Of a DNA stretch of 64,000 nt, positions 1 through 64,000 are shown piece after piece. The stretch is taken from the IMG/VR virus record IMGVR_UViG_3300028410_000746, one strand, 5' to 3'. The translations under genes were made by a program, and so were the position numbers. The stretch is from a virus (taxonomy: Duplodnaviria > Caudoviricetes). A model generated the notes under the pieces. That model made no database searches. It worked only from the letters and a program-made list of their open reading frames with translations, and was not told where the DNA came from. The first letter of the stretch is position 1; each line of letters starts with the position of its first letter.

Positions 1-608
1 CGGCACACCACGTCAATGTCTTCGAGTCCACACAGACATCCCCAGGTCAGCTTCTCGGCTGCCAGGACTCGGTTCATCTCGTCTCGCGCGAAGTCCGTAT
101 CCTCCACGATGTCGGCCTTCGTCCTGGAGCCCGAGCTGTGGCTCATGAGGCGGTCGGAATGCTTCATGAGGTAGAGCATCGCGTCCCGGTATCCCTTCAG
201 GTGCAAGGTCTTGCGTCCCTCCTTCATTGACATCCCGTTGAAGAGGATGTCGTTGGCCGTCTTGAGGGCGATGTGGAGGTCCTGATCACGCTGCCCCTCC
301 ACGACGTCATGGACAAGGGCCTCGAAGTCCGCGCCGGTGTACGTGGTAAAGGTGGCCTGGACCTCCTTGAGCCTCTCCGAGGTGACCGCCTCACCCTCAC
401 GCTCGTAGTAGTCGTGCAGACTCTGGGGCTTTGGCAGCTCTCCAAACTGCGTGGCGAACCCCTGGATGAAGTCCCAGATGTCCTGGTCTTCTGCGTCTGG
501 GAGGCGGAGGTCTGAACCTGAGAGGGCCGCGTAGTTACGCTTGAGGTCGTCCTGTGGGATCTTACCATCCACGTCGAGGACACTGCGAAGGATCTTGGTG
601 AGGCTCAT
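1..608 (-). CDS. Probable DnaB-like replicative helicase, N-terminal part (runs off window edge)
   Basis: Open frame from ATG 608 (MSLTKILRSVLDVDGKIP...) to the edge, missed by the ORF track. It ends in WGCLCGLEDIDVCV, like the TGxxxLD segment that precedes Walker A in DnaB, and lies downstream of a DnaC-like gene. Confidence 0.5.
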   Translation of the reverse strand, partial: MSLTKILRSVLDVDGKIPQDDLKRNYAALSGSDLRLPDAEDQDIWDFIQGFATQFGELPKPQSLHDYYEREGEAVTSERLKEVQATFTTYTGADFEALVHDVVEGQRDQDLHIALKTANDILFNGMSMKEGRKTLHLKGYRDAMLYLMKHSDRLMSHSSGSRTKADIVEDTDFARDEMNRVLAAEKLTWGCLCGLEDIDVVC

Positions 609-648
609 ACTTGACTCGTATTTAACGTATCGTCGGGAAGGAAAGCGT

Positions 649-1455
649 TCAAAGGATGTTCATCGAGAGCTTCTTGCGGCGCGCCTTGGCCGCTGCTCGG
701 GCTTCCTTTGGCGTCTTGGGCTCGTCACTGGTGCCCTTGACGATCGGCGCCACGCCCTTGTAGAGCGAGCGCGCGGGCTGAGTCGCCTCAATGCTCAAGG
801 TCTCGAAATTCTCCGTGAGGTAGTCCGAGGCCTCCGGGCTCCACGCGAAGTGCCCCTCCACGTAGGGCTTGTTGTGTGCCGTCACCACCCAGGTGGGAGC
901 CCCCGCGAACCGGCGAATGCGCAGCGACTCCAGGAGCACCCCCGGCAACGCACGGTTGGAGTAGCTCGTCACTCCCAGGAAGACCACAACCAGCGAGGGG
1001 TCCTCTACCAAGTCCCTCAGGCTTGTGAAGGTCACCTGCGTCGACCCGCTGTCCTTGGAGGTCTCCTTGTCCTTGGAGAGCCACGCGTCGAGCATCTGGG
1101 AGTCGTTGGTCACGCGGTGGAAGAAGTTTGTCCCCTGGCAGATCAACGCGTGTCGCAGATGCGGCAGGAAGTCCCTGCGGTTGGCCTTGATGAAGAGCGA
1201 TTGATCCGTTCGGTCCTCAAAGGGCGAGCTTTTGAGAGGCTTCGCGTTGTAGATCTCATCTCCCAGGGAGTGCCTGTAGAGGTAGCGCAGCGTACACACG
1301 CACGGACGCTTGAAGTCCTTGGTGGTCCCCATTGAGATGTAGCCCGTCCCCGAGCAGACCTTGCAGTCATTCTCAGAGGCCGTCGGCGTCGCGAAATCCT
1401 GAACGCTCTTGCGCTCTTTGCTTGGCTTGTCGCCCTTGGTCGTCTTCGTCGTCAT
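649..1455 (-). CDS. DnaC/IstB-like helicase-loader-type protein
   Basis: N-terminal CKVCSGTG...RPCVC zinc motif followed by a degenerate AAA-like region; likely start MTTKTT at 1455. Confidence 0.5.
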   Translation of the reverse strand: MTTKTTKGDKPSKERKSVQDFATPTASENDCKVCSGTGYISMGTTKDFKRPCVCTLRYLYRHSLGDEIYNAKPLKSSPFEDRTDQSLFIKANRRDFLPHLRHALICQGTNFFHRVTNDSQMLDAWLSKDKETSKDSGSTQVTFTSLRDLVEDPSLVVVFLGVTSYSNRALPGVLLESLRIRRFAGAPTWVVTAHNKPYVEGHFAWSPEASDYLTENFETLSIEATQPARSLYKGVAPIVKGTSDEPKTPKEARAAAKARRKKLSMNIL

Positions 1456-1486
1456 AGGTTGGGCTCGTTCGTGTCGTATGCGGTGA

Positions 1487-3202
1487 TCAGGTGTCGTCGA
1501 GTGAGGAGACCATGGCGTCATAGAGCGCCTTGGTCTCCGAGGGGCCAAACACGAAGTCGTCTTCAGCCTCCTCATCGTTGCCAAGGAGGCGCGCCCCCAG
1601 CGCTCCCTCGATGTAACCCATCTTCTTGCTCAAGGTGTCGGATACGTGCTTGTCGATCGTCGCTTCGCCAAAGGGGCCCTCCGCGATAAGGTTCACAGCG
1701 TACACGGATTGATGAGGGGAGCCAATCCGAATCATCCGACCCACGAGCTGGAGAAGGTCCCCCGCGCTCCAGGGCAGATCAAAGAACACCATGACCCGTG
1801 CCTGCTGTAGGTTTATACCCTCAGCCCCGGCCATCGTCAAGAAGATAACCCTGGTGTCGTCAGTCTCCGTAAAGGCGCGTCGGGCTGCGTCGCGCTGGTA
1901 GGTGTTCTCTGAGCCGGTGACCCGAACCATCCCTTTCCCATCTTTGCACGCGCGAGGCTCCCAGGCGCGACCCTCCCCAGGCTCAATGCCCAGCTCGTAA
2001 TCACGCGCCACGAGGAGGTCCTGTAGACGGTCCACCATCTTGCGGAAGCGAGTGAAGACGATCACCTTCTCCTCCGCCAGCTCACCGTCGAGAAGCTCCA
2101 ACAGGAGGTCCACCTTCGGGCTCGCCCCTTCGTTGCCGATCAAGTAGAGGTCGTCCACGATCTCCTGACAGTAGATCAGCTTGGTGAGGTGGCTGGTCTC
2201 CACGGCTGCGTCGTCGGCGTCTGGATCGAACAGGCTCGCCTCGGCCACCATCTCGTGACTCTCGTTGACTGCCAGGAGACCCGCCACTGCGTCCTGGTAG
2301 TGTCGCCATTGATCACGACTCATCGAGACCTTGATCTCCTTGGTCGTCAAGACCGGCAGCTCCTTGGCGACCGTGTGCTTGGCTCGGCCAAGGTAGAAGG
2401 GGTCGATGCGCCCGCGAAACAGCTTGATGTGATCTCGCGTGTGTCCCACGATCATGGGCACCTTGCGTCCGCCCCCGATAGGTTGCATGCGAGTCACGCA
2501 GTAATTGCGCATGAACCCCTTCTCGGAGCTGAAGGTACCGGGCCGAACGACCGAGTAGATGCCGAACCCCTCCATGAGGTTGTTCTTGATCAGCGTCGCC
2601 GTGGCTCCGTAGACCCTCCAGGCGTTGTCCGCCAGACGTTTGGTCATGACGTGGGTGTTCGACTTGGGCGACTTCACCGCCGCAACCTCATCGAGCCAAA
2701 GGACGTACTGGCGACCTCCCAGGTGTGCCTTGAGCTTTCGGTAGTCGATTCTCAGCCGGGGGTAGTTCGTGATCAGGACGCTTGGGTTGTCGGGGTCCCA
2801 CGTCGAGAAGAACTCTTCGTAGACCTTCTCTCGCTGCTTGGCCGTACCGTCTACCATGAAGCAGCGAATGCCCGTGGTGAACTTGTCGAACTCCCCAGCC
2901 CACTGTCGAATCGCGCTCGTCGTCGTCACGAAGATCGGCACGAGGTTCGGCTCGCGTCCCCACAGGAGACACTGAGCCGCGATGGTCATGAGGCTCTTGC
3001 CCAAGCCCGTATCATCCCCGACCACGAAGCGCTTGCGCATGAGCAGGTGGAGGACCATCTGCTTCTGGTAGTGGCGCAGCTCGAAGGGCACGACGCTCCC
3101 ATCCTTGAGCGTCAAGGTTTCTCTCAAGAACGGTGTGTGGGGTAGCGTGATCTGCTCACACTCGCGGACGCGCTGGAGCTTCTCATAGGTCGAATCTGCC
3201 AT
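1487..3202 (-). CDS. SNF2-family (SF2) helicase/ATPase
   Basis: GDDTGLGKS Walker A, WLDEV Walker B, TATLIKNNL motif III, GAEGINLQQARVMVFFDLPWSAGDLLQLVGRMIRIG motifs V/VI. Confidence 0.9.
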   Translation of the reverse strand: MADSTYEKLQRVRECEQITLPHTPFLRETLTLKDGSVVPFELRHYQKQMVLHLLMRKRFVVGDDTGLGKSLMTIAAQCLLWGREPNLVPIFVTTTSAIRQWAGEFDKFTTGIRCFMVDGTAKQREKVYEEFFSTWDPDNPSVLITNYPRLRIDYRKLKAHLGGRQYVLWLDEVAAVKSPKSNTHVMTKRLADNAWRVYGATATLIKNNLMEGFGIYSVVRPGTFSSEKGFMRNYCVTRMQPIGGGRKVPMIVGHTRDHIKLFRGRIDPFYLGRAKHTVAKELPVLTTKEIKVSMSRDQWRHYQDAVAGLLAVNESHEMVAEASLFDPDADDAAVETSHLTKLIYCQEIVDDLYLIGNEGASPKVDLLLELLDGELAEEKVIVFTRFRKMVDRLQDLLVARDYELGIEPGEGRAWEPRACKDGKGMVRVTGSENTYQRDAARRAFTETDDTRVIFLTMAGAEGINLQQARVMVFFDLPWSAGDLLQLVGRMIRIGSPHQSVYAVNLIAEGPFGEATIDKHVSDTLSKKMGYIEGALGARLLGNDEEAEDDFVFGPSETKALYDAMVSSLDDT

Positions 3203-3231
3203 AACTTCAATCTCACGTATCGGAGGAGGCT

Positions 3232-3552
3232 TCAGCCCATTACCAGCTCATAGACGTAGTTCAAGAGCGCGCGGCGAGCCTCTCCTGCCGGGGGGTTCTG
3301 CATTGCATGCAAAATCTCCCCCTCGGTGACTCCGTGAGCCCGTGCCACGTCTCGCAGCTTCTTGTCGCACAGACGCGTGAACGCAGGCTCCATCTCTCGC
3401 GTCAACCACAGGCGGTAGGCCTCAAACGCTTCACGCTTGGGCCCCTCCTGATTCAAAGTACGCCGGCGCTTGATGGCTTCTATGGGACGCTGCTCCGCGC
3501 GCACCTTTCGTACGAGCTGGAGCATGTAGTCGTGATCGGGTGCAGTCGTCAT
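3232..3552 (-). CDS. Hypothetical protein
   Basis: 106-aa ORF in a co-directional operon. Confidence 0.6.
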   Translation of the reverse strand: MTTAPDHDYMLQLVRKVRAEQRPIEAIKRRRTLNQEGPKREAFEAYRLWLTREMEPAFTRLCDKKLRDVARAHGVTEGEILHAMQNPPAGEARRALLNYVYELVMG

Positions 3553-3631
3553 GGGGCCAGCTCACGTAGAGAGGGTGGCGGCCTTCGAGCTTGGAAGGCC
3601 GGGATGTGCATCTACAGGAGCCACAACGAGA

Positions 3632-4216
3632 TTACCGGGAGTTGCGCCTCACGTGACGCCACACCTCGATCGCCGACTCCCCGAACATCTCACTGGGGGC
3701 GGGCACCTCCAGTCGAGTCTCATGGAGAATCCCATCCGAAATGTTGGAGCGGGCTTGCACCTGATGAGAGATGAGCCCGCCCACCTCCTCAACCGTGAGC
3801 TGATGCTTGCGCCCATCGTTGTAATAGAACCCCGCCGAGATGAAGTCCTCGACGCACTCATGACTCAAACACTCTCGGATGACGTTGGAGGCGCCGAGGG
3901 TAGGCATCACGACGTCCAGCGCGAAGAGCGAGATGATGCGAACCGGCTTCAGGAGGTGGATGACCTCGTGGACCTTCTTCATATCGGTGAAGTCCAGACA
4001 GACGGCATCTCCCTTGGGGTGTTGGTCCGTCGGCTTGTAGACACTCGGCTCGCTGACGAGGCTCCGCCCGATCTCACACTGGCCGGCTCCCAGATCCAAC
4101 ACGCACCCACATGCAGGAGGTCCGAGTTGGCGAAAGGCTCGCTGATGACGTGGCTGCGACGCCTTCGCCCACGTGGCATAATCGCTCCAGAACTTGTCGC
4201 TCGCATGGGACATCAC
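3632..4216 (-). CDS. Class I SAM-dependent methyltransferase-like protein
   Basis: VLDLGAGQCEIG motif I; CLDFTD motif. Confidence 0.6.
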   Translation of the reverse strand: MMSHASDKFWSDYATWAKASQPRHQRAFRQLGPPACGCVLDLGAGQCEIGRSLVSEPSVYKPTDQHPKGDAVCLDFTDMKKVHEVIHLLKPVRIISLFALDVVMPTLGASNVIRECLSHECVEDFISAGFYYNDGRKHQLTVEEVGGLISHQVQARSNISDGILHETRLEVPAPSEMFGESAIEVWRHVRRNSR

Positions 4217-4286
4217 GGACTCCCTTCGTTACCACCTCTGAAGTTCTATCCGTAAAGGGTAGTCCCTCCCGTACGGGGGCGTCAAG

Positions 4287-4943
4287 TCAGTTGAAGGAGA
4301 GGCTGACTCCGAACACGGAGATGAGGTCTCCAGTGCCGTACTCCACTGCCGCACCTCCCAGGAGGCCGAGATTCTTGGTGAGGTCTACCCCCAGGCTCAG
4401 GCCTCCTTGCTTGAGTCCCGAGTGCGCCTGTACGTGAAGCATGCGCCAGTAGAAGGGCTCGAAGGCCAGCACCGGGTCGAACATCTCTCCAAGCTCTCCG
4501 CCGAGGTTGCTTGGGAGCCACACGAAGCCTAGCTTGACGCGAAGGCGAAAGCCCCACTCCGGGGCCACCGGGGGCTTCTGTTTGGTGACCGCCACGTTGT
4601 TGTCCACGCTGAACTTGAGCTTCCAGCGGCACCACCTCAGCTCCCCCTCCAGCTTGTCGTCGGTCAAGACTTGGCCATCTCGCGTGATCACGACCCGCTG
4701 GTCCTTGAACTCCATGTCCAGGTCCCCGGACTGGGCCGAGTCGATCATGCAGTTGTGGTTCTCGGCCACTTCGGACAGCTCGGCCGCCTGCGCGTTCGTC
4801 AGACACTTGTACCCAATAGGACACTCCGCAGGCGGCCGCTCCAGGGTGCGCAGCTCTCGCTCCTGAGCGTATACATCCTCCGCGACCAGGACGGTGTTGA
4901 GAAGGACCAGGAGGGCGGTCAGGAGGACGTACGAGCGTTGCAT
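4287..4943 (-). CDS. Secreted/outer-membrane protein, possibly spanin-like
   Basis: N-terminal signal peptide; C-terminal alternating beta-strands ending VFGVSLSFN; sits with membrane genes. Confidence 0.45.
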   Translation of the reverse strand: MQRSYVLLTALLVLLNTVLVAEDVYAQERELRTLERPPAECPIGYKCLTNAQAAELSEVAENHNCMIDSAQSGDLDMEFKDQRVVITRDGQVLTDDKLEGELRWCRWKLKFSVDNNVAVTKQKPPVAPEWGFRLRVKLGFVWLPSNLGGELGEMFDPVLAFEPFYWRMLHVQAHSGLKQGGLSLGVDLTKNLGLLGGAAVEYGTGDLISVFGVSLSFN

Positions 4944-4951
4944 GGGCTACC

Positions 4952-5491
4952 TCACTTGAGCGCGTCCAGAATGTCCTTGGATACGCGTTTGGGACCTTCG
5001 ACCACGGTGATCTCGACCTTGCCGGGCTTGGTCAGGATCACCGTGTCAACGTCCGTGTCTTTGACTCCAGTTGGAAGGCGCAGCTTCTTGGTGGAAGCCT
5101 CCCCTTCTTCGGTCTCGGGGACCGCGACCTCCAGGACGTTACGGTCCCGGAAGGGGTTGCGTCTGCGGTCGACTACGGTAACCTCTCGCTGTACGAATCC
5201 TTCGTCGTCAGGCTCGCCCACTTCGATCGGCTCGCCGTCTTTCTGCCGACCCTCAGGCACACGGTTCACCTGCACCTCAAGGCTGGGCACGTCTTCTGCC
5301 TCGTCCCGGCCAAAGAGCCACCCCAGTACGCCGCCCACGTTGAACGCATCACCCACCCCGAAGAGGAGGAGGACTACCGCCACGACCACGACCACGAGAG
5401 CAATCACGAGTGCCAGAGGGTAGCGCAGCGTATAGTTCCAGACCGTGAGGCCCCACCGCTTGATGCGGCTCCATGCGGTCTCATCACTCAT
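4952..5491 (-). CDS. Single-pass membrane protein, possibly i-spanin-like
   Basis: Long hydrophobic helix LALVIALVVVVVAVVLLLFGVG near the N-terminus. Confidence 0.5.
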   Translation of the reverse strand: MSDETAWSRIKRWGLTVWNYTLRYPLALVIALVVVVVAVVLLLFGVGDAFNVGGVLGWLFGRDEAEDVPSLEVQVNRVPEGRQKDGEPIEVGEPDDEGFVQREVTVVDRRRNPFRDRNVLEVAVPETEEGEASTKKLRLPTGVKDTDVDTVILTKPGKVEITVVEGPKRVSKDILDALK

Positions 5492-5954
5492 GGTAGTCGT
5501 CCGTACGGTCGTCCACGAAGGGAGAGTCCACGAAGGTCACCTTGGGCGGCGAAGGACGGAGGACGTCCTCAGCGCGTGCGAGGCTAAAGGGCATCGTGGA
5601 GGCTGAGTCCGCCTGTGGAAGCGAGATCTGAGGTACCAGCGCAGCAGTGGGCGCAGCAGTGGGCGCCGCAGCGGGAGCTGCTGGACCAAAGATGGGCGTG
5701 GCCTGTGATCCACGGGCTCCCAGTCGACCTCGCATGATCTCGGCAAGAGGGCCCGAGAGCTTCTTGCCGAAGTTGTAGGCGAAGAGGACGAGCAGGATGT
5801 CGAACATCGTGTTCGGCACCGCCTTGGTGGCGGCCCAGAACCAGATGTGGGCTCCAAACACGACCCAGCACATGAGGCGGCCCATGCTCAACTCGTTATT
5901 CTCAATGAGGACGGCGCCCCACTTGACGGCTTTGATACGGTCCCACATGGTCAA
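5484..5954 (-). CDS. Holin-like membrane protein
   Basis: Two hydrophobic segments (LMCWVVFGAHIWFWAA; MFDILLVLFAYNFG) then a basic KK and a low-complexity tail. Confidence 0.5.
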   Translation of the reverse strand: MTMWDRIKAVKWGAVLIENNELSMGRLMCWVVFGAHIWFWAATKAVPNTMFDILLVLFAYNFGKKLSGPLAEIMRGRLGARGSQATPIFGPAAPAAAPTAAPTAALVPQISLPQADSASTMPFSLARAEDVLRPSPPKVTFVDSPFVDDRTDDYHE

Positions 5955-7120
5955 CTCTCCTCAGTATGATAGGGTAAGTGCAGGTGCAAGGTCGTACCCT
6001 CTCCAACGGTGCTCTCCGCGTCGATAGTACCACCTGCACTGCGCACAAAGTGATAAACGAAGTACAACCCCAGACCCGAGCCTGTATCCACGTCTCGCGT
6101 GGTGAAATACGGAGTGAAGACTTGCTTGAGCGTGTTGGCGTCCATGCCACACCCGTTGTCCGTAAAGCTCAGGACGATGCAGTTCGGGTGGTGGGGCTTG
6201 TTACACATGTGCGTAAGGATGCGTATGGACGCCTCCTCTTCCAGGCCCTTGGTGGCACGCATGGCGTTGTCGAACAGGTTGGTCAAGACTTGGGAGAATC
6301 GGGGCCCGGACATCTCAATGAGCTTGTCTTGAGCGAGGTCATTCTCCATCGAGAACACCCCCACATAGCGCTTGGTGGGCTCCACGAAGCTCATTGTCTG
6401 CACGTAGTTGTTGAGCGCATGTCCCAGATCAAGGAAAGCCCCCTGGGGAGCCGTCAGCTCACGCATGGGAGCGGTCATGTCGTTGAGGATCTGTGACATT
6501 CGCAGGAGCGCCGTCCGGGTGCCCTCAAGAGAGGTAGAGAGGTCGACGTCTTCGGACTCCGAGGAGATCTCCAGGAGGTCAAGGTATCCGCGAGCGGTAG
6601 CCAGAGGCGTCTTTAGCTCGTGGTTGAGACCGAAGAGCATGATCTGAAGCCTCTCCGCCCACTTGTGCTCCTCCTCTGCCAGGATCACGGCGTGTGTCGC
6701 CGCTACCTCGATGAATATGATCAGTGTCGCCCCAAACGCATCATGCCGATAGAAGCGTACGAGATGCTCATCGGAGCGTCCCTTGAGGTAGAGACCTTTA
6801 ATGAGCATCGGCTGGCGGAACTCCCCCAGGGCAAAGAGGGTGTCCAGGAGGGTATGGCAATCCTCCCGCACAAAGTCGTACAGGGAGCAGTACCCAAGCT
6901 CGTCCAGGGTGAGACCTACGTACTCCAGGGCCGGGGGGTTGGCGTGGAGGAGGTCTGCGTTGAAGTCGGTCTGGAAAATGACGGAGACGTTCTCATAGTA
7001 GCTGGCGAGACTTGCAACCACCTCCACGCCCTCGGAGAGATGACGATCCTCAGGCGGCCTTCGCCACATGCCTCGCCACTTCTTCCAGAAACGACCGAGC
7101 TGCGAAATGGTCTTTCTCAT
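5951..7120 (-). CDS. PAS-domain sensor histidine kinase (start may be ATG 7069)
   Basis: PAS-like ANPPALEYVG; H-box LNHELKTPL; N-box LTNLFDNAMRA; G1 DNGCGM; F-box VFTPYFTT; G2 GSGLGL; no transmembrane helix. Confidence 0.95.
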   Translation of the reverse strand: MRKTISQLGRFWKKWRGMWRRPPEDRHLSEGVEVVASLASYYENVSVIFQTDFNADLLHANPPALEYVGLTLDELGYCSLYDFVREDCHTLLDTLFALGEFRQPMLIKGLYLKGRSDEHLVRFYRHDAFGATLIIFIEVAATHAVILAEEEHKWAERLQIMLFGLNHELKTPLATARGYLDLLEISSESEDVDLSTSLEGTRTALLRMSQILNDMTAPMRELTAPQGAFLDLGHALNNYVQTMSFVEPTKRYVGVFSMENDLAQDKLIEMSGPRFSQVLTNLFDNAMRATKGLEEEASIRILTHMCNKPHHPNCIVLSFTDNGCGMDANTLKQVFTPYFTTRDVDTGSGLGLYFVYHFVRSAGGTIDAESTVGEGTTLHLHLPYHTEES

Positions 7121-7430
7121 AGATCCGCTCTCCCGTGGCCGAGGCGGCCCGATACTCAGGGCTTTGGGGGTGACACCCGGTCAAGAATATGACCGGGCAC
7201 GTATGGCCCTCTTCCCGTAGCCAATGGTAAAACTCCACTCCTCCAGTGCCGTTGATGATCAGATCAATGACCACGCAGTCCGGGTCGTTCCCCGCTTCGG
7301 AGAGGCTCTCCTTGGCCAGTCTGATGGCGTGCGCCTTCTCAGTGCACACCTCCACGTCGTAACGCAGGGAGAGGATGGACTTGAGCATGCTCGCCATCTC
7401 GGTATCGTCTTCGATTACCAGGACCTTCAT
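7050..7430 (-). CDS. Stand-alone receiver-domain response regulator (CheY-like)
   Basis: MKVLVIEDD acidic pocket, VVIDL phosphoacceptor Asp, IFLTG Thr, YEK Lys. Confidence 0.9.
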   Translation of the reverse strand: MKVLVIEDDTEMASMLKSILSLRYDVEVCTEKAHAIRLAKESLSEAGNDPDCVVIDLIINGTGGVEFYHWLREEGHTCPVIFLTGCHPQSPEYRAASATGERIYEKDHFAARSFLEEVARHVAKAA

Positions 7431-7434
7431 AAGA

Positions 7435-7875
7435 TCACTTCTCTCTCTGGGGACCCTGCACAGGAAGTGCAGGCTCTTGGTCGTTAGTCTTGCTCTCCAC
7501 CTTCTGAGTCGCAGCGGCCGTCTGGAGGTCCACCGTCTTCATGAAGTAGGTCGTAAGGCTGCCGACCAGGAGCAGGATGATGGGCCATAACCACTTCATG
7601 GTCTTGATGGAGCCGTTGATCTGCTGCAAGGTCGCCGTGTTTGCCATGACGAGCTTGGTGATCTCCTTGCGGTCCTCAATGTCTTGCTCCAGGGTCTGCT
7701 CGACCGACTGGAGCTTGAGCGTCATCTGAGACTGGTTCTCGGAGACCTCCTCAAGACCGGACCCGAACGACTCAAAGCGCTTGAAGATCTGATCGTCACG
7801 TGTCTTACGGACGGACCTCTCCGCCGTAAGGCGCTCTTCGAGACGTGTGAGCCTCTCCCTTCCCTCTTCATTCAT
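7435..7875 (-). CDS. Coiled-coil protein with C-terminal transmembrane helix (XhlA/holin-like)
   Basis: Heptad-rich N-terminus followed by KWLWPIILLLVGSLTTYF. Confidence 0.5.
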   Translation of the reverse strand: MNEEGRERLTRLEERLTAERSVRKTRDDQIFKRFESFGSGLEEVSENQSQMTLKLQSVEQTLEQDIEDRKEITKLVMANTATLQQINGSIKTMKWLWPIILLLVGSLTTYFMKTVDLQTAAATQKVESKTNDQEPALPVQGPQREK

Positions 7876-8045
7876 TTGGGGCCCCCTTCGCGTCGCAACA
7901 GGGTGCGAGCTTGGTCGGTTTGGTGTCGGATCTCATCCGTCATACCTTCCTTGACTGCCCTCGTCTTCAAGTATACCAAACGACCTTTGGCCCATTCTAC
8001 TGCGCGAGTACCTCTCAAATCAGTGGCACGGAGCTTCCTTGACAT
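7872..8045 (-). CDS. Small basic hypothetical protein (57 aa)
   Basis: AAGGAGG RBS then ATG (MSRKLRATDLRG...); its TGA overlaps the next ATG (ATGA); below the ORF-track cut-off. Confidence 0.55.
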   Translation of the reverse strand: MSRKLRATDLRGTRAVEWAKGRLVYLKTRAVKEGMTDEIRHQTDQARTLLRREGGPK

Positions 8046-8075
8046 GGGGCCCTCCTTTACGGTACCCCCAAGATG

Positions 8076-11000
8076 TCAGGGGCAATCCGGGTCGATTCCC
8101 GGCGTCAGAGGATCACGAGTATCCGCGACCTCAATATCATCAGGCCGGGGGAGACGTCGCCCTCCCTGAACCAAGGGTCGACCCTCGATTCGGTACCGGT
8201 CGACGGCGTTGCTGCCCTCTCCCAGACCTGTCGGGTGGGTCTGTAGTACCAAATCCATAAACTCATTAGTGAGGGCCCCGGACGTGTCAAGCTCCTTGCC
8301 CAAACGCAGGCCCGTAGCGATCACGAGCTGAAGCTCGTCACCATAGCTGACCTGCCTCTCACTGGTCGTGACGCTCTGCTTCTGAACACGCACGAGCAGC
8401 GCAACCCCCAGGAGGGCTCCGCCGTGCATTGAGAGGTCCTCAGGGCGAGGCGAAGCGAGGTATCCAAGGTCCTTGGAGACGCGTGGGCCCGAGAGCGTCA
8501 TTGCGCCTCCAGGGTTACGACCACTGGCTACCGTCGCCGTGCCGCCACGGTAGGTGCGGTAGAGCAGGAAGTTCGGGTCGTACCCAGTAAGGGCTGCCGA
8601 GCCCGCCGCCGTACCATCCGAGAGCAGCAACGCTCCGTCAAGCCACGTCTTCGAGAGCGCGCGGTCGTAGCGGTAATCACCCGGCACGTCCAGAGATACG
8701 CCAGGAGTGAAGAAGCGCTCGGCAGATCGCCCGAGACCCTCTCCGAGGAAGTGTGCGTCCGAAGCGAGGATACCCAGGGGCAACCGCTCGGTAGCTCCCA
8801 GCATCTGCGCTCCCACGTAGCGGGCGATGGTCACTCCTCCAGCCGGAGCCGGGTGAGCACGAACCTTGGACGGGATCGGGGCGTCCGCAGCAGACGTGTA
8901 GGGGTAGGCGGCCAGCGAAAGGTAGCCCACGTCCGTGTAGCTTCCCGAGACCACCGGGCCCGAGAGCGCCCCGGTTCCCAGCGTCGTGACGAAGGGGAAA
9001 GAGGCTACGATCTCCACAACCCCAGGGTTCTCCACGCGCGCTTGAGATGGGTCCTCAAAGGGCTGCCCAAGCTGCGTGATCTGCGTGGGGTTCTCCGAGG
9101 TACGCTTGGGCACGTAGTCAAGCAGCTCCACGCTGCCCGTGTCCGTGGTCGAGATGGGCATGGTGCCGTAGATAGCTCCCTGGTAGGGGATACGCGTGGA
9201 GACGACCGAGATCTGGTCTCCCGCCTCGGCAGGTCCCGGTACGAAGAGCTGGTAGCTCCTGTCCGCTGTGCCTGCACCTGCCAAGCGATGCACGCGCGTG
9301 TAGTCCTGCGTCCAGTCGTCGAAGAAGAAGGCCGCGAACTCGAAGACGAGCGGGCTGTCCACCAGCTCTCCTCCCAGGTAGGACATGTCCAGGACGTCCT
9401 CCGGGATCACGAAGGTGTTGTTCTGCGTGATGATGAAGCTGCGGCGCTCTCCGTCCTCGCGCAAGAGGTTGTCACGCCCCACGCCCGAGTCCGTACGGAA
9501 CGGCGCTGCGGCCGTGTCCGAGAAGTTGGAGACGCCGGGGCTGTCCGTGTAGAAGTCCTCCTGCCTGTAGACGGCGAAGAGGCGCGCGATGCCGTAGTTG
9601 GCCGGGATCTCAATACCCCGCACTCCACCCGCATTGTAGTAGCGACACGCGAGCGCGTTGACACCACCAGGGCCTCCGCCCACGCCGGAGAGGTCGGGGT
9701 AGGTCCCGAAGTCTCCCAGGGTCAGGTTGAGCGGATCATAGACCGCCACGACCCGCTGCTGAATGAACGGGGCGTTGACCGACTGCGAGCCGGAGAGGAA
9801 CAGGTGGTTGATGCCGTACGCAGGAGCGGTCGATGTGGCCGTTCCTGCGGCGCGTGAGCGTACGAAGGGCACATCATGGCGTCCCAGTGCCCCTCGAAGC
9901 TCGCGAGGCACCAGAAGCGAATCTGAGCCCGGTGTGAGATTGAACAGGCCGGTCACGTCCGAGTAGCTGCGCGCCGAGGGGACCGGCTGTGGGTCCATGC
10001 GTGCCGAGATGTTACGCATCGGCTGGTAGATCAGCGTCTTCGAGCCGGGATCAACATAGGCCTCTCCCCATACCGTCTCGGGCGTCTCAGGCTCACGAAG
10101 CGAACGCACAGGAGTTTGAGCGTTGCGCAGGTGCGGGTACGACTCGCCGGGGAGCACGTTGGAGCGTCGAATGTTCGCGGTCGGGCTCGCTGCTTGGTTC
10201 GCGAACGTGTTCTCGCGCACGAAGAGTGACGGGGTGGCCGCGTCAAGGTCAACGTAGAGGCTGACCTCCGGAGAACGCGCCAGACCCTGGACCGGATGGT
10301 AGAGCAGGTCATGCGAGAGGTAGAGGGCCGAGTCGGTCGCGGCCGTACGGCCCGACGCCAGCGCGATGAACAGGCTGTCGTCAGTCTCCGAGCACTGCTC
10401 CAGGTAGAGACCCCAGGTACGGTTGGTCGTGCCGCCCGTATCAAAGCCGGGTGCTCCGCCGTCCGGGGTCTGAACCACAAGAGCACCTCCCGCCACGTGC
10501 CCTACGACCCGGAACGCGCCGTGGTTGAGGGGACGCGTCGAGGTAGGGTCAGTGCCGGGAGTGAGCAGCAAGAAGGCCCCCGCCTCCAGGATGGCGTCAA
10601 TGTCTGCGCTAAAGTCCAGGCTCACGTCTACCGTGCCCCCTGCCGGACCTTGAATCGACGTGGCCGAGTTGGCGAACGTGATCGCGGTCGTACCCGAAGA
10701 CGCGACCGAGAGGCCGTCAAGAGGCGTACCCAGGACCACGAAGTCTGGATCAACGTCGCCGCTGCTGGTCGAGTACGCGTCCCGACGATCAGGGTCCGCG
10801 CTATCCGGGTCCGTGTCCCCGTACCATACGCGCACGGGCGCGTGCGTGGTCCCGTCGTACTCGTAGGGATGGACGAATCGGACCTTCTGGTCGTTGACCG
10901 ACGCGAACGTGTTGCGGTACTGGTCCAGTGCGATGGCGACCACATCACGAGGGTTCCAGTTCTCGGCCGCCGCCGAATCCTGACGGAAGATGTCCACCGT

Positions 11001-12500
11001 CGGGTTGAAGGGGAGGTCCGAAGAGTTCTGAGTCGACCCGTTCGATCCCAGGACGACCAAGTTGTCCGGCTGGAGCACGCACGCATCCGAGAACACGCGA
11101 CGGAACCCGTCAGGAGCGTCCCCCTTGATCTGGAAATCAGGAGCGACGGCAGAGCCTCCGAGGTAGTCCACCTGGAAATGGCGCGTCCCCTTCACGCCTG
11201 CTGAGGAGCGCTTCCAGGTCGTCTGCATCTCTCCCTTGAGAACGCGGCCGAGGTTGTGCTTGAGGAGCCCGTCAAAGTCGACCGGGCCCATGCCCACGAC
11301 GTGTCGGAGATCGTGGATGTCGTCGGCCACGACCTGATCGCTGAACAGGCCCAGAGGGTGTCCAGTGACGTGGAGAATCTGTGCTCCGATGGCATGGTTC
11401 GTAGCCACGGTCCCACGGTCACCGCGCGTCGCCAGGGTCAGCGTGTTGCCTACATAAGACGTGTAGGCCATGACCTCGCCATCAACCTTGATCAGACCTC
11501 CGCCCGAGTTGAACGTCGTAGAGGACGCCACGGTGTCCACGCTCAAGGAGAGGTCAGTGGGTCCAACAGCTCCCGTCAGCGTGATCGTGGGGAGCACGCG
11601 CGCCTGAGTACGGTCACTGGCAGAGGGATTACGGTTGACCGCACCCGCCTGTGCCAGGGCTGACCAGTTCGCCGTCGAGCGGCGGAAGACGAAACACAGG
11701 GGGATGGCGTAGACGTAGCCGTCCACGGTGCCAAGGAGCCCGTTGCTTCCATCGCCATCACCCGCGCGCCAGAGGCCTGCATCGCCCAGCGTGTCACACT
11801 GGTTGGTGAACGTGTAGAGAGCGTTGGCCGAAGCCGTGGGCACGTCCAGCGTGCCTTGAGCTTTGATCTGCGCGTTGAAACCGAAGGGGTTGAGCGTCGG
11901 GTTCACGGCAGAGACAACACGCAAGCGGTACTGGATCTGTACGCGCTCCGTGGTCTCAATCCCGATGGCCGGGTCGAGGAAGTCCTGTACGGGGTTGGTG
12001 CCTCCGTACTCGACGTTGCCGTAACGCCAGACCGTATCCACGCCGGGCTTTGAGGCCGTGCCTGAGGGAGCGATCTGCGCCTTCCACACCTCCAGGAATA
12101 CGAAGTTGACGTCTGCGTCGGTGGTCGTGGCCTGAGGAGGCGGGAGCGTGATCGCGTTACGCGTGCCGACGTTCCCTGTCCCGATCACGGGAATCATCCA
12201 GCCGTTGACGTGGGCCCAGATGATGTCTCCGTCGTCCCCGGAGGTCTCCTTGCCCAGCCAGAACAGGTTCGAGGCCTGCGTGGACGTCTCGAAGTCGTCT
12301 GCGGCTCGGATAGGGTCCCCGATGAACCCGGAGGGGATGTTGGCCTTGATGAGCGCGCGGCGAGCCTCTTCGCTGATCTGAGAGAGCAGGTTCAGCTCCG
12401 AATCCAGCGGCGGCCGGTTCTTCTGAAAGACCGGCGAGAGGAAGTTGCGAGCCTGCGCGGTCAACGTGCGGGAGACGCCTTCTCCAAGAAAATCGGTCAT
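8076..12500 (-). CDS. Large virion baseplate/tail structural protein
   Basis: 1474 aa, G/T/S/D-rich; N-terminus (GVSRTL...VFQKNRPPLDSELNL...NGW) paralogous to 19555-22131. Confidence 0.7.
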   Translation of the reverse strand: MTDFLGEGVSRTLTAQARNFLSPVFQKNRPPLDSELNLLSQISEEARRALIKANIPSGFIGDPIRAADDFETSTQASNLFWLGKETSGDDGDIIWAHVNGWMIPVIGTGNVGTRNAITLPPPQATTTDADVNFVFLEVWKAQIAPSGTASKPGVDTVWRYGNVEYGGTNPVQDFLDPAIGIETTERVQIQYRLRVVSAVNPTLNPFGFNAQIKAQGTLDVPTASANALYTFTNQCDTLGDAGLWRAGDGDGSNGLLGTVDGYVYAIPLCFVFRRSTANWSALAQAGAVNRNPSASDRTQARVLPTITLTGAVGPTDLSLSVDTVASSTTFNSGGGLIKVDGEVMAYTSYVGNTLTLATRGDRGTVATNHAIGAQILHVTGHPLGLFSDQVVADDIHDLRHVVGMGPVDFDGLLKHNLGRVLKGEMQTTWKRSSAGVKGTRHFQVDYLGGSAVAPDFQIKGDAPDGFRRVFSDACVLQPDNLVVLGSNGSTQNSSDLPFNPTVDIFRQDSAAAENWNPRDVVAIALDQYRNTFASVNDQKVRFVHPYEYDGTTHAPVRVWYGDTDPDSADPDRRDAYSTSSGDVDPDFVVLGTPLDGLSVASSGTTAITFANSATSIQGPAGGTVDVSLDFSADIDAILEAGAFLLLTPGTDPTSTRPLNHGAFRVVGHVAGGALVVQTPDGGAPGFDTGGTTNRTWGLYLEQCSETDDSLFIALASGRTAATDSALYLSHDLLYHPVQGLARSPEVSLYVDLDAATPSLFVRENTFANQAASPTANIRRSNVLPGESYPHLRNAQTPVRSLREPETPETVWGEAYVDPGSKTLIYQPMRNISARMDPQPVPSARSYSDVTGLFNLTPGSDSLLVPRELRGALGRHDVPFVRSRAAGTATSTAPAYGINHLFLSGSQSVNAPFIQQRVVAVYDPLNLTLGDFGTYPDLSGVGGGPGGVNALACRYYNAGGVRGIEIPANYGIARLFAVYRQEDFYTDSPGVSNFSDTAAAPFRTDSGVGRDNLLREDGERRSFIITQNNTFVIPEDVLDMSYLGGELVDSPLVFEFAAFFFDDWTQDYTRVHRLAGAGTADRSYQLFVPGPAEAGDQISVVSTRIPYQGAIYGTMPISTTDTGSVELLDYVPKRTSENPTQITQLGQPFEDPSQARVENPGVVEIVASFPFVTTLGTGALSGPVVSGSYTDVGYLSLAAYPYTSAADAPIPSKVRAHPAPAGGVTIARYVGAQMLGATERLPLGILASDAHFLGEGLGRSAERFFTPGVSLDVPGDYRYDRALSKTWLDGALLLSDGTAAGSAALTGYDPNFLLYRTYRGGTATVASGRNPGGAMTLSGPRVSKDLGYLASPRPEDLSMHGGALLGVALLVRVQKQSVTTSERQVSYGDELQLVIATGLRLGKELDTSGALTNEFMDLVLQTHPTGLGEGSNAVDRYRIEGRPLVQGGRRLPRPDDIEVADTRDPLTPGIDPDCP

Positions 12501-12543
12501 GATCGGGTGCTCACTCTAGTGTGTAAGGGCCGTCGCCCCTACC

Positions 12544-13179
12544 TCAGTAGAGGAGGGCGAGCGACCCGATGTAATAGCGCTGGCCGGGCGTGCTGTTCTC
12601 AAAGCGTACTCGGAGCTGATTGCCGGACCCCGCGAGTAGCTCAGGGGTCAGGTGTGTCACCTGAGTATACGTCGCGCCATCATCATTGGATACAAAAACA
12701 TCAACAAGGTCTGGCTCGACTCGCTGATAGACCACCTCGGAGGTGCGCGTGCCCGTTCGCGTGAGCGTGTACAGATCCCAGTACACCGCGAAGTCCTCGA
12801 AGAGGCCGTCCGCCGAGACGTCAATCGTATCCGTCTGCAAGCGTCCGTTCTGCGCCCCTACTGGATCATAAGCCGCCAGGAATGCCCTGTAGACACCAAC
12901 ACCTCCCATGATGTCCGGGTCCGTGAGGTCCCAGACGCCGGCCGTATCCAGCTCATCGAAGAAGATGTTGGTGTAGCGAGGCGCGAGCGCCAGCAACGCC
13001 GCGAACTTCTGATCTCTCAGCTCATCGGAGTCAAAAGGGACCACCGACTCGTCGATAGAGAGGTCGTCCGGGACGTCAACCACACGAAAGCCCTGGACAG
13101 ATACGCCCGTGAGGCGGGAGTAGCTGGCCTTGATTTGAGAGGTCGCGCGGTCAAGCAGGTAGAACGGCATGGCAATCAC
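12544..13179 (-). CDS. Putative virion structural protein
   Basis: 211-aa beta-rich ORF between tail genes. Confidence 0.55.
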   Translation of the reverse strand: MIAMPFYLLDRATSQIKASYSRLTGVSVQGFRVVDVPDDLSIDESVVPFDSDELRDQKFAALLALAPRYTNIFFDELDTAGVWDLTDPDIMGGVGVYRAFLAAYDPVGAQNGRLQTDTIDVSADGLFEDFAVYWDLYTLTRTGTRTSEVVYQRVEPDLVDVFVSNDDGATYTQVTHLTPELLAGSGNQLRVRFENSTPGQRYYIGSLALLY

Positions 13180-13206
13180 ACCCTGTAGAAAGAGGAGAAG
13201 GAACGA

Positions 13207-16200
13207 TCAGGTGATCCAGTGCACGCTGGTCTCGATGAAGATGTCACCGGTAGAAGCGCCCTCGTTGAACTGAGTACCTCCCGAAGCCGGACGCACGAGC
13301 ACGTTGGCGACCTGGACGTTGTTCGTGAACGCCGCCAGGATCACCGCGTCACTGGTCGGAGAGCTGAAGGGGTACCCCTCCATCTGTCCACCCGTAATGC
13401 TCAGGTTCGCGTTCGTCCCGACCCCGGTGTTGTTGGTCTCCACAGCGGCGGTGCCACCTCCAGCTCCACGGAAGTAGCAGCCGGTGATGTTCACGCCGTC
13501 CATGAGACCGTCAACGTAGATGCCAGCTCCCACCGTATGCACGATCTGACAGCCCGTGATCACTGCCTGAGGCTCGTCTGCGAATCCTCCGTCCGTAGAC
13601 TCACGAATCCGGATGGTCGCCGTGGCTCCCGCTACCGCGTTGGTAAGCTGAGTACCCGTGATGCGTACGAACCCGCCCTCAACGTCCACGACCTCTGCGA
13701 GACCCGTGGCCCCTCGAAGCTGGCAGTTGCTGATCTGGAGCTGCGAACCGTTGGAATCCTGGAACGCGCGGATACGGCCCTCAATCGTGGAGTTGTCCAG
13801 GAACATGCGGCCCGCGTCGAGCGTGATCCGGCAGGACTCGCCCACTCCCGCGATTACGCCTTGAGCGATCTGCTCCTCAGTCAAGCCCGCGACGAACTTG
13901 CAGTCCGAGATGCGAAGCACCGTCCGGCTTGACGTGGAGCCACCCGAGATGCTCAGGTTGTTACCCGTACATCCCTGGAGAGTAAGCTCGCAACGATCTC
14001 CCAGGAGGAACGCATTGAGCGCGCTGCCTGCAAGCTGGTCGTCAATGAACTCACAGTCCGTGAACGACATGATCGCACCGTCGAGCCCGAAATTGCCGTC
14101 CACGATGCTGTTGGAGACGTCGTAGGTGAACTTGCACCCTCGCGCGCGCACACGCAGGGGAGCGATGAGGGTCGAGATGCCCTGCACGATCGAAGATGTT
14201 CCTCCATCAATCGTGCAGTCGCTCATGTCCACGTTCATGTTCACGATGCTCGTACCCGCCGCGCCGTCTCCGACGAGCCGGGAGTTGAAGCTGATGAACA
14301 CGCGCGTGTTGTTCATGGAGAAGCGTCCGTCCGCTCCCGAGAAATCGAACAGGTTGGTCGTGGGCCCCGTATCACTGCCACCCTGGAGCAGCGAGTCACG
14401 GATCACCATGCGGTTGTCACCGCTGACCCCAAACGTTACGAGACTTTGAGAGAACACGGAGACGAAGCGCACACGCTCAAAAACAGCCCTCGTATCCACC
14501 GAGAGGAACGTCGCGACCTGCTCGGGGACACCCAAGCTTTGCGCGAAGACGTCCAGGTCCCTCAAGGTCACATCGTCACTGCCCGCACCGAAGCTGCGGA
14601 AGATGTCAGGTGCCGTAGAGAGCGCCTGCGTGCCGAAGTTGTTCAGGATGAAACGGCCGTTACAGATCTCAACGTTCTGCGCGCCCTCATCGTTTGCGTT
14701 CGGGAGGTCGACGCTGCGACCCAGGACGAAGGGCCCAGTGCCCGCACCCCCCGTGTAGTTGGTGATCGTGAGGTCGTGACCTGCGAGGTCGAGCTTGATG
14801 TTAGAGGGGATGAAGACCTCATCCTCGCTGGCTCCACTAAGCGTGACGTCTTCCAGGAGACGGATCGTGAAGGCACCCAGCGGGTCCGGGTTGTTGTCCA
14901 CATCCTCCGGGTTGAGCAGCCCAACATAGGAGCACGCAGCGCGGAGGGTCTTGAACATCCCCTGAGCACCGACAGTCACTGCCGTGGTGTCGAGCACCGC
15001 AGACGAGAACCTGCGAAGGTCGTGCAGCTCCGAGACCGCAATAGACGCCCCGTCCCAGTCAACCTGAGCCAGGGGGATGCCCACGTTCGAGCCCCCCTCA
15101 AACGTCTCATCGAACGCGCCGTCAGTTGACACGATCGTCTCAACCTCCAAGGTGGTCACGTCAAAGTAGAAGAAGTACGTGCCGGCAGCCTCTCCCGTGA
15201 AGTCCAGGCTTGAGGCAACTCCGGTCGCAAACACGGACCCACCGCTGATCGCGAGGAGGGGATGCTTGACCACCACCTCGGTGACGTCTACCTGCGTCGC
15301 GGAAGCGAGCGAAGAGACTCCACCAGACACGACGAACTTCGGATACGCGAGGTTGCTCACCTGAGACGCGCCACGCAGGCTCGACTCATAAGGCACAGCG
15401 CGACCCGAGAGCGCACCTGAGATGCGCACGTCGGTCACGTCCGTCTCGATACCCTGGCTGGTCGTATCAAAGCTGAGCTGACGCTGGGGTGTGTTGGCGT
15501 AGCCCCACTCCTGTACGACCTGGATGGCGTCCACGACCGCGTTTGACGGGAAGCCAAGCGCCACGTGAGCGTTACCAAGACCAAAGTACAGCTCTCCAGT
15601 CGCCTGGATGCGTACACGATCTCCGGTCGCGTCTGTGATAGCCTCCGAATCGAAACGCTGAGGCGTCAACCCCAACGCGGTCTCGGCAGCGGTGTAGGCT
15701 GCCAGGAGGTCCCCGGCAAGATCTGCGGCCGAGGGCGCAGCTCCCGGTGCGATGGTGAACGAGAAGTCCACGCCGTTGGCCGTGATCTCGATGCCATCGT
15801 TGGTATCCAGGACCACGACGGGCCATATGCCATCGTTGGACGAGAGCGTCTGCTTGAGGCCCTCGCTCATACGCACGTCGTACAGGTTCGTACCGGAGAG
15901 CGTCGGACGAATCACCGTACCAGCCCTACGAAGCTCCGTATCGGCCAGACCCAGGGCCACGTCCGTGCGAACCGCTCGCGCCGACGTACGGTCACGTGAG
16001 AGCGACTCAAGGCGGACTCCCTGACCTCCGGCGAACGTCGAACCTGACTCCACCAGGAGACGCTCCTGTGGGGGCGTGTCATGGTAGATGTCGGCAGCCG
16101 ACGTGGAGGGCAAAGAGGCCTCCAGACCTCGCTCACCGACCTCCAGACGTACCTTTCGGTGACCACGGAACGCGTTGAGGCTCGGGTCGGTAGAGAAACC

Positions 16201-17565
16201 CTCGACCCCCTGAGCGACCTTGGGGAGTGTCTGCCCATCAAGTGCGGCAAAGACCGCGAAGAGACGCGGCGCGCCGTCGGCATCCACGTAGTTGTTGGGG
16301 TTGAGCTGCCCACCCGCTGCCGGGATCGGCGTAGAGAGACGCAACACGCCCTGAGGCCAGTCGACGAAGATCTGGTCGTCTCCCGCGCCGGCAGGGTCGA
16401 TGGTCAGGCCTTCCAGATCCGTAATCGGGTTTGAGAGGTCCGCCAGACCTCCCGCCGTGGCGGGATAAAGCGTGAGCCCGTAGCCCGGCGTGCCGGAGGT
16501 ACCTGAGAAGAGAGCCAGCGACGCAGCAACACCCTGTCCCACCATTTGAGGAGAGATCAGGCTCTTGACGCGGATCGTGTCCAGGATGTCTCCACCCTCG
16601 GCCTCGAACACGGAGTCTCCAAAGAACTCGGCGCGAGGGACAAAGGGGGCGCCTGCAAGCTCTCCCACCGTAAAGGCCTTCTGCACGGCGGAGGGCACTC
16701 CATCCTGTGCGCGCGGAAGCTCCACGCCAAAGAAGGGAGAGAGCACCACGTCCTCGACGTTGGTACCTCCCGGAGTGAAGGCCACGCTCTCCACGTAGTA
16801 GAACGCGCTGTTGTAGACGGCCCAATCACCCGCCGTGAAGGTCTGAGCGTCCGTATGCTCCGCGACCACGTTGAGACGACCCTCGGCCGTGATCGTGGCG
16901 GTTGCAGACGAGCTATCCATGGAGACCGAAGAGATCCTCACGGGCCACGAGTTCGGCTTACGTGCGAGGTACACCCGCGAAGCCGTCTCATCGCGGCCCG
17001 GCCACGGGAGCAGCTCGACGGGCTGAGCGATCACGACCTGCCAGTACACGTCATTGAGCGTACCCAGGACCGAGCTGTAGATGCGGTCGAGCGTGAGGTC
17101 TCCGCCCACGACGTTGGTGATCTCATAGGTGCCGACAACGGCCGACGCACTTGAGATGTTGGCGACGTTGGAGACCACCAGACGCAGGTTGGCCAGACCA
17201 AAGGTACCCGTAAGGTAGGTCATGTCTGCCAGATTCGTATTGAACAGGGACGAGCCGTTGTTGAGCGTACCCTCGGTACCCTCTGCGACCACGCGCGCGC
17301 CAAACACCTGCACCTGCTGGACCAGACGACGGTGACGCCTTGGTGCCGTGGCCGGTGCGGACTGAGCAAAGAGGGCGTAGTCGTCTACATCCCCCAGGAA
17401 GCGCACGTCGGCGCTCGCTCCCAGGAGGTCGCCAAGGTCATGAAGCGCGGGTGCGGGGATAGCTCCCGACATGAGCGGCTCATCACGAACGCTCAATGCG
17501 TCGTCTGTGCTCGTCTTGCCTTCAAGGGCCTTGCGAATGATGTCGTCGTTGAGGCTGCTAGACAT
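13207..17565 (-). CDS. Tail fibre/spike with C-terminal parallel beta-helix (possible depolymerase)
   Basis: 1452 aa; GAQGMFKTLRAA motif, then repeated ITGC/ISNC/ISDC/LQGC beta-helix coils. Confidence 0.7.
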   Translation of the reverse strand: MSSSLNDDIIRKALEGKTSTDDALSVRDEPLMSGAIPAPALHDLGDLLGASADVRFLGDVDDYALFAQSAPATAPRRHRRLVQQVQVFGARVVAEGTEGTLNNGSSLFNTNLADMTYLTGTFGLANLRLVVSNVANISSASAVVGTYEITNVVGGDLTLDRIYSSVLGTLNDVYWQVVIAQPVELLPWPGRDETASRVYLARKPNSWPVRISSVSMDSSSATATITAEGRLNVVAEHTDAQTFTAGDWAVYNSAFYYVESVAFTPGGTNVEDVVLSPFFGVELPRAQDGVPSAVQKAFTVGELAGAPFVPRAEFFGDSVFEAEGGDILDTIRVKSLISPQMVGQGVAASLALFSGTSGTPGYGLTLYPATAGGLADLSNPITDLEGLTIDPAGAGDDQIFVDWPQGVLRLSTPIPAAGGQLNPNNYVDADGAPRLFAVFAALDGQTLPKVAQGVEGFSTDPSLNAFRGHRKVRLEVGERGLEASLPSTSAADIYHDTPPQERLLVESGSTFAGGQGVRLESLSRDRTSARAVRTDVALGLADTELRRAGTVIRPTLSGTNLYDVRMSEGLKQTLSSNDGIWPVVVLDTNDGIEITANGVDFSFTIAPGAAPSAADLAGDLLAAYTAAETALGLTPQRFDSEAITDATGDRVRIQATGELYFGLGNAHVALGFPSNAVVDAIQVVQEWGYANTPQRQLSFDTTSQGIETDVTDVRISGALSGRAVPYESSLRGASQVSNLAYPKFVVSGGVSSLASATQVDVTEVVVKHPLLAISGGSVFATGVASSLDFTGEAAGTYFFYFDVTTLEVETIVSTDGAFDETFEGGSNVGIPLAQVDWDGASIAVSELHDLRRFSSAVLDTTAVTVGAQGMFKTLRAACSYVGLLNPEDVDNNPDPLGAFTIRLLEDVTLSGASEDEVFIPSNIKLDLAGHDLTITNYTGGAGTGPFVLGRSVDLPNANDEGAQNVEICNGRFILNNFGTQALSTAPDIFRSFGAGSDDVTLRDLDVFAQSLGVPEQVATFLSVDTRAVFERVRFVSVFSQSLVTFGVSGDNRMVIRDSLLQGGSDTGPTTNLFDFSGADGRFSMNNTRVFISFNSRLVGDGAAGTSIVNMNVDMSDCTIDGGTSSIVQGISTLIAPLRVRARGCKFTYDVSNSIVDGNFGLDGAIMSFTDCEFIDDQLAGSALNAFLLGDRCELTLQGCTGNNLSISGGSTSSRTVLRISDCKFVAGLTEEQIAQGVIAGVGESCRITLDAGRMFLDNSTIEGRIRAFQDSNGSQLQISNCQLRGATGLAEVVDVEGGFVRITGTQLTNAVAGATATIRIRESTDGGFADEPQAVITGCQIVHTVGAGIYVDGLMDGVNITGCYFRGAGGGTAAVETNNTGVGTNANLSITGGQMEGYPFSSPTSDAVILAAFTNNVQVANVLVRPASGGTQFNEGASTGDIFIETSVHWIT

Positions 17566-19542
17566 TTATCCCTCGATCAGTTCAATCTTGTAGAGCGCAA
17601 AGTCGCCACCTGTGGCGGCCGTCGAAGCATCTTCGATTCCAACCGCGAAGAAATACGAGTACAAGCCCGTCGCAGCGTTGAGCAGCGGGTACGAACCCAT
17701 GCGGAGCGTAAAGAGCACCGAATTGGCCGACTCTACCACGTAGTCTACAAGGGCACCACCGAGTTCCACGGACTGACCCACGTTTACGATGTTGGGCCCC
17801 GCGAAGAAAGACATCACCACACCAGAGGGTGAGTACGTCTCACGGCCCACGATCAGCAAGTCCTCACTCAAGTCCGCAGCGCCCGCCGTCGGGTTCCCGA
17901 CCACTCGAAGCTGGAAGTCCCTGGAAGGGGTCAGCATGCCAAAGGCTCGCAGGTAGTTTCGGTTGCCCGAAGCACCTGAATAGTTCGGCTGGGAGTTGCC
18001 ACCTGGAAGGTTAGGGAGGTGGTTAGTCGTGTAATCCGTGTCCGGGTACGCCAGCTCGCCACCCAGGCCCGTGATCCCCGCAGGAACGGGATGGCCCGAG
18101 GAGATGCCTCGAACCTGTAGCTCGGTAGCTCCCAGCGCAGCGGTGGGGTCAAAGGTGGACGAGGTGCCGCGAGGGTCGGGCGCGGAGGCGTTAGCCAGAT
18201 CAGCTCCCGAGTACCTCGTGACCTCATCCGCGAAGTTCTCCACCTGAGACCTACCCGCTGATGGAACATCTCCCGGCACTTGGTAGCCTGCCGCCGTGTG
18301 GACCAGCAACACGTTCGTGTCGGAGTTGGCTTGCGTGTCCTGACGACCAAAGGGGTCCGTCGCCTGGAGAGCTGGAGACCCTGCGAGCACCAGTCCCCCG
18401 GCGTCCGGGTTCAGGAACAGGCCCGCAGAAGCGTCGGAGCCCACCAGGATGGGGTTAGGCGAATAGTCGGTGTACGTCGGAGTCTGGACGGCGCCCTCGG
18501 TGTACTCAAGCGTGAGAGCCTCCTCAAGGAAGGAGTCCGCGTAGACACCCGTGACTTCGGCATCCCAGGCGAAGTCGTCCACCGGCCCATAGTACGTGAC
18601 GCCGCTGAGCACGCGCGGAGTCCCCTCTGCCGTGTCGAGTACGTTGTCCGGGGCCAGCGTGTGCGAGTTGATCACAACCGTGGTAGCCGTGTCCGCGTCA
18701 CGATAGAGCGTCTCGGGGAAGAGCTGGAAGTCCGCGAAGGACTCATAGGGGGCCGCCACCTTGTCCGCGAAGTAATCTGCCGAGGAGCGGTAATGTACCA
18801 GCTCCAACGCGCCGAGATCCCCGGAGGAGAGACCGGTATCTACCGAGATCACCACGCGCGCGATCTGGTATCCCGCATAAGCGACCGCAGCCGCATCATA
18901 CACCGGATCAGGTCCCGCGCCGAGGAAGGCGAAGCTTGCGCGCGTGTATGAGGTGAGCTGTGGGAGCCGGTCTGTCAAGGCGAAGCCAAGAGGGAGGCCG
19001 TCTACTGCCGCCTCGGCTCCGGGAATGAGCAGATCGTTTTGACCGACTACACGAGCCGGGACCGCAGAAGCCTCCGGTTCCCCCTCGGTGAAGACGTTTG
19101 AGAGGTTGATGGCCTGCACCACCACACCATCCAGCTTGACCGCGAGCACGCCTCGATCTGCCGGGTAGAGGATACCCGAGATCTCAAGCGCGTCCACGTT
19201 GATCACGCGGGCAAGGGTCCCTGTGGCGGTACCATCCGGGAAACGCCCAAGGACCGGCTCGGGAGAGTAGGACAGGGTAGACGGGTTGAGCGCGTTCAAG
19301 CTCTCATCAAGGCGATTAGGGCGAGGCTGGGGCGCCAGCTCGTTGATCACGTTGAGGTTGGTCTGGACATCTTGCCCCCCAAGGAGGGGAAGCTCGTCCG
19401 AACGTACGTTCTCCGCCAGGATGTCGGGCTGAAGGGCCGGGTCACCGGTGGCCGTGAAGTTGAGCGACGAAGCCGTGACCGACCCCTGACCGGCACGACC
19501 GGACCCTACGACGATCTGAGTTGGGTCTGTATTACGAGGCAT
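17566..19542 (-). CDS. Putative virion structural protein
   Basis: 658 aa, acidic, in the tail operon. Confidence 0.55.
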   Translation of the reverse strand: MPRNTDPTQIVVGSGRAGQGSVTASSLNFTATGDPALQPDILAENVRSDELPLLGGQDVQTNLNVINELAPQPRPNRLDESLNALNPSTLSYSPEPVLGRFPDGTATGTLARVINVDALEISGILYPADRGVLAVKLDGVVVQAINLSNVFTEGEPEASAVPARVVGQNDLLIPGAEAAVDGLPLGFALTDRLPQLTSYTRASFAFLGAGPDPVYDAAAVAYAGYQIARVVISVDTGLSSGDLGALELVHYRSSADYFADKVAAPYESFADFQLFPETLYRDADTATTVVINSHTLAPDNVLDTAEGTPRVLSGVTYYGPVDDFAWDAEVTGVYADSFLEEALTLEYTEGAVQTPTYTDYSPNPILVGSDASAGLFLNPDAGGLVLAGSPALQATDPFGRQDTQANSDTNVLLVHTAAGYQVPGDVPSAGRSQVENFADEVTRYSGADLANASAPDPRGTSSTFDPTAALGATELQVRGISSGHPVPAGITGLGGELAYPDTDYTTNHLPNLPGGNSQPNYSGASGNRNYLRAFGMLTPSRDFQLRVVGNPTAGAADLSEDLLIVGRETYSPSGVVMSFFAGPNIVNVGQSVELGGALVDYVVESANSVLFTLRMGSYPLLNAATGLYSYFFAVGIEDASTAATGGDFALYKIELIEG

Positions 19543-19554
19543 GAGAGGCTCCTA

Positions 19555-22131
19555 TCAGGTCAGGGGGTTGCCCTTGAGGCGGTAGACTGCGGCACAGGTG
19601 GTGTTGCTCGTATCAGCAAAGCCTACGCGGTTCTGAGCGCTCGCCTGCACGTAGTCAGCGACCACCACGAGCACAAGAGAGCCTTGACGTGCGAAGTCCG
19701 TCTCCTGCTCAATACGGCCGATGAAGGCGATGAACATCTTGTGCTCACTGATCGCAGACAGCGACTGGGCGAGGGCTGCCGGGCGATAAGCCGTCAGGTC
19801 CACGCTCGTGTAATGGTCAAGGAACTCGGCGTTCTCGGTGGTGACGTTGATCGGATCTCGGAAGGTGAACGACTCGACCGGGACCAGAGGCACCAGCGTG
19901 TTCAGCTCCACAAAGCCCGTCGTCGCGTCGAAGTCATCAATCGAGATGGGCCCCGGCGCGCTAAGCTCGGCCTCCGAATCATACGGAGCGTCCACGTGCA
20001 CCGGGATCTGAGCCATCGGCGCTTCGTACGGGTAACTCGTCAAAGGAGACCCGGACCCCGTAGTCCCCACGCGCATGCGGGGCGAGATCGCGAGAGGCTT
20101 GACCACCAAGTCGTTGTTGGGCGTGACGTTCTGGAGGAACTCGAACTGAATCGTCTGCACCGAATGCGTCAAGTAGTAGAGCGTGATCGGTGTACCGTTG
20201 GTCGAGAACGCGCGCGCCGGGAAGAACGTGACATCCACCTCCTCATCCGGATTGGGCAGGACGCCACTAATACCTACCTGACGTCCCGCCGTCCTCGACG
20301 CATCCACGACGTAGACCGGACCTCCGCCCGTACCCTGAACCGAGACCACACCATTGGTCGAACCTCCAGCCGCCTCATAGAGGAACTCAGGCAAGATCAC
20401 CGTGGTCGTGTCGCTGGCGAACACCGTGAGGGTCACGGCGGCGTCCGTCGTATAGGTTGCCGAAACCTCTCGATGCGGGCCGTCCTCATAGTCGACCTGG
20501 AGGTAGGGACGAATCGCCGCCTGCCCCGCTGCGTTGTTCGTGAAGACGACCCCAATTGCACCGTTGAAGGCGGTGGGGTCGTGCACCGTAGCCACGAAGT
20601 TCGAGGGCACGCCGTCAACGTGTGCGTTAAGCCCAGCTCCCACGGGGTAGAGGACCTCGAAGGTTACCCAAAGGTCTGCCGTCGATGCCACGGTAGGAGG
20701 CGCCCCCAGGGTCACCTCGACCGTCTGTGTACCCAGGCCCGTGATCTGCTCGAAGACGTAAGGCTGCGTGCCCGTCGTGGGGCCCGCCTCATTGAGGGTG
20801 ACCTCCAGGACATCTATGATCACCGTACCGGCCGGCTGCTCATCCGAGAGAGGCTGACCCAGGGTCGAGTTGGCGGTCAGGTCAAGGGCCACCGTATCTC
20901 CCGCCGTCCAGGTCCCGCCAGGAGGCGCAAAGACGACCACGTGCTGCTGCGCCACGGGTCGGTCCGAATAGATCGTACGGATACCGTCCGGAGAGCCGAA
21001 GGTGTTACCCGAAGACGGGTCCGACGGGATCGCCGTTGAGGGGATGAGGTCGTCAGCCTTGAGAACTTGCGTACCTGCCAGCTCCGAGCCTCCCACGTAG
21101 AAGCCCGTGCTCGCAGTGTTCGTGGCCCACGTACGCAGGTTGTGGTCCATCAAGAGGCCCAGTGAGCGTTCTACCTCGTGCCCAAGGTCAAACCCCGTAA
21201 ACGAGACGCGGTTTCGCATATCCTGGAGGTCACCAAAGACGACCTCATCAGAGTAGCGGCCATCCGGACGGTCTGGGGTCCCCGAGACGATCTGAGAGCC
21301 CCCGTTACCATTGCCCGTGAGGTCGAAGGGCTGCGTGTTGAGGCGGTAGACCAGGGTGATGGGGATCGAGTAAACGTAGCCATCGGTCGTGCCGAGAGCG
21401 TTTGCCGGGTCACCGTCTCCAGCGCGCCACAGTCCCGCATCACCATCTACCCCGGTGTACGCGAAGGCGGACAGGGCGCCCAGAGGACCCTGTGCAAAGA
21501 CGTTAGCGTCCGTGTAACCCAGCTTGTTTGCCGTGGAGGAGAGACGCTGTGAGGTGATCCTGTACTGAATCTGGACCCGACGTGTCGTCTCGGTGTTGAT
21601 CACGGGATCTGTATCAATCAGATCGTCTGTGAGCCACGTCGCAGCCAAGGCCTCAACGTTGCCGTTCGGGTAGACCTGAGTGGCGCTTGGCTTGTTGTCG
21701 GTCGAAGGATTGGGAGCGACCACCGCGCGCCATACCTCAAGATACACGAAGTCTACGGCAATGGTGCCCGCTGAAGCAGGAGGAGCTGCCAGCGTGATCA
21801 CGTTCTCGGAGGCGGTGTCCGTGCCCGTGTACTCCAGGGGGAGGACCCAGCCGTTGACGTGCACCACGGGGCGGTTGATCAGGTGCAGGGTGTTCGACTC
21901 GGTGCGGAAGTCAAAGGACGCGTTCGTGTCAGACTCGAAGTCTCCGGTCAAGAACCCCGAGGGGGTCTGCTGGCGGAGTACTTCGCGAGCCTTGTGCGAC
22001 GCGATGTCCTGGTTGAGAATCAGCTCGCTGTCGAGCACCCCCTTTCCCTTCTGGAAGACCACCACGTCATACCCCGTCCCCTCAGGGTCGAGGAATCGGC
22101 TCACGCCTGTGCCATAATCGTTATCAGCCAT
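19555..22131 (-). CDS. Baseplate/tail structural protein, paralog of 8076-12500
   Basis: Shared N-terminal motifs GVSR..VFQK...LDSEL, VNGW, FVYLEVW, ETTRRVQIQYR, GLWRAGDG, DGYVY.IP. Confidence 0.7.
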   Translation of the reverse strand: MADNDYGTGVSRFLDPEGTGYDVVVFQKGKGVLDSELILNQDIASHKAREVLRQQTPSGFLTGDFESDTNASFDFRTESNTLHLINRPVVHVNGWVLPLEYTGTDTASENVITLAAPPASAGTIAVDFVYLEVWRAVVAPNPSTDNKPSATQVYPNGNVEALAATWLTDDLIDTDPVINTETTRRVQIQYRITSQRLSSTANKLGYTDANVFAQGPLGALSAFAYTGVDGDAGLWRAGDGDPANALGTTDGYVYSIPITLVYRLNTQPFDLTGNGNGGSQIVSGTPDRPDGRYSDEVVFGDLQDMRNRVSFTGFDLGHEVERSLGLLMDHNLRTWATNTASTGFYVGGSELAGTQVLKADDLIPSTAIPSDPSSGNTFGSPDGIRTIYSDRPVAQQHVVVFAPPGGTWTAGDTVALDLTANSTLGQPLSDEQPAGTVIIDVLEVTLNEAGPTTGTQPYVFEQITGLGTQTVEVTLGAPPTVASTADLWVTFEVLYPVGAGLNAHVDGVPSNFVATVHDPTAFNGAIGVVFTNNAAGQAAIRPYLQVDYEDGPHREVSATYTTDAAVTLTVFASDTTTVILPEFLYEAAGGSTNGVVSVQGTGGGPVYVVDASRTAGRQVGISGVLPNPDEEVDVTFFPARAFSTNGTPITLYYLTHSVQTIQFEFLQNVTPNNDLVVKPLAISPRMRVGTTGSGSPLTSYPYEAPMAQIPVHVDAPYDSEAELSAPGPISIDDFDATTGFVELNTLVPLVPVESFTFRDPINVTTENAEFLDHYTSVDLTAYRPAALAQSLSAISEHKMFIAFIGRIEQETDFARQGSLVLVVVADYVQASAQNRVGFADTSNTTCAAVYRLKGNPLT

Positions 22132-22170
22132 GTGTCGTCACCCGTGTATCAGGACCATCAGAGGAGGGAA

Positions 22171-22821
22171 TCAAAACGTCAGCCGCCACGTCAGCGTGAG
22201 CCGCGCCGTGGCCGGCTTGTTGATCACGGGGAACGTCAGATAGTTGCACAACATATCACTCCCCGTCACGTCGACGGCCGCATCATACGCCCCGTTGGCC
22301 GGAAGGATCGGGTTGGTCACGGAGAGGTCCTCGTTTACGTCACCACCAATCAGCCCCATCTCCACGAGCGTACCGACCGCCTCACTTTGAGCGAACGTCG
22401 CCGTGAAGTCGATCACGTTGGTAGGGTAGAGAACCGGTGATCCGCCCGAATCTACAAAAGTCGTGGACGAGAAGGTCTTGCGTGACAGCTCCGAGTAGAG
22501 GGAGCGCTGCGTGTTCGTCTCGGCGGGAGGGTTCTGGAGATCCCAGCCCACATCTCCCGTGCCAATCGCCAGCGCGTAGATGCCGTGGCGGGGCTCCAGG
22601 GGGTTGACCGCCAACCGCGCCAGAAGAAGGCTCAGGTCGAGCGTGACCACGTTGTGCACCTCGAAGGTCTCCACGCGGCCGTCGTCATGCTCCAGGCGAA
22701 AGAACACATTTCCACGGATACCCTGCTTACGCTTGCCGAGGTATCGGTCCTCATAAAGAGAGCCGAGCGCGGACCGCGCCGAAGCGACCAGGGCACGGAG
22801 CTTGTCTTGGTAGGTGGGCAT
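22171..22821 (-). CDS. Baseplate/tail-associated protein
   Basis: Start MPTYQ at 22821; HNVVT...AIGTG...L.SEL.RK...F...EAVG.L.EMGL...INK....L.LTW.LTF pattern seen in large-myovirus tail genes. Confidence 0.6.
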   Translation of the reverse strand: MPTYQDKLRALVASARSALGSLYEDRYLGKRKQGIRGNVFFRLEHDDGRVETFEVHNVVTLDLSLLLARLAVNPLEPRHGIYALAIGTGDVGWDLQNPPAETNTQRSLYSELSRKTFSSTTFVDSGGSPVLYPTNVIDFTATFAQSEAVGTLVEMGLIGGDVNEDLSVTNPILPANGAYDAAVDVTGSDMLCNYLTFPVINKPATARLTLTWRLTF

Positions 22822-22839
22822 GGCGACAATGACCTCAAA

Positions 22840-22879
22840 TGTAAGAGACTCGGGGCGGTTACACTCCGAGTCTCTTACA
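22840..22879. other. Perfect 14-bp inverted repeat/hairpin
   Basis: TGTAAGAGACTCGG (22840-22853) and CCGAGTCTCTTACA (22866-22879), just upstream of the 22821 start. Confidence 0.8.
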
Positions 22880-22970
22880 AGTGAATTAGAGAAGCCCCTA
22901 CGCCGACGGCTCAAGCACCTCCGCGATACATTCGCAAAGGTCGTCACAGAAGACCGGCCCCCCGTCCTGC

Positions 22971-23364
22971 GGGAACATCCCCACGTGCGTGGGGAAGGGA
23001 CCTGATGCCCGCGCGTCATGATCTCGGCCACGGGGACATCCCCGCGTGTGCGGGGAAGGGTCGTGTGCCCCCTTCGCGAAGGTCTTTCCGACGGGGACAT
23101 CCCCGCGTACACGGGGAGGGGCTAGCGGCCTCACCCGCGCCCGTTGAATGGACGGGAACATCCCCGCGTGTGCGGGGAGGGGCTCTAGGATACTATGATA
23201 CTTCTTTTCAAAGTGGGAACATCCCCGCGTGTGCGGGGAGGGGGTGCCTGCGGCTCCCGCGAGGCTGACGAAGCTGGGGACATCCCCGCGTACACGGGGA
23301 GGGGGACGGCTCGACCGGGACAGCCTCCGGGACCGGGGGACATCCCCGCGTACACGGGGAGGGG
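22971..23364 (-). CRISPR. Type I-E-like CRISPR array 1: 7 repeats of 29 nt, 6 spacers (31 nt leader-proximal, then five of 32 nt); no cas genes
   Basis: Repeats at 22971, 23032, 23093, 23154, 23215, 23276, 23336; minus-strand consensus CCCYTCCCCRYRYACGYGGGGATGTYCCC with the TCCCC..GGGGA hairpin; 61-bp period. Confidence 0.97.
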
Positions 23365-23504
23365 TCTGTGCCAAGAAGTCACATGAGCGGAATCACGTAA
23401 GTATTCGGTTTTCAAAGACTTTCAGAGTCCAGTGCCAAACAAGGTCACCCTTGGGCGACACTCTCGACGTCCTTATGGTAACCTTGAGGGTGGAGGCGTG
23501 TCAA
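23365..23504 (-). promoter_or_regulatory. Leader and sigma70-type promoter of array 1
   Basis: TTGACA (23504-23499), 18 nt, TACCAT (23480-23475); leader homologous to 42499-42638. Confidence 0.8.
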
Positions 23505-23518
23505 GAGAAATCCCAAGC

Positions 23519-23848
23519 TCACAGCTTCCGAAGAATCGTACGTGAGGTCGCGTCCCCCACGATGGTACAAAGATCAAGCCCGACCCTCCTGAACGACCTC
23601 TGGATCTCATCGTCTGTGATGTTTTCAGGGAGCTTCCAGTCCATCTGGTCCCACATCACCTTCGAGATTTGAGCGCCTAGAGGAGTCTCCAGATCCTCTT
23701 CGCTACGGATCAGGGCGAGGTCCCCCATGAGCAACTCCAGACCTTCCTTATCGGTCTGATCTCCTGATGCCGTGTACGCGTCGTAGATGCTGGCGGCGGC
23801 GCAGTAGATGGGGTCCGTATACGTGGCGTTGGCGTAAACGTAGGACAT
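23519..23848 (-). CDS. Hypothetical protein
   Basis: AGGAG RBS, start MSYVYAN, own promoter. Confidence 0.6.
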   Translation of the reverse strand: MSYVYANATYTDPIYCAAASIYDAYTASGDQTDKEGLELLMGDLALIRSEEDLETPLGAQISKVMWDQMDWKLPENITDDEIQRSFRRVGLDLCTIVGDATSRTILRKL

Positions 23849-23885
23849 GTCGTATCTCCTGTAGTGTCGGATTGTCTTGCACACT

Positions 23886-24152
23886 CTATATACCACAAGC
23901 ATGGTGGTTCGTAAAAGCCATCACGCGTTGGTAGGTCTTTTGAACCTCCTCCACAAGCCTTCGACAGTAGGCTCTCTCAAGGTCAGCGTCGCTAGCCTCT
24001 GGAGGAAGATCCAAGGTCTCGTCGGACCGCAAGGCGGCGAGGAGGAGCTGGCTCGAAGGATTCTGCCTAATGTAGTGCTGGTAGAAGTCTCCAGGGACGT
24101 CGTGACTCCTCAGAGCTGCCAAGGCCTTCTTGTAGTTTTCAGAATCGGCCAT
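23886..24152 (-). CDS. Hypothetical protein
   Basis: 88-aa ORF with GGAG RBS; its TAG lies inside the next promoter. Confidence 0.5.
   Translation of the reverse strand: MADSENYKKALAALRSHDVPGDFYQHYIRQNPSSQLLLAALRSDETLDLPPEASDADLERAYCRRLVEEVQKTYQRVMAFTNHHACGI
23887..23915 (-). promoter_or_regulatory. Conserved phage promoter, copy 1
   Basis: TTTACG-N17(ending TGTGG)-TATATA. Confidence 0.7.
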
Positions 24153-24176
24153 CCTATACTCCCAGTCGCAAGGGGC

Positions 24177-24488
24177 TCAGTTACCGGCACGAGCGATGCG
24201 CCTATGGGCGAACTCCCAGGTGGGGCGGGTCACCCGAGGCATGAGGTCCTTTGCGGCGGCGAAAAACGCCTCGAAGGCCTCTTGCCCGGAACAGTTCAAC
24301 TCTATGTCGTGGTCTTCCCACAGCTCTTCGATGATGCTCTCTCCGAACTCAGATTGGGACAGACCCTCGCCGGGGTCGAGTCGCCAGTCCGAGCACATGG
24401 CGCGGAGCCCAACGTTGGCACTCCGGTCGCTTCCTCGCACGCCGAATGCGTGCTGTATCTTCTGGATCAATTCGGCTTGGTGGTTCAT
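24177..24488 (-). CDS. Hypothetical protein
   Basis: GAGGAG RBS, start MNHQAEL. Confidence 0.6.
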   Translation of the reverse strand: MNHQAELIQKIQHAFGVRGSDRSANVGLRAMCSDWRLDPGEGLSQSEFGESIIEELWEDHDIELNCSGQEAFEAFFAAAKDLMPRVTRPTWEFAHRRIARAGN

Positions 24489-24527
24489 GAGGTCTCCTCT
24501 CGGGTCGGTGTGTTGTCTTACACACTC

Positions 24528-24556
24528 TATATACCACAAGAGAGGTGGGAGGTAAA
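24528..24556 (-). promoter_or_regulatory. Conserved phage promoter, copy 2
   Basis: TTTACC-N17(TGTGG)-TATATA. Confidence 0.7.
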
Positions 24557-24576
24557 AAGAATCTCCCCCCGGACGT

Positions 24577-24972
24577 TCAGGCCTTGCGCCGCTCCATGGC
24601 CAGAACAGCCTCACGGTCGATGCGCTCGGACTGGCGGGCCTTGAGGTAGGCACGAGCGCGGGTCACCACTGCGAGGGTCGGGTGCTTCTTGCACGCGAAG
24701 AACAGGACCTCCACGATCACCGGGTCTTCGAGTCGCACGGTGTCGCACGCGTCGAGGACCGTCTTGGAGAGCATGAGCGTCACCAGATCCTCATCCAGGA
24801 CCTGAGGATCAAGGACCGCGCGAAGGCACAGCATCACCAGCTCACGGGGGTCTCCCAGGGCGAACTGTATCGTCGCCTCCGAGAAGTTCAAGGCGTCGGG
24901 CTTGACCATGCTCGACATGACGTCATGCAGGCTATCAGGAGAGAGGGATGCTTTGGCTCGGAGTAGTGCCAT
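24577..24972 (-). CDS. Hypothetical protein
   Basis: 131-aa helical ORF, GAGGA RBS. Confidence 0.55.
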   Translation of the reverse strand: MALLRAKASLSPDSLHDVMSSMVKPDALNFSEATIQFALGDPRELVMLCLRAVLDPQVLDEDLVTLMLSKTVLDACDTVRLEDPVIVEVLFFACKKHPTLAVVTRARAYLKARQSERIDREAVLAMERRKA

Positions 24973-25001
24973 GGGTACTTCCTCTTACTTGATTTGGTAG
25001 G

Positions 25002-25409
25002 TCAGGAGTTCTTGACAGCGGCTCGAATCAGCTTGCGCATGCCGACGACGCCCTTGATGCCCTTGCGACCGCGACACGCTGCGAAGAATCGCTCGACATG
25101 TACGGACCGGTCCTTCCCCTGCAAGGACGCACAGGCCTCGATCAAGACCTCATTGGTGAAGAGCCCCATGAGCACGGCCTGATCCGCATCCTCATCGCGC
25201 ATCAAACGCGTCGCCGCCTCCACAAGCTCCAGGGACGTCAGCTCGGGCAACGGTTGAAAGAGGTCAACCGTGCTGGTCAGAGTCTGTAGAGCTGCATGCA
25301 CCAGCGTGGCCGGAGACAGACCCGTCTTCTGCTGGAGCGAGGAGAGGAGTTGCTGCACCTCTGAGGGCAGCGTGAGAGAGACGAGAGGTTCTTTGGCAGA
25401 CATGGGCAA
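25002..25409 (-). CDS. Possible ribbon-helix-helix DNA-binding protein
   Basis: VSLTLPSEVQQLLSSLQQKTGLSPATLVHAAL resembles the CopG/RHH pattern; TTGACG-type promoter near 25476-25505. Confidence 0.5.
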   Translation of the reverse strand: MPMSAKEPLVSLTLPSEVQQLLSSLQQKTGLSPATLVHAALQTLTSTVDLFQPLPELTSLELVEAATRLMRDEDADQAVLMGLFTNEVLIEACASLQGKDRSVHVERFFAACRGRKGIKGVVGMRKLIRAAVKNS

Positions 25410-25510
25410 CTCACGGCTTGAGGGAGGTTCTCAAAGGGTATCTTGCTCGGGCGGTGACCCTGCAAGTGAGACTCCTTATAGAACGCTTTACTCAAGGCCG
25501 TCAAGTGCTA

Positions 25511-28500
25511 TTAGGGGAAGTTGACAGGAGTGGTAAAGTCGATGTTGGTGTCCACGCTCGTGATGCTGTTGGCCGTGAAGATCACGGAGTCGGGCTCTCC
25601 CACCTGCGCGACGGGAGCATTGAGCGTAGCCTTGAGGTTGTTCAGGAGACTCGATCCGTAGAAGTCCGAGTACACGCTCGCCCCTCCCGTGAGAGCTTCA
25701 TCCGTCACCGCACCCAGCGCATCCTCTTCGACCACCTCACACTCGACGAGGACGGCCGCGCTCAGGCACAGGAGGTTGGCTCCTGGAGTGTTGAGCACGG
25801 TGTCCACGTCATTCAGGTGCAGGATCTGCCCACGATGGCGAAGGTAGTCGTCCTGCTCCGGGATCGTGTAGACGTCCTCGTAGGGGTCCAGGAGGGCGAT
25901 GTCGCACAGGCTGTCACACGCTGCGGAGAGGAGCCCGGTAGTCCCGAGGACAGACTCGGAGCACAGATCAAGCGATGCCAGGAAGGCGTCCGCGTCCCGT
26001 CGAAAGACGACCGTAACGCCATCCTCCGTGATCGCATAATCACCGTTCCCCAGGAGACGGTCCAGCGGGTCGTTGAGCGTGTCGTCAAACTCCTCCGTCG
26101 CTGTGAACGTCGCTTGGTGGGTGAGCGCGAACGGAGGCGTCCCCTCTCCCAGGCGGATCACCGGGCGGTTGTTCTTGAGGTACGCCTTGGTGTACGGCTT
26201 GCGATGAAAGAGAGTGACCTTGAGCGCGGTCTCCAGGTCCGTCAGCGGAGTCGCGAGCGTGATCTCGTTGGTGTCGCGGTCATAGGTGAACGTATAGCTC
26301 GTGAGACCGTCCTGAGAGGTCACTGAGAGGATGCGGTCTGCAAACATGCCGACCTGACCCACCCGCAAGATCTGGGACGTGTAGGGCGTGATCTCGACGA
26401 TCTCCGGGTCCAGGTCCTCGGTCGGCTCGGGGGAGGTGAGCGTGTTGGACTGGTTGAGGTACGCGTGGGGTAGCGTGCGCTGGTCTTCCCGCTGATTCAC
26501 GATCTCGTAGCGTACGTAGTCCCACTGAGCCTCCGTGTAGGCCTGCGGGTCAAGCGTGCCGAACTGGATGTAGCCGAAGTCCGTGTCGACCCCCTCGCGG
26601 TCCGACCTCAGGGGCAAGTCGAGGTAGGGCACTGAGAGTGCCGGCGTTGCCGATCCTCCCAGGTACACGTCCACCGTCGACGTCGTGTGGACGCGGAGAC
26701 GGACCTCCAAGAATGAGCCAAAGAACTCCGCGTCCTCCACGTCGTACTGGCTGGCGTCGAGCAGCGAACCGGACCCGGTGAGCAGGCCTACCTGACGAGG
26801 CTCGTGTGCCGCCTGATGAGCCACGAAGTAGTCGACCTCAAAGGTGCCTTGGCCGTCCAGGACACCAAAGCGTGCCGAGACGTCTGCCGACCCTGAAGCC
26901 GGAGCAACGAGCACGTCAATCAATCCCAGGTACACGCCGTCCACAAAGACCGTGAGGTTATCGCCTGTACGGACCATCTTGACGTTCTGGAGGCCTTCAA
27001 CCTGCCAGTCATAGGTGAGGCCCACAACAGACCCACCGTCCAGTACAAGCGATCCTGCGCCGTCTACGAGTACGAGCTGAGGTGTGCCGTCGTCGTACGG
27101 GGCGAGGTAGATCTCAAACTCACCATCGTCCACGCCGAATCGCAACGGACACAGGCCGTCCACATCGAGCGTGTAGTCCAGAACAGAGAACCTCGTTTGG
27201 CATACCCAGTCGGTGATTGAGCCCTTGCCCACCTCTACCGCAGACGCATCCGCGAGCACGCCGTCATGCGTGATCCGCAAGCGATGGTCTAGGTACGACA
27301 GCTCGTTGGGATCAAACGTCGAGGTGAAGCCCGCGTCCTCCGGGCTCGTCACTCCGCCGTAGCCGTACAGGAACGCGTCTCCGATGATAGGTGCGTTGTA
27401 GCCGTTGAGGTAGCCCCTGGTCGCCAGGGAGATCGGGTTGACCTGCGACCAGAAGCCTTGAGTGAGCTTGGAGAGCGTATCCGCTCCCTGGAACTGCGCT
27501 GGGGTGCCTCCGTCGAAGAGGCTCACAACGGCCTCTCGGGTCGCGTCTGCCAGCGTCACCGTGGCAGCCAAGCCGCTCGCCCACGCGCTCACGCGCACGC
27601 GGAAGCTCACCTCGTACAGGTTGGATTCCTGGATGAACGGCTCAATGCGTACCCAGTTGTAGCCTCCACCCACAAGAGGTTGCCCGGCAGACTGCGACTG
27701 CACCAGTCCTCCTGCCAGCGTCCCCGCCCACCCCTGATTCTGTGAGACATACCAGGGGGGATCGTCCGCCTCCGGAAGCACCGTCATGTCTGTATCAACC
27801 GAGACCCGACGTGCGACCTCTCGCCCTTGAGCAGGCAGGACCGAGTATCGAACGAAGTCCCAGCCCGACTCATTGACCGCGCGGCGCGAGAGCGACCCGA
27901 AGAAGACTGAGTTCTGACGCAGGAGAGAGAAGATCTCCGGTGCCACGGCCGCGTCGACTTCAGCCACGCGAGCCAGGGCCGGTGCGAAGCCGAATCCAAA
28001 GACCTCCAGGTCTCCGGTCGGGCTCTTCGCGGCGCGGTAGGAGGTCAACTGCGTGAAATCCGCTTCCACGAAGAGGTTCACAGGCCCAAGAGAAGGGAAG
28101 GCCACATCAACGGTCACGTCGTACCCGTCGACCCCTTCGTCGTCGACGTCGAGGACCGTATAGATCACGCCCTCGCTCCAGATACGCGAGCCCACGATCA
28201 AGGGAGGCTCTCCCGTGAAGCGTAGGGACGTGTTGACTCCCAGGGGAGCCTCAACCGTTGCGGTCAAGCCGCTCCAGCTCTCCGCCAGGGTCTCATCCCC
28301 GGCTGACGTCAGCACTCCCACCGTACGGAAAGAGCCAGACAGCTCCAGGAAACCGGTCAGGTAGGCCCTCTCGGTGTCTGCCCAGCCCGCTCCGAGCCCC
28401 GTAAAGACTCCATCTGCCGTGTAGCTCAAGACACGCGTGCGCCAGTTGAGCGTTGAGGTCTGCTCAAAGGTCAGGTCGAGGACGCGGCGAAAGAGAGAGG

Positions 28501-29341
28501 CGAGCCCCTGAGAGTTGTCCACTCCTGTAGACACGTCCTCGATGATGTAGAGGCTGTCTGGCGAGGTGAACGCAGGCGCGCCGAGCGTGGGGCCCGTATA
28601 GGTGAAACCCTCCGGGTGGTCGTCACCCTCAAAGAACACGGCCGTGGGGAGCGTGTTTCGCTGGAACGGAGGCAAGGAGCCACGAAAAGACGGCTCGTTG
28701 AGCACGAGAGACGTGGGATCGTTCAGGACAGCGCTGTACTCATAGTCAAACGCCGTCCACTGGTGACCGATCACCTGCGGCTGGGGTGCTTCGTAGGGCG
28801 CCAGGACCGTCTGGAAGGGGAACGGGTGGCCTTGGGCGTTGGAGCCGTACTGGTTGAGCAGGTAGTTCGAGTTGTTGAGCGCTGCGAATGGGATGGTCGG
28901 GTTAGAGACGTAGCTGTAGTCGAGCAGGACCACATCCCCCGGATCAAGCAGGTCATCCAGGACGATGATACCGGCCACCGGGTCTACAGCGAAGACCACG
29001 ACCTCCACGCCATTGACCTGGACAGTCACGTCCTCGATGTCTGCAAGCTCACCGGAGCCGTCCCCCGTCGTCAAGGGGCCAAACTCGGTATAGATCAGCG
29101 TCGTCTCGAACGGCGTGATCGGCCCTCGGGAGATCAAGTACCCCGAGGTCGCCACGCTCATGAGGTCAACGTTCGCCCAGACACCACGTGTAGGCAGAGA
29201 GGACCCCAGGGGCCCCGCGTTGAAGACCTCAACCGGAATCAGGGCCGCGAGCCCGGAGTCGGTCGCGGAGATCTTGGCCGCCGCCCCTTGCGGATTTGGC
29301 CTACGGTGGACCGTAGGGAAACTAAACGTCAAATCACTCAC
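25511..29341 (-). CDS. Large virion structural (baseplate/tail) protein
   Basis: 1276 aa, acidic and beta-rich, with recurring LN..LLN motifs at both ends. Confidence 0.6.
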   Translation of the reverse strand: MSDLTFSFPTVHRRPNPQGAAAKISATDSGLAALIPVEVFNAGPLGSSLPTRGVWANVDLMSVATSGYLISRGPITPFETTLIYTEFGPLTTGDGSGELADIEDVTVQVNGVEVVVFAVDPVAGIIVLDDLLDPGDVVLLDYSYVSNPTIPFAALNNSNYLLNQYGSNAQGHPFPFQTVLAPYEAPQPQVIGHQWTAFDYEYSAVLNDPTSLVLNEPSFRGSLPPFQRNTLPTAVFFEGDDHPEGFTYTGPTLGAPAFTSPDSLYIIEDVSTGVDNSQGLASLFRRVLDLTFEQTSTLNWRTRVLSYTADGVFTGLGAGWADTERAYLTGFLELSGSFRTVGVLTSAGDETLAESWSGLTATVEAPLGVNTSLRFTGEPPLIVGSRIWSEGVIYTVLDVDDEGVDGYDVTVDVAFPSLGPVNLFVEADFTQLTSYRAAKSPTGDLEVFGFGFAPALARVAEVDAAVAPEIFSLLRQNSVFFGSLSRRAVNESGWDFVRYSVLPAQGREVARRVSVDTDMTVLPEADDPPWYVSQNQGWAGTLAGGLVQSQSAGQPLVGGGYNWVRIEPFIQESNLYEVSFRVRVSAWASGLAATVTLADATREAVVSLFDGGTPAQFQGADTLSKLTQGFWSQVNPISLATRGYLNGYNAPIIGDAFLYGYGGVTSPEDAGFTSTFDPNELSYLDHRLRITHDGVLADASAVEVGKGSITDWVCQTRFSVLDYTLDVDGLCPLRFGVDDGEFEIYLAPYDDGTPQLVLVDGAGSLVLDGGSVVGLTYDWQVEGLQNVKMVRTGDNLTVFVDGVYLGLIDVLVAPASGSADVSARFGVLDGQGTFEVDYFVAHQAAHEPRQVGLLTGSGSLLDASQYDVEDAEFFGSFLEVRLRVHTTSTVDVYLGGSATPALSVPYLDLPLRSDREGVDTDFGYIQFGTLDPQAYTEAQWDYVRYEIVNQREDQRTLPHAYLNQSNTLTSPEPTEDLDPEIVEITPYTSQILRVGQVGMFADRILSVTSQDGLTSYTFTYDRDTNEITLATPLTDLETALKVTLFHRKPYTKAYLKNNRPVIRLGEGTPPFALTHQATFTATEEFDDTLNDPLDRLLGNGDYAITEDGVTVVFRRDADAFLASLDLCSESVLGTTGLLSAACDSLCDIALLDPYEDVYTIPEQDDYLRHRGQILHLNDVDTVLNTPGANLLCLSAAVLVECEVVEEDALGAVTDEALTGGASVYSDFYGSSLLNNLKATLNAPVAQVGEPDSVIFTANSITSVDTNIDFTTPVNFP

Positions 29342-30426
29342 GGCTCACGTACCATCGTGTAAGAGGTCAACTGGTTGTCGGGATTGTAGACCGCCACGAT
29401 CGTGTAGGTCTCCGAGACGTTGGTATCCGCCAGCACGTCGGCCCTTGAGGGGTACAGTCTCACCGTCGCCCCCGTCAAGTTGTTGCTGCCGTCGTACGTC
29501 TGCCCCGTCAAGCTGAAGTTCTCATGGGTGAGTCCCAGGATGCGCGTCGTCGCCTCCGTGATCGCATCCACCTTCCCATCAAGGGCCGTGACGTCACCCT
29601 GAAGCGTCGTCACGTCCGTAGTCAGCGTCCCAACGTTCGTAGTCAGCGTGCTGACGTCTGTTGAGATCGCGGCTACGTCCGTTGAGAGCGTCCCCAGGTC
29701 CGTACCGGTGTTGGCACTCAAGACCTGCAAGGAGTCTGTGAGCGTATCAAAGCCCGCGCCTTGGATGTCCGTGACCTCCAGCGCGAGAGCATCGACCTTC
29801 CCATCGGTCGTGGCGATGTCCAGAAGAGCCGTGTCGACGTTGCCGTCCACGACTGCGAGATCTGAGGTCAGAGTGTCGACCTTGCCGTCCGTGGTCGCAA
29901 GGTTCGTGAGGACTGTATCGACCTTGCCGTCCGTAGTCGCAATGTCCGTGAGGACCGTAGCGATGTCCGTGAGGACCGTATCGACCTTACCATCGGTAGT
30001 CGCGAGGTCAGTGAGGAGGGTATCAACGTTGGCATCCACGACCGCAAGATCGGTGAGGACCGTATCGACCTTACCATCCGTGGTCGCAACCTGAGCGCTC
30101 ACGTCGTCCAGGACGTTGGCGGCGATGCTCGCGGAGAGGTTGTACTGGTCGAAGGTGCCCAGAGCCAGAGGGTCCTTGAAGGAGATCACCAGGAGGCCGA
30201 GCGTGTCGGTCTCCCCGGCTCCCAGATCCACGGCGTAAATCCCCGGCATGTTGGCCGCGCTCAGCTCCGTGAAGTTGAGACCCGTCAAAGCAAACGCAGC
30301 CGGGACGCCTCCGTCCTTGGATACGTAGGCCTCCACGTCTGTGTCGGTGAGCCCCGTTACAGACGTGCCGCCTGCTGCCAGAATGATCACCACAGTCGCG
30401 GCGGTGGATTGCTTAAGCTGAAGCAT
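29338..30426 (-). CDS. Fibre-like virion protein with coiled-coil repeats
   Basis: Tandem (T)TDGKVDTVLTDLA 14-aa repeats; N- and C-terminal domains shared with 30444-33917. Confidence 0.65.
   Translation of the reverse strand: MLQLKQSTAATVVIILAAGGTSVTGLTDTDVEAYVSKDGGVPAAFALTGLNFTELSAANMPGIYAVDLGAGETDTLGLLVISFKDPLALGTFDQYNLSASIAANVLDDVSAQVATTDGKVDTVLTDLAVVDANVDTLLTDLATTDGKVDTVLTDIATVLTDIATTDGKVDTVLTNLATTDGKVDTLTSDLAVVDGNVDTALLDIATTDGKVDALALEVTDIQGAGFDTLTDSLQVLSANTGTDLGTLSTDVAAISTDVSTLTTNVGTLTTDVTTLQGDVTALDGKVDAITEATTRILGLTHENFSLTGQTYDGSNNLTGATVRLYPSRADVLADTNVSETYTIVAVYNPDNQLTSYTMVREP
29781..30088. repeat. Degenerate 42-nt coding tandem repeat
   Basis: Recurring TCGACCTTRCCRTCSGTRGTCGC units encoding ATTDGKVD. 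Confidence 0.8.
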
Positions 30427-30443
30427 AGAGGCTCCTCAAGAGT

Positions 30444-33400
30444 TCAGGCGCGGCGGATAGAGTAATCATCGAGTCGGTTGGACACGTCATACACAGCCTC
30501 AAGTACGTAGGAGGCGATCGCGTTCGTCTCGTTGGCCACGTCTACAGCGGTGGGATAGGTGCGGATCGTGGCACCGATGAGGTTACCTGAGCCATCATAC
30601 GCGTGGTCCGTGATCCTAATGTTCTCCTGGCTGAGTCCCAGGATGCGAGTAATGAGGATCTGAATCTCCCCAAGGTCCGTCGAGATCGCCCCAACGTCCG
30701 TGGTCAGGGTCCCAACGTCCGTGGTCAGCGTTCCCACATCGGTTGAGATCGTTCCTACCTCCGTGGTCAGCGTCCCCACATCCGTGGAGAGCGTCCCCAC
30801 GTCTGTTGAGATCGCCGTCACATCACCCTGAACGGCGGTGAGGTCCGTCTGAACCGTCCCCACATCCGTGGAGAGCGTCGAGATCGCCGTGGACTGCGTG
30901 TCCGCGCCGTCACTCAGGATCTTGAGCGAGTCTGTCGCCGTGTTGAAGCCCGCACCCTGTATGTCCGTCAAGGCGTCCGTAACGGGGGAAAGATCCACCG
31001 CAGCACCTGACGTGACCCGATAGCGCAGGGTCACGGGATCTATCGCCGCCGAGAGTGCGTCAATGCGCAGGATGTAGACGTCACCATCGGACTGTCCCGT
31101 GGCCCATAGCACTCCGTTGGCGCCATCAATCGAGTCCAGATCCGCGACGGGAGGTCCTGCCGTGATCGCATCCACTACGCCCGAAGACTGCCACGTCGTG
31201 CCGCCATCCTGCGTATACAAGACCACCCCCGCAGCTCCCACGACCCACGCCTGCGTGGTCGACACCGCGATCACCCCGTTGAGGGTAGTCGCCACTCCGG
31301 AGGTTTGAGCGCTGAAGCTCGCGCCTCCGTCCACCGTCTTGAAGATCTGCCCGTTCTGCCCCACGACCCAACCCGTCAAGGTACCAGACACGAAGTCCAC
31401 GTCGGTAAGAATGTCTGTGGTTGGCATGGGGACTGTCGCCCACGACGCACCCGAGTCATCACTGCGAATCGCGAATCCGTCCGTGGTGCCATCGTTACCA
31501 ACTGCCAGGATGGTCCCGGAGAGCTGAGCATCAATGCCCGTGAAGAACTGGCCGAAGGAACCCAAATCCCCTTCATTGTAGAGCACGACCTGGAGGTTCG
31601 CATTCACCGTTCGATCGACGACGACCACGTTACCTCCCGCGACTCCATAGAAGAGCTGCGTAGAGGGCGCGGCCATGTCTCGAATTGACGCGAAGACCGC
31701 AAACGAATCCTCCGTGGCGAGATCAAAGTTAGCTCCTGCGTCGTCTGAGAACGAAATGTAAGGCTGGCCCGAGTCCTCCCCGCCTACCAGGAGGAAGTCC
31801 GTACCAGGGACACCCTGAACACAACGGTCCGTGAAGTTGACCCCCCCAAGGCTTGTCCAGGCCGTACCGCCATTGATAGTCGAGATAACCTCTCCACCTC
31901 CAAAGCCGTTGCCCCTCGCGATGTACGCGACCGTATTGGAGACCGCGTACACGCCATTGCCTGAATCCTCCACGCCCCCAGGATCGGACTGCTGCTCCGC
32001 GTTCGTGATCGCCAGACCTCCAGCTCGAAGATCAAGCACGAGGTCTCCCGCGACGTTCGTATCCCCCACGCCCAAGGTGACGGAGTACCAACCGGGAAGC
32101 GCCGCGTCGTCCAGCTCCGTCAACGTCGTGTTGACCGTGTTGACCGCCGAAGCCCCCGCCTTGAACAGAAGGCTCGTGAGGGCGGACCCGCTTACGCCCG
32201 TGTTCGGCTCCCCGTCTCGGGAGAGGTAGAGCGTAGACACGTGCTCAGTCTCAATATCCAGGACGTACCCAGGACGCTGACGAGACAGCTCCGCTCGGAG
32301 CGTGCCGATCACCGTATCAAGGGCGCTTGCCGGCTCCAGCTCCACCCACAACCTCGCCGCGTCGAAGTCTGCCGCCTGCTTACCCAGCTCCAGCCTGTCA
32401 CCTGTGTTCGCTTGCGGCAAGAAGACCGCCGAGTCTGCCACGTACGTGTCCTGAATCGTCAGGCCAATCGCGGCCGCCTCAGGAGGTACGCTAAAGGTCG
32501 CGCCCGCGTCATTGGTGTAAATGAGCGTACCCGACTCGCCCACCACATACGCCTCAGTCGCGCTGACCATGTGCACGCCGGTCAAGGCCTGAACCGTGCC
32601 CGTGTTGGCCGTCACGTCCGTCCAGTTGTCTCCAGTATCGGTCGTGTAGATCACCGTTCCGTTGTCGCCCACCGCGAATCCCGAACCCGAACCCGGAAAC
32701 AGATGCACGGCTCGAAGGCCGTCAACAGCCGGGAGGACTGAGGGTGCAACCAGAGCGAACCCTCCCGTAGCGCGCCGGACATACGCTGCGCCGCCGCCCG
32801 TCTCCCCAACCAGCACGATCGAGTTGGAGGTAGGCACGTCCACGTCATAGACCTCAATACCCACGTGCGTCGAGCTGGCGGACAAGATCGGGGAGAAGAA
32901 CGCCCCCTGATAGAGAATCCCATCGCCCCCGGCAGTCTGGCCGATCACGAAGAAGGCCGTACCTCCCGGCTGAACCGCACAACGCCGCGTCGTCGTGAGG
33001 GTCGCGGGAGCAAAGAAATCAACAGCCTCCGTCCAGGTCTCCCCGCCGTCTTCCGTGTAGTACGCAAATCCCAGGTCGCCGTTTGACTCCCACGCCGCGA
33101 CCACGATGCGGTCCGGATCTTCTACGTCACCAGCTACACCAGAAGGCCTCTTCGTGAAGCCGCCACCCGATCGAAACTCGATGTTGGTGAAGGTATCCCC
33201 ACGGTCCGACGAGAAGGCCACCTGATCCGTATCAAAGAAGTCCGTCACCCAGACGTCCACGGCATTGCGCGTACGGGAAGCCGCCCACACCGACGTTGCC
33301 GAGGTCAACGAGTAGCCAAGGTCCACCAGATCACGTGGGATCGGGTTCAGTGGCCGCACCTGCGTCACGACCGTTCCCGGCTCCTGCGTGAAGGCATCCC

Positions 33401-33917
33401 CCAGGGTCACCGTGTAGAGACCCTGACCCACCTCAGTGAGCGAGTCGAACACCGTGTTGACCGCCGACGTGCCGTTGATTACGACGTCCGTTGACACGGA
33501 GGCCCCCGTAAGGCCCGTCACAGCCGTCCCATCTCTTACCAGGGGTACGAGCAAGGTCAGCTCGCTGCCGACCGTCTCCGAGCGAGTATAGAGGCTCTCA
33601 CCCCCTGCGACGGATGCCCCGATCTGAAGCGTTTGCGTGTACTGCGCCACACCGGAAGCGCCAACCTCCGTGATCACAAAGGTGAACTCCCCTCGCGTGT
33701 CGAACTCCAGAGCGGTAAACGCCACCTCATACACGCCGGGCATGTTGGTCGCGTCCAGCTCCGCGAAGTTGTCGGAGGTGAGCGTCTTTTCAACGGGCGA
33801 GCCCGCGTCTTTGCGGTAATAGAGGGCAACGTCTGCGGCCACCAATCCCGTCAAGGGGGCGCCCGCCGCGTCGACGAGTAGCATGGACACCGTGTCAGCG
33901 GAGTTGAGCGCGCGCAT
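30444..33917 (-). CDS. Virion fibre protein with two Asp-box (BNR/YCF48-like) beta-propeller regions
   Basis: YTEDGGETW, TTDTGDNW, TNDAGATF, SDDAGANF, SDDSGASW, TVDGGASF, TQDGGTTW; C-terminal heptad repeats. Confidence 0.75.
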   Translation of the reverse strand: MRALNSADTVSMLLVDAAGAPLTGLVAADVALYYRKDAGSPVEKTLTSDNFAELDATNMPGVYEVAFTALEFDTRGEFTFVITEVGASGVAQYTQTLQIGASVAGGESLYTRSETVGSELTLLVPLVRDGTAVTGLTGASVSTDVVINGTSAVNTVFDSLTEVGQGLYTVTLGDAFTQEPGTVVTQVRPLNPIPRDLVDLGYSLTSATSVWAASRTRNAVDVWVTDFFDTDQVAFSSDRGDTFTNIEFRSGGGFTKRPSGVAGDVEDPDRIVVAAWESNGDLGFAYYTEDGGETWTEAVDFFAPATLTTTRRCAVQPGGTAFFVIGQTAGGDGILYQGAFFSPILSASSTHVGIEVYDVDVPTSNSIVLVGETGGGAAYVRRATGGFALVAPSVLPAVDGLRAVHLFPGSGSGFAVGDNGTVIYTTDTGDNWTDVTANTGTVQALTGVHMVSATEAYVVGESGTLIYTNDAGATFSVPPEAAAIGLTIQDTYVADSAVFLPQANTGDRLELGKQAADFDAARLWVELEPASALDTVIGTLRAELSRQRPGYVLDIETEHVSTLYLSRDGEPNTGVSGSALTSLLFKAGASAVNTVNTTLTELDDAALPGWYSVTLGVGDTNVAGDLVLDLRAGGLAITNAEQQSDPGGVEDSGNGVYAVSNTVAYIARGNGFGGGEVISTINGGTAWTSLGGVNFTDRCVQGVPGTDFLLVGGEDSGQPYISFSDDAGANFDLATEDSFAVFASIRDMAAPSTQLFYGVAGGNVVVVDRTVNANLQVVLYNEGDLGSFGQFFTGIDAQLSGTILAVGNDGTTDGFAIRSDDSGASWATVPMPTTDILTDVDFVSGTLTGWVVGQNGQIFKTVDGGASFSAQTSGVATTLNGVIAVSTTQAWVVGAAGVVLYTQDGGTTWQSSGVVDAITAGPPVADLDSIDGANGVLWATGQSDGDVYILRIDALSAAIDPVTLRYRVTSGAAVDLSPVTDALTDIQGAGFNTATDSLKILSDGADTQSTAISTLSTDVGTVQTDLTAVQGDVTAISTDVGTLSTDVGTLTTEVGTISTDVGTLTTDVGTLTTDVGAISTDLGEIQILITRILGLSQENIRITDHAYDGSGNLIGATIRTYPTAVDVANETNAIASYVLEAVYDVSNRLDDYSIRRA
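30679..30892. repeat. Degenerate 21-nt coding tandem repeat
   Basis: Units such as GTGGTCAGCGTCCCCACATCC encoding (T)DVGTL(S/T)T heptads. Confidence 0.8.
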
Positions 33918-33994
33918 AGATGCGTTCCTCGTGGGGGGTGCAGAAAGAGGACCCGGAGGTCCTCACTCGCTTTCCCCCCGCTATAAGTGGATTC

Positions 33995-34453
33995 TCACCC
34001 CCAGCACACCGACTCCCAACCCTCCTTCTGGGCGCGGGCCACGTAATCTCGAATCTCGGAGACTCGACCGTGGAGGTAGCCCGCAGGCCGGAGCTGGCGA
34101 AGGACCGAAGCACCCCGCACGATCTCGCTCACGCCGTCCGAGCGGACCTCTACGCGGCGAGGACCCATCTCAACCGAACCCTGTATGGCCGGGTCCTGCT
34201 CACGGCTCAGAAACCGCATGCACGCTCTCCGGACGCGGGGGTAATCCTCCGGGCCCCAGGACCCGCCGTACTCGCTCGGCTCTCCGAGGCACTGGAGCAA
34301 CTCCAGTGCGTTGGAGTTGGACATCTGGATGTCCTCCTGAAACTCGATGCGGTCGACGCCGCTGCCGTCGCAGTGGCGGCAGGAAGGCCTGTCGCAACAC
34401 TCGAACTCCTCAATCTTAACCGGCGCATCGTTGGAAAAAAAGCTGATGGACAT
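33995..34453 (-). CDS. Hypothetical protein
   Basis: 152 aa with a CxxxxCxxC motif; own promoter. Confidence 0.6.
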   Translation of the reverse strand: MSISFFSNDAPVKIEEFECCDRPSCRHCDGSGVDRIEFQEDIQMSNSNALELLQCLGEPSEYGGSWGPEDYPRVRRACMRFLSREQDPAIQGSVEMGPRRVEVRSDGVSEIVRGASVLRQLRPAGYLHGRVSEIRDYVARAQKEGWESVCWG

Positions 34454-34521
34454 GAGGTGCCTCGTGATCTGGTGCGCCGTTTCGGCGCGGTGTGTCGTTG
34501 TCTGTCTCGTCTCTCACCTCT

Positions 34522-34550
34522 CATGTACCACAAGGGGTGGAGAGCGTAAA
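34522..34550 (-). promoter_or_regulatory. Conserved phage promoter, copy 3
   Basis: TTTACG-N17(TGTGG)-TACATG. Confidence 0.7.
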
Positions 34551-34647
34551 AAGAATCTCAGAAAGGCCGCAAAAAAGATCACGCAAGAACGAAGCGACCC
34601 CCTCCCCGCAATGGGTGAGGGGGTCGGTGAGTCAGCTCAAGAGAGGC

Positions 34648-35064
34648 TCAGGAGAAGTGGGTTCCGAGGACCTCAGGGTTGATGCGGACCCCGTTCGAGC
34701 CCTTACCCTTCAGGCTCTCATCGGCTCGGCACTCGCGGCACCAGCTCTGGAGGTAGGTCTTGCCCCGAGCCTTGTAGAACCGGAGTCCGAAGGTCTCCTT
34801 GATCCCCTGGAGACCTTGAGCCTCCAGTCCACAGCAAGGGCAAGCGTGGACGATGTTCTCCCAGGGCTGGAGCCTTCCGACGAGACCCCTGTGGTCTCCG
34901 CGCGTCACCTCCGGCCAGCGGCTCACCAGGAGGTCGTAGAGGCTGCTCACCGCCTCCTCAGGGATCTCAGGGTTGGCGTGGGTCCAGCAGGCGATGAAAT
35001 CTTTGCGGAGGTTGAGGCTCTTGGCGTTCTTGAGGCTCTTGGCGGCGGCGTTCTGGACTTTCAT
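34648..35064 (-). CDS. Hypothetical zinc-binding protein
   Basis: CPCCG...QSWCREC Cys pairs. Confidence 0.6.
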   Translation of the reverse strand: MKVQNAAAKSLKNAKSLNLRKDFIACWTHANPEIPEEAVSSLYDLLVSRWPEVTRGDHRGLVGRLQPWENIVHACPCCGLEAQGLQGIKETFGLRFYKARGKTYLQSWCRECRADESLKGKGSNGVRINPEVLGTHFS

Positions 35065-35126
35065 GACTTCCTCTCTTTCGTGTTGCGCCGTGATCCGGCG
35101 CCGTGTCTCTCTTGTCTCTCACCTCT

Positions 35127-35155
35127 CATGTACCACAAGGAGTGGGGAGCGTAAA
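35127..35155 (-). promoter_or_regulatory. Conserved phage promoter, copy 4
   Basis: TTTACG-N17(TGTGG)-TACATG. Confidence 0.7.
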
Positions 35156-35182
35156 AAGAATCTCAGAAAGGCCGCCGAAATC

Positions 35183-35770
35183 TCAAACGTGGGGGTCCTG
35201 CTTGATGACCGCGCCGCTGAAGCCCAGGCCCGAGTAACGGATAGCCTTGATGCTATCACCCTTGGTGGCCCATCCACGCTGGCCGTTGCCCCGCTTCTGA
35301 CGTCGGGTCCAGCACTGAGCGGGGATGTCCTCAAGAGCGACGCCCTCCTCCAGGGCCTGACGCGCCGATCGGAGGTCCGCAACCCAGATCTTCTTCTGCG
35401 AGTCTACCTTGGTGATGATCGCTCCGTAGGAGTCCCCCTGGACGTAGCGGGAAATCTCCCGACCCGCCTTCAGGATCGGGACGATCCTGATGTCCCTCAG
35501 CGCCAGGAAGTTGGAGCCGACCGCTTCTGCCAGCTCCTGGAAGCCAACGTGCTTCCAGGAGCTGCTCATCCAGTCGAAGAGGACCGAGAACTCCGCCGTT
35601 CGGTGGTCCATCCCCTCTTTCTCAGCCAGGATGCGGCCAAACTCTTCAACGGCTATCTTTTGAAGGTCTCGGCTCTCAAGTTTTACCAGGAGGCCTCTGA
35701 AGGCGAAGTTCTCCCGGTCACCGGACCGGACGTCTGCGAGGAAGCTGCGCATCTCACCGTAATTCGACAT
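35183..35770 (-). CDS. Hypothetical protein
   Basis: 195 aa, AGGAG RBS. Confidence 0.6.
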   Translation of the reverse strand: MSNYGEMRSFLADVRSGDRENFAFRGLLVKLESRDLQKIAVEEFGRILAEKEGMDHRTAEFSVLFDWMSSSWKHVGFQELAEAVGSNFLALRDIRIVPILKAGREISRYVQGDSYGAIITKVDSQKKIWVADLRSARQALEEGVALEDIPAQCWTRRQKRGNGQRGWATKGDSIKAIRYSGLGFSGAVIKQDPHV

Positions 35771-35855
35771 TGTTCTCTCCTGTATCGTGGTGCGCCGTTG
35801 GGGCGTGGTGCGCCGTGATCCGGCGCCGTAGTGTGTTGCTCTCTCTTACACACTC

Positions 35856-35884
35856 TATATACCACAAGGGGTAGGGGTCGTAAA
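35856..35884 (-). promoter_or_regulatory. Conserved phage promoter, copy 5
   Basis: TTTACG-N17(TGTGG)-TATATA. Confidence 0.7.
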
Positions 35885-35924
35885 AACTATCTCAGAATAG
35901 TTACAGAACCGGGAAAGCACCTAC

Positions 35925-35956
35925 AAAAAAACCTCCTCGCAGGTGAGCGAGGAGGT
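35925..35956 (-). terminator. Rho-independent terminator
   Basis: ACCTCCTCGC-TCACCT-GCGAGGAGGT followed by a T run on the minus strand, downstream of 35981-36370. Confidence 0.85.
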
Positions 35957-35980
35957 CGGGAGTGTTGAAGGAGAGGGCCG

Positions 35981-36370
35981 TCAGCGTGCGTGGTTCACGT
36001 TGACGTAGAAGTTAACGTGGAAGTAGTCGCTCGCCATGTCCGAGCCGTCGAAGTTGTAGGCCTTGGCGATCGCCTCCAAGGCGGCATCCACCGCTTTGCG
36101 CTGGTCGGAGTAGACACTCTCGACCCGGTACATGGCCTTCTCCATATCGGACGCCTCGCGGCGCAGCTCGTAGGCGTACTCCTTGACCTCGATGCTGAGG
36201 CTCTGACCCCCTGAGTAGCGCTTGATGCGCACGCTCGCCTTGATCTTGGGGAGGTCCCCCGCCTTGACGGCGGCCTTGATGTCCTGGCGGACCTTCTTGG
36301 CGATCTCGGAAATGTCAAGGCCCTGCTCGTACTTGGAACCGTAAGCGACGGAGTAATCAGGAGCGTGCAT
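35981..36370 (-). CDS. LPD29-like (large polyvalent protein-associated domain) protein
   Basis: EIAKKVRQDIK...SVRIKRYSGGQSLSI...AYNFDGSDMASDYFHVNFY matches my recollection of the LPD29 pattern. Confidence 0.65.
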   Translation of the reverse strand: MHAPDYSVAYGSKYEQGLDISEIAKKVRQDIKAAVKAGDLPKIKASVRIKRYSGGQSLSIEVKEYAYELRREASDMEKAMYRVESVYSDQRKAVDAALEAIAKAYNFDGSDMASDYFHVNFYVNVNHAR

Positions 36371-36432
36371 CGTATCCTCTCTTTTCGTGTTGCCCCGTAT
36401 CGGGGCGGTGTGTCGTTCTGTCTCTCACCTCT

Positions 36433-36461
36433 CATGTACCACAAGGGGTGGAGAGCGTAAA
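36433..36461 (-). promoter_or_regulatory. Conserved phage promoter, copy 6
   Basis: TTTACG-N17(TGTGG)-TACATG. Confidence 0.7.
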
Positions 36462-36481
36462 AACTATCTGAGTTCGTCACG

Positions 36482-36544
36482 AAAAAAAAAAGACCCCAGA
36501 CGCACGAAACATCCACACTTCTCAACAAGTGTGGATGTTTCGTG
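36482..36544 (-). terminator. Long perfect hairpin (18-bp stem) followed by a T tract
   Basis: CACGAAACATCCACACTT (36503-36520) and AAGTGTGGATGTTTCGTG (36527-36544); T10 at 36482-36491 on the minus strand. Confidence 0.7.
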
Positions 36545-36558
36545 ATGTCGAAGGGGTA

Positions 36559-36882
36559 TCAGGAGCGGGGGGTCGGACGCGGCCGCGCGAGGAGCCTCTC
36601 CATCACAGCATCGTTCTGAGCGGCCCGACATTGCGCCTCAACGCCCTGGAGGCCCCAGACTCGACCCAGGACCATGAGAGCCTCACACCACTCCTGAGGC
36701 GTCTCAGGAGCGCGACCACGGCCCTTCTCGAAGGCCACCCGCACCTGACGGTTTAGCCGGGGAGAGCCGACCCACTCCAACCGGGCGAGTAGACCCGCCT
36801 GAACCTTGTAGTAGGCCCGAGCCTCCGCGTCGTCGGCGGGCGCGGTGTAGTCGAGCTTGGCGAGCTGTGCGTCGTAATCCAT
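36559..36882 (-). CDS. Hypothetical protein
   Basis: 107 aa, own promoter. Confidence 0.6.
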   Translation of the reverse strand: MDYDAQLAKLDYTAPADDAEARAYYKVQAGLLARLEWVGSPRLNRQVRVAFEKGRGRAPETPQEWCEALMVLGRVWGLQGVEAQCRAAQNDAVMERLLARPRPTPRS

Positions 36883-36923
36883 GTCCTGAGCCTTGCCGTT
36901 AGGTAATGAAGGTGACTACCTTC

Positions 36924-36952
36924 CATATACCACAACGCTGGCTAGACGTAAA
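36924..36952 (-). promoter_or_regulatory. Conserved phage promoter, copy 7
   Basis: TTTACG-N17(TGTGG)-TATATG. Confidence 0.7.
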
Positions 36953-36960
36953 AAGAAAGA

Positions 36961-37266
36961 TCAGGTAGGCAGAAGCTCGCGGCGCACAAGATCCTCTTCC
37001 TCATCCAGCGTCATGACGAATGCAAGGTAATCCTTGTACTGGGCGTCTGTGATCTCATAGCTACGAGTAGACCCACCCACGCCGATCACGTGCAGATGGT
37101 GTGACGGACTCCCAGGGACGTAGGTGACCACCACCCCCTTGGGAATGAGCACGAGGGTGGAGTGCGTGTCGCTCTCGACGAGCGTGATCACGATCACCTC
37201 CTCTCCCACGTTCTCCCAGACAGGGTGATCAAAGTTGGGCACTTGCGCCCATTGCAACGTGTTCAA
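36961..37266 (-). CDS. Hypothetical protein
   Basis: 101 aa, GGAGG RBS, TTG start. Confidence 0.55.
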   Translation of the reverse strand: MNTLQWAQVPNFDHPVWENVGEEVIVITLVESDTHSTLVLIPKGVVVTYVPGSPSHHLHVIGVGGSTRSYEITDAQYKDYLAFVMTLDEEEDLVRRELLPT

Positions 37267-37463
37267 AGCTCAACCTCCTTCCAACTGGCGGTACGGCGTG
37301 GAGGGGTCTCAGGCTCCTCACAGGGACGAGCCCAGATGAAGTACGGACCAAAGCCCGTGACTACGCTCTCACGATCATTCACAAGCACAAGATCCCCCAC
37401 TACAAGGTCTGTGTTCGTGACGCGCTTCCAGTTCTCGGGAGTGTCAAGGTGGTCGAAGAGCAT
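37263..37463 (-). CDS. Hypothetical protein
   Basis: Likely start MLFDHLDT after a GGAG RBS. Confidence 0.5.
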   Translation of the reverse strand: MLFDHLDTPENWKRVTNTDLVVGDLVLVNDRESVVTGFGPYFIWARPCEEPETPPRRTASWKEVEL

Positions 37464-37495
37464 GGATTCTCCTTTCGGATTGGGTAAATTCACAC

Positions 37496-38086
37496 CTACT
37501 CTATACCACACGACGGGCTCCTCGTAAGAAGTTCGCCGTCTTTTATCCGAGACATGGCCCAACCGCCCTTCGGCGCGCGCACGACCTGGAAGCGGTACGG
37601 CGTGTCCGGGAACGCAAGCTCAACCCCCTCGTCGAGGTCCCGGATGTGGATGTACAGATCGCCTGCCGCGTTGAACCACCGGCGCGTCTGGTCCCACCTT
37701 GGGTGAATCCGATCGTACTCCTTGAGGTTGCCTTCTTCGAGGAGCTGCTCCGGCTCTTCCATGATCGCGTACCACGGCCGGGAGTAGCGCACAGGGGGCG
37801 GGTACGGAAAGGGCTCCTTGCCCGACCGTAGACGCCTCAAGAGTGCCGAGTGTTGTGCGTCGGTCACCAGACGTCCAACGGTGTTCGGATACTTGCCCTC
37901 AGGCCCACCGGGTCGGCAGGCCTCAAAACGGACCCGAAGCCACGTCAAGACGTGCTCGACCTCTTGCCCCTCGTAAGGGCTGAAGAGGTCGCGCAAGAAA
38001 GCCTCACGTCTCGCCGGCGTCTCGGGGATGGCCGTGTGGCTGCCGACCTCATCCCGTATCTGACTGTAGTTCAAAGGAACCTTCAT
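37496..38086 (-). CDS. Hypothetical protein
   Basis: 196 aa, GGAGG RBS. Confidence 0.6.
   Translation of the reverse strand: MKVPLNYSQIRDEVGSHTAIPETPARREAFLRDLFSPYEGQEVEHVLTWLRVRFEACRPGGPEGKYPNTVGRLVTDAQHSALLRRLRSGKEPFPYPPPVRYSRPWYAIMEEPEQLLEEGNLKEYDRIHPRWDQTRRWFNAAGDLYIHIRDLDEGVELAFPDTPYRFQVVRAPKGGWAMSRIKDGELLTRSPSCGIE
37500..37528 (-). promoter_or_regulatory. Conserved phage promoter, copy 8 (variant)
   Basis: CTTACG-N17(TGTGG)-TATAGA. Confidence 0.6.
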
Positions 38087-39097
38087 CTAATCCTCCGGGA
38101 CGTCTAAAGACCTCAAGTGTTCCACAGCCTCCGCCCTCTTGGCAAGCAGGTACTCATCCTTGAGCTGCTGGGTTCTCTTCTCCTGGCGAGACCACGCGTC
38201 GACATACTCGAAGTCCTGATCACTTACAGCCGGAAGCGCCTCGAACCGAGGGGACGCCTCAAGACCGGCGAGACGTTCTCCAAATCGCGCTGAGAAGGTC
38301 TCGAACAACTCACGCGCTTCCTGGCGCATGACCGCCTTGTGGCCACACGTGGAAGCCAAATACAGCGCCTCATGGGCCAGAAGAAGCCAGTCGTCTTGTA
38401 TGTCTTCGGGGATCAACTGAATGCTCCCACGAAGACTGCGCAAGGGGAGCGGCTGCCCTTCTCCGAGAGACCCTCGATCTGCTTCCAAGCGCTCCGCTGC
38501 CCAACGCCCAGCCTCCCGACGGGCTCGGCTATGAGCTACGATCTCTTCGCCCACCATAAAAGGCTCCAGCTCCTCCCAGGTCCCAGGTAGAGCGTTCTGT
38601 TGATACAAGGCTTCGCATACGAGGTCGATCTCCTGAAGCAGAGCCTCAGCAGCAGAAGGCTCCGATTCCCCGCCTCCAACATCCGGAAGGTCCGACCAGT
38701 GCAAGTCAGGCCACGTCACGATCTGACCATCCAGCCACGCGTATCCCGTACCCGAGCTAAAGAAACAGTCAGACAGAACGCTCCAGCGGGTGTGGTACAG
38801 ATCACCATACTCGCGGTAGCACCACTCAAAGAGGCGCTCTACAGTGCTGTCGTACAACCCCTGCTGGTGTTCCCGGACGAAACGTCTCCCCTTGGCCAAG
38901 GCGACCTCTTTCGTGGGAGACATGCGACATGCTGCCTGGACATGGGAGCCCTGACGTGGGATCTGCTCGATATACGAGGACATCCAATTGACACCCTGAG
39001 GGTAATCAATACGAATGCAACACTGCCACGCCTCACCAAACATCCAGCACGCGACCTCATATCGGCCCTGCGTGAATTCTTCCCGCTCCTCACTCAT
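38087..39097 (-). CDS. Hypothetical protein
   Basis: Likely start MSEERE at 39097; ends in TAG directly abutting the next ATG. Confidence 0.65.
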   Translation of the reverse strand: MSEEREEFTQGRYEVACWMFGEAWQCCIRIDYPQGVNWMSSYIEQIPRQGSHVQAACRMSPTKEVALAKGRRFVREHQQGLYDSTVERLFEWCYREYGDLYHTRWSVLSDCFFSSGTGYAWLDGQIVTWPDLHWSDLPDVGGGESEPSAAEALLQEIDLVCEALYQQNALPGTWEELEPFMVGEEIVAHSRARREAGRWAAERLEADRGSLGEGQPLPLRSLRGSIQLIPEDIQDDWLLLAHEALYLASTCGHKAVMRQEARELFETFSARFGERLAGLEASPRFEALPAVSDQDFEYVDAWSRQEKRTQQLKDEYLLAKRAEAVEHLRSLDVPED

Positions 39098-39351
39098 CTC
39101 ATTATCCCGAGCTTGGCATAGGCCTTGAGGGCGCGTTGAAGGCCGTCGGCTCGGTTGGCCGTGCCGGGCTTGGACGTGTGCACCTCCATACCCCTCATGC
39201 AAATTGCGTAGAACGGAAGGCCCGACCAGGGGCTCTTGGACTCCTGGAGCAACTCACACCTCCAGACCTCCGCGCCATCATCGAGATCTCGAATCTTGAC
39301 CGCTTTGAGGTCCTCGCGCTGGTCGATACGCGACTCTATCTTGTCTGCCAT
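39094..39351 (-). CDS. Hypothetical protein
   Basis: 85 aa; translational coupling (ATGA) with the next gene. Confidence 0.6.
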   Translation of the reverse strand: MADKIESRIDQREDLKAVKIRDLDDGAEVWRCELLQESKSPWSGLPFYAICMRGMEVHTSKPGTANRADGLQRALKAYAKLGIMR

Positions 39352-39353
39352 GT

Positions 39354-39776
39354 TCAGCTCTCCTCGGTAGGGTCTACCTCCCTCAAGGATACAGCGCGTT
39401 GGGCCCGGAGGTCAAGCACCCTGCGGTGCTCTGCCTGGAGCTGCTCGAACGCAGACCCCACCTCCTCTGACTTGGATTTGCGACGTTGGTATTCCCCCTC
39501 ACGACGCGCCTTTTCAACCTCCACGTCTTCTACGGCGCGGTCGATGGGCTTGAGCCGAGTGGCTTGGGCCGGATTACTGCACGCATGCAGCGCCACGCAA
39601 AGCTCCCCAAGGAGTCTTCGATGGTGCGGCGAGACCTCCAGCTCTTTGGTTCCCAGGACGTTCAAGAGCATGTGGACGTAGTTGAGCGCCTCGTCGCCCC
39701 GGATGTAGACACCCGACCAGTCCTCTCCAAAGCGAATCGCTCCCGTCTCCGCGCGCCACAGCGTGTCGTCACTCAT
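39354..39776 (-). CDS. Hypothetical protein
   Basis: Likely start MSDDTLW. Confidence 0.55.
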   Translation of the reverse strand: MSDDTLWRAETGAIRFGEDWSGVYIRGDEALNYVHMLLNVLGTKELEVSPHHRRLLGELCVALHACSNPAQATRLKPIDRAVEDVEVEKARREGEYQRRKSKSEEVGSAFEQLQAEHRRVLDLRAQRAVSLREVDPTEES

Positions 39777-40122
39777 TGGACGGACTCGTAAGGAGGTCGA
39801 GCGAGGCCGCATCACGCTCTCGACGCTGCTGCTCCTGATAAGTCTTGGACAGCCTCATCCAAACCCAGGCCGGGGTGCGTGTGGCCACTTCGATACGACT
39901 GGCGACCTCTTGAGTAAAAGGCTGCGCATCCGCCAGAAGCTCGCGCAGATACGCCAGATCAATCTTGGTCAGATCGGCCAGTGTCTCTTCTGCGGTACCG
40001 GAGGACTCCAGCCATATCCGAAGAGCCTCTCCAGGGGAGGTGAAGCCTCCCGGCGTGTAACTCCGCGACTCGTCACGATCTTCGTGCTGTACGAACCCAT
40101 TGGAGCTAATCTTCTTGGTCAT
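39769..40122 (-). CDS. HigA-like HTH (Xre) antitoxin/regulator, no adjacent toxin
   Basis: SPGEALRIWLE...LADLTKID...FTQEVASRIEVATRTPAWVWMRL matches the HigA pattern (PGE.L...IT.E.A.RL....T...W..L). Confidence 0.7.
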   Translation of the reverse strand: MTKKISSNGFVQHEDRDESRSYTPGGFTSPGEALRIWLESSGTAEETLADLTKIDLAYLRELLADAQPFTQEVASRIEVATRTPAWVWMRLSKTYQEQQRRERDAASLDLLTSPSNE

Positions 40123-40822
40123 GTCCGTCTCCTGATTCGGCCACGTCTTCACGTGTCCACATCCACTGCAACTGATAGAACCCGCCGTCGCTTTCGCGGC
40201 GCTCCGCTTCTGGCTCAACCCACGCGTCGGCGTGCTCTCGAACCTCGATCTCCAGGCCGGGAGCGTTGCGGTAGAACCAGGAGAACATCTCATGGCGCGT
40301 TGTCGTATCCGCCATCTCCAGACGTACCCCGTAGAGGGTCTCTCGGAGGCTCCTCAAAGGAGTACCATCCGGCACCACGACCGTCAAGATGAGTTCAGGT
40401 TCTCCATCCTCCGGGCCCACCTGGAAGGTTCGACGTATACCGAGAGCCAGGGAGCCAAAGGCGGCGAAAATGCGACGCGCGGCTTCAAGGTCCAGGCCTC
40501 CAAACCCTTCCTCAGCCCATCTGAGGTGCGCGTGCGAGGTCTGTGCTTTGAGGACCGCGAGGGCTCCCAGATCTACCGCGTAGCTCTTGCCCCCAGACTC
40601 GATGATCCAGAACTGATTGGTCGCCTCATCGTAGGTCCACGTCAGCTCCGGATTCAACTCGACATCACGCACAGAAAACCTCCCTTCAAGCAGCTCCTGC
40701 CGTCGAGGCGGCCCCGTGAGGGCGTGAGCCCTGGCGACACGGCGGCGCTTATAGACGTCAGCACAGGACAACAAAAAGATGAGCCCCACCCACACGATAC
40801 CGAGTAGATAGAGGCCCATCAT
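40106..40822 (-). CDS. Hypothetical membrane-anchored protein
   Basis: N-terminal hydrophobic helix. Confidence 0.55.
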   Translation of the reverse strand: MMGLYLLGIVWVGLIFLLSCADVYKRRRVARAHALTGPPRRQELLEGRFSVRDVELNPELTWTYDEATNQFWIIESGGKSYAVDLGALAVLKAQTSHAHLRWAEEGFGGLDLEAARRIFAAFGSLALGIRRTFQVGPEDGEPELILTVVVPDGTPLRSLRETLYGVRLEMADTTTRHEMFSWFYRNAPGLEIEVREHADAWVEPEAERRESDGGFYQLQWMWTREDVAESGDGHDQED

Positions 40823-40838
40823 GACAACACCCTACGAA

Positions 40839-41108
40839 TCAGCGCTCCAGGGAGTCGTTGACCTGCGGAAGAAACTTCGTGTGCAGGTCGCGCTCCACAA
40901 GGAGCCGCAAGACGTCCGCCGCACAGGAGATCACGGCATAGATGTCCTTGGTTTCGAGCTGCGGCATCTCGTACAGGATCTGGTCGACAGTCCACCCGCT
41001 CGACAGCAAAGAGAGCAAGAACTCCACGCTTATGCGAGTTCCTCGAACCGTCGGTCGCCCTCCCATGACTGCTTCGTTTGATACAATACGTGTCCGCCAG
41101 TCTATCAC
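40839..41108 (-). CDS. DUF433-family protein (VapB45-like antitoxin), no adjacent toxin
   Basis: RIVSNEAVMGGRPTVRGTRISVEFLLSLLSSGWTVDQILYEMPQLETKDIYA is the DUF433 signature. Confidence 0.85.
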   Translation of the reverse strand: MIDWRTRIVSNEAVMGGRPTVRGTRISVEFLLSLLSSGWTVDQILYEMPQLETKDIYAVISCAADVLRLLVERDLHTKFLPQVNDSLER

Positions 41109-41466
41109 GGTACACCTCGGAGGCAAGAGTGAGCACGGCTCCTCCAGGTCTCCCATAACCCCCAGCTTGTATCCTCACTCTGACCCGCCCGCACGCGTAC
41201 GCGCATCACCAGAACACGACGTACAGCTAGAATACCGTCGGCGGGTCTCCACTCGCACGAAATCCGACACGAGCAGCCCCAAGTTCAGGCTCCCAAAGAC
41301 CACGGTAGCTGCCTGCGAGACGAAGGCGTCCTTGGTGTACACGTAGCTGGCTGACGTCGTACGACGTCCAAGAACACGCCGACGCAAAGACGAGCGCTTG
41401 AGCGTGTACCTCAAACGCTGACGCATCCATGCCGAAAGCGTAACCCCCCCCTTGCGCTCTTCCCAC

Positions 41467-41961
41467 CTACTCATCGTCAGTCTCCGAGGGGGCATGTTCG
41501 GCACACCGTCGACTGAACCAGCTACCCTCATAGACACCCTCGGCGCCCATCTTACCACAGACCTGACAGGTGACGTGACTCACACGCTCCGCAAGGTCCA
41601 CGTAGTGGTCTACCTTGTTAGGCCCATTCATGGTGTAGAACCGCAGCTCGCCCCACTTCTCCTTGACCTGCATGACCACGAAGCCCTCGAAGGGATCGGT
41701 GGGGTACTGCGCAAAGTAGCGCTCAATCCACTCGCAGTCTGCAAGCTCTCCCACGGTGGTGACCCCTTGTTTGACGAAGAGATCGTCGCGGATGTCACAC
41801 ACCTCCGGCCACCTCTTGGCAGCGTGCGAGATCTGATCCAGCAAGGCCTCCACGAGAGGCTCCCAGCCCTCGGGGACGCTGAAGTCAAACGCATCTTTGA
41901 GAAAGGCATGTTTTGCGAACATGCGCTCCCACCACTTCTTCTCTTCTGAACTGTCACTCAT
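41467..41961 (-). CDS. Conserved phage hypothetical protein with C-terminal zinc ribbon
   Basis: QVKEKWGELRFY...TCQVCG...W..RRC..H; GGAG RBS; true start 41961 because the upstream ORF extension is CRISPR sequence. Confidence 0.7.
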   Translation of the reverse strand: MSDSSEEKKWWERMFAKHAFLKDAFDFSVPEGWEPLVEALLDQISHAAKRWPEVCDIRDDLFVKQGVTTVGELADCEWIERYFAQYPTDPFEGFVVMQVKEKWGELRFYTMNGPNKVDHYVDLAERVSHVTCQVCGKMGAEGVYEGSWFSRRCAEHAPSETDDE

Positions 41962-41978
41962 GGTCAAACTCCAGGGTG

Positions 41979-42068
41979 GGGGACATCCCCGCTCGCGCGG
42001 GGAACACCGCAGGTAGTGGGCCTCGTCGCAGATGATGACCGGAACATCCCCGCTCGCGCGGGGAACAC
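41979..42068 (-). CRISPR. Type I-E mini-array 2: 2 repeats, one 32-nt spacer
   Basis: Leader-proximal repeat GTGTTCCCCGCGCGAGCGGGGATGTTCCG (42068-42040), close to the E. coli I-E repeat; trailer repeat 42007-41979; spacer 42008-42039. Confidence 0.93.
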
Positions 42069-42089
42069 TCTTCAAATGTTCAGTATACC

Positions 42090-42102
42090 TAACTCCTTGA
42101 TT
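42090..42102 (-). promoter_or_regulatory. IHF consensus site in the array-2 leader
   Basis: AATCAAGGAGTTA is an exact WATCAANNNNTTR match, 21 nt from the first repeat. Confidence 0.7.
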
Positions 42103-42191
42103 CATAAGAGGAATCCTGTTGGCATAGGGTGCGTCGGTTTACTTTACCAAATCGTACCCTGTGGTACAAGCTCCCAAGAGCGACTAAGCGG

Positions 42192-42221
42192 ACCTTACTA
42201 CAAGCTCTCTCCGGCTGTCAA
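42192..42221 (-). promoter_or_regulatory. Sigma70-type promoter of array 2
   Basis: TTGACA-N18-TAAGGT. Confidence 0.65.
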
Positions 42222-42345
42222 GAGGTTTGCAGCTCTTTCCACATGCGGTACATGTGGGCGCGGATGCGGTCATAAGAGTCCGTGTCGCCTTTTTGAGCGA
42301 TGCCGCGACCCTGGAGCGTGAGGAACACCTCTCCAAAAGCCTCAT

Positions 42346-42498
42346 GGGGACATCCCCGCGTACACGGGGAAGGGGTCCAGGTCAGGCACACGGGCCGTAC
42401 GGGAGTGGGGACATCCCCGCGTACACGGGGAAGGGTGCTACTAGACTCCGGGGTGCATGGCGGTGCGCAGGGGACATCCCCGCGTACACGGGGAAGGG
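42346..42498 (-). CRISPR. Type I-E mini-array 3: 3 identical repeats, 2 spacers (34 and 32 nt)
   Basis: CCCTTCCCCGTGTACGCGGGGATGTCCCC at 42346-42374, 42407-42435, 42470-42498. Confidence 0.95.
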
Positions 42499-42638
42499 TC
42501 TGTGCCAAGAAGTCACAGGGTAGGGAACACGTAAGTATTCGGTTTTCAAAGACTTTCAGGGTTCAGTGTCAAAGAGCGTCACCCTTGGGCGACCTCTCCG
42601 ACGTCCTTATGGTAACCACACCTAAGAGGGCCTGTCAA
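42499..42638 (-). promoter_or_regulatory. Leader and promoter of array 3 (homolog of the array-1 leader)
   Basis: TTGACA (42638-42633), 18 nt, TACCAT (42614-42609); same 140-bp geometry as 23365-23504. Confidence 0.8.
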
Positions 42639-43171
42639 GCGCCGCGCAACGGTCGAAACGTCAAGTTGATGCGAGGCTCAGAGACACGGGCACGCTTGGG
42701 GAGGCTGTGCTCCCACTCGCGCTGAGTCCCCGCAGGCATGACGAGAAGGCTGCCGTCCGTGAGCGCGAAGGAGAGCTTCTCCTTGTGGTCCACCTTGCGG
42801 CGCATCTTGAAGTCTCGGGCAGCTCCAAACGACAGGGAGGCGATCACCGGGTCATCCCCGAACAGCGGCTCATCGTCCGCGTGCCAGCCAATGCGGTCCG
42901 AGCCGTCCCGGTAGAGGTTGGCCAGCATCGTGGGGAGCTTGCAACCCACATGAGCCTCGACCTTCTCCTGGAGCGACTTGAGGAGAGCAGAAGGAAGCTC
43001 CCGAGCCCCCCACTGTAGGTTGGAGTACGTGTAAGAGACCGGACCGTACCACGCAGTCAAGCGAGGCTGTGGGTGCTCTTTGCCGTAGACCACAATCATG
43101 CGCTGTTCAAAGGCGAGCAGACTGCGCAGCTCCTCGAAATCCATCTCCACGAACTGCTCTATCAATTCCAT
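42635..43171 (-). CDS. alkB: AlkB-family 2OG-Fe(II) oxygenase (ALKBH2/3-like)
   Basis: QPRLTAWYG, NLYRDGSDRIGWHADDE (HxD), IASLSFGAARDF, GSLLVM, WEHSLPK, RINLTFR. Confidence 0.92.
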   Translation of the reverse strand: MELIEQFVEMDFEELRSLLAFEQRMIVVYGKEHPQPRLTAWYGPVSYTYSNLQWGARELPSALLKSLQEKVEAHVGCKLPTMLANLYRDGSDRIGWHADDEPLFGDDPVIASLSFGAARDFKMRRKVDHKEKLSFALTDGSLLVMPAGTQREWEHSLPKRARVSEPRINLTFRPLRGA

Positions 43172-43227
43172 CACGGTGCTCCAGGGCAAAGGGTGATGAG
43201 CTACCCTAGCCCGAAGAGAGCGTAAAG

Positions 43228-43602
43228 TCAACCGGCAGACAGCACCAAGCGCCAGATCGTCCACGCACACAGGAGGTGGTACGTGTTGTCGACGATGATC
43301 ACGGACCACGGCCCCATGTTGTCACGGAACCCCGTCTGACCTGCCTTACCCATCCAGGCGGCGGCGAGACGGTAGCGGTCGACCGGGTAGTGCGTGGCCC
43401 AAATGGCAGCGTAGGCCCACCACGGCCAGACATCCCCCATGACCCAGGTGAAGCAGACAAACATCAACGTATAGAGCGTCACATGCACCAGACACGCTGC
43501 CGTGCCCTCCCAGGTACGTGCGCTCTTGTTCTGCGCCATCCAGTCGTTCTGGTAGACGTAATCACCCACGAGGTGAACCAGAATAAGAGTACCCATATCC
43601 AT
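43228..43602 (-). CDS. DUF3307-family membrane protein
   Basis: HLVGDYVYQNDWMA..K...HVTLY...THYPVD...DNTYH motifs. Confidence 0.8.
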   Translation of the reverse strand: MDMGTLILVHLVGDYVYQNDWMAQNKSARTWEGTAACLVHVTLYTLMFVCFTWVMGDVWPWWAYAAIWATHYPVDRYRLAAAWMGKAGQTGFRDNMGPWSVIIVDNTYHLLCAWTIWRLVLSAG

Positions 43603-43880
43603 TACCGAACCTTCGCTTTGGAGGTCTCAAGCACGTACAGCGCCTGAAACAGTGATGTCCCGCCCGCTGTCTCTGGCCCACCCAGAGGACCGGGGTATAC
43701 CACGTCACCACTCTTCGCGTCCAACACAGCGAAGAAATTCTTCCACTGGATGGGAGATACGGGACCCGGCTTCTTGGGAGTTCCCCACTCGCAACGGTAA
43801 TACGGGGTTCCATCCTGGAGGGTGCCTGCACGCGAGGCTGTGAAGCCGTCGTCGCGATGGAAGGTAAAGGGGTAGACCAT
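43602..43880 (-). CDS. Hypothetical protein
   Basis: 92 aa; its TAA overlaps the next ATG. Confidence 0.55.
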   Translation of the reverse strand: MVYPFTFHRDDGFTASRAGTLQDGTPYYRCEWGTPKKPGPVSPIQWKNFFAVLDAKSGDVVYPGPLGGPETAGGTSLFQALYVLETSKAKVR

Positions 43881-43982
43881 CTAACTCTCGCAAGGTATGA
43901 GGTATGGGCGCTCGGGAGGCTTACTTCCCGCTCTTGGGCATGGTCACCTTGATCGTCCACACCGGAGGCTTGCCGTTACGAT

Positions 43983-44011
43983 AGGGACATCCCCGCGCGT
44001 GCGGGGAAGGG
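43983..44011 (-). CRISPR. Solitary type I-E repeat unit 1 with its own promoter
   Basis: CCCTTCCCCGCACGCGCGGGGATGTCCCT; no second repeat at +/-61 bp. Confidence 0.85.
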
Positions 44012-44026
44012 CCGGGCGCATCGACA

Positions 44027-44055
44027 ATGCTACCACACCCTGAAAGGGGCGTCAA
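44027..44055 (-). promoter_or_regulatory. Extended -10 sigma70 promoter 15 nt upstream of the solitary repeat
   Basis: TTGACG-N17-(TG)G-TAGCAT. Confidence 0.75.
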
Positions 44056-44060
44056 GTCCC

Positions 44061-45647
44061 TCACTCCACGGGTCCCAGGATCTCCTGGACGGTACCGAAG
44101 TTGGTGACGAGGAAGCGCACGGGGGCTCCTACCGTGTACCGTTGGAACTCCCCGTAGTCAACGGTGAGGGTCTGCGAGTACGGCGTATCACCCTCCTGGA
44201 ACCCCAGAGTAAGCTCATAACGCGCCGTGCGGCGTTCGCGCTCCAGCGGCCCCAGTGACCCCTTGGGCCAGCGAGCCGGTCTCTTGGTTCCTGCGGAGTT
44301 ATGACGGTCGGAGTCGATCCAGCGTTGCGTGGCGTAGCTGCACCACTGCTGCGGGATGGAGCGCTCGCAGATCTTGTCCACGGTATCGGAGCTGTGAATG
44401 GCCACCTGCTTCGAGCGCGTACACGTGTCAGGCACGCTGTCATAGACCGTACGCGAGCAGGTTGAAGAGACACTACGGGAGCAGTATCTGGGGGAGCAGG
44501 AGCGCGACGCGCTGCCCTTGCTCGTGCGGGACGTAGAGCACGTCTCGCCGCACTGATAGGACTCCGACTTGGAGCATGAATAGCTCTCCTGTCGAGACAC
44601 CTTCTTGGTGCACGAGTAGCTCTCCGTCTCCGTCCTCATGTGCGTACACGACACCTGCTTGGTCCCACACACGTAGTCCTGGTAATGGTGGTGCTTCATG
44701 CGACAGGACTGCACGCGAACTCCCGCGCGCGCGCCTGAGCCGTTGACGGGCTTGACCTCTCTCCGCTCGCTCAGACTCATCTGCCAGTCTTCGTCGACTA
44801 CAGGCGTCCACCGCTGCTCCTGGATCACCCTCTCCCAATGCAGCGACTCCACCTCTCCCGTGACCTCATGGGTCTGGAAGCCCCAAACGGTCGTACCCAG
44901 GACAAGCCCGAGGACACTGATCGCAGCCCCGCCGCCCTTCTGCTTCGGGCTCATGGATGAAAGGCGGGCCAGCTTGGGGACCTTTGGCGGGGAGTCCTCG
45001 GACGGCATACCCGACGTATCCTCGGAGGCCTTCTTGACAGGCTCTTCCTCCTCCAGGAACGCGTTCTCGGAGATCACCGAGCTGGGAAGGTCCTCGTCGC
45101 TCCATTTTGGGCGCGCGACATGACCCTGTGACTGCATCTCTTCTTTGAACGCCGAACGGCCCTTGTTGGCCGCTTCGAGCTGGTCCTCGTGCTTCGCGTC
45201 CGCGTCAAAGGAGAGGCCGTGTGCTGCACGCATACCCGCGAAGGCGCCGAACTGCTCCACGAGGTCCGCTGCGACACCCTGTTCGCCGTCCATGTAGGCC
45301 TGGAATGTACGGTAGTCGAGAGCCTCACGAAGCTGCTCATCCGAAGCACCGCGAGGCGCTGCGCAGTGGTGACACTCCGTCTCATCCCCGTAGTTGTCCC
45401 CCGTGCAGTTCGTACAGAACCAGCTCGCGCCAACGTCTGCGAACCGTGCCGTGTCTTCTTGGGTCCACGCGCGCTCTTCATGACCATGACTGGCCCACGA
45501 CTCGTCATCGCCAGGGAGATACGCCCCATCAAACTCTTCAAAGGTCCGGGCATGCGCGCACTCGGGGCATGTGCGATGGCGAGGACTACACGGGATACCC
45601 ACATGTCCGCAATCCGAACAGTCCCACATCAACCAGTAGTCACTCAT
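44061..45647 (-). CDS. Zinc-finger, transmembrane, Cys-rich exported-domain protein
   Basis: WDCSDC...CPEC and WFCTNC...CHHC fingers; helix AISVLGLVLGTTVWG; then many periodic Cys/Ser/Thr repeats. Confidence 0.7.
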   Translation of the reverse strand: MSDYWLMWDCSDCGHVGIPCSPRHRTCPECAHARTFEEFDGAYLPGDDESWASHGHEERAWTQEDTARFADVGASWFCTNCTGDNYGDETECHHCAAPRGASDEQLREALDYRTFQAYMDGEQGVAADLVEQFGAFAGMRAAHGLSFDADAKHEDQLEAANKGRSAFKEEMQSQGHVARPKWSDEDLPSSVISENAFLEEEEPVKKASEDTSGMPSEDSPPKVPKLARLSSMSPKQKGGGAAISVLGLVLGTTVWGFQTHEVTGEVESLHWERVIQEQRWTPVVDEDWQMSLSERREVKPVNGSGARAGVRVQSCRMKHHHYQDYVCGTKQVSCTHMRTETESYSCTKKVSRQESYSCSKSESYQCGETCSTSRTSKGSASRSCSPRYCSRSVSSTCSRTVYDSVPDTCTRSKQVAIHSSDTVDKICERSIPQQWCSYATQRWIDSDRHNSAGTKRPARWPKGSLGPLERERRTARYELTLGFQEGDTPYSQTLTVDYGEFQRYTVGAPVRFLVTNFGTVQEILGPVE

Positions 45648-45674
45648 AGCTCTACTCCTATTCTTCAAGGGGCC

Positions 45675-45968
45675 TCAGCTCTCCTCAACGATCTCCAGGA
45701 GCCGCGAGACCACCATGTCTTGGTTAGCCTGGAGCCACTCGACGACCGCCTCATGGTTACGGTCCAGGCTCGGCAGATCGTTACTCACACGGCGCGCGTT
45801 GACCGCGTACTCCATCTCATATGTGAGGTCAGTGAGAGCGGAACCCTCCAGAGTTCCGTCGAGCTTCGTGGCAGCGTTGAGATCCTCCAGGGTCTCCAAC
45901 GCCGTGTCCCAAAAGCAGTGGTAGAAGTGGTCCGTGTTCGAGAAAAGAGCCTGCATCGCGTCGTACAT
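45675..45968 (-). CDS. Hypothetical protein
   Basis: 97 aa, GAGG RBS, own promoter. Confidence 0.6.
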   Translation of the reverse strand: MYDAMQALFSNTDHFYHCFWDTALETLEDLNAATKLDGTLEGSALTDLTYEMEYAVNARRVSNDLPSLDRNHEAVVEWLQANQDMVVSRLLEIVEES

Positions 45969-46012
45969 GTTTTATACCTCTGTTCGGTGTGTCTGTGTTG
46001 TCTTACACACAT

Positions 46013-46042
46013 CATATAACACAAGGAGTAGGGGGTCGTAAA
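46013..46042 (-). promoter_or_regulatory. Conserved phage promoter, copy 9
   Basis: TTTACG-N18(TGTGT)-TATATG. Confidence 0.6.
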
Positions 46043-46049
46043 AAGAAAG

Positions 46050-54608: not shown

Positions 54609-54742
54609 TGTGCGGTCAAGAGGTTAGAAGTGCTTATATATCAGATGCCTCTACCAGTTGGGCTACGTCGCTATAGGCGCGACGGCGGGGCTCGAACCCG
54701 CAACACTCCGATTCCGTTAAAGCTCTTCAAGCAGACCGCACA
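54609..54742 (-). ncRNA. YrlA-like Y RNA (Y1)
   Basis: Terminal stem TGTGCGGTC/GACCGCACA with Ro-site-like GGTC(T)G/TTGACC; ATCGGA/TCTGAT stem; T arm GCGGG-TTCGAGC-CCCGC; loop-closed acceptor CGTCGC/GCGACG; D arm TAGCCCAACTGGTAGAGGC. Confidence 0.75.
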
Positions 54743-54882
54743 TACGGACCGAGGGAGTCGAACCCTCGCGTTTAGACCTCGCCAGGAGTTTTTTAGTACC
54801 TTGGGGTCGCCCGTATCTCGTCTTTCCGAGATGTCACCGCAAGAATTTTGGTCTGAGTACCTACCAACCTTGCGGAATCCGT
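54743..54882 (-). ncRNA. tRNA-like RNA A with an insert of about 70 nt replacing the anticodon loop
   Basis: Acceptor ACGGATT/GGTCCGT+A, D-like TCCGCAAGGTTGGTAGGTAC, stem AGACC/GGTCT, T arm GAGGG-TTCGACT-CCCTC. Confidence 0.55.
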
Positions 54883-55279
54883 AGGTACCCCCCAGCGTCT
54901 GGTCTTGCTGGACCTCTCCAGGAGGTGCGAGGAACTCCCTGAGCATCCCGTCTCCCAACAACAATGGCAAGAGGGTTCCTCATCCTGGAGGGTGGTGTTT
55001 GAAGCTGGGTCAAGTTTGCGTAGCCAGGGTGCAAGCCACGTCTCTCAACGGGGCAAGTTTTGGATAACCCGAGCTACATCAGACCCAGCTTCAAGCTGGT
55101 CCGGCCGGAGCCGGTAGAAAGCTTCCCGGTCAAGGTAGCGTAGGAGGGTATCCCCCAGCCCAACCCAGACCCACTCTCGCAGGTAGGGCTCGACATGGGG
55201 GTTTCCAGTAACCCTGCCTACATCAGACCGGAAAGAGGTGTCGCAGATGCGGTGTGGTCGCGAAGGGAACGGAAGGGAA

Positions 55280-55308
55280 GGGACCATCCCCATGTGCGTG
55301 GGGAATCG
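55280..55308 (-). CRISPR. Solitary type I-E repeat unit 2
   Basis: CGATTCCCCACGCACATGGGGATGGTCCC; no partner repeat nearby. Confidence 0.7.
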
Positions 55309-55500
55309 ATCGAGTTACCATCTCTCCCACCCGCTAGAAGCCCCCTCGGTGAAGCCCGAGACCTCCCTCCGGGTATGAACCGGAGGGTGTGCTGATTACA
55401 CCAGAGGCACCGTGTCACCTCAAGGGTAACTTCGGCAGGACCTCTCCACGCACTTTGCAGTGCCTACCTTTGCTGATATCCGCGACAGGTAGTAATCCAG

Positions 55501-55657
55501 TGCTCCGTTCTGGACTTGCACCAGACCTTCCCGCAGACCTCTCCACCAAAGAAGAGAGATGAGGGGCGTGCCTCTAAAGGTACTCGGCGCTTCATCGGAG
55601 GATCTAAAGACCCGTCCATTTCCGTCGCCTCGTACGCCAACACTTTCGGAACAGAAC
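55501..55657 (-). ncRNA. tRNA-like RNA B with a large insert
   Basis: Acceptor GTTCTGT/ACGGAGC+A, D-like TCCGAAAGTGTTGGCGTAC (similar to RNA A), T arm TCTGG-TGCAAGT-CCAGA. Confidence 0.5.
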
Positions 55658-55720
55658 GTTCGATCAAGAGAGCGACGAGGAAGATTTTTGCGGTAATCCT
55701 CGTCAGCAGATCGAACGTAG

Positions 55721-55792
55721 TAGGGTCGGTGGGGATTGAACCCACGACCATCTCGGTGTAAACGAGGCGCTCTCCCACTGAGCTACGACCCT
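55721..55792 (-). tRNA. tRNA-Val(UAC)
   Basis: Cloverleaf with loop TTTACAC, A73. Confidence 0.93.
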
Positions 55793-55877
55793 AAGAGTCT
55801 TTCGAGCAAAGAATGTGCAGTTGCCGGGGGGTATCGTTTGGGGATAACCCAGCGTTCGCGGGCAGCTCGGAAGACAG

Positions 55878-55950
55878 CAGGACGCCGGGGAATCGAACCC
55901 CGATACTCGGATTTGGAAACCAAGCGGATCAGCCATTACCTCAACGTCCC
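55878..55950 (-). tRNA. tRNA-Trp(CCA), atypical D arm
   Basis: Loop TTCCAAA, T31-T39 mismatch, G73, T arm CGGGG-TTCGATT-CCCCG. Confidence 0.75.
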
Positions 55951-55953
55951 ATC

Positions 55954-55995
55954 CGGAGTGGAGCTGGGTGCCCTGAGGGTCCCAGCTCCACTCCG
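55954..55995. other. Perfect 15-bp hairpin upstream of tRNA-Trp
   Basis: CGGAGTGGAGCTGGG / CCCAGCTCCACTCCG. Confidence 0.8.
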
Positions 55996-56107
55996 TATGC
56001 AGTGTGCCTCCTCCTGAGGGGGGAAGCCACACCGCGTGATGTGTTCATTCTCTTTACTTGTCAAAGACTCTGGGTCTGCGTCGGGCTTCCCCGTGCTGAC
56101 GTCTTCC

Positions 56108-56137
56108 TTTATAGGGGAGGCCCTGGGAGGCTGTCAA
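56108..56137 (-). promoter_or_regulatory. Sigma70-type promoter upstream of the tRNA/ncRNA cluster
   Basis: TTGACA-N18-TATAAA. Confidence 0.7.
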
Positions 56138-56164
56138 GCACATTCTGCAAGAGCGGACCAGAAA

Positions 56165-56237
56165 AGCGACTGGCGAGACTCGAACTCGCTATCTCCTCGT
56201 TGGAAGCGAGGTGCCCTGCCGGTTGAGCTACAGTCGC
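56165..56237 (-). tRNA. tRNA-Gly(UCC)
   Basis: Cloverleaf with loop CTTCCAA, U73. Confidence 0.95.
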
Positions 56238-56312
56238 GTTGTGTCCCGGCCTGGACGGGAAGCACAACTGAGGAAGAGGTTCGAGCTATTCCAGGAAGGA
56301 CCTCGAAGAAGG

Positions 56313-57542
56313 TCAGGAGACCCTTCGGAACGGCACGTGAGCGGTATTGCACGCCGCTTCAACGTTGGCAATGAAGTCCGACCGTTGCTTGTTCTCCGTT
56401 CCGTTTCCGCGTCTCGGATACTCCAGGGGGCCGTTCAAGAGATACTTCGCGTTCTTGCGGCACGCGTAGTGGTTGTACGCCGCCCACAGGCCCGCGTACT
56501 TCTTCGACCGGTCCGACGTGCGACGGGAGAGGAGAGCCAGACGGCCGGGGTTCGCAGGAGGATTCTGAAGCTCCAACCGGAGTGCGTACTTGAGAGCCTC
56601 AAACGAGAAGTTGTCGTGGCCGCGCACGTGCACGTACGCGTAGACGCCCCCGCGATTACAAAAGAAGGACTGCAAGATGTCCCGCCCCTCTTCCAGGATC
56701 TCCTCAATCTCGCTGAAGATGGTGAGGATCTCCTCCTCGCTGCGGCGAGGAGGTCCGAAACCGGTCTTCGCATGACTGGTCTCGTAGCCGGAGATGTCCA
56801 ACGCCGTCATGTACGTCACCCACGTAGGGGCCCCCTCGAAGTACCCCAGCTCTTCGCGAAGCTCCGGAGTGTAGAGGGCCAAGAGACGTTGCGCATTCTT
56901 ACGCCTCTCCGGATCGCCGCCCACCATCCCTGCCTCGTACGCAATGAAGTCCATAGTGGTCCAGACAGAGCCCGTCTCGTTGAGAATTCGCAGCGACTCG
57001 ACGGGGTTTTGACCCGTCTCCAGGAAGGAGACGTACGCGTCCAGAGGCTCTCCCCGCTCCTCCAGGACCTGGAGCCTCGCATGGATGCGATGCTGGCCGT
57101 CGATCACCACGAAGGGAGCGTCGGGGTTGGGGTCCCCCTTGTAGTCCACGAGGGTGTCCTCAGGGGACAAGCCCTGCGGGTAGGGCTTCACGCACACTGA
57201 CGCGGGGACCGACGCCGACAGATCACACGTCTTCATCTTGGCGGTCAGGTTGTTGACAAGCTTCTCGTCAAGGTCCCGATTGTGTGAGGAGAACCCAAGG
57301 AGCATCGGGTCGGTGATCCGATAAGAGACCTTGTAGGGCTCCAGATCCGGGTGAGCCACCTGTGCGGGCGACACCGTAGGCGTGATCACCGTCGAAGGAA
57401 TCACTCCAGACTTGACCTTGGCCGAAGGCTTGGCGTTTTGGGCGAGCTTGGCGGACTTGGCGAGCTTGGACTCCGGACCGAGTAGCGCATCAAGGGCGAG
57501 CTGCGTGCGGCTGCCCGAAGAGTCGGACGTAGAAGACGACAT
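56313..57542 (-). CDS. DGQHR-motif (ParB/DndB superfamily) domain protein
   Basis: FVVIDGQHRIHAR, preceded by HNRDLD and followed by LRILNE. Confidence 0.7.
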   Translation of the reverse strand: MSSSTSDSSGSRTQLALDALLGPESKLAKSAKLAQNAKPSAKVKSGVIPSTVITPTVSPAQVAHPDLEPYKVSYRITDPMLLGFSSHNRDLDEKLVNNLTAKMKTCDLSASVPASVCVKPYPQGLSPEDTLVDYKGDPNPDAPFVVIDGQHRIHARLQVLEERGEPLDAYVSFLETGQNPVESLRILNETGSVWTTMDFIAYEAGMVGGDPERRKNAQRLLALYTPELREELGYFEGAPTWVTYMTALDISGYETSHAKTGFGPPRRSEEEILTIFSEIEEILEEGRDILQSFFCNRGGVYAYVHVRGHDNFSFEALKYALRLELQNPPANPGRLALLSRRTSDRSKKYAGLWAAYNHYACRKNAKYLLNGPLEYPRRGNGTENKQRSDFIANVEAACNTAHVPFRRVS

Positions 57543-57621
57543 AGGAACTCCTGTACTAGTTCACGTGAGCGACGACTCTACCACACACAGAGTGAACGGG
57601 TCAAGCATATCAGACCTCAGA

Positions 57622-58056
57622 TCACGTAAGGTGTGCCGACACTGCGAAGATGTCATTACCGAAGCGGTCGACGAGCTGACGGGTGAAGGCCTCCAGCTCC
57701 ATCCGAACACCTCGAAGGGTCGCCTGAGAAGGGGAGGGGAAAGGAACCTGGAGGTGGATGTGGATATGGGGCATGAGGAGAACATCATCCCACTCGAACT
57801 CCGTGACGTAGGGTAGCCCACGCTCCAGGAAGTCCGACACGTGACAGAACGCGCGCAGCGTCTGCTCCAGCTCCAACAGCGTGATCGTGGTCTCCCAGTA
57901 CACCGGAGTCGTCGAGTGCTCATCCAGGTGACAGGAGGCTCGACGATCCGAGACCGGAGCGACCGCTGCGGGGAGGTCCATGTACGGCGTGTAAAAGGGA
58001 ACCGGGAGGAGAGCTGTAACCGCTTCTGGGAGGTCTTCGTAATCATCGGAGGGCAT
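57622..58056 (-). CDS. Hypothetical protein
   Basis: 144 aa, in operon. Confidence 0.55.
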   Translation of the reverse strand: MPSDDYEDLPEAVTALLPVPFYTPYMDLPAAVAPVSDRRASCHLDEHSTTPVYWETTITLLELEQTLRAFCHVSDFLERGLPYVTEFEWDDVLLMPHIHIHLQVPFPSPSQATLRGVRMELEAFTRQLVDRFGNDIFAVSAHLT

Positions 58057-58071
58057 ATCAAGGCCGGGGCT

Positions 58072-58398
58072 TTAAGGGAGCCCCTCGCCTCCGTCAGGAG
58101 CCTGGAGCACTTTGTCCGCGTGTTTAACGATGTCCTGCCGTACTGAAGAAGGAACTGCCACATTCTCACGCTGCCACAGGCGTAACCGCTGAGCAGGGGT
58201 CAAAGAGTCCTCGAAGCCTTGAGGGGTAGCCAACACCGACATCATGGCGTCGAGCTGACGCGCAAAGCGGCCGTGCTCTGCGCTAAGGTCTTCCAACGTC
58301 GCGGCGCCGAAGAGATCCTTGAGGGCCTCCTCGTGTGTCTGTGACATGCGCGCGCGCCATTGAAGGTACAGGGTCTCAAACTGCGTAGTCATCCTCAA
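58072..58398 (-). CDS. Hypothetical protein
   Basis: 108 aa, GGAG/GAGG RBS. Confidence 0.55.
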   Translation of the reverse strand: MRMTTQFETLYLQWRARMSQTHEEALKDLFGAATLEDLSAEHGRFARQLDAMMSVLATPQGFEDSLTPAQRLRLWQRENVAVPSSVRQDIVKHADKVLQAPDGGEGLP

Positions 58399-58417
58399 CT
58401 CCAGCTACTCAAGTACA

Positions 58418-59395
58418 TCAGGGCATCGAAGGGTCGCCCAGATTGGAGGCCCATGGTAGCAGAAGCCCCCGGTTGAGAAACACAAAGACTTCTCCGGGAT
58501 CTCCCAGGTACCGCTTCCCGTACCCCGCAGGCACATCCGGGAACTGTCGGAGCGTCCGACGGTCGTAGTTGATGTAAGTCCCATAGTCTTCAGAAGGCAA
58601 CAAGATCGAGCGCGGCACACGACGTGACAGGTACGTCCCGTCAATGGGGAACGGTTCCGACGTCGAAGGCGAGATGGAGTCGGAAAAGCCCGGATAGAGC
58701 GACTCGTAGTAGGGCGTAGGGTAATCATCCGAAAACAGCACCTGAAAATGCCGGTTCGAGTTGACCATACCCGAGGTGCTGCTTCCGGGGTCAAACCCAT
58801 ACACACCCTCGGTTGCCCATGTGAAGCGAGGATCAACCGGGACCCTGGAGCTGTCGAACATCTGAGAGGAGAAGCCCCACATCGCAGGGATCAGGTTGGT
58901 CAGTGACGTCACGTAGAAGAGCAGCTCAGGGTAGTCGTCATTCTCGATGAGGTAGAGCGAAAACGTCAAGCCTGCATTGGATGTGTTGTAGTTGTCGATC
59001 GTCTTGACGTGCGTGGAGAGCGTGGGCCAAAACGACGCGTCGCTGTATGGCAAGTCTCCCGTGACAAATGCCGCCGTGAAGCCTCCCCCACGCGCGTAGC
59101 TGAAGCCTAGCGCGCCATCCGCCACGTTATCATTGGTCGTACGTCGTGAGATCTCCACCTGCTCGGTGTAGCTGATGCTCTCCCCGTTCGGGCAGCTCAC
59201 GAGGACCTCATGCGTCCCATTCGTACACACGAAGTACGACCTCTCAGTCGTACCTGAACCATACGACTGGAGCGCGCCTACGGACCATGTAGTGAGGTTG
59301 GTGGCGAAGAAGTTCTGCATGAACGTCCCCTCGCCGTTGGTCGTACCCGAGGCACCATACGGATCACGAGCTATGGTGTAGCCAACGCGAGGCAT
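58418..59395 (-). CDS. Putative virion structural protein
   Basis: 325 aa, S/T/G/Y-rich; C-terminus resembles that of 59395-60471. Confidence 0.55.
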   Translation of the reverse strand: MPRVGYTIARDPYGASGTTNGEGTFMQNFFATNLTTWSVGALQSYGSGTTERSYFVCTNGTHEVLVSCPNGESISYTEQVEISRRTTNDNVADGALGFSYARGGGFTAAFVTGDLPYSDASFWPTLSTHVKTIDNYNTSNAGLTFSLYLIENDDYPELLFYVTSLTNLIPAMWGFSSQMFDSSRVPVDPRFTWATEGVYGFDPGSSTSGMVNSNRHFQVLFSDDYPTPYYESLYPGFSDSISPSTSEPFPIDGTYLSRRVPRSILLPSEDYGTYINYDRRTLRQFPDVPAGYGKRYLGDPGEVFVFLNRGLLLPWASNLGDPSMP

Positions 59396-60471
59396 CAGGG
59401 CATACCGGTAGGGTCAGGGTAGGGGAAGGAGGGGTTACCCGGCACGTAGGCCATGCACAGGTCTGCGTGGAACTTGATGAGGCTGCCTCCATCGAACTGC
59501 GTGAGCTGCTGACGCCCCGAGGCACCCATGACACGTACGACATCCGGGTCAATGTACCCCTTGTAAAAGGTGCCAGTGCTCAAGACACATACATCCCAGG
59601 GGTAGCGGCCATCCCCAAACGGAACGTTGTCCGGGTTGAACCCACCCGCCTCAAACTGATCCTCCAGCAAGACTTGAACGCCTCCATCATCAAAGACCCA
59701 GTGGGAATCCGCTACGATAGAGCCCCCACTAGCGCTGTCCAACATGTACACGAACGTTCCAGACGTTTGTGTATCCGTGCTGCGGTACGGGATCACTATT
59801 TCACCCAGGAACCAACACCCTCGAATCGTCATCGACGACGCAAAGCCGTGGTACAGGGCCACGAAGGGCTTATCCGGGTCGAACACGAACACTGCGCGTG
59901 TCCCTGTTGTCGAATACGCCGTCATCCCATCCGACGCACGAGAGGCGAGGCCATACAACGTGCCTGCGGGCATGAACGTCTCAATCGACGTGTACGGGCT
60001 AATCGCAGGGGCATCAAAGTCCCCGCCTACCAGAGCGCCGCTCGCATCCAGGCCCGTGCCGTAACCCCCCGAAGGTGCGTAGTGCATGGCAAACTGACCA
60101 TCATCGCCAAAGCTTACGCCGCCGCGAACGTCCTGGAAGAAGGTGCCGCGTTGCGCAGACGTAACCTGATCAAACTCGGCCGGGAAGAAGGAACCCTGAG
60201 AACCGCTCCAGAAGAAGATCCACTCGGGACCCAACTTGGCCGACGGCGCGCCGCCATCCATGAGGGCCACGACGAATGCGTAACCTTCAATAGTCGAGAG
60301 ACCGGGCCACTTGAAGATGTCCGAGACCTGCCACGTCGTCTGGAGGCTGTCAGGGTCCAGAGCCGCACGGAACGCATCACGGATGCGAGTGACCTCCGCA
60401 TCCGCGCGCACCTTGGTCTGGTAGCGAAGGTAGGGGTCCCAGATTCCGATGTCTACAAAGCTGCGTGCCAT
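59395..60471 (-). CDS. Putative virion structural protein
   Basis: 358 aa, coupled to the previous gene. Confidence 0.55.
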   Translation of the reverse strand: MARSFVDIGIWDPYLRYQTKVRADAEVTRIRDAFRAALDPDSLQTTWQVSDIFKWPGLSTIEGYAFVVALMDGGAPSAKLGPEWIFFWSGSQGSFFPAEFDQVTSAQRGTFFQDVRGGVSFGDDGQFAMHYAPSGGYGTGLDASGALVGGDFDAPAISPYTSIETFMPAGTLYGLASRASDGMTAYSTTGTRAVFVFDPDKPFVALYHGFASSMTIRGCWFLGEIVIPYRSTDTQTSGTFVYMLDSASGGSIVADSHWVFDDGGVQVLLEDQFEAGGFNPDNVPFGDGRYPWDVCVLSTGTFYKGYIDPDVVRVMGASGRQQLTQFDGGSLIKFHADLCMAYVPGNPSFPYPDPTGMP

Positions 60472-60520
60472 GTCGCCTCCAAGCTAGTCCAATACACTTA
60501 GAAGCGCTACAAGCCGATTA

Positions 60521-61030
60521 TCAGACGATCTGCGTCACGCGCAGCTCATCCGTGAGTTCGGTCGGATTGGACGTCAGCGTCCCCTTTGGAGTCATCCGCA
60601 CCGGCTCATACCGTTCCAGTAGGTCGAGTGCGAGGGCCGATCGAGGATGTGCCGCGTAGGTCTCAGGAAGCACATCCAGCGCGATGGTAGCGGTCGTATT
60701 GAAGGAGGAAGCCAGGGTCACCGTGTTGGTGACCGTGATCGGACCCTCCGGGGAGTTGTCCGCCGTGAACGACAAGACCGGGTTGGCCGTATCCTGGACC
60801 AGGAACGTCGCCTCCCCATTGCTCAGCGTCTTGGAGTTGTCGAGCACGGTGAACGTGCCGTCCGAGTTCGCATCAAAGAGAATGCCGAGGTCGGTACTCG
60901 TTAGAGTGACCACGGTAGTGCTGTCATCGGAAATGAAGCTCCCTGAAGCATCAAGGGCGCGCACCAGGACCTCGAAGGTGCTACCCACCTGAATGGTCGA
61001 GGGGACCAGAATCTCAAAGCTGTCAATCAT
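60521..61030 (-). CDS. Ig-like domain virion protein
   Basis: FEILVPSTIQVGSTFEVLVRALDASG...DDSTT...FDANSDGTF...KTLSNG. Confidence 0.65.
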   Translation of the reverse strand: MIDSFEILVPSTIQVGSTFEVLVRALDASGSFISDDSTTVVTLTSTDLGILFDANSDGTFTVLDNSKTLSNGEATFLVQDTANPVLSFTADNSPEGPITVTNTVTLASSFNTTATIALDVLPETYAAHPRSALALDLLERYEPVRMTPKGTLTSNPTELTDELRVTQIV

Positions 61031-61048
61031 GTGAGCTGCTCCTGTACA

Positions 61049-62041
61049 TCACGCCCCTACCGTAAGGAGGCTGCGAATCTCCGCCACGTCATCAAAGCCA
61101 TACTCCGCACCCGCGTTGTAGAACACCCCCTCCATCGCACCGATGTGGTAGAGGGCGCCGTTGGTCAGCTTGCCAAACTCTGCGATCTGGGCATGAACGC
61201 CTGCATCGGCTGCGATCGTGCCCGTGGTGCCTACTTGCACACCGTTGAGGTACATTCGCATGTCCACACCGTCGCCAATGACGACGACATCGAGAGCGTC
61301 TCCCAGGGTGTATGAGCCATTGAAGCTCACAAAGTCGCATCTGTGCGTGATCCCACCCCCCCCATTCCAGGTCACAAACGACATGCTGGAGCCACCCGCA
61401 TAGATGAACAGGTTGACCCCTCGACCGCTCGATGCGCGCGTGTGGAGGATGCTCATGTCGATAGTGAAGACGGGGCTGTCGTACGCATCAATGCGCCCCC
61501 TCCAACCAAACGCGAAGATGCCTGTTTGGGTCATCGCCTGGAAGGTGCTGGTGTCTCCCCCACGGAAGAAGTTGGTTTGAGTGGCGGCGTTGTCCATCTC
61601 GACGAGGTTGGCTAGATTTTGCGGCCGGTTAGCGCCCTGAGCCGTCAGCGTAAGACCCGAAGCCGTTTGCGTATCCCAGGTGTCGACATCCGTACCGGTC
61701 CCCGTGATCCCCACGTCGGAACGAACAAGCACGTCCGACGTGGGGAAGATGATGATAGGGGCATCACCGGACACCAAAACACCCTCGGAGGTAACAAAGA
61801 CGACTCCCTGGCGCAGCAGCTCATCGCGCGCGAGGCCCTCGAACTTCGGATGCACTGCCAGGGTCTCCGGCGTGCTGTCCAGATAGAGGATGTCTCCGCC
61901 TGAGACGCGCTGGATCACACGTGACTCGTTGGAGGGGACACCTCCCGGACCCTCTGCCACGAGCGTGAGGTCTCCGGAGGTCAGATCACGGACCCGAATC
62001 ACGAACTGACCGCCTGTCAATGTCTTGACGTCATCTGCCAT
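61049..62041 (-). CDS. Virion protein with a LamG/ConA-like C-terminal domain
   Basis: Start MADDVKTL; DGVDMRMYLNGVQV motif. Confidence 0.65.
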   Translation of the reverse strand: MADDVKTLTGGQFVIRVRDLTSGDLTLVAEGPGGVPSNESRVIQRVSGGDILYLDSTPETLAVHPKFEGLARDELLRQGVVFVTSEGVLVSGDAPIIIFPTSDVLVRSDVGITGTGTDVDTWDTQTASGLTLTAQGANRPQNLANLVEMDNAATQTNFFRGGDTSTFQAMTQTGIFAFGWRGRIDAYDSPVFTIDMSILHTRASSGRGVNLFIYAGGSSMSFVTWNGGGGITHRCDFVSFNGSYTLGDALDVVVIGDGVDMRMYLNGVQVGTTGTIAADAGVHAQIAEFGKLTNGALYHIGAMEGVFYNAGAEYGFDDVAEIRSLLTVGA

Positions 62042-62042
62042 C

Positions 62043-64000
62043 TCAAACCTCTCCGAAGGTGCCGTCGCCGTCGCTGTCGAACTCAACATCCTGATCCGAC
62101 GACATCAGCACCTGCGTGGTCGAGTCCGTCGTGACCAGCTTCCCCGTCACATCGCGCGCGCGCACACGAAGGTCAAAGTCTCCGCCCGAAACGATCCCAT
62201 TGGGAGCCGTGATCTCGTACTCCGTGACCGGACCCAGAGCCTCCAGGTAATGGGCGAGAACGTCCGTGACCAGGAGAGCCCGATCGTAGACTGCAAAGTC
62301 CGAGACGATGCCTTGCATGCCCCTACCCAGATCCCACGTCGTAGGAAGCAACGCAGCTCCCCCCGAGTACGGCGTAGAAGCCTCCTGAGAGCCGTCAATG
62401 TAGATCCGCATCCAGCTACCGTCGTAAGTCAGGACGAGGTGGTAGGGCTCGCCTACCTCCCGGCCCGAGACCTGGAGCGACTTGGTGCCCCCCGTCGTGG
62501 TCAGGGTCCACGAGTACGTCCCATCCTCCAGGAGCTGTATCTCGTCTCCCAGAATGGCAGAAGCGCCCGGCGCTCGAACGTTGACCCACATCTCGATCGT
62601 CAGGGGGCCCGTGATGAGATTCCGGTACGCCAGCGTGGGAAGCGACACGTAACCCGAGTCCACGCGCGCAGCGTTCTCCAAATCCTTGGCGAGGTAGCCC
62701 AACGTATCCCTTGGGACTCCGTTGATGTAGCTGCCATGTGCCTGGAGTGGTCGGACGTCGTACGCGCGCGCGCCTGAGGCCTCATTGAGGGGGTAGTAGG
62801 CCAGCGGCTCATCCCCAAACACCAACGCAGGGTAGAACTGGCCGAAGATGCTCACGCTGGCCTGAGACGTATCCCGGTTGCCGAACGTATCCTCAATGGT
62901 GAAGTCGAACGTGGCGACTCCAAGGAACCCCGTGGCAGGTGTGAACAGGATCGTGTTGTTGATGCCGGTACCAATCAAGCTCGTGTTGCCCTCCACGCCC
63001 ACGCTGTCCACGCTCACGATCTTGAGCGGATCACCCTCAGGGTCTGAGGCCAATGCGATAGGGTTGAGGACCGCCGCCTGCTGGAAGATCACAGGCTGGA
63101 AGATCGGCAAGGCCACCGGAGCTTGGTTGGCCTCAATAGTCACCGTGATCGTCGCCGTATCCGTGAGCCCAAACTCGTCCGTGATCTCATAGTCGAACGA
63201 GTCCACGAACGGGGTCGCCAACAGGGGATGCACGTAGGAGATGAAGTCGTCGTACACACTCCCCACGTTACCGCCCACGTTGATCGACACGGTGCCGCCC
63301 TGAGCGCTTACAGGATCAGCGTTCGACACGAAGAACAGGTCGCCGTCCGGGTCGAAGTCGTTGGAGCGAGGGTCTACGTTGAGCACCTCACCCTCAGCTA
63401 CCGTGACGCTCAAGTCCGAGGCCACTGGTGCTTGGTTCGCGCCAACCTGGACCGTCACCTGAGCCGACTCAATCTGTCCGTAGGAGTCACGCGTCGTACA
63501 CGTCACGACATACGTACCCACCCCAGGGAACTGGAAGCTACCGGAGCGTGCCGTAGACGTCCCCGCCCCACCGAAATCCCAGAAGTAGGTGTAGCTCTTG
63601 TCAAAGCCCGTGGCTCCCGTCACCGACGCGCTGAAGGTGATCACCTCCGTAACAGGCAAGGACAGCGGAGAGACCGAGATGTTGAGCGTGTAGCTGATCA
63701 CCACCTGGACCGTACGGACCGTCGAGTTACCGAACGTGTCCGAGATCGTATAGGTGTAGCTGTCCAGACCCACGAAGCCGGGGTTTGGAGTGTAGAGAAG
63801 GCGATCGTCGCTCAGGTCTCCAGGGGTACCCCCCTCCACGCGCGTCACCACACCCGCTGAAGGCTGCGTGAAGCCCGTCAAGGTGATCACCTCACCCTCA
63901 GGGTCCGTGGCAGTCGCCAGGGGATCTACCTCACGCGGCGTGTCCAGAGGAGCCGATACGCGGAAGTTGACCGCTGACGGCGAGAAGTTGTTGACCCTCA
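62043..64000 (-). CDS. Large virion protein: tandem Ig/cadherin-like repeats, PKD and LamG domains (5' end outside window)
   Basis: YTPNPGFVGLDSYTYTISD, YFWDFG, NQAPVA repeats, DPDGD/DPEGD, PLAYYPLNE...TIEMWV...YHLVLTYDG...IYIDG; frame is open to the window edge. Confidence 0.85.
   Translation of the reverse strand, partial: RVNNFSPSAVNFRVSAPLDTPREVDPLATATDPEGEVITLTGFTQPSAGVVTRVEGGTPGDLSDDRLLYTPNPGFVGLDSYTYTISDTFGNSTVRTVQVVISYTLNISVSPLSLPVTEVITFSASVTGATGFDKSYTYFWDFGGAGTSTARSGSFQFPGVGTYVVTCTTRDSYGQIESAQVTVQVGANQAPVASDLSVTVAEGEVLNVDPRSNDFDPDGDLFFVSNADPVSAQGGTVSINVGGNVGSVYDDFISYVHPLLATPFVDSFDYEITDEFGLTDTATITVTIEANQAPVALPIFQPVIFQQAAVLNPIALASDPEGDPLKIVSVDSVGVEGNTSLIGTGINNTILFTPATGFLGVATFDFTIEDTFGNRDTSQASVSIFGQFYPALVFGDEPLAYYPLNEASGARAYDVRPLQAHGSYINGVPRDTLGYLAKDLENAARVDSGYVSLPTLAYRNLITGPLTIEMWVNVRAPGASAILGDEIQLLEDGTYSWTLTTTGGTKSLQVSGREVGEPYHLVLTYDGSWMRIYIDGSQEASTPYSGGAALLPTTWDLGRGMQGIVSDFAVYDRALLVTDVLAHYLEALGPVTEYEITAPNGIVSGGDFDLRVRARDVTGKLVTTDSTTQVLMSSDQDVEFDSDGDGTFGEV

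Follow-up and report, generated by a model that had tools for sequence, protein, structure and literature searches.

A conserved histidine kinase-receiver pair and a linked membrane protein as a putative signalling cassette in a subclade of huge phages

Bacteria rely on two-component systems as their chief means of sensing. The general view of phages is that they listen in on host signalling or have borrowed individual parts of it. The sole phage kinase found in the literature searched is AgrC of the Clostridioides difficile phage phiCDHM1, which is encoded together with agrB and agrD and has no response regulator of its own. This AgrC is of the membrane type, is 61% identical to the host gene, and was recently acquired from the host (Hargreaves et al., 2014; PMC3901668). 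Hybrid histidine kinases have been attributed to the brown-alga virus EsV-1 (Delaroque et al., 2001, as cited in PMC6324907). In addition, the divergent receivers of jumbo phages named cREC are described as never occurring with histidine kinases and as linked to NAD+/ADP-ribose systems (Iyer et al., 2021; PMC7824862).

In this study, a 64,000-nucleotide stretch of DNA (the window) from an uncultured lake-water phage of roughly 373 kb was analyzed. It carries a soluble PAS-DHp-CA histidine kinase of 389 aa at 5951-7120 and a receiver-only response regulator of 126 aa at 7050-7430, both on the minus strand. An earlier note on this DNA had placed intact, overlapping kinase and receiver genes exactly there, and both genes were complete, with an out-of-frame overlap of 71 nt at 7050-7120 in which direct reading of the sequence shows dual coding. 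The neighbouring genes from 1487 to 12500 discussed below lie on the same strand.

The kinase was assigned by Pfam, AF2, Foldseek, and alignment. Pfam domains HisKA (residues 164-215, E 1.9e-8) and HATPase_c (residues 274-384, E 1.2e-20) were detected, and the protein belongs to the broad NtrB/AtoS/ZraS-like HisKA group. No Pfam PAS-clan match was obtained for the window's kinase at E <= 0.01, and the orthologue P0009 alone had a precomputed PAS match (PF00989). The PAS-like sensor domain (residues 40-140; 6701-7003) was recognized from the AF2 monomer model and structure alignment, where this region had a pLDDT of 86-93 and a 2-strand/3-helix/3-strand PAS topology, with strands at 47-51, 56-60, 105-112, 118-126, and 131-138 and three intervening helices. 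The DHp domain was modelled as two long helices (143-186 and 194-223), and Foldseek aligned the full-length model with the PAS/LOV-kinase structures 4gcz, 4i5s, and 3a0r. In a 19-residue hydropathy scan, residues 128-149 were the only stretch flagged. The model assigns them to the final PAS strand and the beginning of the DHp helix, and the kinase was read as having no transmembrane segment. The earlier description of the kinase as cytoplasmic is thus right.

The H, N, G1, F, and G2 boxes were all kept in the 17 kinase sequences aligned. Invariant residues were H167 in HELKTPL (codon 6622-6620), N281/N285, D321-N-G-x-G325, F335/P337/Y338/T340/T341, and G347/G349/G351, and no conserved cofactor-type Cys or His was seen in the PAS domain of this alignment. 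The kinase also has the H-E-x-x-T motif beside His167. This is the phosphatase motif of HisKA kinases, suggesting that the protein may act as a phosphatase as well.

Two further elements of the kinase deserve attention. Residues 2-19 (7064-7117) form a Trp/Lys/Arg-rich amphipathic helix, as judged from the motif, the hydrophobic moment (0.56-0.76), and the AF2 model, in which these residues are helical; the net charge is +3 to +7. The motif M-[KR]-K-I-[TIN]-S-x-L-x-x-[WF] occurred in 7 loci, with the variant M-R-R-M-I-S in L002 and L006, and the helix is likely an in-plane membrane tether. The other element is the hairpin C306-x-K308-x-H310-H311-x2-C314 (6179-6205) in the ATP-binding domain, which was located by alignment. 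The motif is invariant in 17 orthologues and absent from the 8 bacterial relatives aligned, and is thus clade-specific. By analogy, this hairpin is a candidate metal or redox site. SrrB of Staphylococcus aureus has a redox-sensitive disulfide in its ATP-binding domain (PMC8774646), and the cysteine pair within the catalytic domain of the phage kinase could likewise make its activity redox-responsive. Unlike in SrrB, the two cysteines of the phage hairpin flank two invariant histidines and a lysine, so a metal site is as possible as a redox site.

The receiver matched Pfam Response_reg (PF00072, E 1.2e-12), and its AF2 model showed the complete five-fold beta-alpha fold (pLDDT 90.6), with a TM of about 0.8 to the receivers of ArcA, PhoP, RR468, and DivK. 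Residues E7, D8, D9, D56 (the phospho-acceptor, codon 7265-7263), T84, and K106 were invariant in 15 receivers, and in the same 15 sequences the alpha4-beta5-alpha5 face was nearly invariant. Most receivers have a Lys-Pro cis-peptide after strand 5. Here this dipeptide is replaced by Lys-Asp, K106-D107-x-F109 being invariant in the clade, and the Pfam match covers only profile positions 1-83 of 111; together these features mark the switch region as atypical. No output domain was present on the receiver, its listed orthologues (126-136 aa), or the four cluster representatives from the receiver profile search (130-157 aa). The phosphorylated form must therefore act by protein binding, and the anatomy of the sequence and the model fits the suggestion, made earlier, of a receiver-only protein that signals by contact. 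The receiver is more conserved than the kinase, at 49-76% versus 38-55% identity to the window's proteins.

The overlap between the two genes was 62-98 nt in the four relatives measured (five loci). It encodes, in two frames, the beta5-alpha5 end of the receiver and the N-terminal amphipathic helix of the kinase. The kinase ATG lies within the receiver codons Tyr104-Glu105, a Tyr-Glu position shared by all seven loci, and its Shine-Dalgarno-like GGGAGAG lies within the codons Thr99-Gly100-Glu101. In the database annotation, the kinase begins at ATG 7069; since the peptide beginning at ATG 7120 is kept in all seven loci examined, 7120 is the true start. This conserved out-of-frame overlap joins the two genes into one translational unit.

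Directly upstream of the receiver gene, a third cassette member at 7435-7875 codes for a tail-anchored protein of 146 aa. Sequence and hydropathy show that a charged coiled coil makes up the N-terminal part of this protein (about residues 1-93) and that it ends in a single membrane helix (WLWPIILLLVGSLTTYFM) and a short tail. Its orthologues occupied this position in 7/7 loci and shared an invariant N-terminal motif and a KW-x-WP motif ahead of the helix. The gene was not detected in 28 loci of relatives lacking the two-component system, a result that could partly reflect fast divergence of the coiled coil in distant relatives. No Pfam HMM supported the protein. Its Atlas language-model neighbours were viral DUF7201 clusters (0.93; 194/256 features), hmmscan of the orthologues gave no DUF7201 among the 25 families listed out of 35, and a weak XhlA match (E 0.015) was found in one of five orthologues, with profiles PF10779 and PF23831 considered. 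The architecture, a coiled coil with a C-terminal helix, is the same as in the XhlA/DUF7201 type.

Contact between the receiver and residues 1-93 of the 146-aa protein was predicted with a score of 0.42 (runs 0.42, 0.48, and 0.33). The best of 3 controls scored 0.00, the runs shared at least 93% of contacts, and the pLDDT of the partner was at least 85. Of 80 solved complexes, 58 reached the mark of this tool, as did 2 of 110 mismatched pairs; at scores of 0.60 or lower it was reached by only 7 of the 80 solved complexes and by both passing mismatches. These counts hold only roughly, as the alignments here were own-made. A pass at this level is more often wrong than right unless the pairing was likely beforehand. 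The verdict on binding of the 146-aa protein by the receiver was weak support.

The cassette has defined neighbours on both sides. Upstream of the 146-aa gene is a gene for a 57-aa basic soluble protein (7872-8045), whose stop overlaps the 146-aa gene start by 4 nt; conservation of the protein is weak (19-52% identity), and L004 had no called counterpart. It is the first gene after that of a 1474-aa fibre-like giant protein (8076-12500) with weak PHROG tail and tail-fibre matches (E 2.5e-6 and 9.6e-6), whose N-terminal segment is common to an 858-aa protein at 19555-22131 and whose 1452-aa neighbour has a Beta_helix domain (27 bits; cut-off 25.9). On the other side, 2 nt past the kinase stop and preceded by a GAGGAG site, starts the gene for a 154-aa membrane protein that combines two hydrophobic helices with an Ala/Pro-rich tail (5484-5948; sequence and hydropathy). 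Its Atlas neighbours are unnamed viral small membrane proteins. Orthologues were present in 6 of 7 cassette loci, L004 being without one, and in relatives lacking the two-component system this position is taken by another multi-helix membrane protein, whose tail is Pro-rich. Next come genes for a 179-aa membrane protein of bitopic topology, whose helix is N-terminal and whose external domain is acidic (4952-5491; hydropathy), and a 218-aa secreted protein with a signal peptide (4287-4943; sequence), for which Atlas structural matches to outer-membrane barrel or PagL-like models were weak (TM 0.3-0.43). Both are backbone genes outside the cassette: among the 28 loci of relatives without the two-component system, the 218-aa family was found in 15, and the 179-aa family likewise in 15, upstream of the SNF2 helicase. 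Further downstream, an SNF2-family helicase (1487-3202; Pfam SNF2-rel_dom and Helicase_C) starts the replication module, with DnaB, DnaG, and PolA coming after it in relatives. The three-gene cassette is inserted in a conserved cluster of envelope-protein genes, shared with relatives lacking the two-component system, between the tail-fibre-like and replication modules.

In total, 17 kinase and 14 receiver orthologues were found on independent large metagenomic contigs with the gene order kept. Synteny was kept in the seven loci for which DNA was available, which come from independent assemblies and different samples, and two further contigs, represented by gene tables only, had the same order. 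Every close relative found carried the pair in identical order, including the complete, DTR-closed genome G001 (437,490 bp), which has exactly one REC and one HisKA domain. Pairwise identities of receivers and kinases were correlated (r = 0.86, 21 pairs), consistent with descent of the two as a unit. Within one subclade of huge phages, the cassette genes have been inherited together. The nearest cellular kinases were at most 31% identical (best match E about 1e-17), and a search of 1.84 billion representatives with the receiver profile retrieved only 4 clusters at E <= 1e-30. As far as these sequence comparisons reach, the cassette has no close cellular relatives and is not recently host-derived. 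The GC3 of the pair was 0.74, similar to that of the flanking phage genes (0.72-0.83, except 0.55 for the 57-aa gene). With these values and the syntenic relatives, the DNA is phage-borne across the junction. The chimeric host insert that the earlier note had named as a refuting condition was rejected on the synteny in independent assemblies and the conservation of catalytic residues, and its other condition, absence of the pair from all relatives, is contradicted by the relatives found.

Taken together, the favoured reading as a whole, to which we assign a probability of about 0.55, is that the phage owns a working three-gene signalling cassette, with output via the 146-aa protein counted as the leading candidate route. 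That the kinase and receiver are a functional cognate pair is highly probable. Output through the 146-aa membrane protein, taken as a separate step, is a tentative assignment with odds somewhat below even. In the mechanism proposed, the kinase would be held at the inner face of the host membrane by its N-terminal amphipathic helix, and its PAS domain would read an intracellular cue, to which the Cys/His hairpin possibly adds a redox or metal input. Autophosphorylation on His167 would be followed by transfer of the phosphate to Asp56 of the receiver, which would then use its invariant alpha4-beta5-alpha5 face to bind a protein. As its target, the 146-aa protein inherited with the pair is the best candidate, with the cytoplasmic coiled coil as the binding site. 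In this way, the physiological state of the host might be converted into a membrane event of the infection, for example the timing of lysis, the exclusion of other phages, or a remodelling of the envelope. A more specific version, which we consider unlikely, is a three-component membrane switch in which a peripheral PAS kinase with a Cys2His2-type hairpin senses energy or redox state and the phospho-receiver docks on the cytoplasmic coiled coil of the tail-anchored XhlA-like protein and gates the adjacent holin-like protein. If so, a huge phage would time lysis or the exclusion of competitors by a phosphorelay; holin-antiholin timers are the lysis timers known so far.

The alternative that survives best is that the phage kinase, the phospho-receiver, or both act on host proteins, with the membrane neighbours unrelated; in a variant, the kinase phosphorylates or dephosphorylates host regulators and reprograms the cell. 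CheY, DivK, and CpdR act on the flagellar switch, a cell-cycle kinase, and a protease adaptor, respectively. An interaction face that is nearly invariant over deep divergence, on a receiver with no output domain, fits a very conserved host target, and the kinase comes from a broad NtrB/AtoS/ZraS-like group. In addition, the complete relative G001 has no DNA-binding regulator or second receiver, and the more distant huge phage G005 has two orphan receiver-only genes and no HisKA kinase, so receivers dependent on host kinases plausibly occur in this group. However, the strict linkage to the 146-aa gene and the tight translational coupling point to a self-contained module, and the distance of the pair from any cellular pair argues against matched specificity with host partners. 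Cross-talk with the host is considered less probable than the favoured reading. The suggestions of the earlier note, that the pair times lysis or cross-talks with host motility or developmental phosphorelays, are speculative.

The earlier note had placed the pair in a lysis-like cassette, between tail genes and holin/spanin-like membrane genes. The location was borne out in so far as the upstream genes are large and fibre-like and the pair is flanked by genes for small membrane or secreted proteins. The holin/spanin likeness was not supported as stated: the small neighbour proteins had no Pfam, PHROGs, or NCBIfam match, and none to a family of holins, spanins, or endolysins. The 218-aa protein lacks a lipobox and greatly exceeds o-spanins in size, and the external domain of the 179-aa protein looks beta-rich by eye rather than coiled-coil, so these two do not fit a spanin pair. 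Across the cluster, from the 57-aa to the 106-aa gene, no gene had a hydrolase domain. The test for murein hydrolases in G001 covered three families: Phage_lysozyme (PF00959) and Amidase_2 (PF01510) were absent, and PF01464 occurred at 290.5 kb and 430.7 kb only, the cassette being at about 69 kb, which leaves the sole small SLT-domain ORF more than 220 kb away. With no hydrolase nearby, and with the 179-aa and 218-aa genes also present in many relatives that lack the two-component system, the term lysis-like cassette was not upheld. These results also weigh against a dedicated lysis clock, in which a flanking holin/spanin set would be triggered at a time set by the pair. Several features speak for such a clock, namely the position within a cluster of membrane and secreted proteins, the resemblance of the 146-aa protein to XhlA-type holin accessories (including the weak match of one orthologue), the two helices of the 154-aa protein, as in class II holins, and the weakly predicted binding of the receiver to the 146-aa protein. 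On balance it is rather improbable, and it is similarly doubtful that lysis timing specifically is the event controlled by the proposed cassette.

A less probable reading still is that the receiver is a phosphate sink or decoy, which drains host kinases (or the phage kinase in reverse) and silences a stress- or defence-related pathway. The receiver-only architecture and the H-E-x-x-T motif kept by His167 agree with this. However, a sink would need neither a dedicated kinase with a conserved sensor domain nor an invariant alpha4-beta5-alpha5 surface, and the receiver profile search showed no similarity to any host receiver. Finally, although GC dips slightly at 6-8 kb (0.577 versus about 0.61) and kinase matches among deposited phages are mostly unannotated phage-labelled fragments, host genome records, and prophage-edge genes, it is hardly credible that the pair is an assembly chimera or recent host passenger DNA without a phage role, given the same genes in the same order in seven DNA loci and two gene tables including a DTR-closed genome, the GC3 shared with the flanking genes, orthologues down to 38% identity with all catalytic residues kept, and no close cellular homologue.

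In this subclade of huge phages, a complete kinase-receiver pair with all catalytic residues has been retained through deep divergence, and receiver-only proteins, either paired with a kinase or alone, recur in huge phages. The retention, the overlap, and the linkage to a membrane protein imply that these viruses sense something in the infected cell on their own behalf and act on it at the membrane. The three small proteins offer a compact, testable system for a physiological decision of a lytic virus.

Among known systems, orthodox bacterial pairs of a soluble PAS kinase and a receiver-only partner, such as ThkA-TrrA of Thermotoga maritima (PDB 3a0r), are similar in combining a cytoplasmic PAS-DHp-CA HisKA kinase with an adjacent stand-alone receiver, and the canonical kinase boxes (H, N, G1, F, G2) and D-D/D/T/K receiver residues are shared. 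The phage pair differs from them in residing in a huge phage, in its identity of at most 31% to cellular kinases, in the 62-98-nt overlap, in the N-terminal amphipathic helix and the Cys/His hairpin insert of the kinase, in the Lys-Asp instead of Lys-Pro of the receiver, and in the obligate linkage to a tail-anchored coiled-coil protein. The receiver resembles CheY, DivK, Spo0F, and CpdR as a receiver-only protein acting by contact, and its fold matches DivK and other receivers at a TM of 0.7-0.8, but it has no sequence kinship with them beyond the domain, and its switch spacing is Y-E-K-D-x-F compared with Y-x-x-K-P-F in single-domain regulators. Like cREC, it is a receiver-fold protein of very large phages; unlike cREC, it is canonical and paired with a kinase. 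EsV-1 is likewise a large DNA virus that keeps two-component signalling proteins; however, it is a eukaryotic giant virus and, as far as the citing article describes it, has hybrid kinases rather than an operon of separate kinase and receiver genes, with no relation in sequence or context. A histidine kinase carried by a phage is also found in phiCDHM1, where AgrC is thought to let the phage join cell signalling, whereas the kinase described here is soluble, of the HisKA class, anciently resident in phages, and paired with a receiver of its own.

The minus strand carries every gene in the cassette part of the window, including a kinase of 389 aa (5951-7120, minus strand) with HisKA and HATPase_c matches in Pfam, and a receiver of 126 aa (7050-7430, minus strand) with a Response_reg match. 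In sequence and alignment, the kinase has the H-box H-E-L-K-T-P-L and complete N, G1, F, and G2 boxes, and the receiver holds the E-D-D pocket, Asp56, Thr84, and Lys106. No PAS domain was called in the kinase by Pfam; in an AlphaFold2 model built on 17 orthologues, residues 40-140 form a PAS fold (pLDDT 86-93), and the full kinase model aligns with PAS/LOV-DHp-CA structures such as YF1 (4gcz), VicK (4i5s), and ThkA (3a0r). The receiver model (pLDDT 90.6) is an entire receiver domain with no further domain attached. According to these Pfam matches, motif boxes, and models, the earlier note was correct in describing a PAS-HisKA-HATPase kinase with a receiver-only regulator. Conservation in the orthologue alignments is higher for the receiver than for the kinase, and the receiver's alpha4-beta5-alpha5 face is invariant at G85 C86 H87, P91 E92, A96, T99 G100, Y104, K106 D107, and F109, with Lys-Asp where Lys-Pro is usual. 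This face is the target-binding surface of single-domain regulators.

The pair is also truly viral. A chimera or a recent host insert is excluded because one gene order recurs over samples, the pair lies in a complete genome, no close cellular kinase exists among the matches, and GC3 is the same for the kinase and receiver genes (0.74) as for their neighbours. The shared order, seen in loci and gene tables, runs from giant protein to PolA: giant protein, ~205 aa, giant protein, ~56 aa, ~140 aa, receiver, kinase, small membrane proteins, SNF2 helicase, DnaB, DnaG, and PolA. In the protein database the window's kinase is assigned to a contig of 373,477 bp. All 17 kinase orthologues (38-55% identity) are on metagenomic contigs of up to 160 kb, and after them there is a gap down to cellular PAS kinases, with 31% identity at most (E about 1e-17). 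The receiver orthologues, 126-136 aa throughout, number 12 in the database (53-75% identity) plus two from the fetched loci (49% and 56%). When a receiver profile was searched against 1.84 billion cluster representatives, only four clusters had E <= 1e-30, below which the scores dropped to generic multi-receiver proteins. The pair was also found on two IMG/VR contigs, one of which, G001, is 437,490 bp long, has direct terminal repeats, and was judged complete; it stood in for the whole genome of the phage in the window. Searched whole, it contains one receiver domain, one HisKA domain, and one further HATPase_c domain, which is in a 655-aa frame and probably belongs to a topoisomerase-type ATPase.

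With the SNF2 helicase as the query, 29 IMG/VR loci were retrieved (36-73% identity, contigs of 57 to 448 kb), and the pair lies within 10 kb of the helicase only in the 437-kb genome. No HisKA kinase was detected in five more distant genomes searched whole, three of which are complete. Because 28 of the 29 loci have no nearby pair and the five distant genomes have no HisKA kinase, the pair is a trait of one subclade. In this subclade, identity between versions of the pair falls to about 40% and all catalytic residues are kept, and the pairwise identities of receiver and kinase correlate (r = 0.86), as would be expected if the two descend as a unit. Among the five distant genomes, the complete G005 (407 kb) carries two orphan receiver-only genes unrelated to the receiver studied here, L045 (G005:C1:396126-396431) and L046 (G005:C1:30613-30954); they have the canonical Asp, Ser, and Lys-Pro, in a genome without a HisKA kinase.

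Among deposited phage genomes, no match was found for the DNA or for the 1452-aa neighbour protein. The tblastn matches of the kinase in deposited phages were all below 30% identity and useless as relatives. They mostly represent unannotated fragments labelled phage, host genome records, and prophage edges; examples are kdpD and glnL, in records named 'Acinetobacter phage MD-2021a', and the final gene in Bacillus phage proCM3. PHROGs includes kinase-like families; kinase genes of phage or prophage records have thus been catalogued, even if not studied.

The structural genes are interspersed with three short CRISPR arrays of type I-E-like repeats, at 22971-23383, 41978-42068, and 42345-42498, which have 7, 2, and 3 copies at a spacing of about 61 nt; their translation gives the recurring 'PRVRGDVP' peptides of spurious ORFs. 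The repeat was tried as a pointer to the host. A degenerate pattern occurred once each in three actinomycete genomes (Streptomyces, Saccharothrix, and Actinokineospora), which is too weak an indication, and no CRISPR array with that repeat was present in these three genomes. In addition, ARAGORN labelled a tRNA with anticodon CTA at 51742-51814 as tRNA-Pyl; it reads amber, in a genome that otherwise follows the standard code.

In transcription order, the cassette region codes for a basic 57-aa protein, a 146-aa protein (7435-7875) in which a charged coiled coil precedes a single C-terminal membrane helix, then receiver and kinase, a 154-aa membrane protein that has two helices and a tail rich in Ala and Pro, a 179-aa protein bearing a membrane helix at its N-terminus, and a 218-aa protein with a signal peptide. 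These genes are tightly packed, with gaps of -8 to +8 nt. The 57-, 146-, 154-, 179-, 218-, and 106-aa proteins match no family in Pfam, PHROGs, or NCBIfam, and Atlas searches on the small neighbour proteins gave leads only. A promoter and terminator scan of 3000-13500 returned counts at chance level, from which an operon boundary cannot be set.

Gene classes were set by orthologue profiles applied to 7 loci with the pair and 28 other loci. The 146-aa protein, receiver, and kinase were detected together in 7/7 of the former and in none of the 28 others. The 179-aa and 218-aa families were also found directly upstream of the SNF2 helicase in 15 loci of relatives lacking the pair, and are therefore backbone genes. 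Two such relatives, L021 and L026, have after the giant gene a small soluble protein, then a different membrane protein, with several helices and a Pro-rich tail, and lastly the 179-aa and 218-aa families. In L004, the most divergent of the cassette loci, the 154-aa gene is missing and gene calling gave no 57-aa gene. Its frame L004:11032-11526 was rejected as a 154-aa orthologue because it belongs by eye to the 179-aa family; its HMM scores are circular, as the sequence was used in building both profiles. Since the 146-aa protein, receiver, and kinase co-occur only in cassette loci and the 179-aa and 218-aa families are more widespread, the unit gained is, from gene content, three genes, coding for the tail-anchored 146-aa protein, the receiver, and the kinase, set within an older cluster of envelope proteins.

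The surroundings of this unit have features of their own. The 179-aa membrane and 218-aa secreted genes (window 4287-5491; L021 8433-9939; L026 6873-8120) stay paired throughout the broader clade of huge phages, in every case directly upstream of the SNF2 helicase, and the 218-aa protein weakly resembles small outer-membrane barrels in structure. About 730 nt between the 218-aa and 106-aa genes (3553-4286) have no counterpart in relatives; they contain a 194-aa ORF (3632-4216, minus strand) with no Pfam or NCBIfam match and a VLDLGAG motif reminiscent of SAM-dependent methyltransferases. Inteins with LAGLIDADG domains interrupt the SNF2 helicase and/or DnaB genes of relatives (L001 15581-18544; L002 5837-8944 and 9884-12880; L004 12449-15247), and the 571-aa SNF2 helicase of the window has none. 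The upstream giant proteins look like fibres or spikes, because they have weak PHROG tail-fibre matches, a Beta_helix domain in the 1452-aa protein, and a common N-terminal segment in two of them. The giants of 1474 aa (8076-12500) and 858 aa (19555-22131) start alike (G-V-S-R-x-L ... V-F-Q-K ... L-D-S-E-L-x-L), and this segment may serve both of these distinct fibre-like proteins as a common attachment domain.

The kinase starts at ATG 7120 and not at ATG 7069 of the database gene call, and its N-terminal peptide is kept in all seven loci with DNA. In these loci it reads M-[KR]-K-I-[TIN]-S-x-L-x-x-[WF], followed by further Trp, Lys, or Arg, and the motif occurs once per locus. The start codon is made by the invariant Tyr104-Glu105 codons of the receiver (TAT GAG), and the purine-rich ribosome-binding stretch by its invariant Thr-Gly-Glu codons. 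The last strand and helix of the receiver and the first helix of the kinase are co-encoded over 62-98 nt in the measured loci; translation is therefore coupled. The N-terminal helix of the kinase is strongly amphipathic and cationic (hydrophobic moment 0.56-0.76, charge +3 to +7), a signature suggesting that it binds the membrane as an in-plane anchor. The ATP-binding domain has, between its N and G1 boxes, a further feature: an invariant hairpin, C-x-K-x-H-H-x2-C, which is missing in 8/8 aligned bacterial relatives. A redox-sensitive Cys pair is located in the ATP-binding domain of SrrB (PMC8774646). The hairpin could be a redox site or, equally possibly, a metal site.

The hairpin would be a second candidate input beside the PAS domain, in which no recognisable cofactor motif was found. 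The H-E-x-x-T motif is associated with phosphatase activity in HisKA kinases, and its presence suggests that the kinase is also a phosphatase. The signal would have to leave the receiver by protein contact, because the complete genome has one kinase, one receiver, no output domain, and no second regulator. The most likely target would be the cytoplasmic domain of the 146-aa protein, because its gene is strictly co-inherited and coupled with the pair. In complex prediction, the receiver and residues 1-93 of the 146-aa protein scored 0.42 (runs 0.42, 0.48, and 0.33) and the best of three controls 0.00, with runs agreeing in at least 93% of contacts and a partner pLDDT of at least 85. In the calibration of the tool, which is only roughly valid here as our own alignments were used, 58 of 80 solved complexes and 2 of 110 mismatched pairs attained the passing mark; scores of 0.60 or under account for just 7 of these 80 complexes and for both mismatched pairs that passed. 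The prediction is thus a hint that weakly supports the contact, not evidence of binding. Action of the cassette on host proteins is a possible alternative to this target, and the receiver might possibly serve as a phosphate sink.

A dedicated lysis clock is a further possible role, and the earlier note had placed the pair in a lysis-like cassette that could time lysis to host physiology. The lysis label could not be confirmed. The gene cluster of the cassette region contains no hydrolase, the 218-aa protein has no lipobox, and the external domain of the 179-aa protein does not look coiled-coil. Phage_lysozyme and Amidase_2 are absent from the complete relative G001, and its SLT domains are only in a 238-aa frame (290.5 kb) and a 1254-aa frame (430.7 kb), far from the cassette at about 69 kb. 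For a lysis link there are resemblances of architecture only: the 146-aa protein has the build of holin accessory proteins of the XhlA type, with a weak XhlA match in one orthologue (E 0.015), and the 154-aa protein has two helices, as in a class II holin. The language-model neighbours of the 146-aa protein are viral DUF7201 clusters, for which a literature search found nothing. The function proposed in the earlier note is possible but unsupported. Near the only small SLT gene in G001 there is no clear holin, and a lipoprotein gene is found at a distance of two genes; this lipoprotein-type ORF (L015 6255-6821, at about 292.8 kb of G001, 188 aa, signal L-S-A-C) may be part of the true lysis region.

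In the open-access literature searched, the coverage of which is incomplete, no paper was found on phage-encoded two-component systems by name. The AgrC of phage phiCDHM1 is a kinase of recent host origin that is explicitly stated to lack a regulator (PMC3901668), and hybrid kinases are described for the algal virus EsV-1 (PMC6324907). In the jumbo-phage survey of Iyer et al., only a divergent receiver was reported, never linked to kinases (PMC7824862). The closest architectural analogue is ThkA-TrrA, a soluble PAS kinase with a receiver-only partner, and the parts of the cassette are ordinary members of the HisKA kinase and receiver families. Taken together, this is a real, conserved, phage-owned two-component cassette, with its unusual features being the dual-coding overlap, the putative amphipathic anchor, the Cys/His hairpin, the Lys-Asp switch region, and an obligate third membrane partner.

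Follow-up and report, generated by a model that had tools for sequence, protein, structure and literature searches.

A one-spacer type I-E mini-array in a phage genome with a perfect match to a phage-type helicase gene of another genome

Compact CRISPR arrays have been described in huge phages, in systems that lack Cas1 and Cas2 and whose spacers are directed against genes of other phages (Al-Shayeb et al. 2020, PMC7162821). Mini-arrays of archaeal viruses also target other viruses and are presented as weapons of inter-viral conflict (Medvedeva et al. 2019, PMC6858448). The DNA analysed here, a stretch of 64 kb referred to as the window, carries three arrays, one of which, array 2, has a single spacer (Table 1). 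Like the huge phages of Al-Shayeb et al. (PMC7162821), it has a short array and belongs to a clade with interference genes and without adaptation genes, and its spacer hits a replication gene of another phage. It is unlike them in that array 2, a one-spacer I-E unit, precedes an ordinary gene and, judging from synteny with a complete relative, is separated by ~80 kb from the cas genes, and in that its exact, PAM-flanked match falls within the intein-bearing helicase of an uncultured phage of ~43 kb. With the archaeal-virus mini-arrays of one or two spacers (PMC6858448), array 2 shares its small size, its location in a virus and its aim at another virus. It is a clear natural example of an already known use of CRISPR by one phage against another, and no new mechanism is involved. 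The archaeal viruses reportedly have no cas genes, use the type I systems of their hosts and target close relatives; unlike these, the clade of array 2 comes equipped with a Cascade and a Cas3 of its own, and its spacer is directed at an unrelated phage.

In its architecture, array 2 resembles the I-E arrays of E. coli K-12 (Swarts et al. 2012, PMC3338789), with which it shares a 29-nt repeat, a 7-bp stem, a 32-nt spacer and an AAG PAM whose final base is also the one that closes the repeat. Unlike canonical bacterial I-E arrays, it is phage-borne, has a single spacer and no adjacent cas genes, belongs to a clade without cas1/cas2 and has a leader unrelated to the bacterial leaders tested. RNA anti-CRISPRs are likewise phage-encoded copies of CRISPR repeats, those of type I-E included (Camara-Wilpert et al. 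2023, PMC10651486); array 2 is unlike them in that its two repeats enclose a complete spacer for which a real target exists, and is a guide and not a bare mimic. The value of the finding lies in the identification of both target and PAM. Most spacers of huge-phage arrays have no known target, and this one gives a perfect, PAM-flanked match that ties a huge phage to a specific rival of ~43 kb, supplies a working PAM (AAG) for the unusual I-E system of that phage and provides a concrete crRNA/target pair open to laboratory testing. It also supports the view that phage systems without cas1/cas2 act against competing phages.

Anatomy and surroundings of array 2

Array 2 is a genuine type I-E mini-array, made of leader, repeat, 32-nt spacer and repeat. 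Its repeat period is 61 nt, and both repeats fold into a 7-bp stem with a 4-nt loop, followed by the handle, as in I-E repeats. All the marks of the subtype are thus present, i.e. a repeat of ~29 nt, a GC-rich 7-bp stem, a tetraloop, an 8-nt handle and a 32-nt spacer. The two repeats differ at position 26 and at the last base: the leader-proximal repeat ends in ...ATGTTCCG, its final G matching the G of the AAG PAM of the target (see below), while the 3' end of the terminal repeat is ...ATGTCCCC. The original prediction had read the spacer, on the crRNA strand, as the helicase peptide VIICDEAHYL(R). This reading was confirmed by a six-frame scan of the window, which located ...VIICDEAHYLR... 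at 42027 on the minus strand, and by an in-frame helicase open reading frame in the target, in the frame of which the spacer encodes VIICDEAHYL(R). No second copy of the spacer with ≤3 mismatches was found in the 64-kb window.

Table 1 Features of the window, of the target contigs, of the complete relative G001 and of the bacterial genomes that carry the array-2 repeat.
Feature	Sequence	Position	Strand	Details
Array 2, whole unit	Window	41979-42068	-	Two repeats and one spacer, type I-E
Array 2 leader	Window	42069-42221	-	AT-richer; own leader
Array 2 leader-proximal repeat	Window	42068-42040	-	GTGTTCCCCGCGCGAGCGGGGATGTTCCG, 29 nt
Array 2 spacer (guide)	Window	42039-42008	-	GTCATCATCTGCGACGAGGCCCACTACCTGCG, 32 nt
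Array 2 terminal repeat	Window	42007-41979	-	GTGTTCCCCGCGCGAGCGGGGATGTCCCC
164-aa gene	Window	41467-41961	-	ATG 17 nt past terminal repeat; GGAG ribosome-binding site between
Array 1	Window	22971-23364	-	Seven repeats, six spacers; leader resembles that of array 3
Array 3	Window	42346-42498	-	Three repeats of variant CCCTTCCCCGTGTACGCGGGGATGTCCCC, two spacers; promoter-like site 42638-42609
Solitary repeat	Window	43983-44011	-	Own promoter-like site 44055-44027
Solitary I-E-like repeat	Window	55280-55308	-	CGATTCCCCACGCACATGGGGATGGTCCC; stem of CCCCAC/GTGGGG type, also present in G001 arrays
AlkB-like 2OG-Fe(II) oxygenase gene	Window	42635-43180	-	Auxiliary gene around arrays
DUF3307 membrane protein gene	Window	43228-43602	-	Auxiliary gene around arrays
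PTH2-type peptidyl-tRNA hydrolase domain protein gene	Window	46824-47594	-	Auxiliary gene around arrays
Histidine kinase gene	Window	5951-7120	-	Auxiliary gene around arrays
Protospacer	L001 (Ga0307974_1005924, 8,622 bp)	6963-6994	+	
Protospacer	L002 (Ga0307983_1001124, 12,145 bp)	10148-10179	-	
Target helicase ORF	L001	5598-8288		896 codons, 859 from likely ATG (P0003)
Target helicase ORF	L002	8854-11544	-	As in L001
Cas7e	G001	18,289-19,527		
Cas6e	G001	17,075-17,713		
Cas3 core	G001	20,354-21,412		Within 904-aa frame
Exact array-2 repeat	Gordonia sp. MAG			Loci L049/L058, and one copy in L071 (same contig)
Exact array-2 repeat	Pseudoclavibacter sp. MAG			Locus L026

Within the leader of array 2, a TTGACA box was observed at 42221-42216 (minus strand), and a consensus promoter scan called no full -35/-10 promoter for the array. 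On the other side, the 164-aa gene is probably co-transcribed with array 2, as judged from the sequence. Homologues of its C-terminal part were found in huge phages, no Pfam family matched it, and a search of the array-2 region against Rfam gave no match. The record LR756508.1, which encodes a homologue of the 164-aa gene, was considered and set aside, as there are no repeats beside the homologue and no Cas7e in the whole record. Directly after the last repeat of array 3, the minus strand contains a frame of ~40 codons without an obvious start (42218-42345; ...EAFGEVFLTLQGRG...KELQTS), the stop of which overlaps the TTGACA box of the array-2 leader.

The window has a GC content of 60.8%, and its genes lie largely on the minus strand, which is also shared by arrays 1, 2 and 3 and by the solitary repeats. 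It contains tail-like proteins and homologues of huge-phage proteins; no relatives were found among INPHARED phages at megablast level, and no Cas proteins among the ~40 open reading frames scanned. Arrays 1 and 3 have a variant repeat, CCCYTCCCCG....GCGGGGATGTYCCC, with identical hairpin geometry and with 8 of 28 positions unlike array 2, and the 5' handle of array 2, ATGTTCC, recurs in array 1. When arrays 1-3 were compared with INPHARED, nothing was retrieved except I-E repeats of E. coli and Salmonella. For the other eight spacers of the window no target was found. Arrays 1 and 3 together have ten repeats, each with a final C; these repeats start with CCCYT, vs GTGTT in array 2 and in the arrays of G001. 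One spacer of array 1 (23214-23183) has a GC content of ~31%, vs 59-74% for the others.

Given these solitary repeats, we considered whether the repeats of array 2 could act as RNA decoys, i.e. as Racr-like RNA anti-CRISPRs that soak up Cas6e or Cascade of a host I-E system, with the spacer being incidental. Some phages are known to carry mimics of I-E repeats by which I-E systems are inhibited (PMC10651486), and the array-2 repeat is identical to bacterial I-E repeats, as would suit a mimic, as would the presence of two solitary repeats in the same window. Racrs, however, are solitary repeats without a working guide, whereas array 2 has two repeats enclosing a full-length 32-nt spacer with a perfect PAM-flanked target, and the clade has interference genes of its own. 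Together, these features make a decoy function very improbable, and in what follows we treat array 2 as the source of a guide.

The protospacer and the phage that carries it

To find the protospacer, we scanned JGI metagenome contigs with the spacer after replacing every codon third position by N. This wobble-degenerate scan returned exactly two contigs, L001 and L002, both of them with a perfect 32/32 match. By BLAST, the identity grows to 33/33, because the G before the protospacer is also the last base of the leader-proximal repeat. In both contigs, which come from two samples, the protospacer is preceded by AAG, so that the I-E PAM called for by the original prediction is indeed in place. 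According to the I-E rule, AAG is the consensus PAM and its last base is carried into the repeat (PMC3338789; PMC3764190). Neither an exact nor a wobble-degenerate protospacer was found in IMG/VR, and none was found in the GTDB species genomes; against INPHARED, the spacer gave only partial, motif-level matches, mostly in helicase genes, and L002 gave no match. The spacer reads in the same sense as the helicase transcript. A crRNA made from it would thus base-pair with the template strand of the DNA, not with the transcript, in keeping with a DNA-targeting type I system.

Since high-GC helicases share much of their motif DNA, the specificity of the match was controlled by comparing the spacer with 80 homologous viral loci. 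Even the best of these 80 departs from the spacer by 4 mismatches, and in place of AAG there is GAC or some other triplet in the flank. Among the sequences compared, only the L001/L002 lineage offers a perfect match with the PAM beside it.

In both contigs the protospacer lies in frame within a large open reading frame, where it reads RPK-VIICDEAHYLR-SSD. The encoded protein, P0003, is an SF2 helicase that matches ResIII and phrog_62, with the DEAH motif at the protospacer and SGT later. A best match outside helicase genes, which would have spoken against the original prediction, was thus not obtained; and because the same frame is present in a real helicase gene elsewhere, the helicase reading of the spacer is to be preferred over chance resemblance.

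The contigs L001 and L002 have 3.6 kb in common (99.5% identity), beyond which they continue on opposite sides. Besides the helicase, the combined region of ~17 kb contains a DUF5906 primase-like gene, an open reading frame of 602 aa and a gene for a family A DNA polymerase that includes a 3'-5' exonuclease domain. An identical helicase protein was found on 15 contigs, the longest of 42.9 kb. Relatives of this helicase family number 333 on IMG/VR viral contigs; a search of 72,556 plasmids returned none. For comparison, 80 IMG/VR loci on contigs of ~7 to 93 kb were kept, and one relative resides in a complete tailed phage of 48.5 kb, which has the same helicase-PolA order together with capsid, terminase and baseplate genes. 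The target gene thus sits in a phage-type replication module. The target DNA has a GC content of 70% and a GC3 of 83-95%, compared with 58.8-62.8% GC in 8-kb stretches of the window and a GC3 of 74-81%, and L001 and L002 have no similarity to the window besides the 33 bases. This different base composition and the fact that nothing is shared but 33 bases indicate that the target is a different, smaller phage. From the contigs, then, the target is a phage-type helicase in another genome, that of a phage of ~43 kb and 70% GC, in agreement with the prediction that the DEAH-box helicase gene would lie in a different genome (70% vs 61% GC).

The same data bear on whether the guide might instead be directed at a second helicase elsewhere in the carrier genome, which it would regulate or mark. 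Regulatory roles have been proposed for phage arrays (PMC7162821), and the carrier sequence examined consists of the 64-kb window only. The SNF2 protein of the window (1487-3202, minus strand) was tried as a homologue of the target helicase and rejected: its motif II reads VLWLDEVAAVK, and BLASTP detected no homology, which bears out the original remark that this gene does not match the spacer. The base composition of the target contigs is beyond the range of the window, and they share no other similarity with it; the complete relative G001, described below, encodes no homologue of the target helicase family and has no match to the spacer at ≤3 mismatches; and an intact Cas3 system would cut, not regulate, a perfect AAG-flanked match. 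A self-directed guide is for these reasons hardly credible. Hence the other outcome named in advance as adverse, a second helicase of the carrier's own, was encountered neither in the window nor in G001. In addition, the eight other spacers of the window and 39 spacers of G001 (those from the portions of G001 read) were compared with L001/L002, the 80 helicase-family viral loci and the window, and gave no match.

Supply of Cas proteins and origin of the guide

A complete relative, G001 (IMGVR_UViG_3300021978_000001), measures 437,490 bp, has terminal repeats and carries a completeness rating of 100%. Positions 1-48,281 of the window are collinear with 60,903-116,525 of G001 at 65-74% nucleotide identity, and the SNF2 protein of the window is 73% identical to a G001 protein in the best aligned segment. 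This collinearity with a complete 437-kb IMG/VR genome places array 2 in a phage genome. G001 encodes Cas7e, Cas6e and a Cas3 core (Table 1), and neither Cas1 nor I-E Cas2 was detected in it. The I-E-type repeats of G001 number 59, are spread over many arrays and share a single strand. Starting with GTGTT and variable in their last base, they belong to the GTGTTCCCCGCG...GGGGATGGTCC type, and similar repeats adjoin Cas7e, Cas6e and Cas3. Our first reading of the GTGTT-type repeat of array 2 as foreign to the phage was withdrawn, G001's own arrays being of the GTGTT type. At the G001 sites syntenic to window arrays 1, 2 and 3 there is no array; conversely, the interval between the AlkB-like gene and the homologue of a 535-aa gene, which holds the solitary repeat 43983-44011 in the window, is occupied by a 5-repeat array in G001. 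Thus, array content turns over within the clade, and array 2 is not conserved.

Within single arrays of G001 (13164-31211, 110458-110730 and 405003-408652), repeats differ in both stem and loop, and the stems vary with matching changes on the two sides (CCCCGC...GCGGGG vs CCCCAC...GTGGGG). In bacterial arrays, unlike those of G001, the repeats are near-identical. The variation in G001 suggests an unusual evolution of arrays in a genome without Cas1/Cas2.

Bacterial counterparts were sought by scanning 185,579 species genomes with the repeat core. The exact 28-nt repeat of array 2 was found only in MAGs of Gordonia sp. and Pseudoclavibacter sp. In both (L049 and L026), the array lies directly downstream of cas7e-cas5e-cas6e-cas1e-cas2e, in the orientation assumed for array 2. 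An identical repeat beside complete I-E cas operons fixes the subtype and the crRNA strand of array 2. The last repeat base varies in these bacterial arrays (C, G, T), as expected if it derives from the PAM. As a pointer to the host, this exact sharing of the repeat with two I-E systems of actinobacteria is weak. No IMG/VR contigs were found to carry the window's repeat core, and no spacer against the target or the window was present in the bacterial loci with similar repeats. A 28/31 match at L085 sits in coding DNA and was judged to be due to chance. Comparison of the array-2 leader with the bacterial leaders that accompany the same repeat revealed nothing significant in common except the junction GAAGAG. 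Owing to this dissimilarity, direct capture from a host array could not be demonstrated.

We consider it likely that array 2 is a phage-borne I-E mini-array with a crRNA against the helicase gene of a different phage, for Cascade-Cas3 attack in co-infection. The array would be transcribed, possibly together with the downstream 164-aa gene, and Cas6e would cut the transcript at both repeat hairpins to yield one crRNA with the handle AUGUUCCG. This crRNA would then join Cascade, most likely the phage's own, since the clade carries Cas7e, Cas6e and Cas3. Since the repeat of array 2 departs from that of arrays 1 and 3 and no strong promoter was called for it, its compatibility with the phage's Cas6e and Cascade is an assumption. 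Right beside the AAG PAM, the crRNA would base-pair with the helicase gene on its template strand, and Cas3 would degrade the DNA of the rival phage when both phages infect the same cell. The sequences themselves show the anatomy of the array, the exact target with its PAM, the identity of this target as a phage-type helicase of another genome and the cas content of a complete relative; the expression and processing of the array, the choice of Cascade, a shared host and the actual interference are inferred.

As to the origin of the spacer, it would have been captured by the Cas1-Cas2 complex of a host I-E system, either straight into the array of the phage or by way of a host array subsequently taken up by the phage. 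Such a capture is probable because the clade is without cas1/cas2 and the spacer bears the signature of I-E integration (AAG, with the G of the PAM retained as the final base of the repeat). More generally, a phage clade that lacks cas1/cas2 might obtain its guides from the I-E adaptation complex of its host; the exact repeat, found only in the two actinobacterial systems, would then point to an Actinomycetota host common to both phages. We regard this as possible rather than likely and offer it tentatively; if true, it would be a case of a phage acquiring spacers in trans, or by piracy.

Alternatively, the unit may be a relic or passenger, taken from a bacterial I-E array or from an ancestor and left unused, in which case the match would record a past encounter between a host and a phage. 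Consistent with this, the repeat is identical to bacterial I-E repeats and unlike window arrays 1 and 3, array 2 has a single spacer, no consensus promoter was called for it, and the array is missing at the syntenic site of G001. Several features speak against disuse: both repeats and their hairpins are intact, the handle ATGTTCC is also found in array 1, GTGTT-type repeats are the norm in the arrays of the clade, and the protospacer with its PAM is still perfect in two environmental samples. A relic is on these grounds unlikely, and we favour a guide in use against the phage of L001 and L002.

The target site within its gene

The peptide PKVIICDEAHYLR is kept exactly in helicase relatives at 47-70% identity, and DE.H is almost invariant across the family. 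In I-E systems, changes in the PAM or in the seed permit escape from interference. The PAM is itself a Lys codon, so that AAG to AAA would be silent, and position 3 of the seed falls on the wobble base of a codon for Val; where the target has this Lys, Asp (GAC) is found in more distant relatives. Silent escape mutations in the PAM or seed would thus seem to be available to the target phage. The original description of the target as a conserved, hard-to-mutate site therefore holds for the conserved peptide and not for the DNA: because synonymous PAM or seed changes would allow escape, the site is conserved at the protein level only. Selection for conserved sites cannot be demonstrated by one spacer.

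The helicase gene of the target has further peculiarities. A 273-aa intein interrupts its P-loop, exactly within Walker A, and GVGAGK|T is restored upon removal of the intein. The intein contains a LAGLIDADG domain, its first residue is Ala, not Cys/Ser, and it ends with HN before Thr. It is missing from the closest relatives of the helicase (61-70% identity, 591-601 aa). Two overlapping direct repeats of 55 bp, at 5585-5670 of L001, immediately precede the likely start codon of the helicase.

Follow-up and report, generated by a model that had tools for sequence, protein, structure and literature searches.

A huge phage from lake water, with a genome of 373 kb, carries between two of its genes a single type I-E CRISPR repeat which has a promoter consensus just upstream, stands alone in its surroundings and is followed by no terminator; cognate cas genes and arrays are present on the same contig. 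Quite possibly, though the assignment is tentative, the phage's own type I-E CRISPR system includes this repeat as a spacer-less, short-leader unit whose promoter also serves the operon behind it, and such a piece of the phage's own system is more likely than a decoy directed at the host. All positions given here refer to the 64,000-nucleotide stretch of DNA that was analysed ("the window"), and the features discussed are collected in table 1.

Table 1. Features of the lone-repeat locus, the other CRISPR loci of the window, and the cas genes of the phage
Feature	Position in window	Strand	Remarks
-35 hexamer TTGACG	44050-44055	minus	promoter scans; starts 6 nt past stop codon of upstream 535-aa gene
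Extended -10, TG-g-TAGCAT	44035-44034 (TG), 44032-44027 (TAGCAT)	minus	promoter scans
Solitary type I-E repeat CCCTTCCCCGCACGCGCGGGGATGTCCCT	43983-44011	minus (44011 to 43983)	29 nt
32 nt in spacer position, ATCGTAACGGCAAGCCTCCGGTGTGGACGATC	43951-43982	minus	no detectable target
Weak hairpin CGGGA-AGUAAGCC-UCCCG	43913-43930	minus	no U tract
535-aa Cys-rich zinc-ribbon protein	44061-45668	minus	upstream gene
92-aa ORFan	43602-43880	minus	first operon gene; stop overlaps start of next gene
DUF3307 membrane protein, 124 aa	43228-43602	minus	second operon gene; Pfam 1.6e-10; PHROG 2470
AlkB-like 2OG-Fe(II) oxygenase	42635-43309	minus	third operon gene; Pfam 5.2e-28; PHROG 21963
Array C promoter TTGACA-18-TACCAT	42638-42609	minus	
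Array C	42346-42498	minus	3 repeats, 2 spacers, long leader
Array B	41979-42068	minus	2 repeats, 1 spacer, short leader
Array A	22971-23364	minus	7 repeats, long leader
Second lone repeat CGATTCCCCACGCACATGGGGATGGTCCC	55280-55308	minus	in tRNA cluster
Cas3			HD plus helicase domains
Cas7			PF09344
Cas6e			PF08798, full length, 81 bits
Cas5			PF09704
Cas8e, 735 aa			PF09481

The lone repeat folds into a 7-bp stem (44007-44001 paired with 43996-43990) closed by a tetraloop and followed by the 8-nt handle AUGUCCCU (43990-43983). This fold has a free energy of -14.3 kcal/mol (z = -3.14), and not one of 200 shuffled sequences was as stable. Its geometry is that of the genuine array repeats of the window, and the lone repeat fits an alignment of 18 repeats of the phage in which the stem is paired in 98.3% of the cells, G-C and A-U pairs show compensatory changes, and U-G wobbles pair on the minus strand only. 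A single I-E repeat had been claimed at this place in an earlier note on this DNA, and the 29-mer with its array-like fold is indeed real. By analogy with the Cas6e proteins of E. coli and T. thermophilus, a cut would be expected between G43991 and A43990.

When both strands of the 100-nt flanks were aligned with the repeat, only 14-17 of its 29 positions matched (48-59%; null mean 15.2), and there is no repeat of >70% identity within 100 bp on either side. The repeat is intergenic on a mobile element, in the 180-nt gap between the ORFs at 44061-45668 and 43602-43880, and where at least 90% identity over at least 90% of a known repeat is asked for in such searches, it has 27 of 28 positions in common with array repeats of the same genome; the promoter consensus, which ends 15 nt before it, lies well inside the 250 bp usually searched. 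SRUFinder (PMC10651486) asks for an intergenic repeat that has no partial copy within 100 bp and has a promoter no more than 250 bp away, and by that standard the repeat is on its sequence a true solitary repeat unit (SRU). Its solitude, which had also been claimed, thus holds locally, where the flanks are at the level of the null, but not for the window as a whole, which contains 14 repeats at five loci, all in the same orientation (the 13 others being those of three arrays and one decayed lone copy). At the locus itself there are no two repeats separated by a spacer. A candidate for a second, decayed repeat at a 61-nt period was rejected, as direct reading gave 8 matches in 29, and a 47-aa ORF that crosses the repeat (43921-44064) is regarded as spurious.

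The promoter has the layout TTGACG-17-TGgTAGCAT, and from the usual distance of ~7 nt a start is predicted near 44020, 9 nt before the repeat; the extended -10 promoter with a start about 9 nt upstream that the earlier note described is therefore a real consensus with a reasonable estimate of the start. Sigma-70-like sites show no general excess in 101.7 kb of the phage (15, against 11.9 in shuffles). Five of the 15 stand directly upstream of a CRISPR unit, so the link between promoter and repeat is not due to chance. Four of these five are promoters of long-leader arrays (three TTGACA-18-TACCAT and one TTGACA-18-TACAGT), where the first repeat follows 109-129 nt past the -10 box, as against ~14-15 nt at the lone repeat. 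The same promoter had been called dedicated to the repeat, and this is doubtful, because nothing separates the repeat from the downstream operon, which the transcript should enter; probably the promoter is not there for the repeat alone. Nor is there a terminator between the 535-aa gene and the repeat, and read-through from that gene is possible.

The repeat is preceded by 49 non-coding nt, and 103 nt separate it from the ATG of the 92-aa ORF. A GC hairpin had been placed about 45 nt downstream of the repeat; its letters are present (CGGGA-AGTAAGCC-TCCCG in the DNA, 43930 to 43913), but it starts 52 nt past the end of the repeat and is weak, with -9.1 kcal/mol and 22 of 200 shuffles as stable. 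The best fold of the whole leader excludes it, and that fold is itself no better than those of shuffles (z = -0.57). As the hairpin is weak and has no U tract, it was rejected both as a terminator and as a degenerate repeat hairpin, and a terminator scan of the minus strand found nothing. With a weak hairpin, no U run after it and no terminator, the transcript should continue from the repeat into the three genes of the operon. The leader also contains a 6-codon mini-ORF, MPKSGK (43921-43941, minus strand, with its ATG at 43941), which is preceded by AAGGTG and whose stop codon falls within the loop of this hairpin; the mini-ORF may have arisen by chance.

The first gene of the operon has its highest GC3 in its own frame; its 92-aa product gave no family and no atlas lead in Pfam, PHROG and remote searches, where there were two marginal remote matches only. 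No Pfam or PHROG match beside the repeat suggests an Acr or Aca protein. At the far end of the operon the promoter of array C overlaps the stop of the AlkB-like oxygenase gene, and array C, which starts 1,484 nt downstream of the lone repeat on that strand, would offer Cas6e its next site after the operon. Since nearly all genes of the phage lie on one strand with short gaps between them, any CRISPR unit will automatically stand before a gene.

A type I-E system is encoded by the phage itself. The source contig (ENA ERZ27315555:k141_181878; 373,477 bp), which overlaps the window at 1-13202 with 0 mismatches, is phage-like and carries PolA, DnaB and a tRNA cluster; its cas locus lies ~77-85 kb from the lone repeat, on the same strand, in the order array, 122-aa zinc-ribbon gene, 88-aa gene, Cas3, Cas7, Cas6e, Cas5, Cas8e, array. 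Neither Cas1 nor Cas2 was seen in the stretches of the contig that were read (101.7 kb for the scans and, with the cas operon, ~111 of 373 kb). The Cas6e has a glycine-rich RNA-binding loop and a His47 within the motif YTAHQFVWDLF; phmmer aligned its residue 36 to residue 9 of CasE, and His47 would presumably sit opposite the catalytic His20 of E. coli CasE. The cas-adjacent array repeat, CCCTTCCCCGCACACGCGGGGATGTCCCC, is identical to the lone repeat at 27 of 28 positions. We infer that the lone repeat would be a cognate substrate that the phage's own, divergent Cas6e could cleave, and with the cas genes on the same contig and repeats this similar, an RNA containing the lone repeat would meet this Cas6e first.

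One of the arrays of the cas locus, array 1 (locus L053 5861-6592, about -32060 to -32790 in window numbering), immediately precedes the cas operon and shares its strand. A further lone repeat stands just before array 1's own promoter, and between the degenerate last repeat of array 1 and the first gene, the ribosome-binding site falls within a 13-bp inverted repeat. The phage has two families of repeats (L053 15298-15754 versus the window arrays), which have the same hairpin and handle and differ at their 5' ends: these read CCCTTCCCC or CCCCTCCCC in most arrays and GTGTTCCCC in array B and in the array after cas8e. The GTGTTCCCC form is one loop base from the repeat of a cellular-type I-E array with Cas6e and Cas1 found in a metagenome (locus L023, in the order Cas6e-Cas1-array), whose hairpin and handle are as in the phage and which has no link to the phage; the phage Cas6e is only 25% identical to the cellular one, which serves a near-identical repeat.

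Arrays A, C and 1 have a ~140-nt leader with TTGACA-18-TACCAT, a AGTCTTTGAAAAC block and a GGCACAGA junction, and all of these elements are absent at the lone repeat. In array B a -10-like box precedes the first repeat by 13-15 nt, the spacer is a real one, and a stretch of 17 nt with a ribosome-binding site separates the end of the last repeat from the ATG of a 164-aa gene. The second lone repeat of the window has lost one stem pair, its handle is altered, and no sigma-70-like promoter was found upstream of it; it looks like a decaying copy. The lone repeat under study, unlike that copy, is undecayed, and this may reflect selection on some separate function. Its surroundings showed no similarity beyond the 28-nt repeat to other CRISPR leaders or flanks in 101.7 kb, and as nothing outside these 28 nt is alike, an origin from an array has left no direct trace.

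Three observations on these loci may be added. The spacer of array B (42008-42039, minus strand) reads VIICDEAHYL in one frame, which is helicase motif II (the DEAH box); its target may be a conserved helicase gene of a rival phage, and no protospacer for it was present in the window or the fetched loci. The third spacer of array A (23183-23214, minus strand) is AT-rich and contains CTTTGAAAA, a block also found in the long CRISPR leaders of the phage, which could be a coincidence or a spacer against a rival's leader. The tRNA cluster includes a tRNA with anticodon CTA (51742-51814, minus strand), which would read the TAG stop codon.

Comparison with other genomes yielded no close relative. 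Searches of phage records with the region and its flanking proteins (megablast and tblastn) gave no match, viral contigs contained no relative of the 535-aa or the 92-aa protein, and pattern scans of metagenome and GTDB contigs returned cellular I-E arrays and single chance matches without bringing up a close relative or the contig of the window itself. Homologues of the 535-aa protein are at most 58% identical and occur in huge-phage contigs or in cellular ones, and none of their gene neighbours is shared with the phage; in the huge-phage contigs the next gene follows within 0-25 nt, which leaves no room for a repeat. No repeat was found at the locus of a DUF3307 homologue. Outside huge phages, the 535-aa protein has its nearest homologues (53-54% identity) in cellular-looking contigs beside two-component and lipid genes, and a more distant one (49% identity) is labelled Myxococcota; the homologues in cellular contigs weakly hint at the host lineage.

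Within the population, contigs of the source sample bridge the lone-repeat locus unchanged and with a single repeat. A related sample has a different 36-nt insert between the repeats of array B (41984-42069), and the source sample contains a second version of an array C spacer (42345-42435), so the arrays vary in the population and the lone repeat does not. A joint from 42171 to 43987 is supported by 26 repeat letters only and was taken as a repeat artefact.

If the lone repeat is part of the phage's own system, the following course of events can be proposed. A host-type RNA polymerase would start at TTGACG-17-TGgTAGCAT and read into the operon for the 92-aa, DUF3307 and AlkB-like proteins. 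The phage Cas6e would bind the repeat hairpin and cut after the last G of the hairpin, giving a ~30-nt hairpin RNA that would retain one Cas6e, and an operon mRNA that would begin with the 8-nt handle and have a 5'-OH end. No guide RNA would be formed, because there is no spacer and no second repeat; these would either have been lost or never have been present, and the layout is otherwise like that of array B.

The earlier note had taken the locus for a Racr-like inhibitor of the host I-E Cascade, that is, for an RNA that would soak up the Cas6e, and perhaps the Cas7, of the I-E system of the host or of a rival phage and so lower interference. Viral SRUs and Racrs were defined by Camara-Wilpert et al. 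2023 (PMC10651486), and the anatomy that defines a Racr, an SRU with a promoter in a phage, is present here; the SRUFinder criteria are matched in spirit, two I-E Racrs have been shown to work (PMC10651486), and a cellular-type I-E locus whose hairpin and handle agree with those of the phage is present in a metagenome (L023). A Racr should, on the other hand, have no association with cas genes, and here the complete set Cas3-Cas7-Cas6e-Cas5-Cas8e and arrays of the same repeat are on the contig, so that a decoy would compete with the phage's own crRNAs. RacrIF1 inhibits through the ~50 nt released upstream of the Cas6 cut, on which a filament of 8-9 Cas7f is nucleated (PMC10651486), whereas the 5' tail predicted before the present hairpin is ~13 nt. 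The locus lacks a terminator, no adjoining gene is recognisable as acr or aca (such neighbours are frequent at Racrs but not obligatory), and no array with the CCCTTCCCC form of the repeat turned up in those GTDB species genomes that matched the pattern. The claim of an inhibitor of host Cascade is thus unsupported, and we consider a decoy of this kind unlikely. Another proposal is a CreR- or Cracr-like regulatory guide, in which the handle and the next 32 nt would be loaded into Cascade with no 3' hairpin behind them and would repress a promoter to which they pair in part. RNA-seq has revealed an I-E Cracr in which a 5' handle and a short spacer-like part are followed by a long 3' tail left unprocessed (10.1101/2024.10.29.618823), and Shmakov et al. 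(PMC10120712) point out that a lone repeat may in some cases be a mini-array with a decayed second repeat. Such cr-like RNAs have two repeat-like sequences on either side of a short spacer-like one, and no second repeat-like sequence lies within 100 nt here; they also match a cas or toxin promoter at 9-10 or more PAM-proximal positions, and no such match was found in ~111 of 373 kb, where the best PAM-proximal matches of the 32 nt are 8-10 nt long, lie without exception in coding sequence and have no AAG PAM. Shuffled guides do equally well in about half of the trials. The search for complementarity to cas promoters that had been suggested was thus negative when run on the phage's own cas operon, and the 32 nt had no target in the window, the 101.7 kb with the whole cas operon and the gaps between its genes, the viral contigs, the phage records or the fetched loci. 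A regulatory guide is improbable on these grounds.

It has also to be considered that the lone repeat is a selected mRNA-processing signal, in which Cas6e cleavage gives the operon mRNA a 5'-OH, handle-tagged end and so couples the stability or translation of the message to the CRISPR proteins of the phage; as a variant, the three-gene message could be cut out between the lone repeat and array C like a giant spacer. An intact repeat between a promoter and a first gene fits this idea, as do the last repeat of array B, with a ribosome-binding site between it and the start codon 17 nt on, and the position of array 1 directly before the cas operon on the same strand; in addition, 5'-OH ends made by Cas6 outlast triphosphate ends (PMC10651486). 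The force of these positions is reduced by the arrangement of the phage genes, which with one strand and short gaps puts any CRISPR unit before a gene, and the fold of the leader is no more stable than those of shuffles. We give this reading only a small share of the probability, and a smaller one still to its general form, in which lone repeats with promoters of their own would be natural Cas6e punctuation marks that control the mRNA ends, stability or translation of accessory operons. That the repeat is a chance palindrome unrelated to CRISPR is refuted for practical purposes: GC-rich genomes do yield many single chance matches to the hairpin pattern, but this one has the 27 of 28 identity to the phage's own repeats, handle included, and the core pattern occurs 13 times in the window where 0.66 matches are expected. 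The preferred reading is still, tentatively, the spacer-less unit of the phage's own system.

Such a unit resembles several known arrangements without being the same as any of them. Like a viral SRU or Racr, it is one intergenic phage repeat with a promoter just upstream, which Cas6 would bind and cut; unlike a Racr, it is in a phage that encodes the cognate Cas6e, Cascade, Cas3 and arrays of the same repeat, its upstream product is predicted to be very short, its transcript should enter an operon, and no acr genes are recognisable near it. It shares with the single repeat units and mini-arrays of cas loci (PMC10120712; CreR/CreA) a near-identity to the repeats of the system in the same genome, but it is ~77 kb from the cas operon and has no second repeat and no cas-promoter match. 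With the minimal I-E locus of the E. coli acquisition studies (leader plus one repeat) it has in common a promoter region, one repeat and no spacer; the ~140-nt leader is absent, 49 non-coding nt stand before the repeat, and cas1 and cas2 were not seen in the parts read. Engineered Cas6/Csy4 sites in mRNA leaders place a hairpin between a promoter and a gene, where it sets the 5' end of the mRNA. Those sites have the layout of the lone repeat but are synthetic, and a natural use of this layout in the phage is put forward here as a hypothesis. The compact arrays and the interference module with no nearby Cas1 or Cas2 are like those described for huge-phage CRISPR-Cas systems in the sections of Al-Shayeb et al. 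2020 (PMC7162821) drawn on here, and these sections make no mention of scattered lone repeats far from the cas locus. Phage lone repeats, Racrs, lone repeats in cas loci and huge-phage CRISPR systems without cas1 are already known (PMC10651486, PMC10120712, PMC7162821, PMC11656645); in the present variant a lone repeat with a promoter stands at a great distance from the cas locus, and the phage has the cognate machinery.

Lone phage repeats are currently read as decoys against host immunity. If the present one is only a spacer-less remnant, it shows how CRISPR units of phages spread and decay where adaptation genes are missing; if the phage does use it, CRISPR RNA processing would have been recruited for gene expression. 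The punctuation-mark reading, if true, would give the CRISPR repeat a role outside immunity and would be a natural counterpart of the engineered Csy4 insulators. Either way, the whole genome should be checked for cognate cas genes before lone repeats are named anti-CRISPRs.

What the first reader, a model, noticed from the sequence alone, without database searches (positions are those of the whole stretch)
54609..54742. YrlA-like Y RNA with no Ro60 gene in view
Seen: the 3' half of a tRNA (anticodon-stem strand, variable loop, perfect T arm) precedes the 5' half (acceptor strand, D arm). The acceptor stem is closed by a GCCTATA loop, and the anticodon stem extends into a 9-bp terminal helix with GGUC(U)G/UUGACC. 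Known: this is the topology of bacterial YrlA Y RNAs, which usually lie next to ro60/rsr and tether Ro60 to effectors such as PNPase. No TROVE ORF is in this window. Inference: it may hijack a host Ro60 or act as a tRNA decoy.
Basis: partly seen in the sequence, partly recalled or inferred. Interest (0 to 1): 0.78.

Follow-up and report, generated by a model that had tools for sequence, protein, structure and literature searches.

The report
Phage Y RNA with permuted tRNA body
This 134-base stretch in a 373-kb lake-water phage encodes a YrlA-type Y RNA, a tRNA look-alike on a long stem; the class has been known in bacteria and phages since 2014, but here it is one of six related RNAs in a tRNA operon with no gene for the usual partner protein, Ro60, in the quarter of the genome I could inspect.

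Summary
The order is anticodon-stem strand, 5-nt variable loop, T arm, a 6-bp acceptor stem sealed by GCCUAUA, U8-A9, D arm, then the other anticodon-stem strand. A 9-bp inner helix and a 9-bp terminal helix follow, with GGUC(U)G facing CUUGACC.

Rejoining the halves in silico gives an ARAGORN tRNA call; the native order gives none. Rfam YrlA is the best family match (33.2 bits) but lies below its gathering score of 69.

The core, including the acceptor-stem and loop sequence, resembles unannotated YrlA-like RNAs of mycobacteriophage Phabba and of IMG/VR phages. Five of those sit directly beside a TROVE (Ro60) gene.

The element is one of six paralogous Y-like RNAs within 1.4 kb. Earlier notes of this scan on the same genome already listed this scaffold family and a sibling element.

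No TROVE gene lies in the window, nor in the further stretch of the ~96 kb of the 373-kb genome I could view. The rest could not be searched.

Verdict: a real YrlA-class Y RNA and a new member of a known kind. It most likely binds a Ro60 that is phage-encoded elsewhere or host-encoded. Moderate interest.

The parts
54734..54742 (-). Terminal (lower) helix, 5' strand UGUGCGGUC; ends in the GGUC of the putative Ro60 site
   Evidence: 9 perfect pairs with 54609-54617
54729..54733 (-). 5' junction UGCUU: bulged U, then a G that can wobble-pair with a U of CUU
   Evidence: C|UG is invariant in all six paralogs
54720..54728 (-). Inner helix, 5' strand GAAGAGCUU
   Evidence: centroid
54707..54712 (-). 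Anticodon-stem analogue, 3'-half strand AUCGGA
   Evidence: centroid; pairs with 54640-54645
54702..54706 (-). Variable loop GUGUU (U48 can pair with A15)
   Evidence: sequence reading
54685..54701 (-). T arm GCGGG-UUCGAGC-CCCGC
   Evidence: T stem paired in 100% of cells over 18 sequences, 3 of 5 pairs with compensatory changes
54666..54684 (-). Acceptor stem closed into a hairpin, CGUCGC-GCCUAUA-GCGACG
   Evidence: stem and loop resemble Phabba's CGUCGU-UCCUAGA-GCGGCG
54647..54665 (-). U8 A9 and D arm GCCC-AACUGGUAGA-GGC (D-stem variant shared with L132 and L049)
54640..54645 (-). Anticodon-stem analogue, 5'-half strand UCUGAU
   Evidence: centroid
54627..54635 (-). Inner helix, 3' strand AAGCACUUC
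   Evidence: centroid
54609..54626 (-). 3' junction UAACCUCUU and terminal helix 3' strand GACCGCACA (CUU|GACC motif)
54460..54590 (-). Paralog Yb: second YrlA-type RNA, with a V arm and a UUCG-sealed acceptor stem
   Evidence: RF02553, 27.1 bits
54999..55094 (-). Paralog Yc: stem-bulge Y-like RNA without a tRNA body; GGUCUGAUGUAG ... GGGUUAUCC ... AACUUGACC
   Evidence: z -5.2; RF01656, 22.8 bits
55122..55235 (-). Paralog Yd: stem-bulge Y-like RNA
   Evidence: z -4.2; RF01656, 18.5 bits
55656..55718 (-). Paralog Ye: short stem-bulge Y-like RNA (GAUC|UG ... CUU|GAUC)
   Evidence: z -4.1
55797..55875 (-). Paralog Yf: stem-bulge Y-like RNA (GAGC|UG ... GGGUUAUCC ... CUUU|GCUC)
54743..54883 (-). 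Upstream tRNA-like RNA: 7-bp acceptor pairing and a T arm, not called as a tRNA. Its 3' end abuts the first base of the Y RNA and may supply the processing site for the Y RNA's 5' end

Best explanation
The element is a YrlA-class Y RNA gene.

How it probably works:
- It is probably co-transcribed with the neighbouring tRNAs and five paralogous Y-like RNAs as part of a protein-free RNA operon on the minus strand.
- Its ends are probably cut out by tRNA-processing enzymes. Its 5' end abuts the 3' end of a tRNA-like structure.
- The RNA folds into an L-shaped tRNA mimic that has no anticodon loop and no free acceptor end. A roughly 30-bp interrupted stem carries this mimic.
- The base of the stem (GGUC, bulged U, G / CUUGACC) is the docking site for a Ro60/Rsr ring protein. 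That protein would be encoded either in the unseen three quarters of the phage genome or by the host.
- By analogy with bacterial and phage Ro60-Y RNA particles, the RNA would tether Ro60 to an effector such as PNPase or a tRNA-handling enzyme, for RNA surveillance or tRNA repair during infection.

Shown here: the fold, the homology to Ro60-linked RNAs, and the paralog family. Inferred: transcription, processing, Ro60 binding and the downstream function.
For: - Permuted tRNA body: in-silico rejoining gives a tRNA call, the native order gives none.
- RF02553 YrlA is the best Rfam match, full length 1-114, at 33.2 bits.
- BLAST finds only the unannotated YrlA-like RNA of mycobacteriophage Phabba (84% over 56 nt). 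That phage encodes a TROVE protein 37 kb away.
- In IMG/VR, 15 closed-acceptor YrlA-like RNAs were found. Five (L132, L125, L034, L102, L057) lie directly upstream of a TROVE gene on the same strand.
- L132 and L049 share Ya's unusual D arm.
- Over 18 sequences, 95.5% of cells pair. The T stem (3 of 5 pairs) and the acceptor hairpin (6 of 6 pairs) show compensatory changes. Slid controls give 36-47%.
- Six paralogs within 1.4 kb share C|UG ... CUU|G at the helix base, while helix positions 6-9 covary. A generic scan recovers all six there, about six weaker matches in the rest of both strands of the window, and no further scaffold copy in the 60 kb of flanking loci.
- Paralogs Yc and Yd align end to end with the nematode stem-bulge RNA family RF01656 through GGUC(N)G, GGGUUAUC and AACUUGACC. 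These RNAs are Y RNA homologues (PMC4726728).
- Ro60-adjacent L057 and L102 carry UGGUGUAG and UGGCGUAG where Yc and Yd carry UGAUGUAG.
- Chen et al. 2014 (PMC4201824) give GGUCCGA as the Ro60-contacted motif.
- Ya is not a recent copy of any tRNA in the 160 kb seen.
Against: - The score is under Rfam's gathering cut-off (33.2 against 69).
- The bacterial GNCGAA motif is not present as such.
- No TROVE gene lies within the usual 4 kb, nor within about 96 kb of contiguous genome. Neighbouring unannotated proteins are not Ro60-like.
- Two IMG/VR virus records that CheckV rates complete carry YrlA-like RNAs but have no TROVE or vWA_Ro60 match. A Ro60 gene in cis is therefore not obligatory, and Ro60 dependence is not proven.
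- The RF01656 matches would not be significant in a whole-window search.
- The acceptor-hairpin covariation is partly circular, because hairpin pairing was my inclusion criterion.
Confidence: 0.6

Rival explanations
1. A Ro60-independent tRNA mimic. The shared stem is the handle for a different, unidentified phage or host protein. The sealed tRNA body acts as a decoy or recruiter for enzymes that recognise the tRNA elbow (RNase P, TruB, Dus, CCA-adding enzyme, tRNA-directed defence nucleases).
For: No TROVE in 96 kb. Complete-rated viral records G002 and G007 carry YrlA-like RNAs without TROVE or vWA_Ro60. The genome invests heavily in tRNA biology: many tRNAs, amber suppressors and two Pth2-type genes.
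Against: The helix-base motif is the one linked to Ro60 in the literature (PMC4201824, PMC4726728). The same junction words occur in RNAs that sit directly beside TROVE genes. With no anticodon loop and no free 3' end, the RNA cannot act as a decoy for anticodon nucleases or for aminoacylation-directed toxins.
Confidence: 0.22
2. Cis-acting processing or stability structures of the tRNA operon, or an evolutionary relic of tRNA-gene rearrangement with no function of its own in trans.
For: The element lies between tRNAs with no promoter-like or terminator-like site of its own on the minus strand. It abuts a tRNA-like structure. The acceptor loop GCC-UAUA looks like a discriminator plus CC, as expected if the RNA arose from two tandem tRNA copies (inference).
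Against: All tertiary-contact bases of a tRNA are kept. The core is homologous to RNAs in unrelated phages, including the loop. Six paralogs keep a conserved junction with covarying distal stems. There is no similarity to neighbouring tRNAs beyond 20 nt of T arm.
Confidence: 0.12
3. A circularly permuted tRNA gene that is matured (circularised and re-cut) into a working, decoding tRNA, as in some algae.
For: The two halves together make a complete tRNA body.
Against: There is no anticodon loop, because the anticodon stem continues into further helices. The acceptor stem has 6 bp and is sealed by 7 nt. No bulge-helix-bulge site is present, and the known pathway is eukaryotic or archaeal. Homologues sit beside Ro60 genes.
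Confidence: 0.02

Closest known systems
YrlA (Rfam RF02553; Chen, Sim, Wurtmann, Feke & Wolin 2014, PMC4201824), especially the mycobacteriophage type
   Same: Order of parts: stem strand, variable region, T arm, closed acceptor stem, D arm, stem strand. tRNA tertiary-contact bases are kept. A CCUA-type acceptor loop. The 5' and 3' ends pair into a long stem with a Ro60-type motif near the 5' end. Closest sequence relatives are Phabba L001:5996-6065 and IMG/VR L132 and L049.
   Different: Scores 33 bits against a cut-off of 69. Has no V arm; instead it has a 5-nt variable loop and a clean 6-bp anticodon-stem analogue. Carries GGUC-U-G instead of GNCGAA. Lies in a tRNA operon and not within 4 kb of a Ro60 gene. 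Is one of six paralogs.
Metazoan Y RNAs and nematode stem-bulge RNAs (RF01656; review PMC4726728)
   Same: The lower stem has a single bulged pyrimidine after GGUC, facing CUUGAC, with extra bases on the 3' strand. The sibling RNAs Yc and Yd also share GGGUUAUC and align end to end with RF01656.
   Different: Those RNAs have no tRNA-like body. The scores are below threshold, and the similarity may be convergence on the Ro60 site. The bulged base is U here, C there.
Thermus phage phiLo Ro60 with Yrl1 and Yrl2 (PMC12135203)
   Same: Phage-encoded Y-like RNAs with a stem-bulge-stem layout. They are proposed to assemble Ro60 with host PNPase.
   Different: There the RNAs lie just upstream of the phage Ro60 gene and carry CGAA. 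Here no Ro60 gene is in view.
Circularly permuted tRNA genes of Cyanidioschyzon merolae and other algae
   Same: The 3' half of a tRNA is encoded before the 5' half.
   Different: Those mature into decoding tRNAs with an anticodon loop and free ends. This RNA has neither.

Membership tests
YrlA (RF02553) | Score at or above Rfam's gathering cut-off (69 bits) | tested here: not met
   33.2 bits, full-length alignment 1-114; E 7.9e-5 in a 2.2-kb search and 5.7e-6 in a 161-nt search. The T, acceptor and D parts align well; the outer stems do not.
YrlA (RF02553) | tRNA-like domain in permuted order: T arm, then a stem-loop in the place of the acceptor stem, then D arm | tested here: met
   In-silico rejoining gives an ARAGORN tRNA call. 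Covariation over 18 sequences.
YrlA (RF02553) | Conserved tRNA tertiary-interaction bases, including a G15:C48 or A15:U48 Levitt pair | tested here: met
   U8, A14, A15 with U48, G18 G19, A21, G53-C61, U54 U55 C56 and A58, read. Criterion from PMC4201824.
YrlA (RF02553) | GNCGAA(N)G motif near the 5' end, the proposed Rsr contact | tested here: inconclusive
   Ya has GGUC-U-GC and, further in, UUGAAG. Sibling Yb has GAUC-U-GAAUG, which is the motif with one inserted U. This is closer to the vertebrate GGUCCGA quoted in PMC4201824.
YrlA (RF02553) | 5' and 3' ends pair into a stem that closes the molecule | tested here: met
   A 9-bp perfect terminal helix plus a 9-bp inner helix. Every IMG/VR homologue has its own closing helix of unrelated sequence.
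YrlA (RF02553) | Encoded within 4 kb of a Ro60/TROVE gene on the same strand (the criterion of Chen et al. 2014) | tested here: not met
   No TROVE among window ORFs. tblastn with Phabba Ro gives nothing below E 4. None in the flanking loci.
YrlA (RF02553) | Bound by Ro60/Rsr; carries tRNA modifications; cut by RNase P | not testable with these tools
   No RNA runs hold the sequence. Biochemistry is needed.
Metazoan-type Y RNA / sbRNA (RF00019, RF01656) | Match to the family model | tested here: not met
   Ya has no hit to either family. Siblings Yc and Yd hit RF01656 at 22.8 and 18.5 bits, under the cut-off of 38. RF00019 gave no hit.
Functional tRNA / permuted tRNA gene | Anticodon loop, and a 7-bp acceptor stem with a free 3' end | tested here: not met
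   No tRNA call by ARAGORN or RF00005. The anticodon stem continues into helices, and the acceptor stem is sealed.

The most novel reading that the evidence does not exclude
A huge phage carries a self-contained battery of six Y RNAs, two of them with tRNA bodies, but no Ro60 gene of its own. The RNAs keep a Ro60 docking site that, at the level of sequence words, is nearer to the animal and nematode Y RNA site than to the bacterial one. They act by capturing the host's Ro60 and redirecting it, for example towards repair or clearance of tRNAs damaged by host defences, or they work through a different, unknown ring protein.
Probability: 0.22. Interest if true: 0.7.

Novelty: new member of a known kind. 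Interest (0 to 1): 0.45.

Why it matters
Y RNAs and Ro60 are conserved from bacteria to humans, and what the tRNA-like body of YrlA does is still unknown.

This locus offers three things:
- A natural series. One stem scaffold occurs six times, twice loaded with different tRNA bodies and four times empty, so the roles of handle and cargo could be separated.
- A broader picture of where these RNAs occur. Together with Phabba, L044 and L104, the locus shows that YrlA-type RNAs recur inside phage tRNA arrays, far from any recognisable Ro60 gene or without one. The original survey excluded this class by design, because it kept only hits within 4 kb of Ro60.
- A link to animal Y RNAs. The sequence words shared with animal and nematode Y RNAs (GGUC-N-G, GGGUUAUC, CUUGACC) bear on whether bacterial, phage and animal Y RNAs share one Ro60 recognition code.

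None of this changes the class. The element is another member of it.

Tried and rejected
- **Whole-genome Ro60 search: not possible.** No genome is held for the window, and the 373,477-bp ENA record cannot be searched.
- **Protein searches with Ro60 queries: inconclusive.** I queried with Phabba Ro and L132 Ro. The 120 best hits of each held no protein whose longest contig is 373,477 bp. This says nothing about absence.
- **Walking the contig.** This added about 32 kb of view without TROVE. One look-up failed on a start-codon difference. I stopped because the remaining look-ups could not cover the other 277 kb.
- **Natural variants for covariation: none.** The JGI and Logan copies are identical, and the contigs of runs X1 and X2 are identical where they cover the region.
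- **Expression.** No RNA holder was listed.
- **Close relatives through neighbouring proteins.** The 409-aa protein and the amber-gated Pth2-like protein gave nothing in viral contigs. An exact 42-mer gave nothing, and megablast of 20 kb against GenBank phages gave nothing.
- **Scaffold word pattern in viral contigs.** GGTCTGATGTAG...CTTGACC gave 3 hits, all chance matches with no flanking pairing and no tRNAs.
- **Hidden Ro60-like neighbour: rejected.** The 409-aa upstream protein is ParB/DndB-like, the 535-aa protein belongs to a zinc-ribbon family, and the 339-aa protein is beta-propeller-like. PHROGs gave nothing informative.
- **False positives removed from the IMG/VR set.** L093, L020, L042, L124 and L059 are tandem tRNAs with complementary acceptor strands.
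- **Promoter and terminator scan.** No sites on the minus strand within the RNA operon.
- **Simple motif pairing over the whole window.** GGTCNG...TTGACC is common by chance, so the motif alone proves nothing without the flanking helix.

Full report
**Where the element lies.** All tRNA genes of the window are on the minus strand: 51742-51814 (anticodon CUA), 54322-54395 Ala, 55720-55792 Val, 55877-55950 Trp and 56165-56237 Gly. The finding lies in a 1.9-kb stretch between them that has no credible ORF.

The window belongs to a 373,477-bp contig from a lake-water metagenome, ENA ERZ27315555 k141_181878. Identical copies occur in a JGI sample and in one SRA run. It is a huge phage. The window holds tail-fibre-like giants, an SNF2 helicase, Pth2, a histidine kinase and CRISPR repeats.

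**The observation.** Read on the minus strand, 54742-54609 has the following layout:
- a 9-bp perfect terminal helix, UGUGCGGUC / GACCGCACA
- a 5' junction UGCUU facing UAACCUCUU
- a 9-bp inner helix with one A.A mismatch
- an internal loop
- a 6-bp anticodon-stem analogue, AUCGGA / UCUGAU
- a 5-nt variable loop
- a canonical T arm
- a 6-bp acceptor stem sealed by GCCUAUA
- U8 A9 and a D arm

The RNAfold centroid recovers every helix except the weak D stem. ARAGORN calls no tRNA in the native order. When I placed the 5' half before the 3' half with any 7-nt loop, it called a 76-nt tRNA.

It is not the tandem-tRNA artefact that Chen et al. warn about (PMC4201824). No tRNA flanks it, and its two flanks pair with each other.

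**What it is.** RF02553 (YrlA) is the only meaningful Rfam match: full length, 33.2 bits, E 5.7e-6 in a 161-nt search. This is under the gathering score of 69. The sibling at 54476-54573 scores 27.1 bits.

BLAST against 50,697 GenBank phage records finds only mycobacteriophage Phabba, at 84% over the T arm, acceptor hairpin and D arm. There the match lies in an unannotated 143-nt gap of the tRNA array. It scores 40 bits for YrlA, and the phage's TROVE gene is 37 kb away.

A pattern scan of IMG/VR for a T loop, 16-24 nt, then a D arm gave more than 117 loci. Most are tandem tRNAs. Fifteen have a sealed acceptor hairpin and closing flanks.
- For five of them (L132, L125, L034, L102, L057), a TROVE gene lies directly downstream of the RNA on the same strand.
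- For L044, which lies in a tRNA array, the TROVE gene is 21 kb away.
- Two records that CheckV rates 100% complete have neither TROVE nor vWA_Ro60, while the positive control G004 scores 1e-65. These are G002 (L104, 168.9 kb with terminal repeats, in a tRNA array) and G007 (L049, 86 kb).

L132 and L049 share Ya's unusual D arm almost base for base, and L049 also shares its V-arm-less layout.

An 18-sequence alignment of the cores gives 95.5% paired cells against 36-47% for slid partners. Compensatory changes occur in 3 of 5 T-stem pairs and in all 6 acceptor-hairpin pairs. The acceptor result is partly circular, because I selected for a hairpin. Ya, Phabba and L099 share even the acceptor-stem sequence, and Ya and Phabba share the loop type (GCCUAUA, UCCUAGA). 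That points to common descent, not an independent rearrangement. Nothing in the 160 kb of this phage that I could read resembles Ya beyond 20 nt of T arm.

**The terminal helix and the paralog family.** Close variants do not exist in the data. The locus, however, holds six paralogs on the minus strand: Yf 55875-55797, Ye 55718-55656, Yd 55235-55122, Yc 55094-54999, Ya, and Yb 54590-54460.
- All six have a closing helix of 9-13 bp.
- The last five pairs are conserved (CG-R-UC / GA-Y-CG, with R-Y covarying).
- Positions 6-9 differ and stay paired.
- The helix is always followed by U-G on the 5' side and preceded by C-U-U on the 3' side.

A generic scan for this layout recovers all six within 1.4 kb, about six weaker matches in the rest of both strands of the window, and no further scaffold copy in 60 kb of flanking loci. 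Yc, Yd and Ye fold far better than shuffles (z -5.2, -4.2, -4.1). An earlier first-reader note of this scan (e1-5364525) had listed the same six copies. I re-derived them independently.

Each IMG/VR homologue also has its own closing helix of unrelated sequence. The terminal helix is therefore supported at both the paralog and the family level.

**Link to Ro60.**
- Chen et al. give GNCGAA(N)G as the bacterial motif and GGUCCGA as the vertebrate motif contacted by Ro60.
- The review PMC4726728 describes the vertebrate site as a 7-bp helix with one bulged C and a bulge on the opposite strand.
- The six RNAs have GGUC/GAUC/GAGC, one extra U, then G, facing CUUGACC or a close variant (CUUGAUC, CUUGUUC, CUUUGCUC).
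- Yb reads GAUC-U-GAAUG, which is the bacterial motif with one inserted U.
- Yc and Yd align end to end with the nematode stem-bulge RNA model RF01656 through GGUC(N)G, GGGUUAUC and AACUUGACC (22.8 and 18.5 bits; E 0.014 and 0.18 in a 266-nt search). These scores are sub-threshold and would not survive a window-wide correction.
- The Ro60-adjacent RNAs L057 and L102 carry UGGUGUAG and UGGCGUAG at the place where Yc and Yd carry UGAUGUAG. L044 carries UGAUGG where Yb carries UGAAUGG.

I take this as moderate evidence that the scaffold is a Ro60 handle.

**Is there a Ro60 gene?** None is in the window:
- Pfam on all ORFs of 400 aa or more, and on most mid-size ORFs, found none.
- tblastn with Phabba Ro found nothing below E 4.
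- Neighbouring unannotated proteins are ParB-like, zinc-ribbon and beta-propeller-like.

Walking the contig extends the TROVE-free view to record positions 329,565-373,477 plus 1-52,081. This is about 96 kb, or 26% of a circularly permuted genome. The other 277 kb could not be searched, and two protein searches were uninformative. Earlier notes of this scan on other genomes describe Y-like RNA arrays beside Ro60-like proteins that Pfam does not always recognise. 'No TROVE' in G002, G007 or here is therefore not proof of 'no Ro60-like protein'.

**Mechanism.**
- Shown: a stable fold, homology to Ro60-linked RNAs, and a six-member family in a tRNA operon.
- Inferred: co-transcription with the tRNAs, since no promoter-like or terminator-like site lies on the minus strand.
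- Inferred: a 5' end made by cleavage at the 3' end of the abutting tRNA-like RNA, 54883-54743.
- Inferred: binding of a Ro60 orthologue at the helix base, and use of the tRNA body to bring Ro60 to tRNA-handling factors or PNPase. Precedents are RYPER in D. radiodurans and the phiLo Ro60-Yrl-PNPase complex (PMC4726728, PMC12135203).

I put 0.60 on the Ro60 model, 0.22 on a Ro60-independent tRNA mimic, 0.12 on a cis element or relic, and 0.02 on a decoding permuted tRNA.

**Novelty.** Y RNA-like RNAs with tRNA bodies are known in bacteria and in 22 phages (PMC4201824). Phage Ro60-Y RNA particles have been studied structurally (PMC12135203), and TROVE proteins are noted in some jumbo phages (PMC7824862). 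This element is a new member of that kind.

Its less ordinary features:
- the tRNA-operon setting
- the lack of a nearby Ro60 gene
- the absence of a V arm
- the bulged-U form of the site
- membership in a six-copy scaffold family

The same scan has already reported the sibling Yb as a YrlA-type RNA and has found similar arrays beside Ro60-like genes in other phages.

Noticed in passing
window 54743-54883 (-) and about 55501-55657 (-): Two tRNA-like RNAs with a 7-bp acceptor pairing and a good T arm but large inserts where the D and anticodon arms should be. Neither ARAGORN nor RF00005 calls them. The first ends exactly where the Y RNA begins.
   Followed up: partly
window 54997-55240 (-): Yc and Yd share GGUC(U)GAUGUAG, GGGUUA(U)C and CUUGACC with the nematode stem-bulge RNA model RF01656 (sub-threshold, full-length alignments). 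This is an unexpected word-level likeness between phage and animal-type Y RNAs.
   Followed up: partly
window 41962-42194 (-): Two copies of a type I-E-like CRISPR repeat (GTGTTCCCCGCGCGAGCGGGGATG), about 60 nt apart: a small phage-borne array.
   Followed up: no
window 51742-51814 (-); L133:2614-2687: Two tRNA genes with the amber-reading anticodon CUA in a genome that otherwise reads as standard code. An ATG-TCG-TAG-gated Pth2-like ORF lies at 53586-53963 (-).
   Followed up: no
L104:1100-1260 (IMGVR_UViG_3300017917_002605); also L099, L118, L077: A subgroup of phage YrlA-like RNAs carries ACAGCAAC just after the 5' arm of the closing helix. L104 sits in a tRNA array of a 168.9-kb phage genome with terminal repeats and no TROVE or vWA_Ro60 match.
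   Followed up: partly
L049:4515-5177 (IMGVR_UViG_3300024265_000039): A 660-nt non-coding stretch after a DUF7873 gene. It holds the RNA most like Ya, plus further T-arm-like and D-arm-like pieces. No tRNA is called there, and the record (rated complete) has no TROVE.
   Followed up: partly
window 55250-55640 (-) and 54884-54995 (-): Further GC-rich, ORF-free sequence between the Y-like RNAs, with repeated GGAGAGGUC words and long hairpins. Nothing in Rfam matches it.
   Followed up: no
window coordinates versus ENA record: Window positions 1-35,400 map to the end of the 373,477-bp record, and later positions map to its start. The assembly is therefore circular or circularly permuted.
   Followed up: partly
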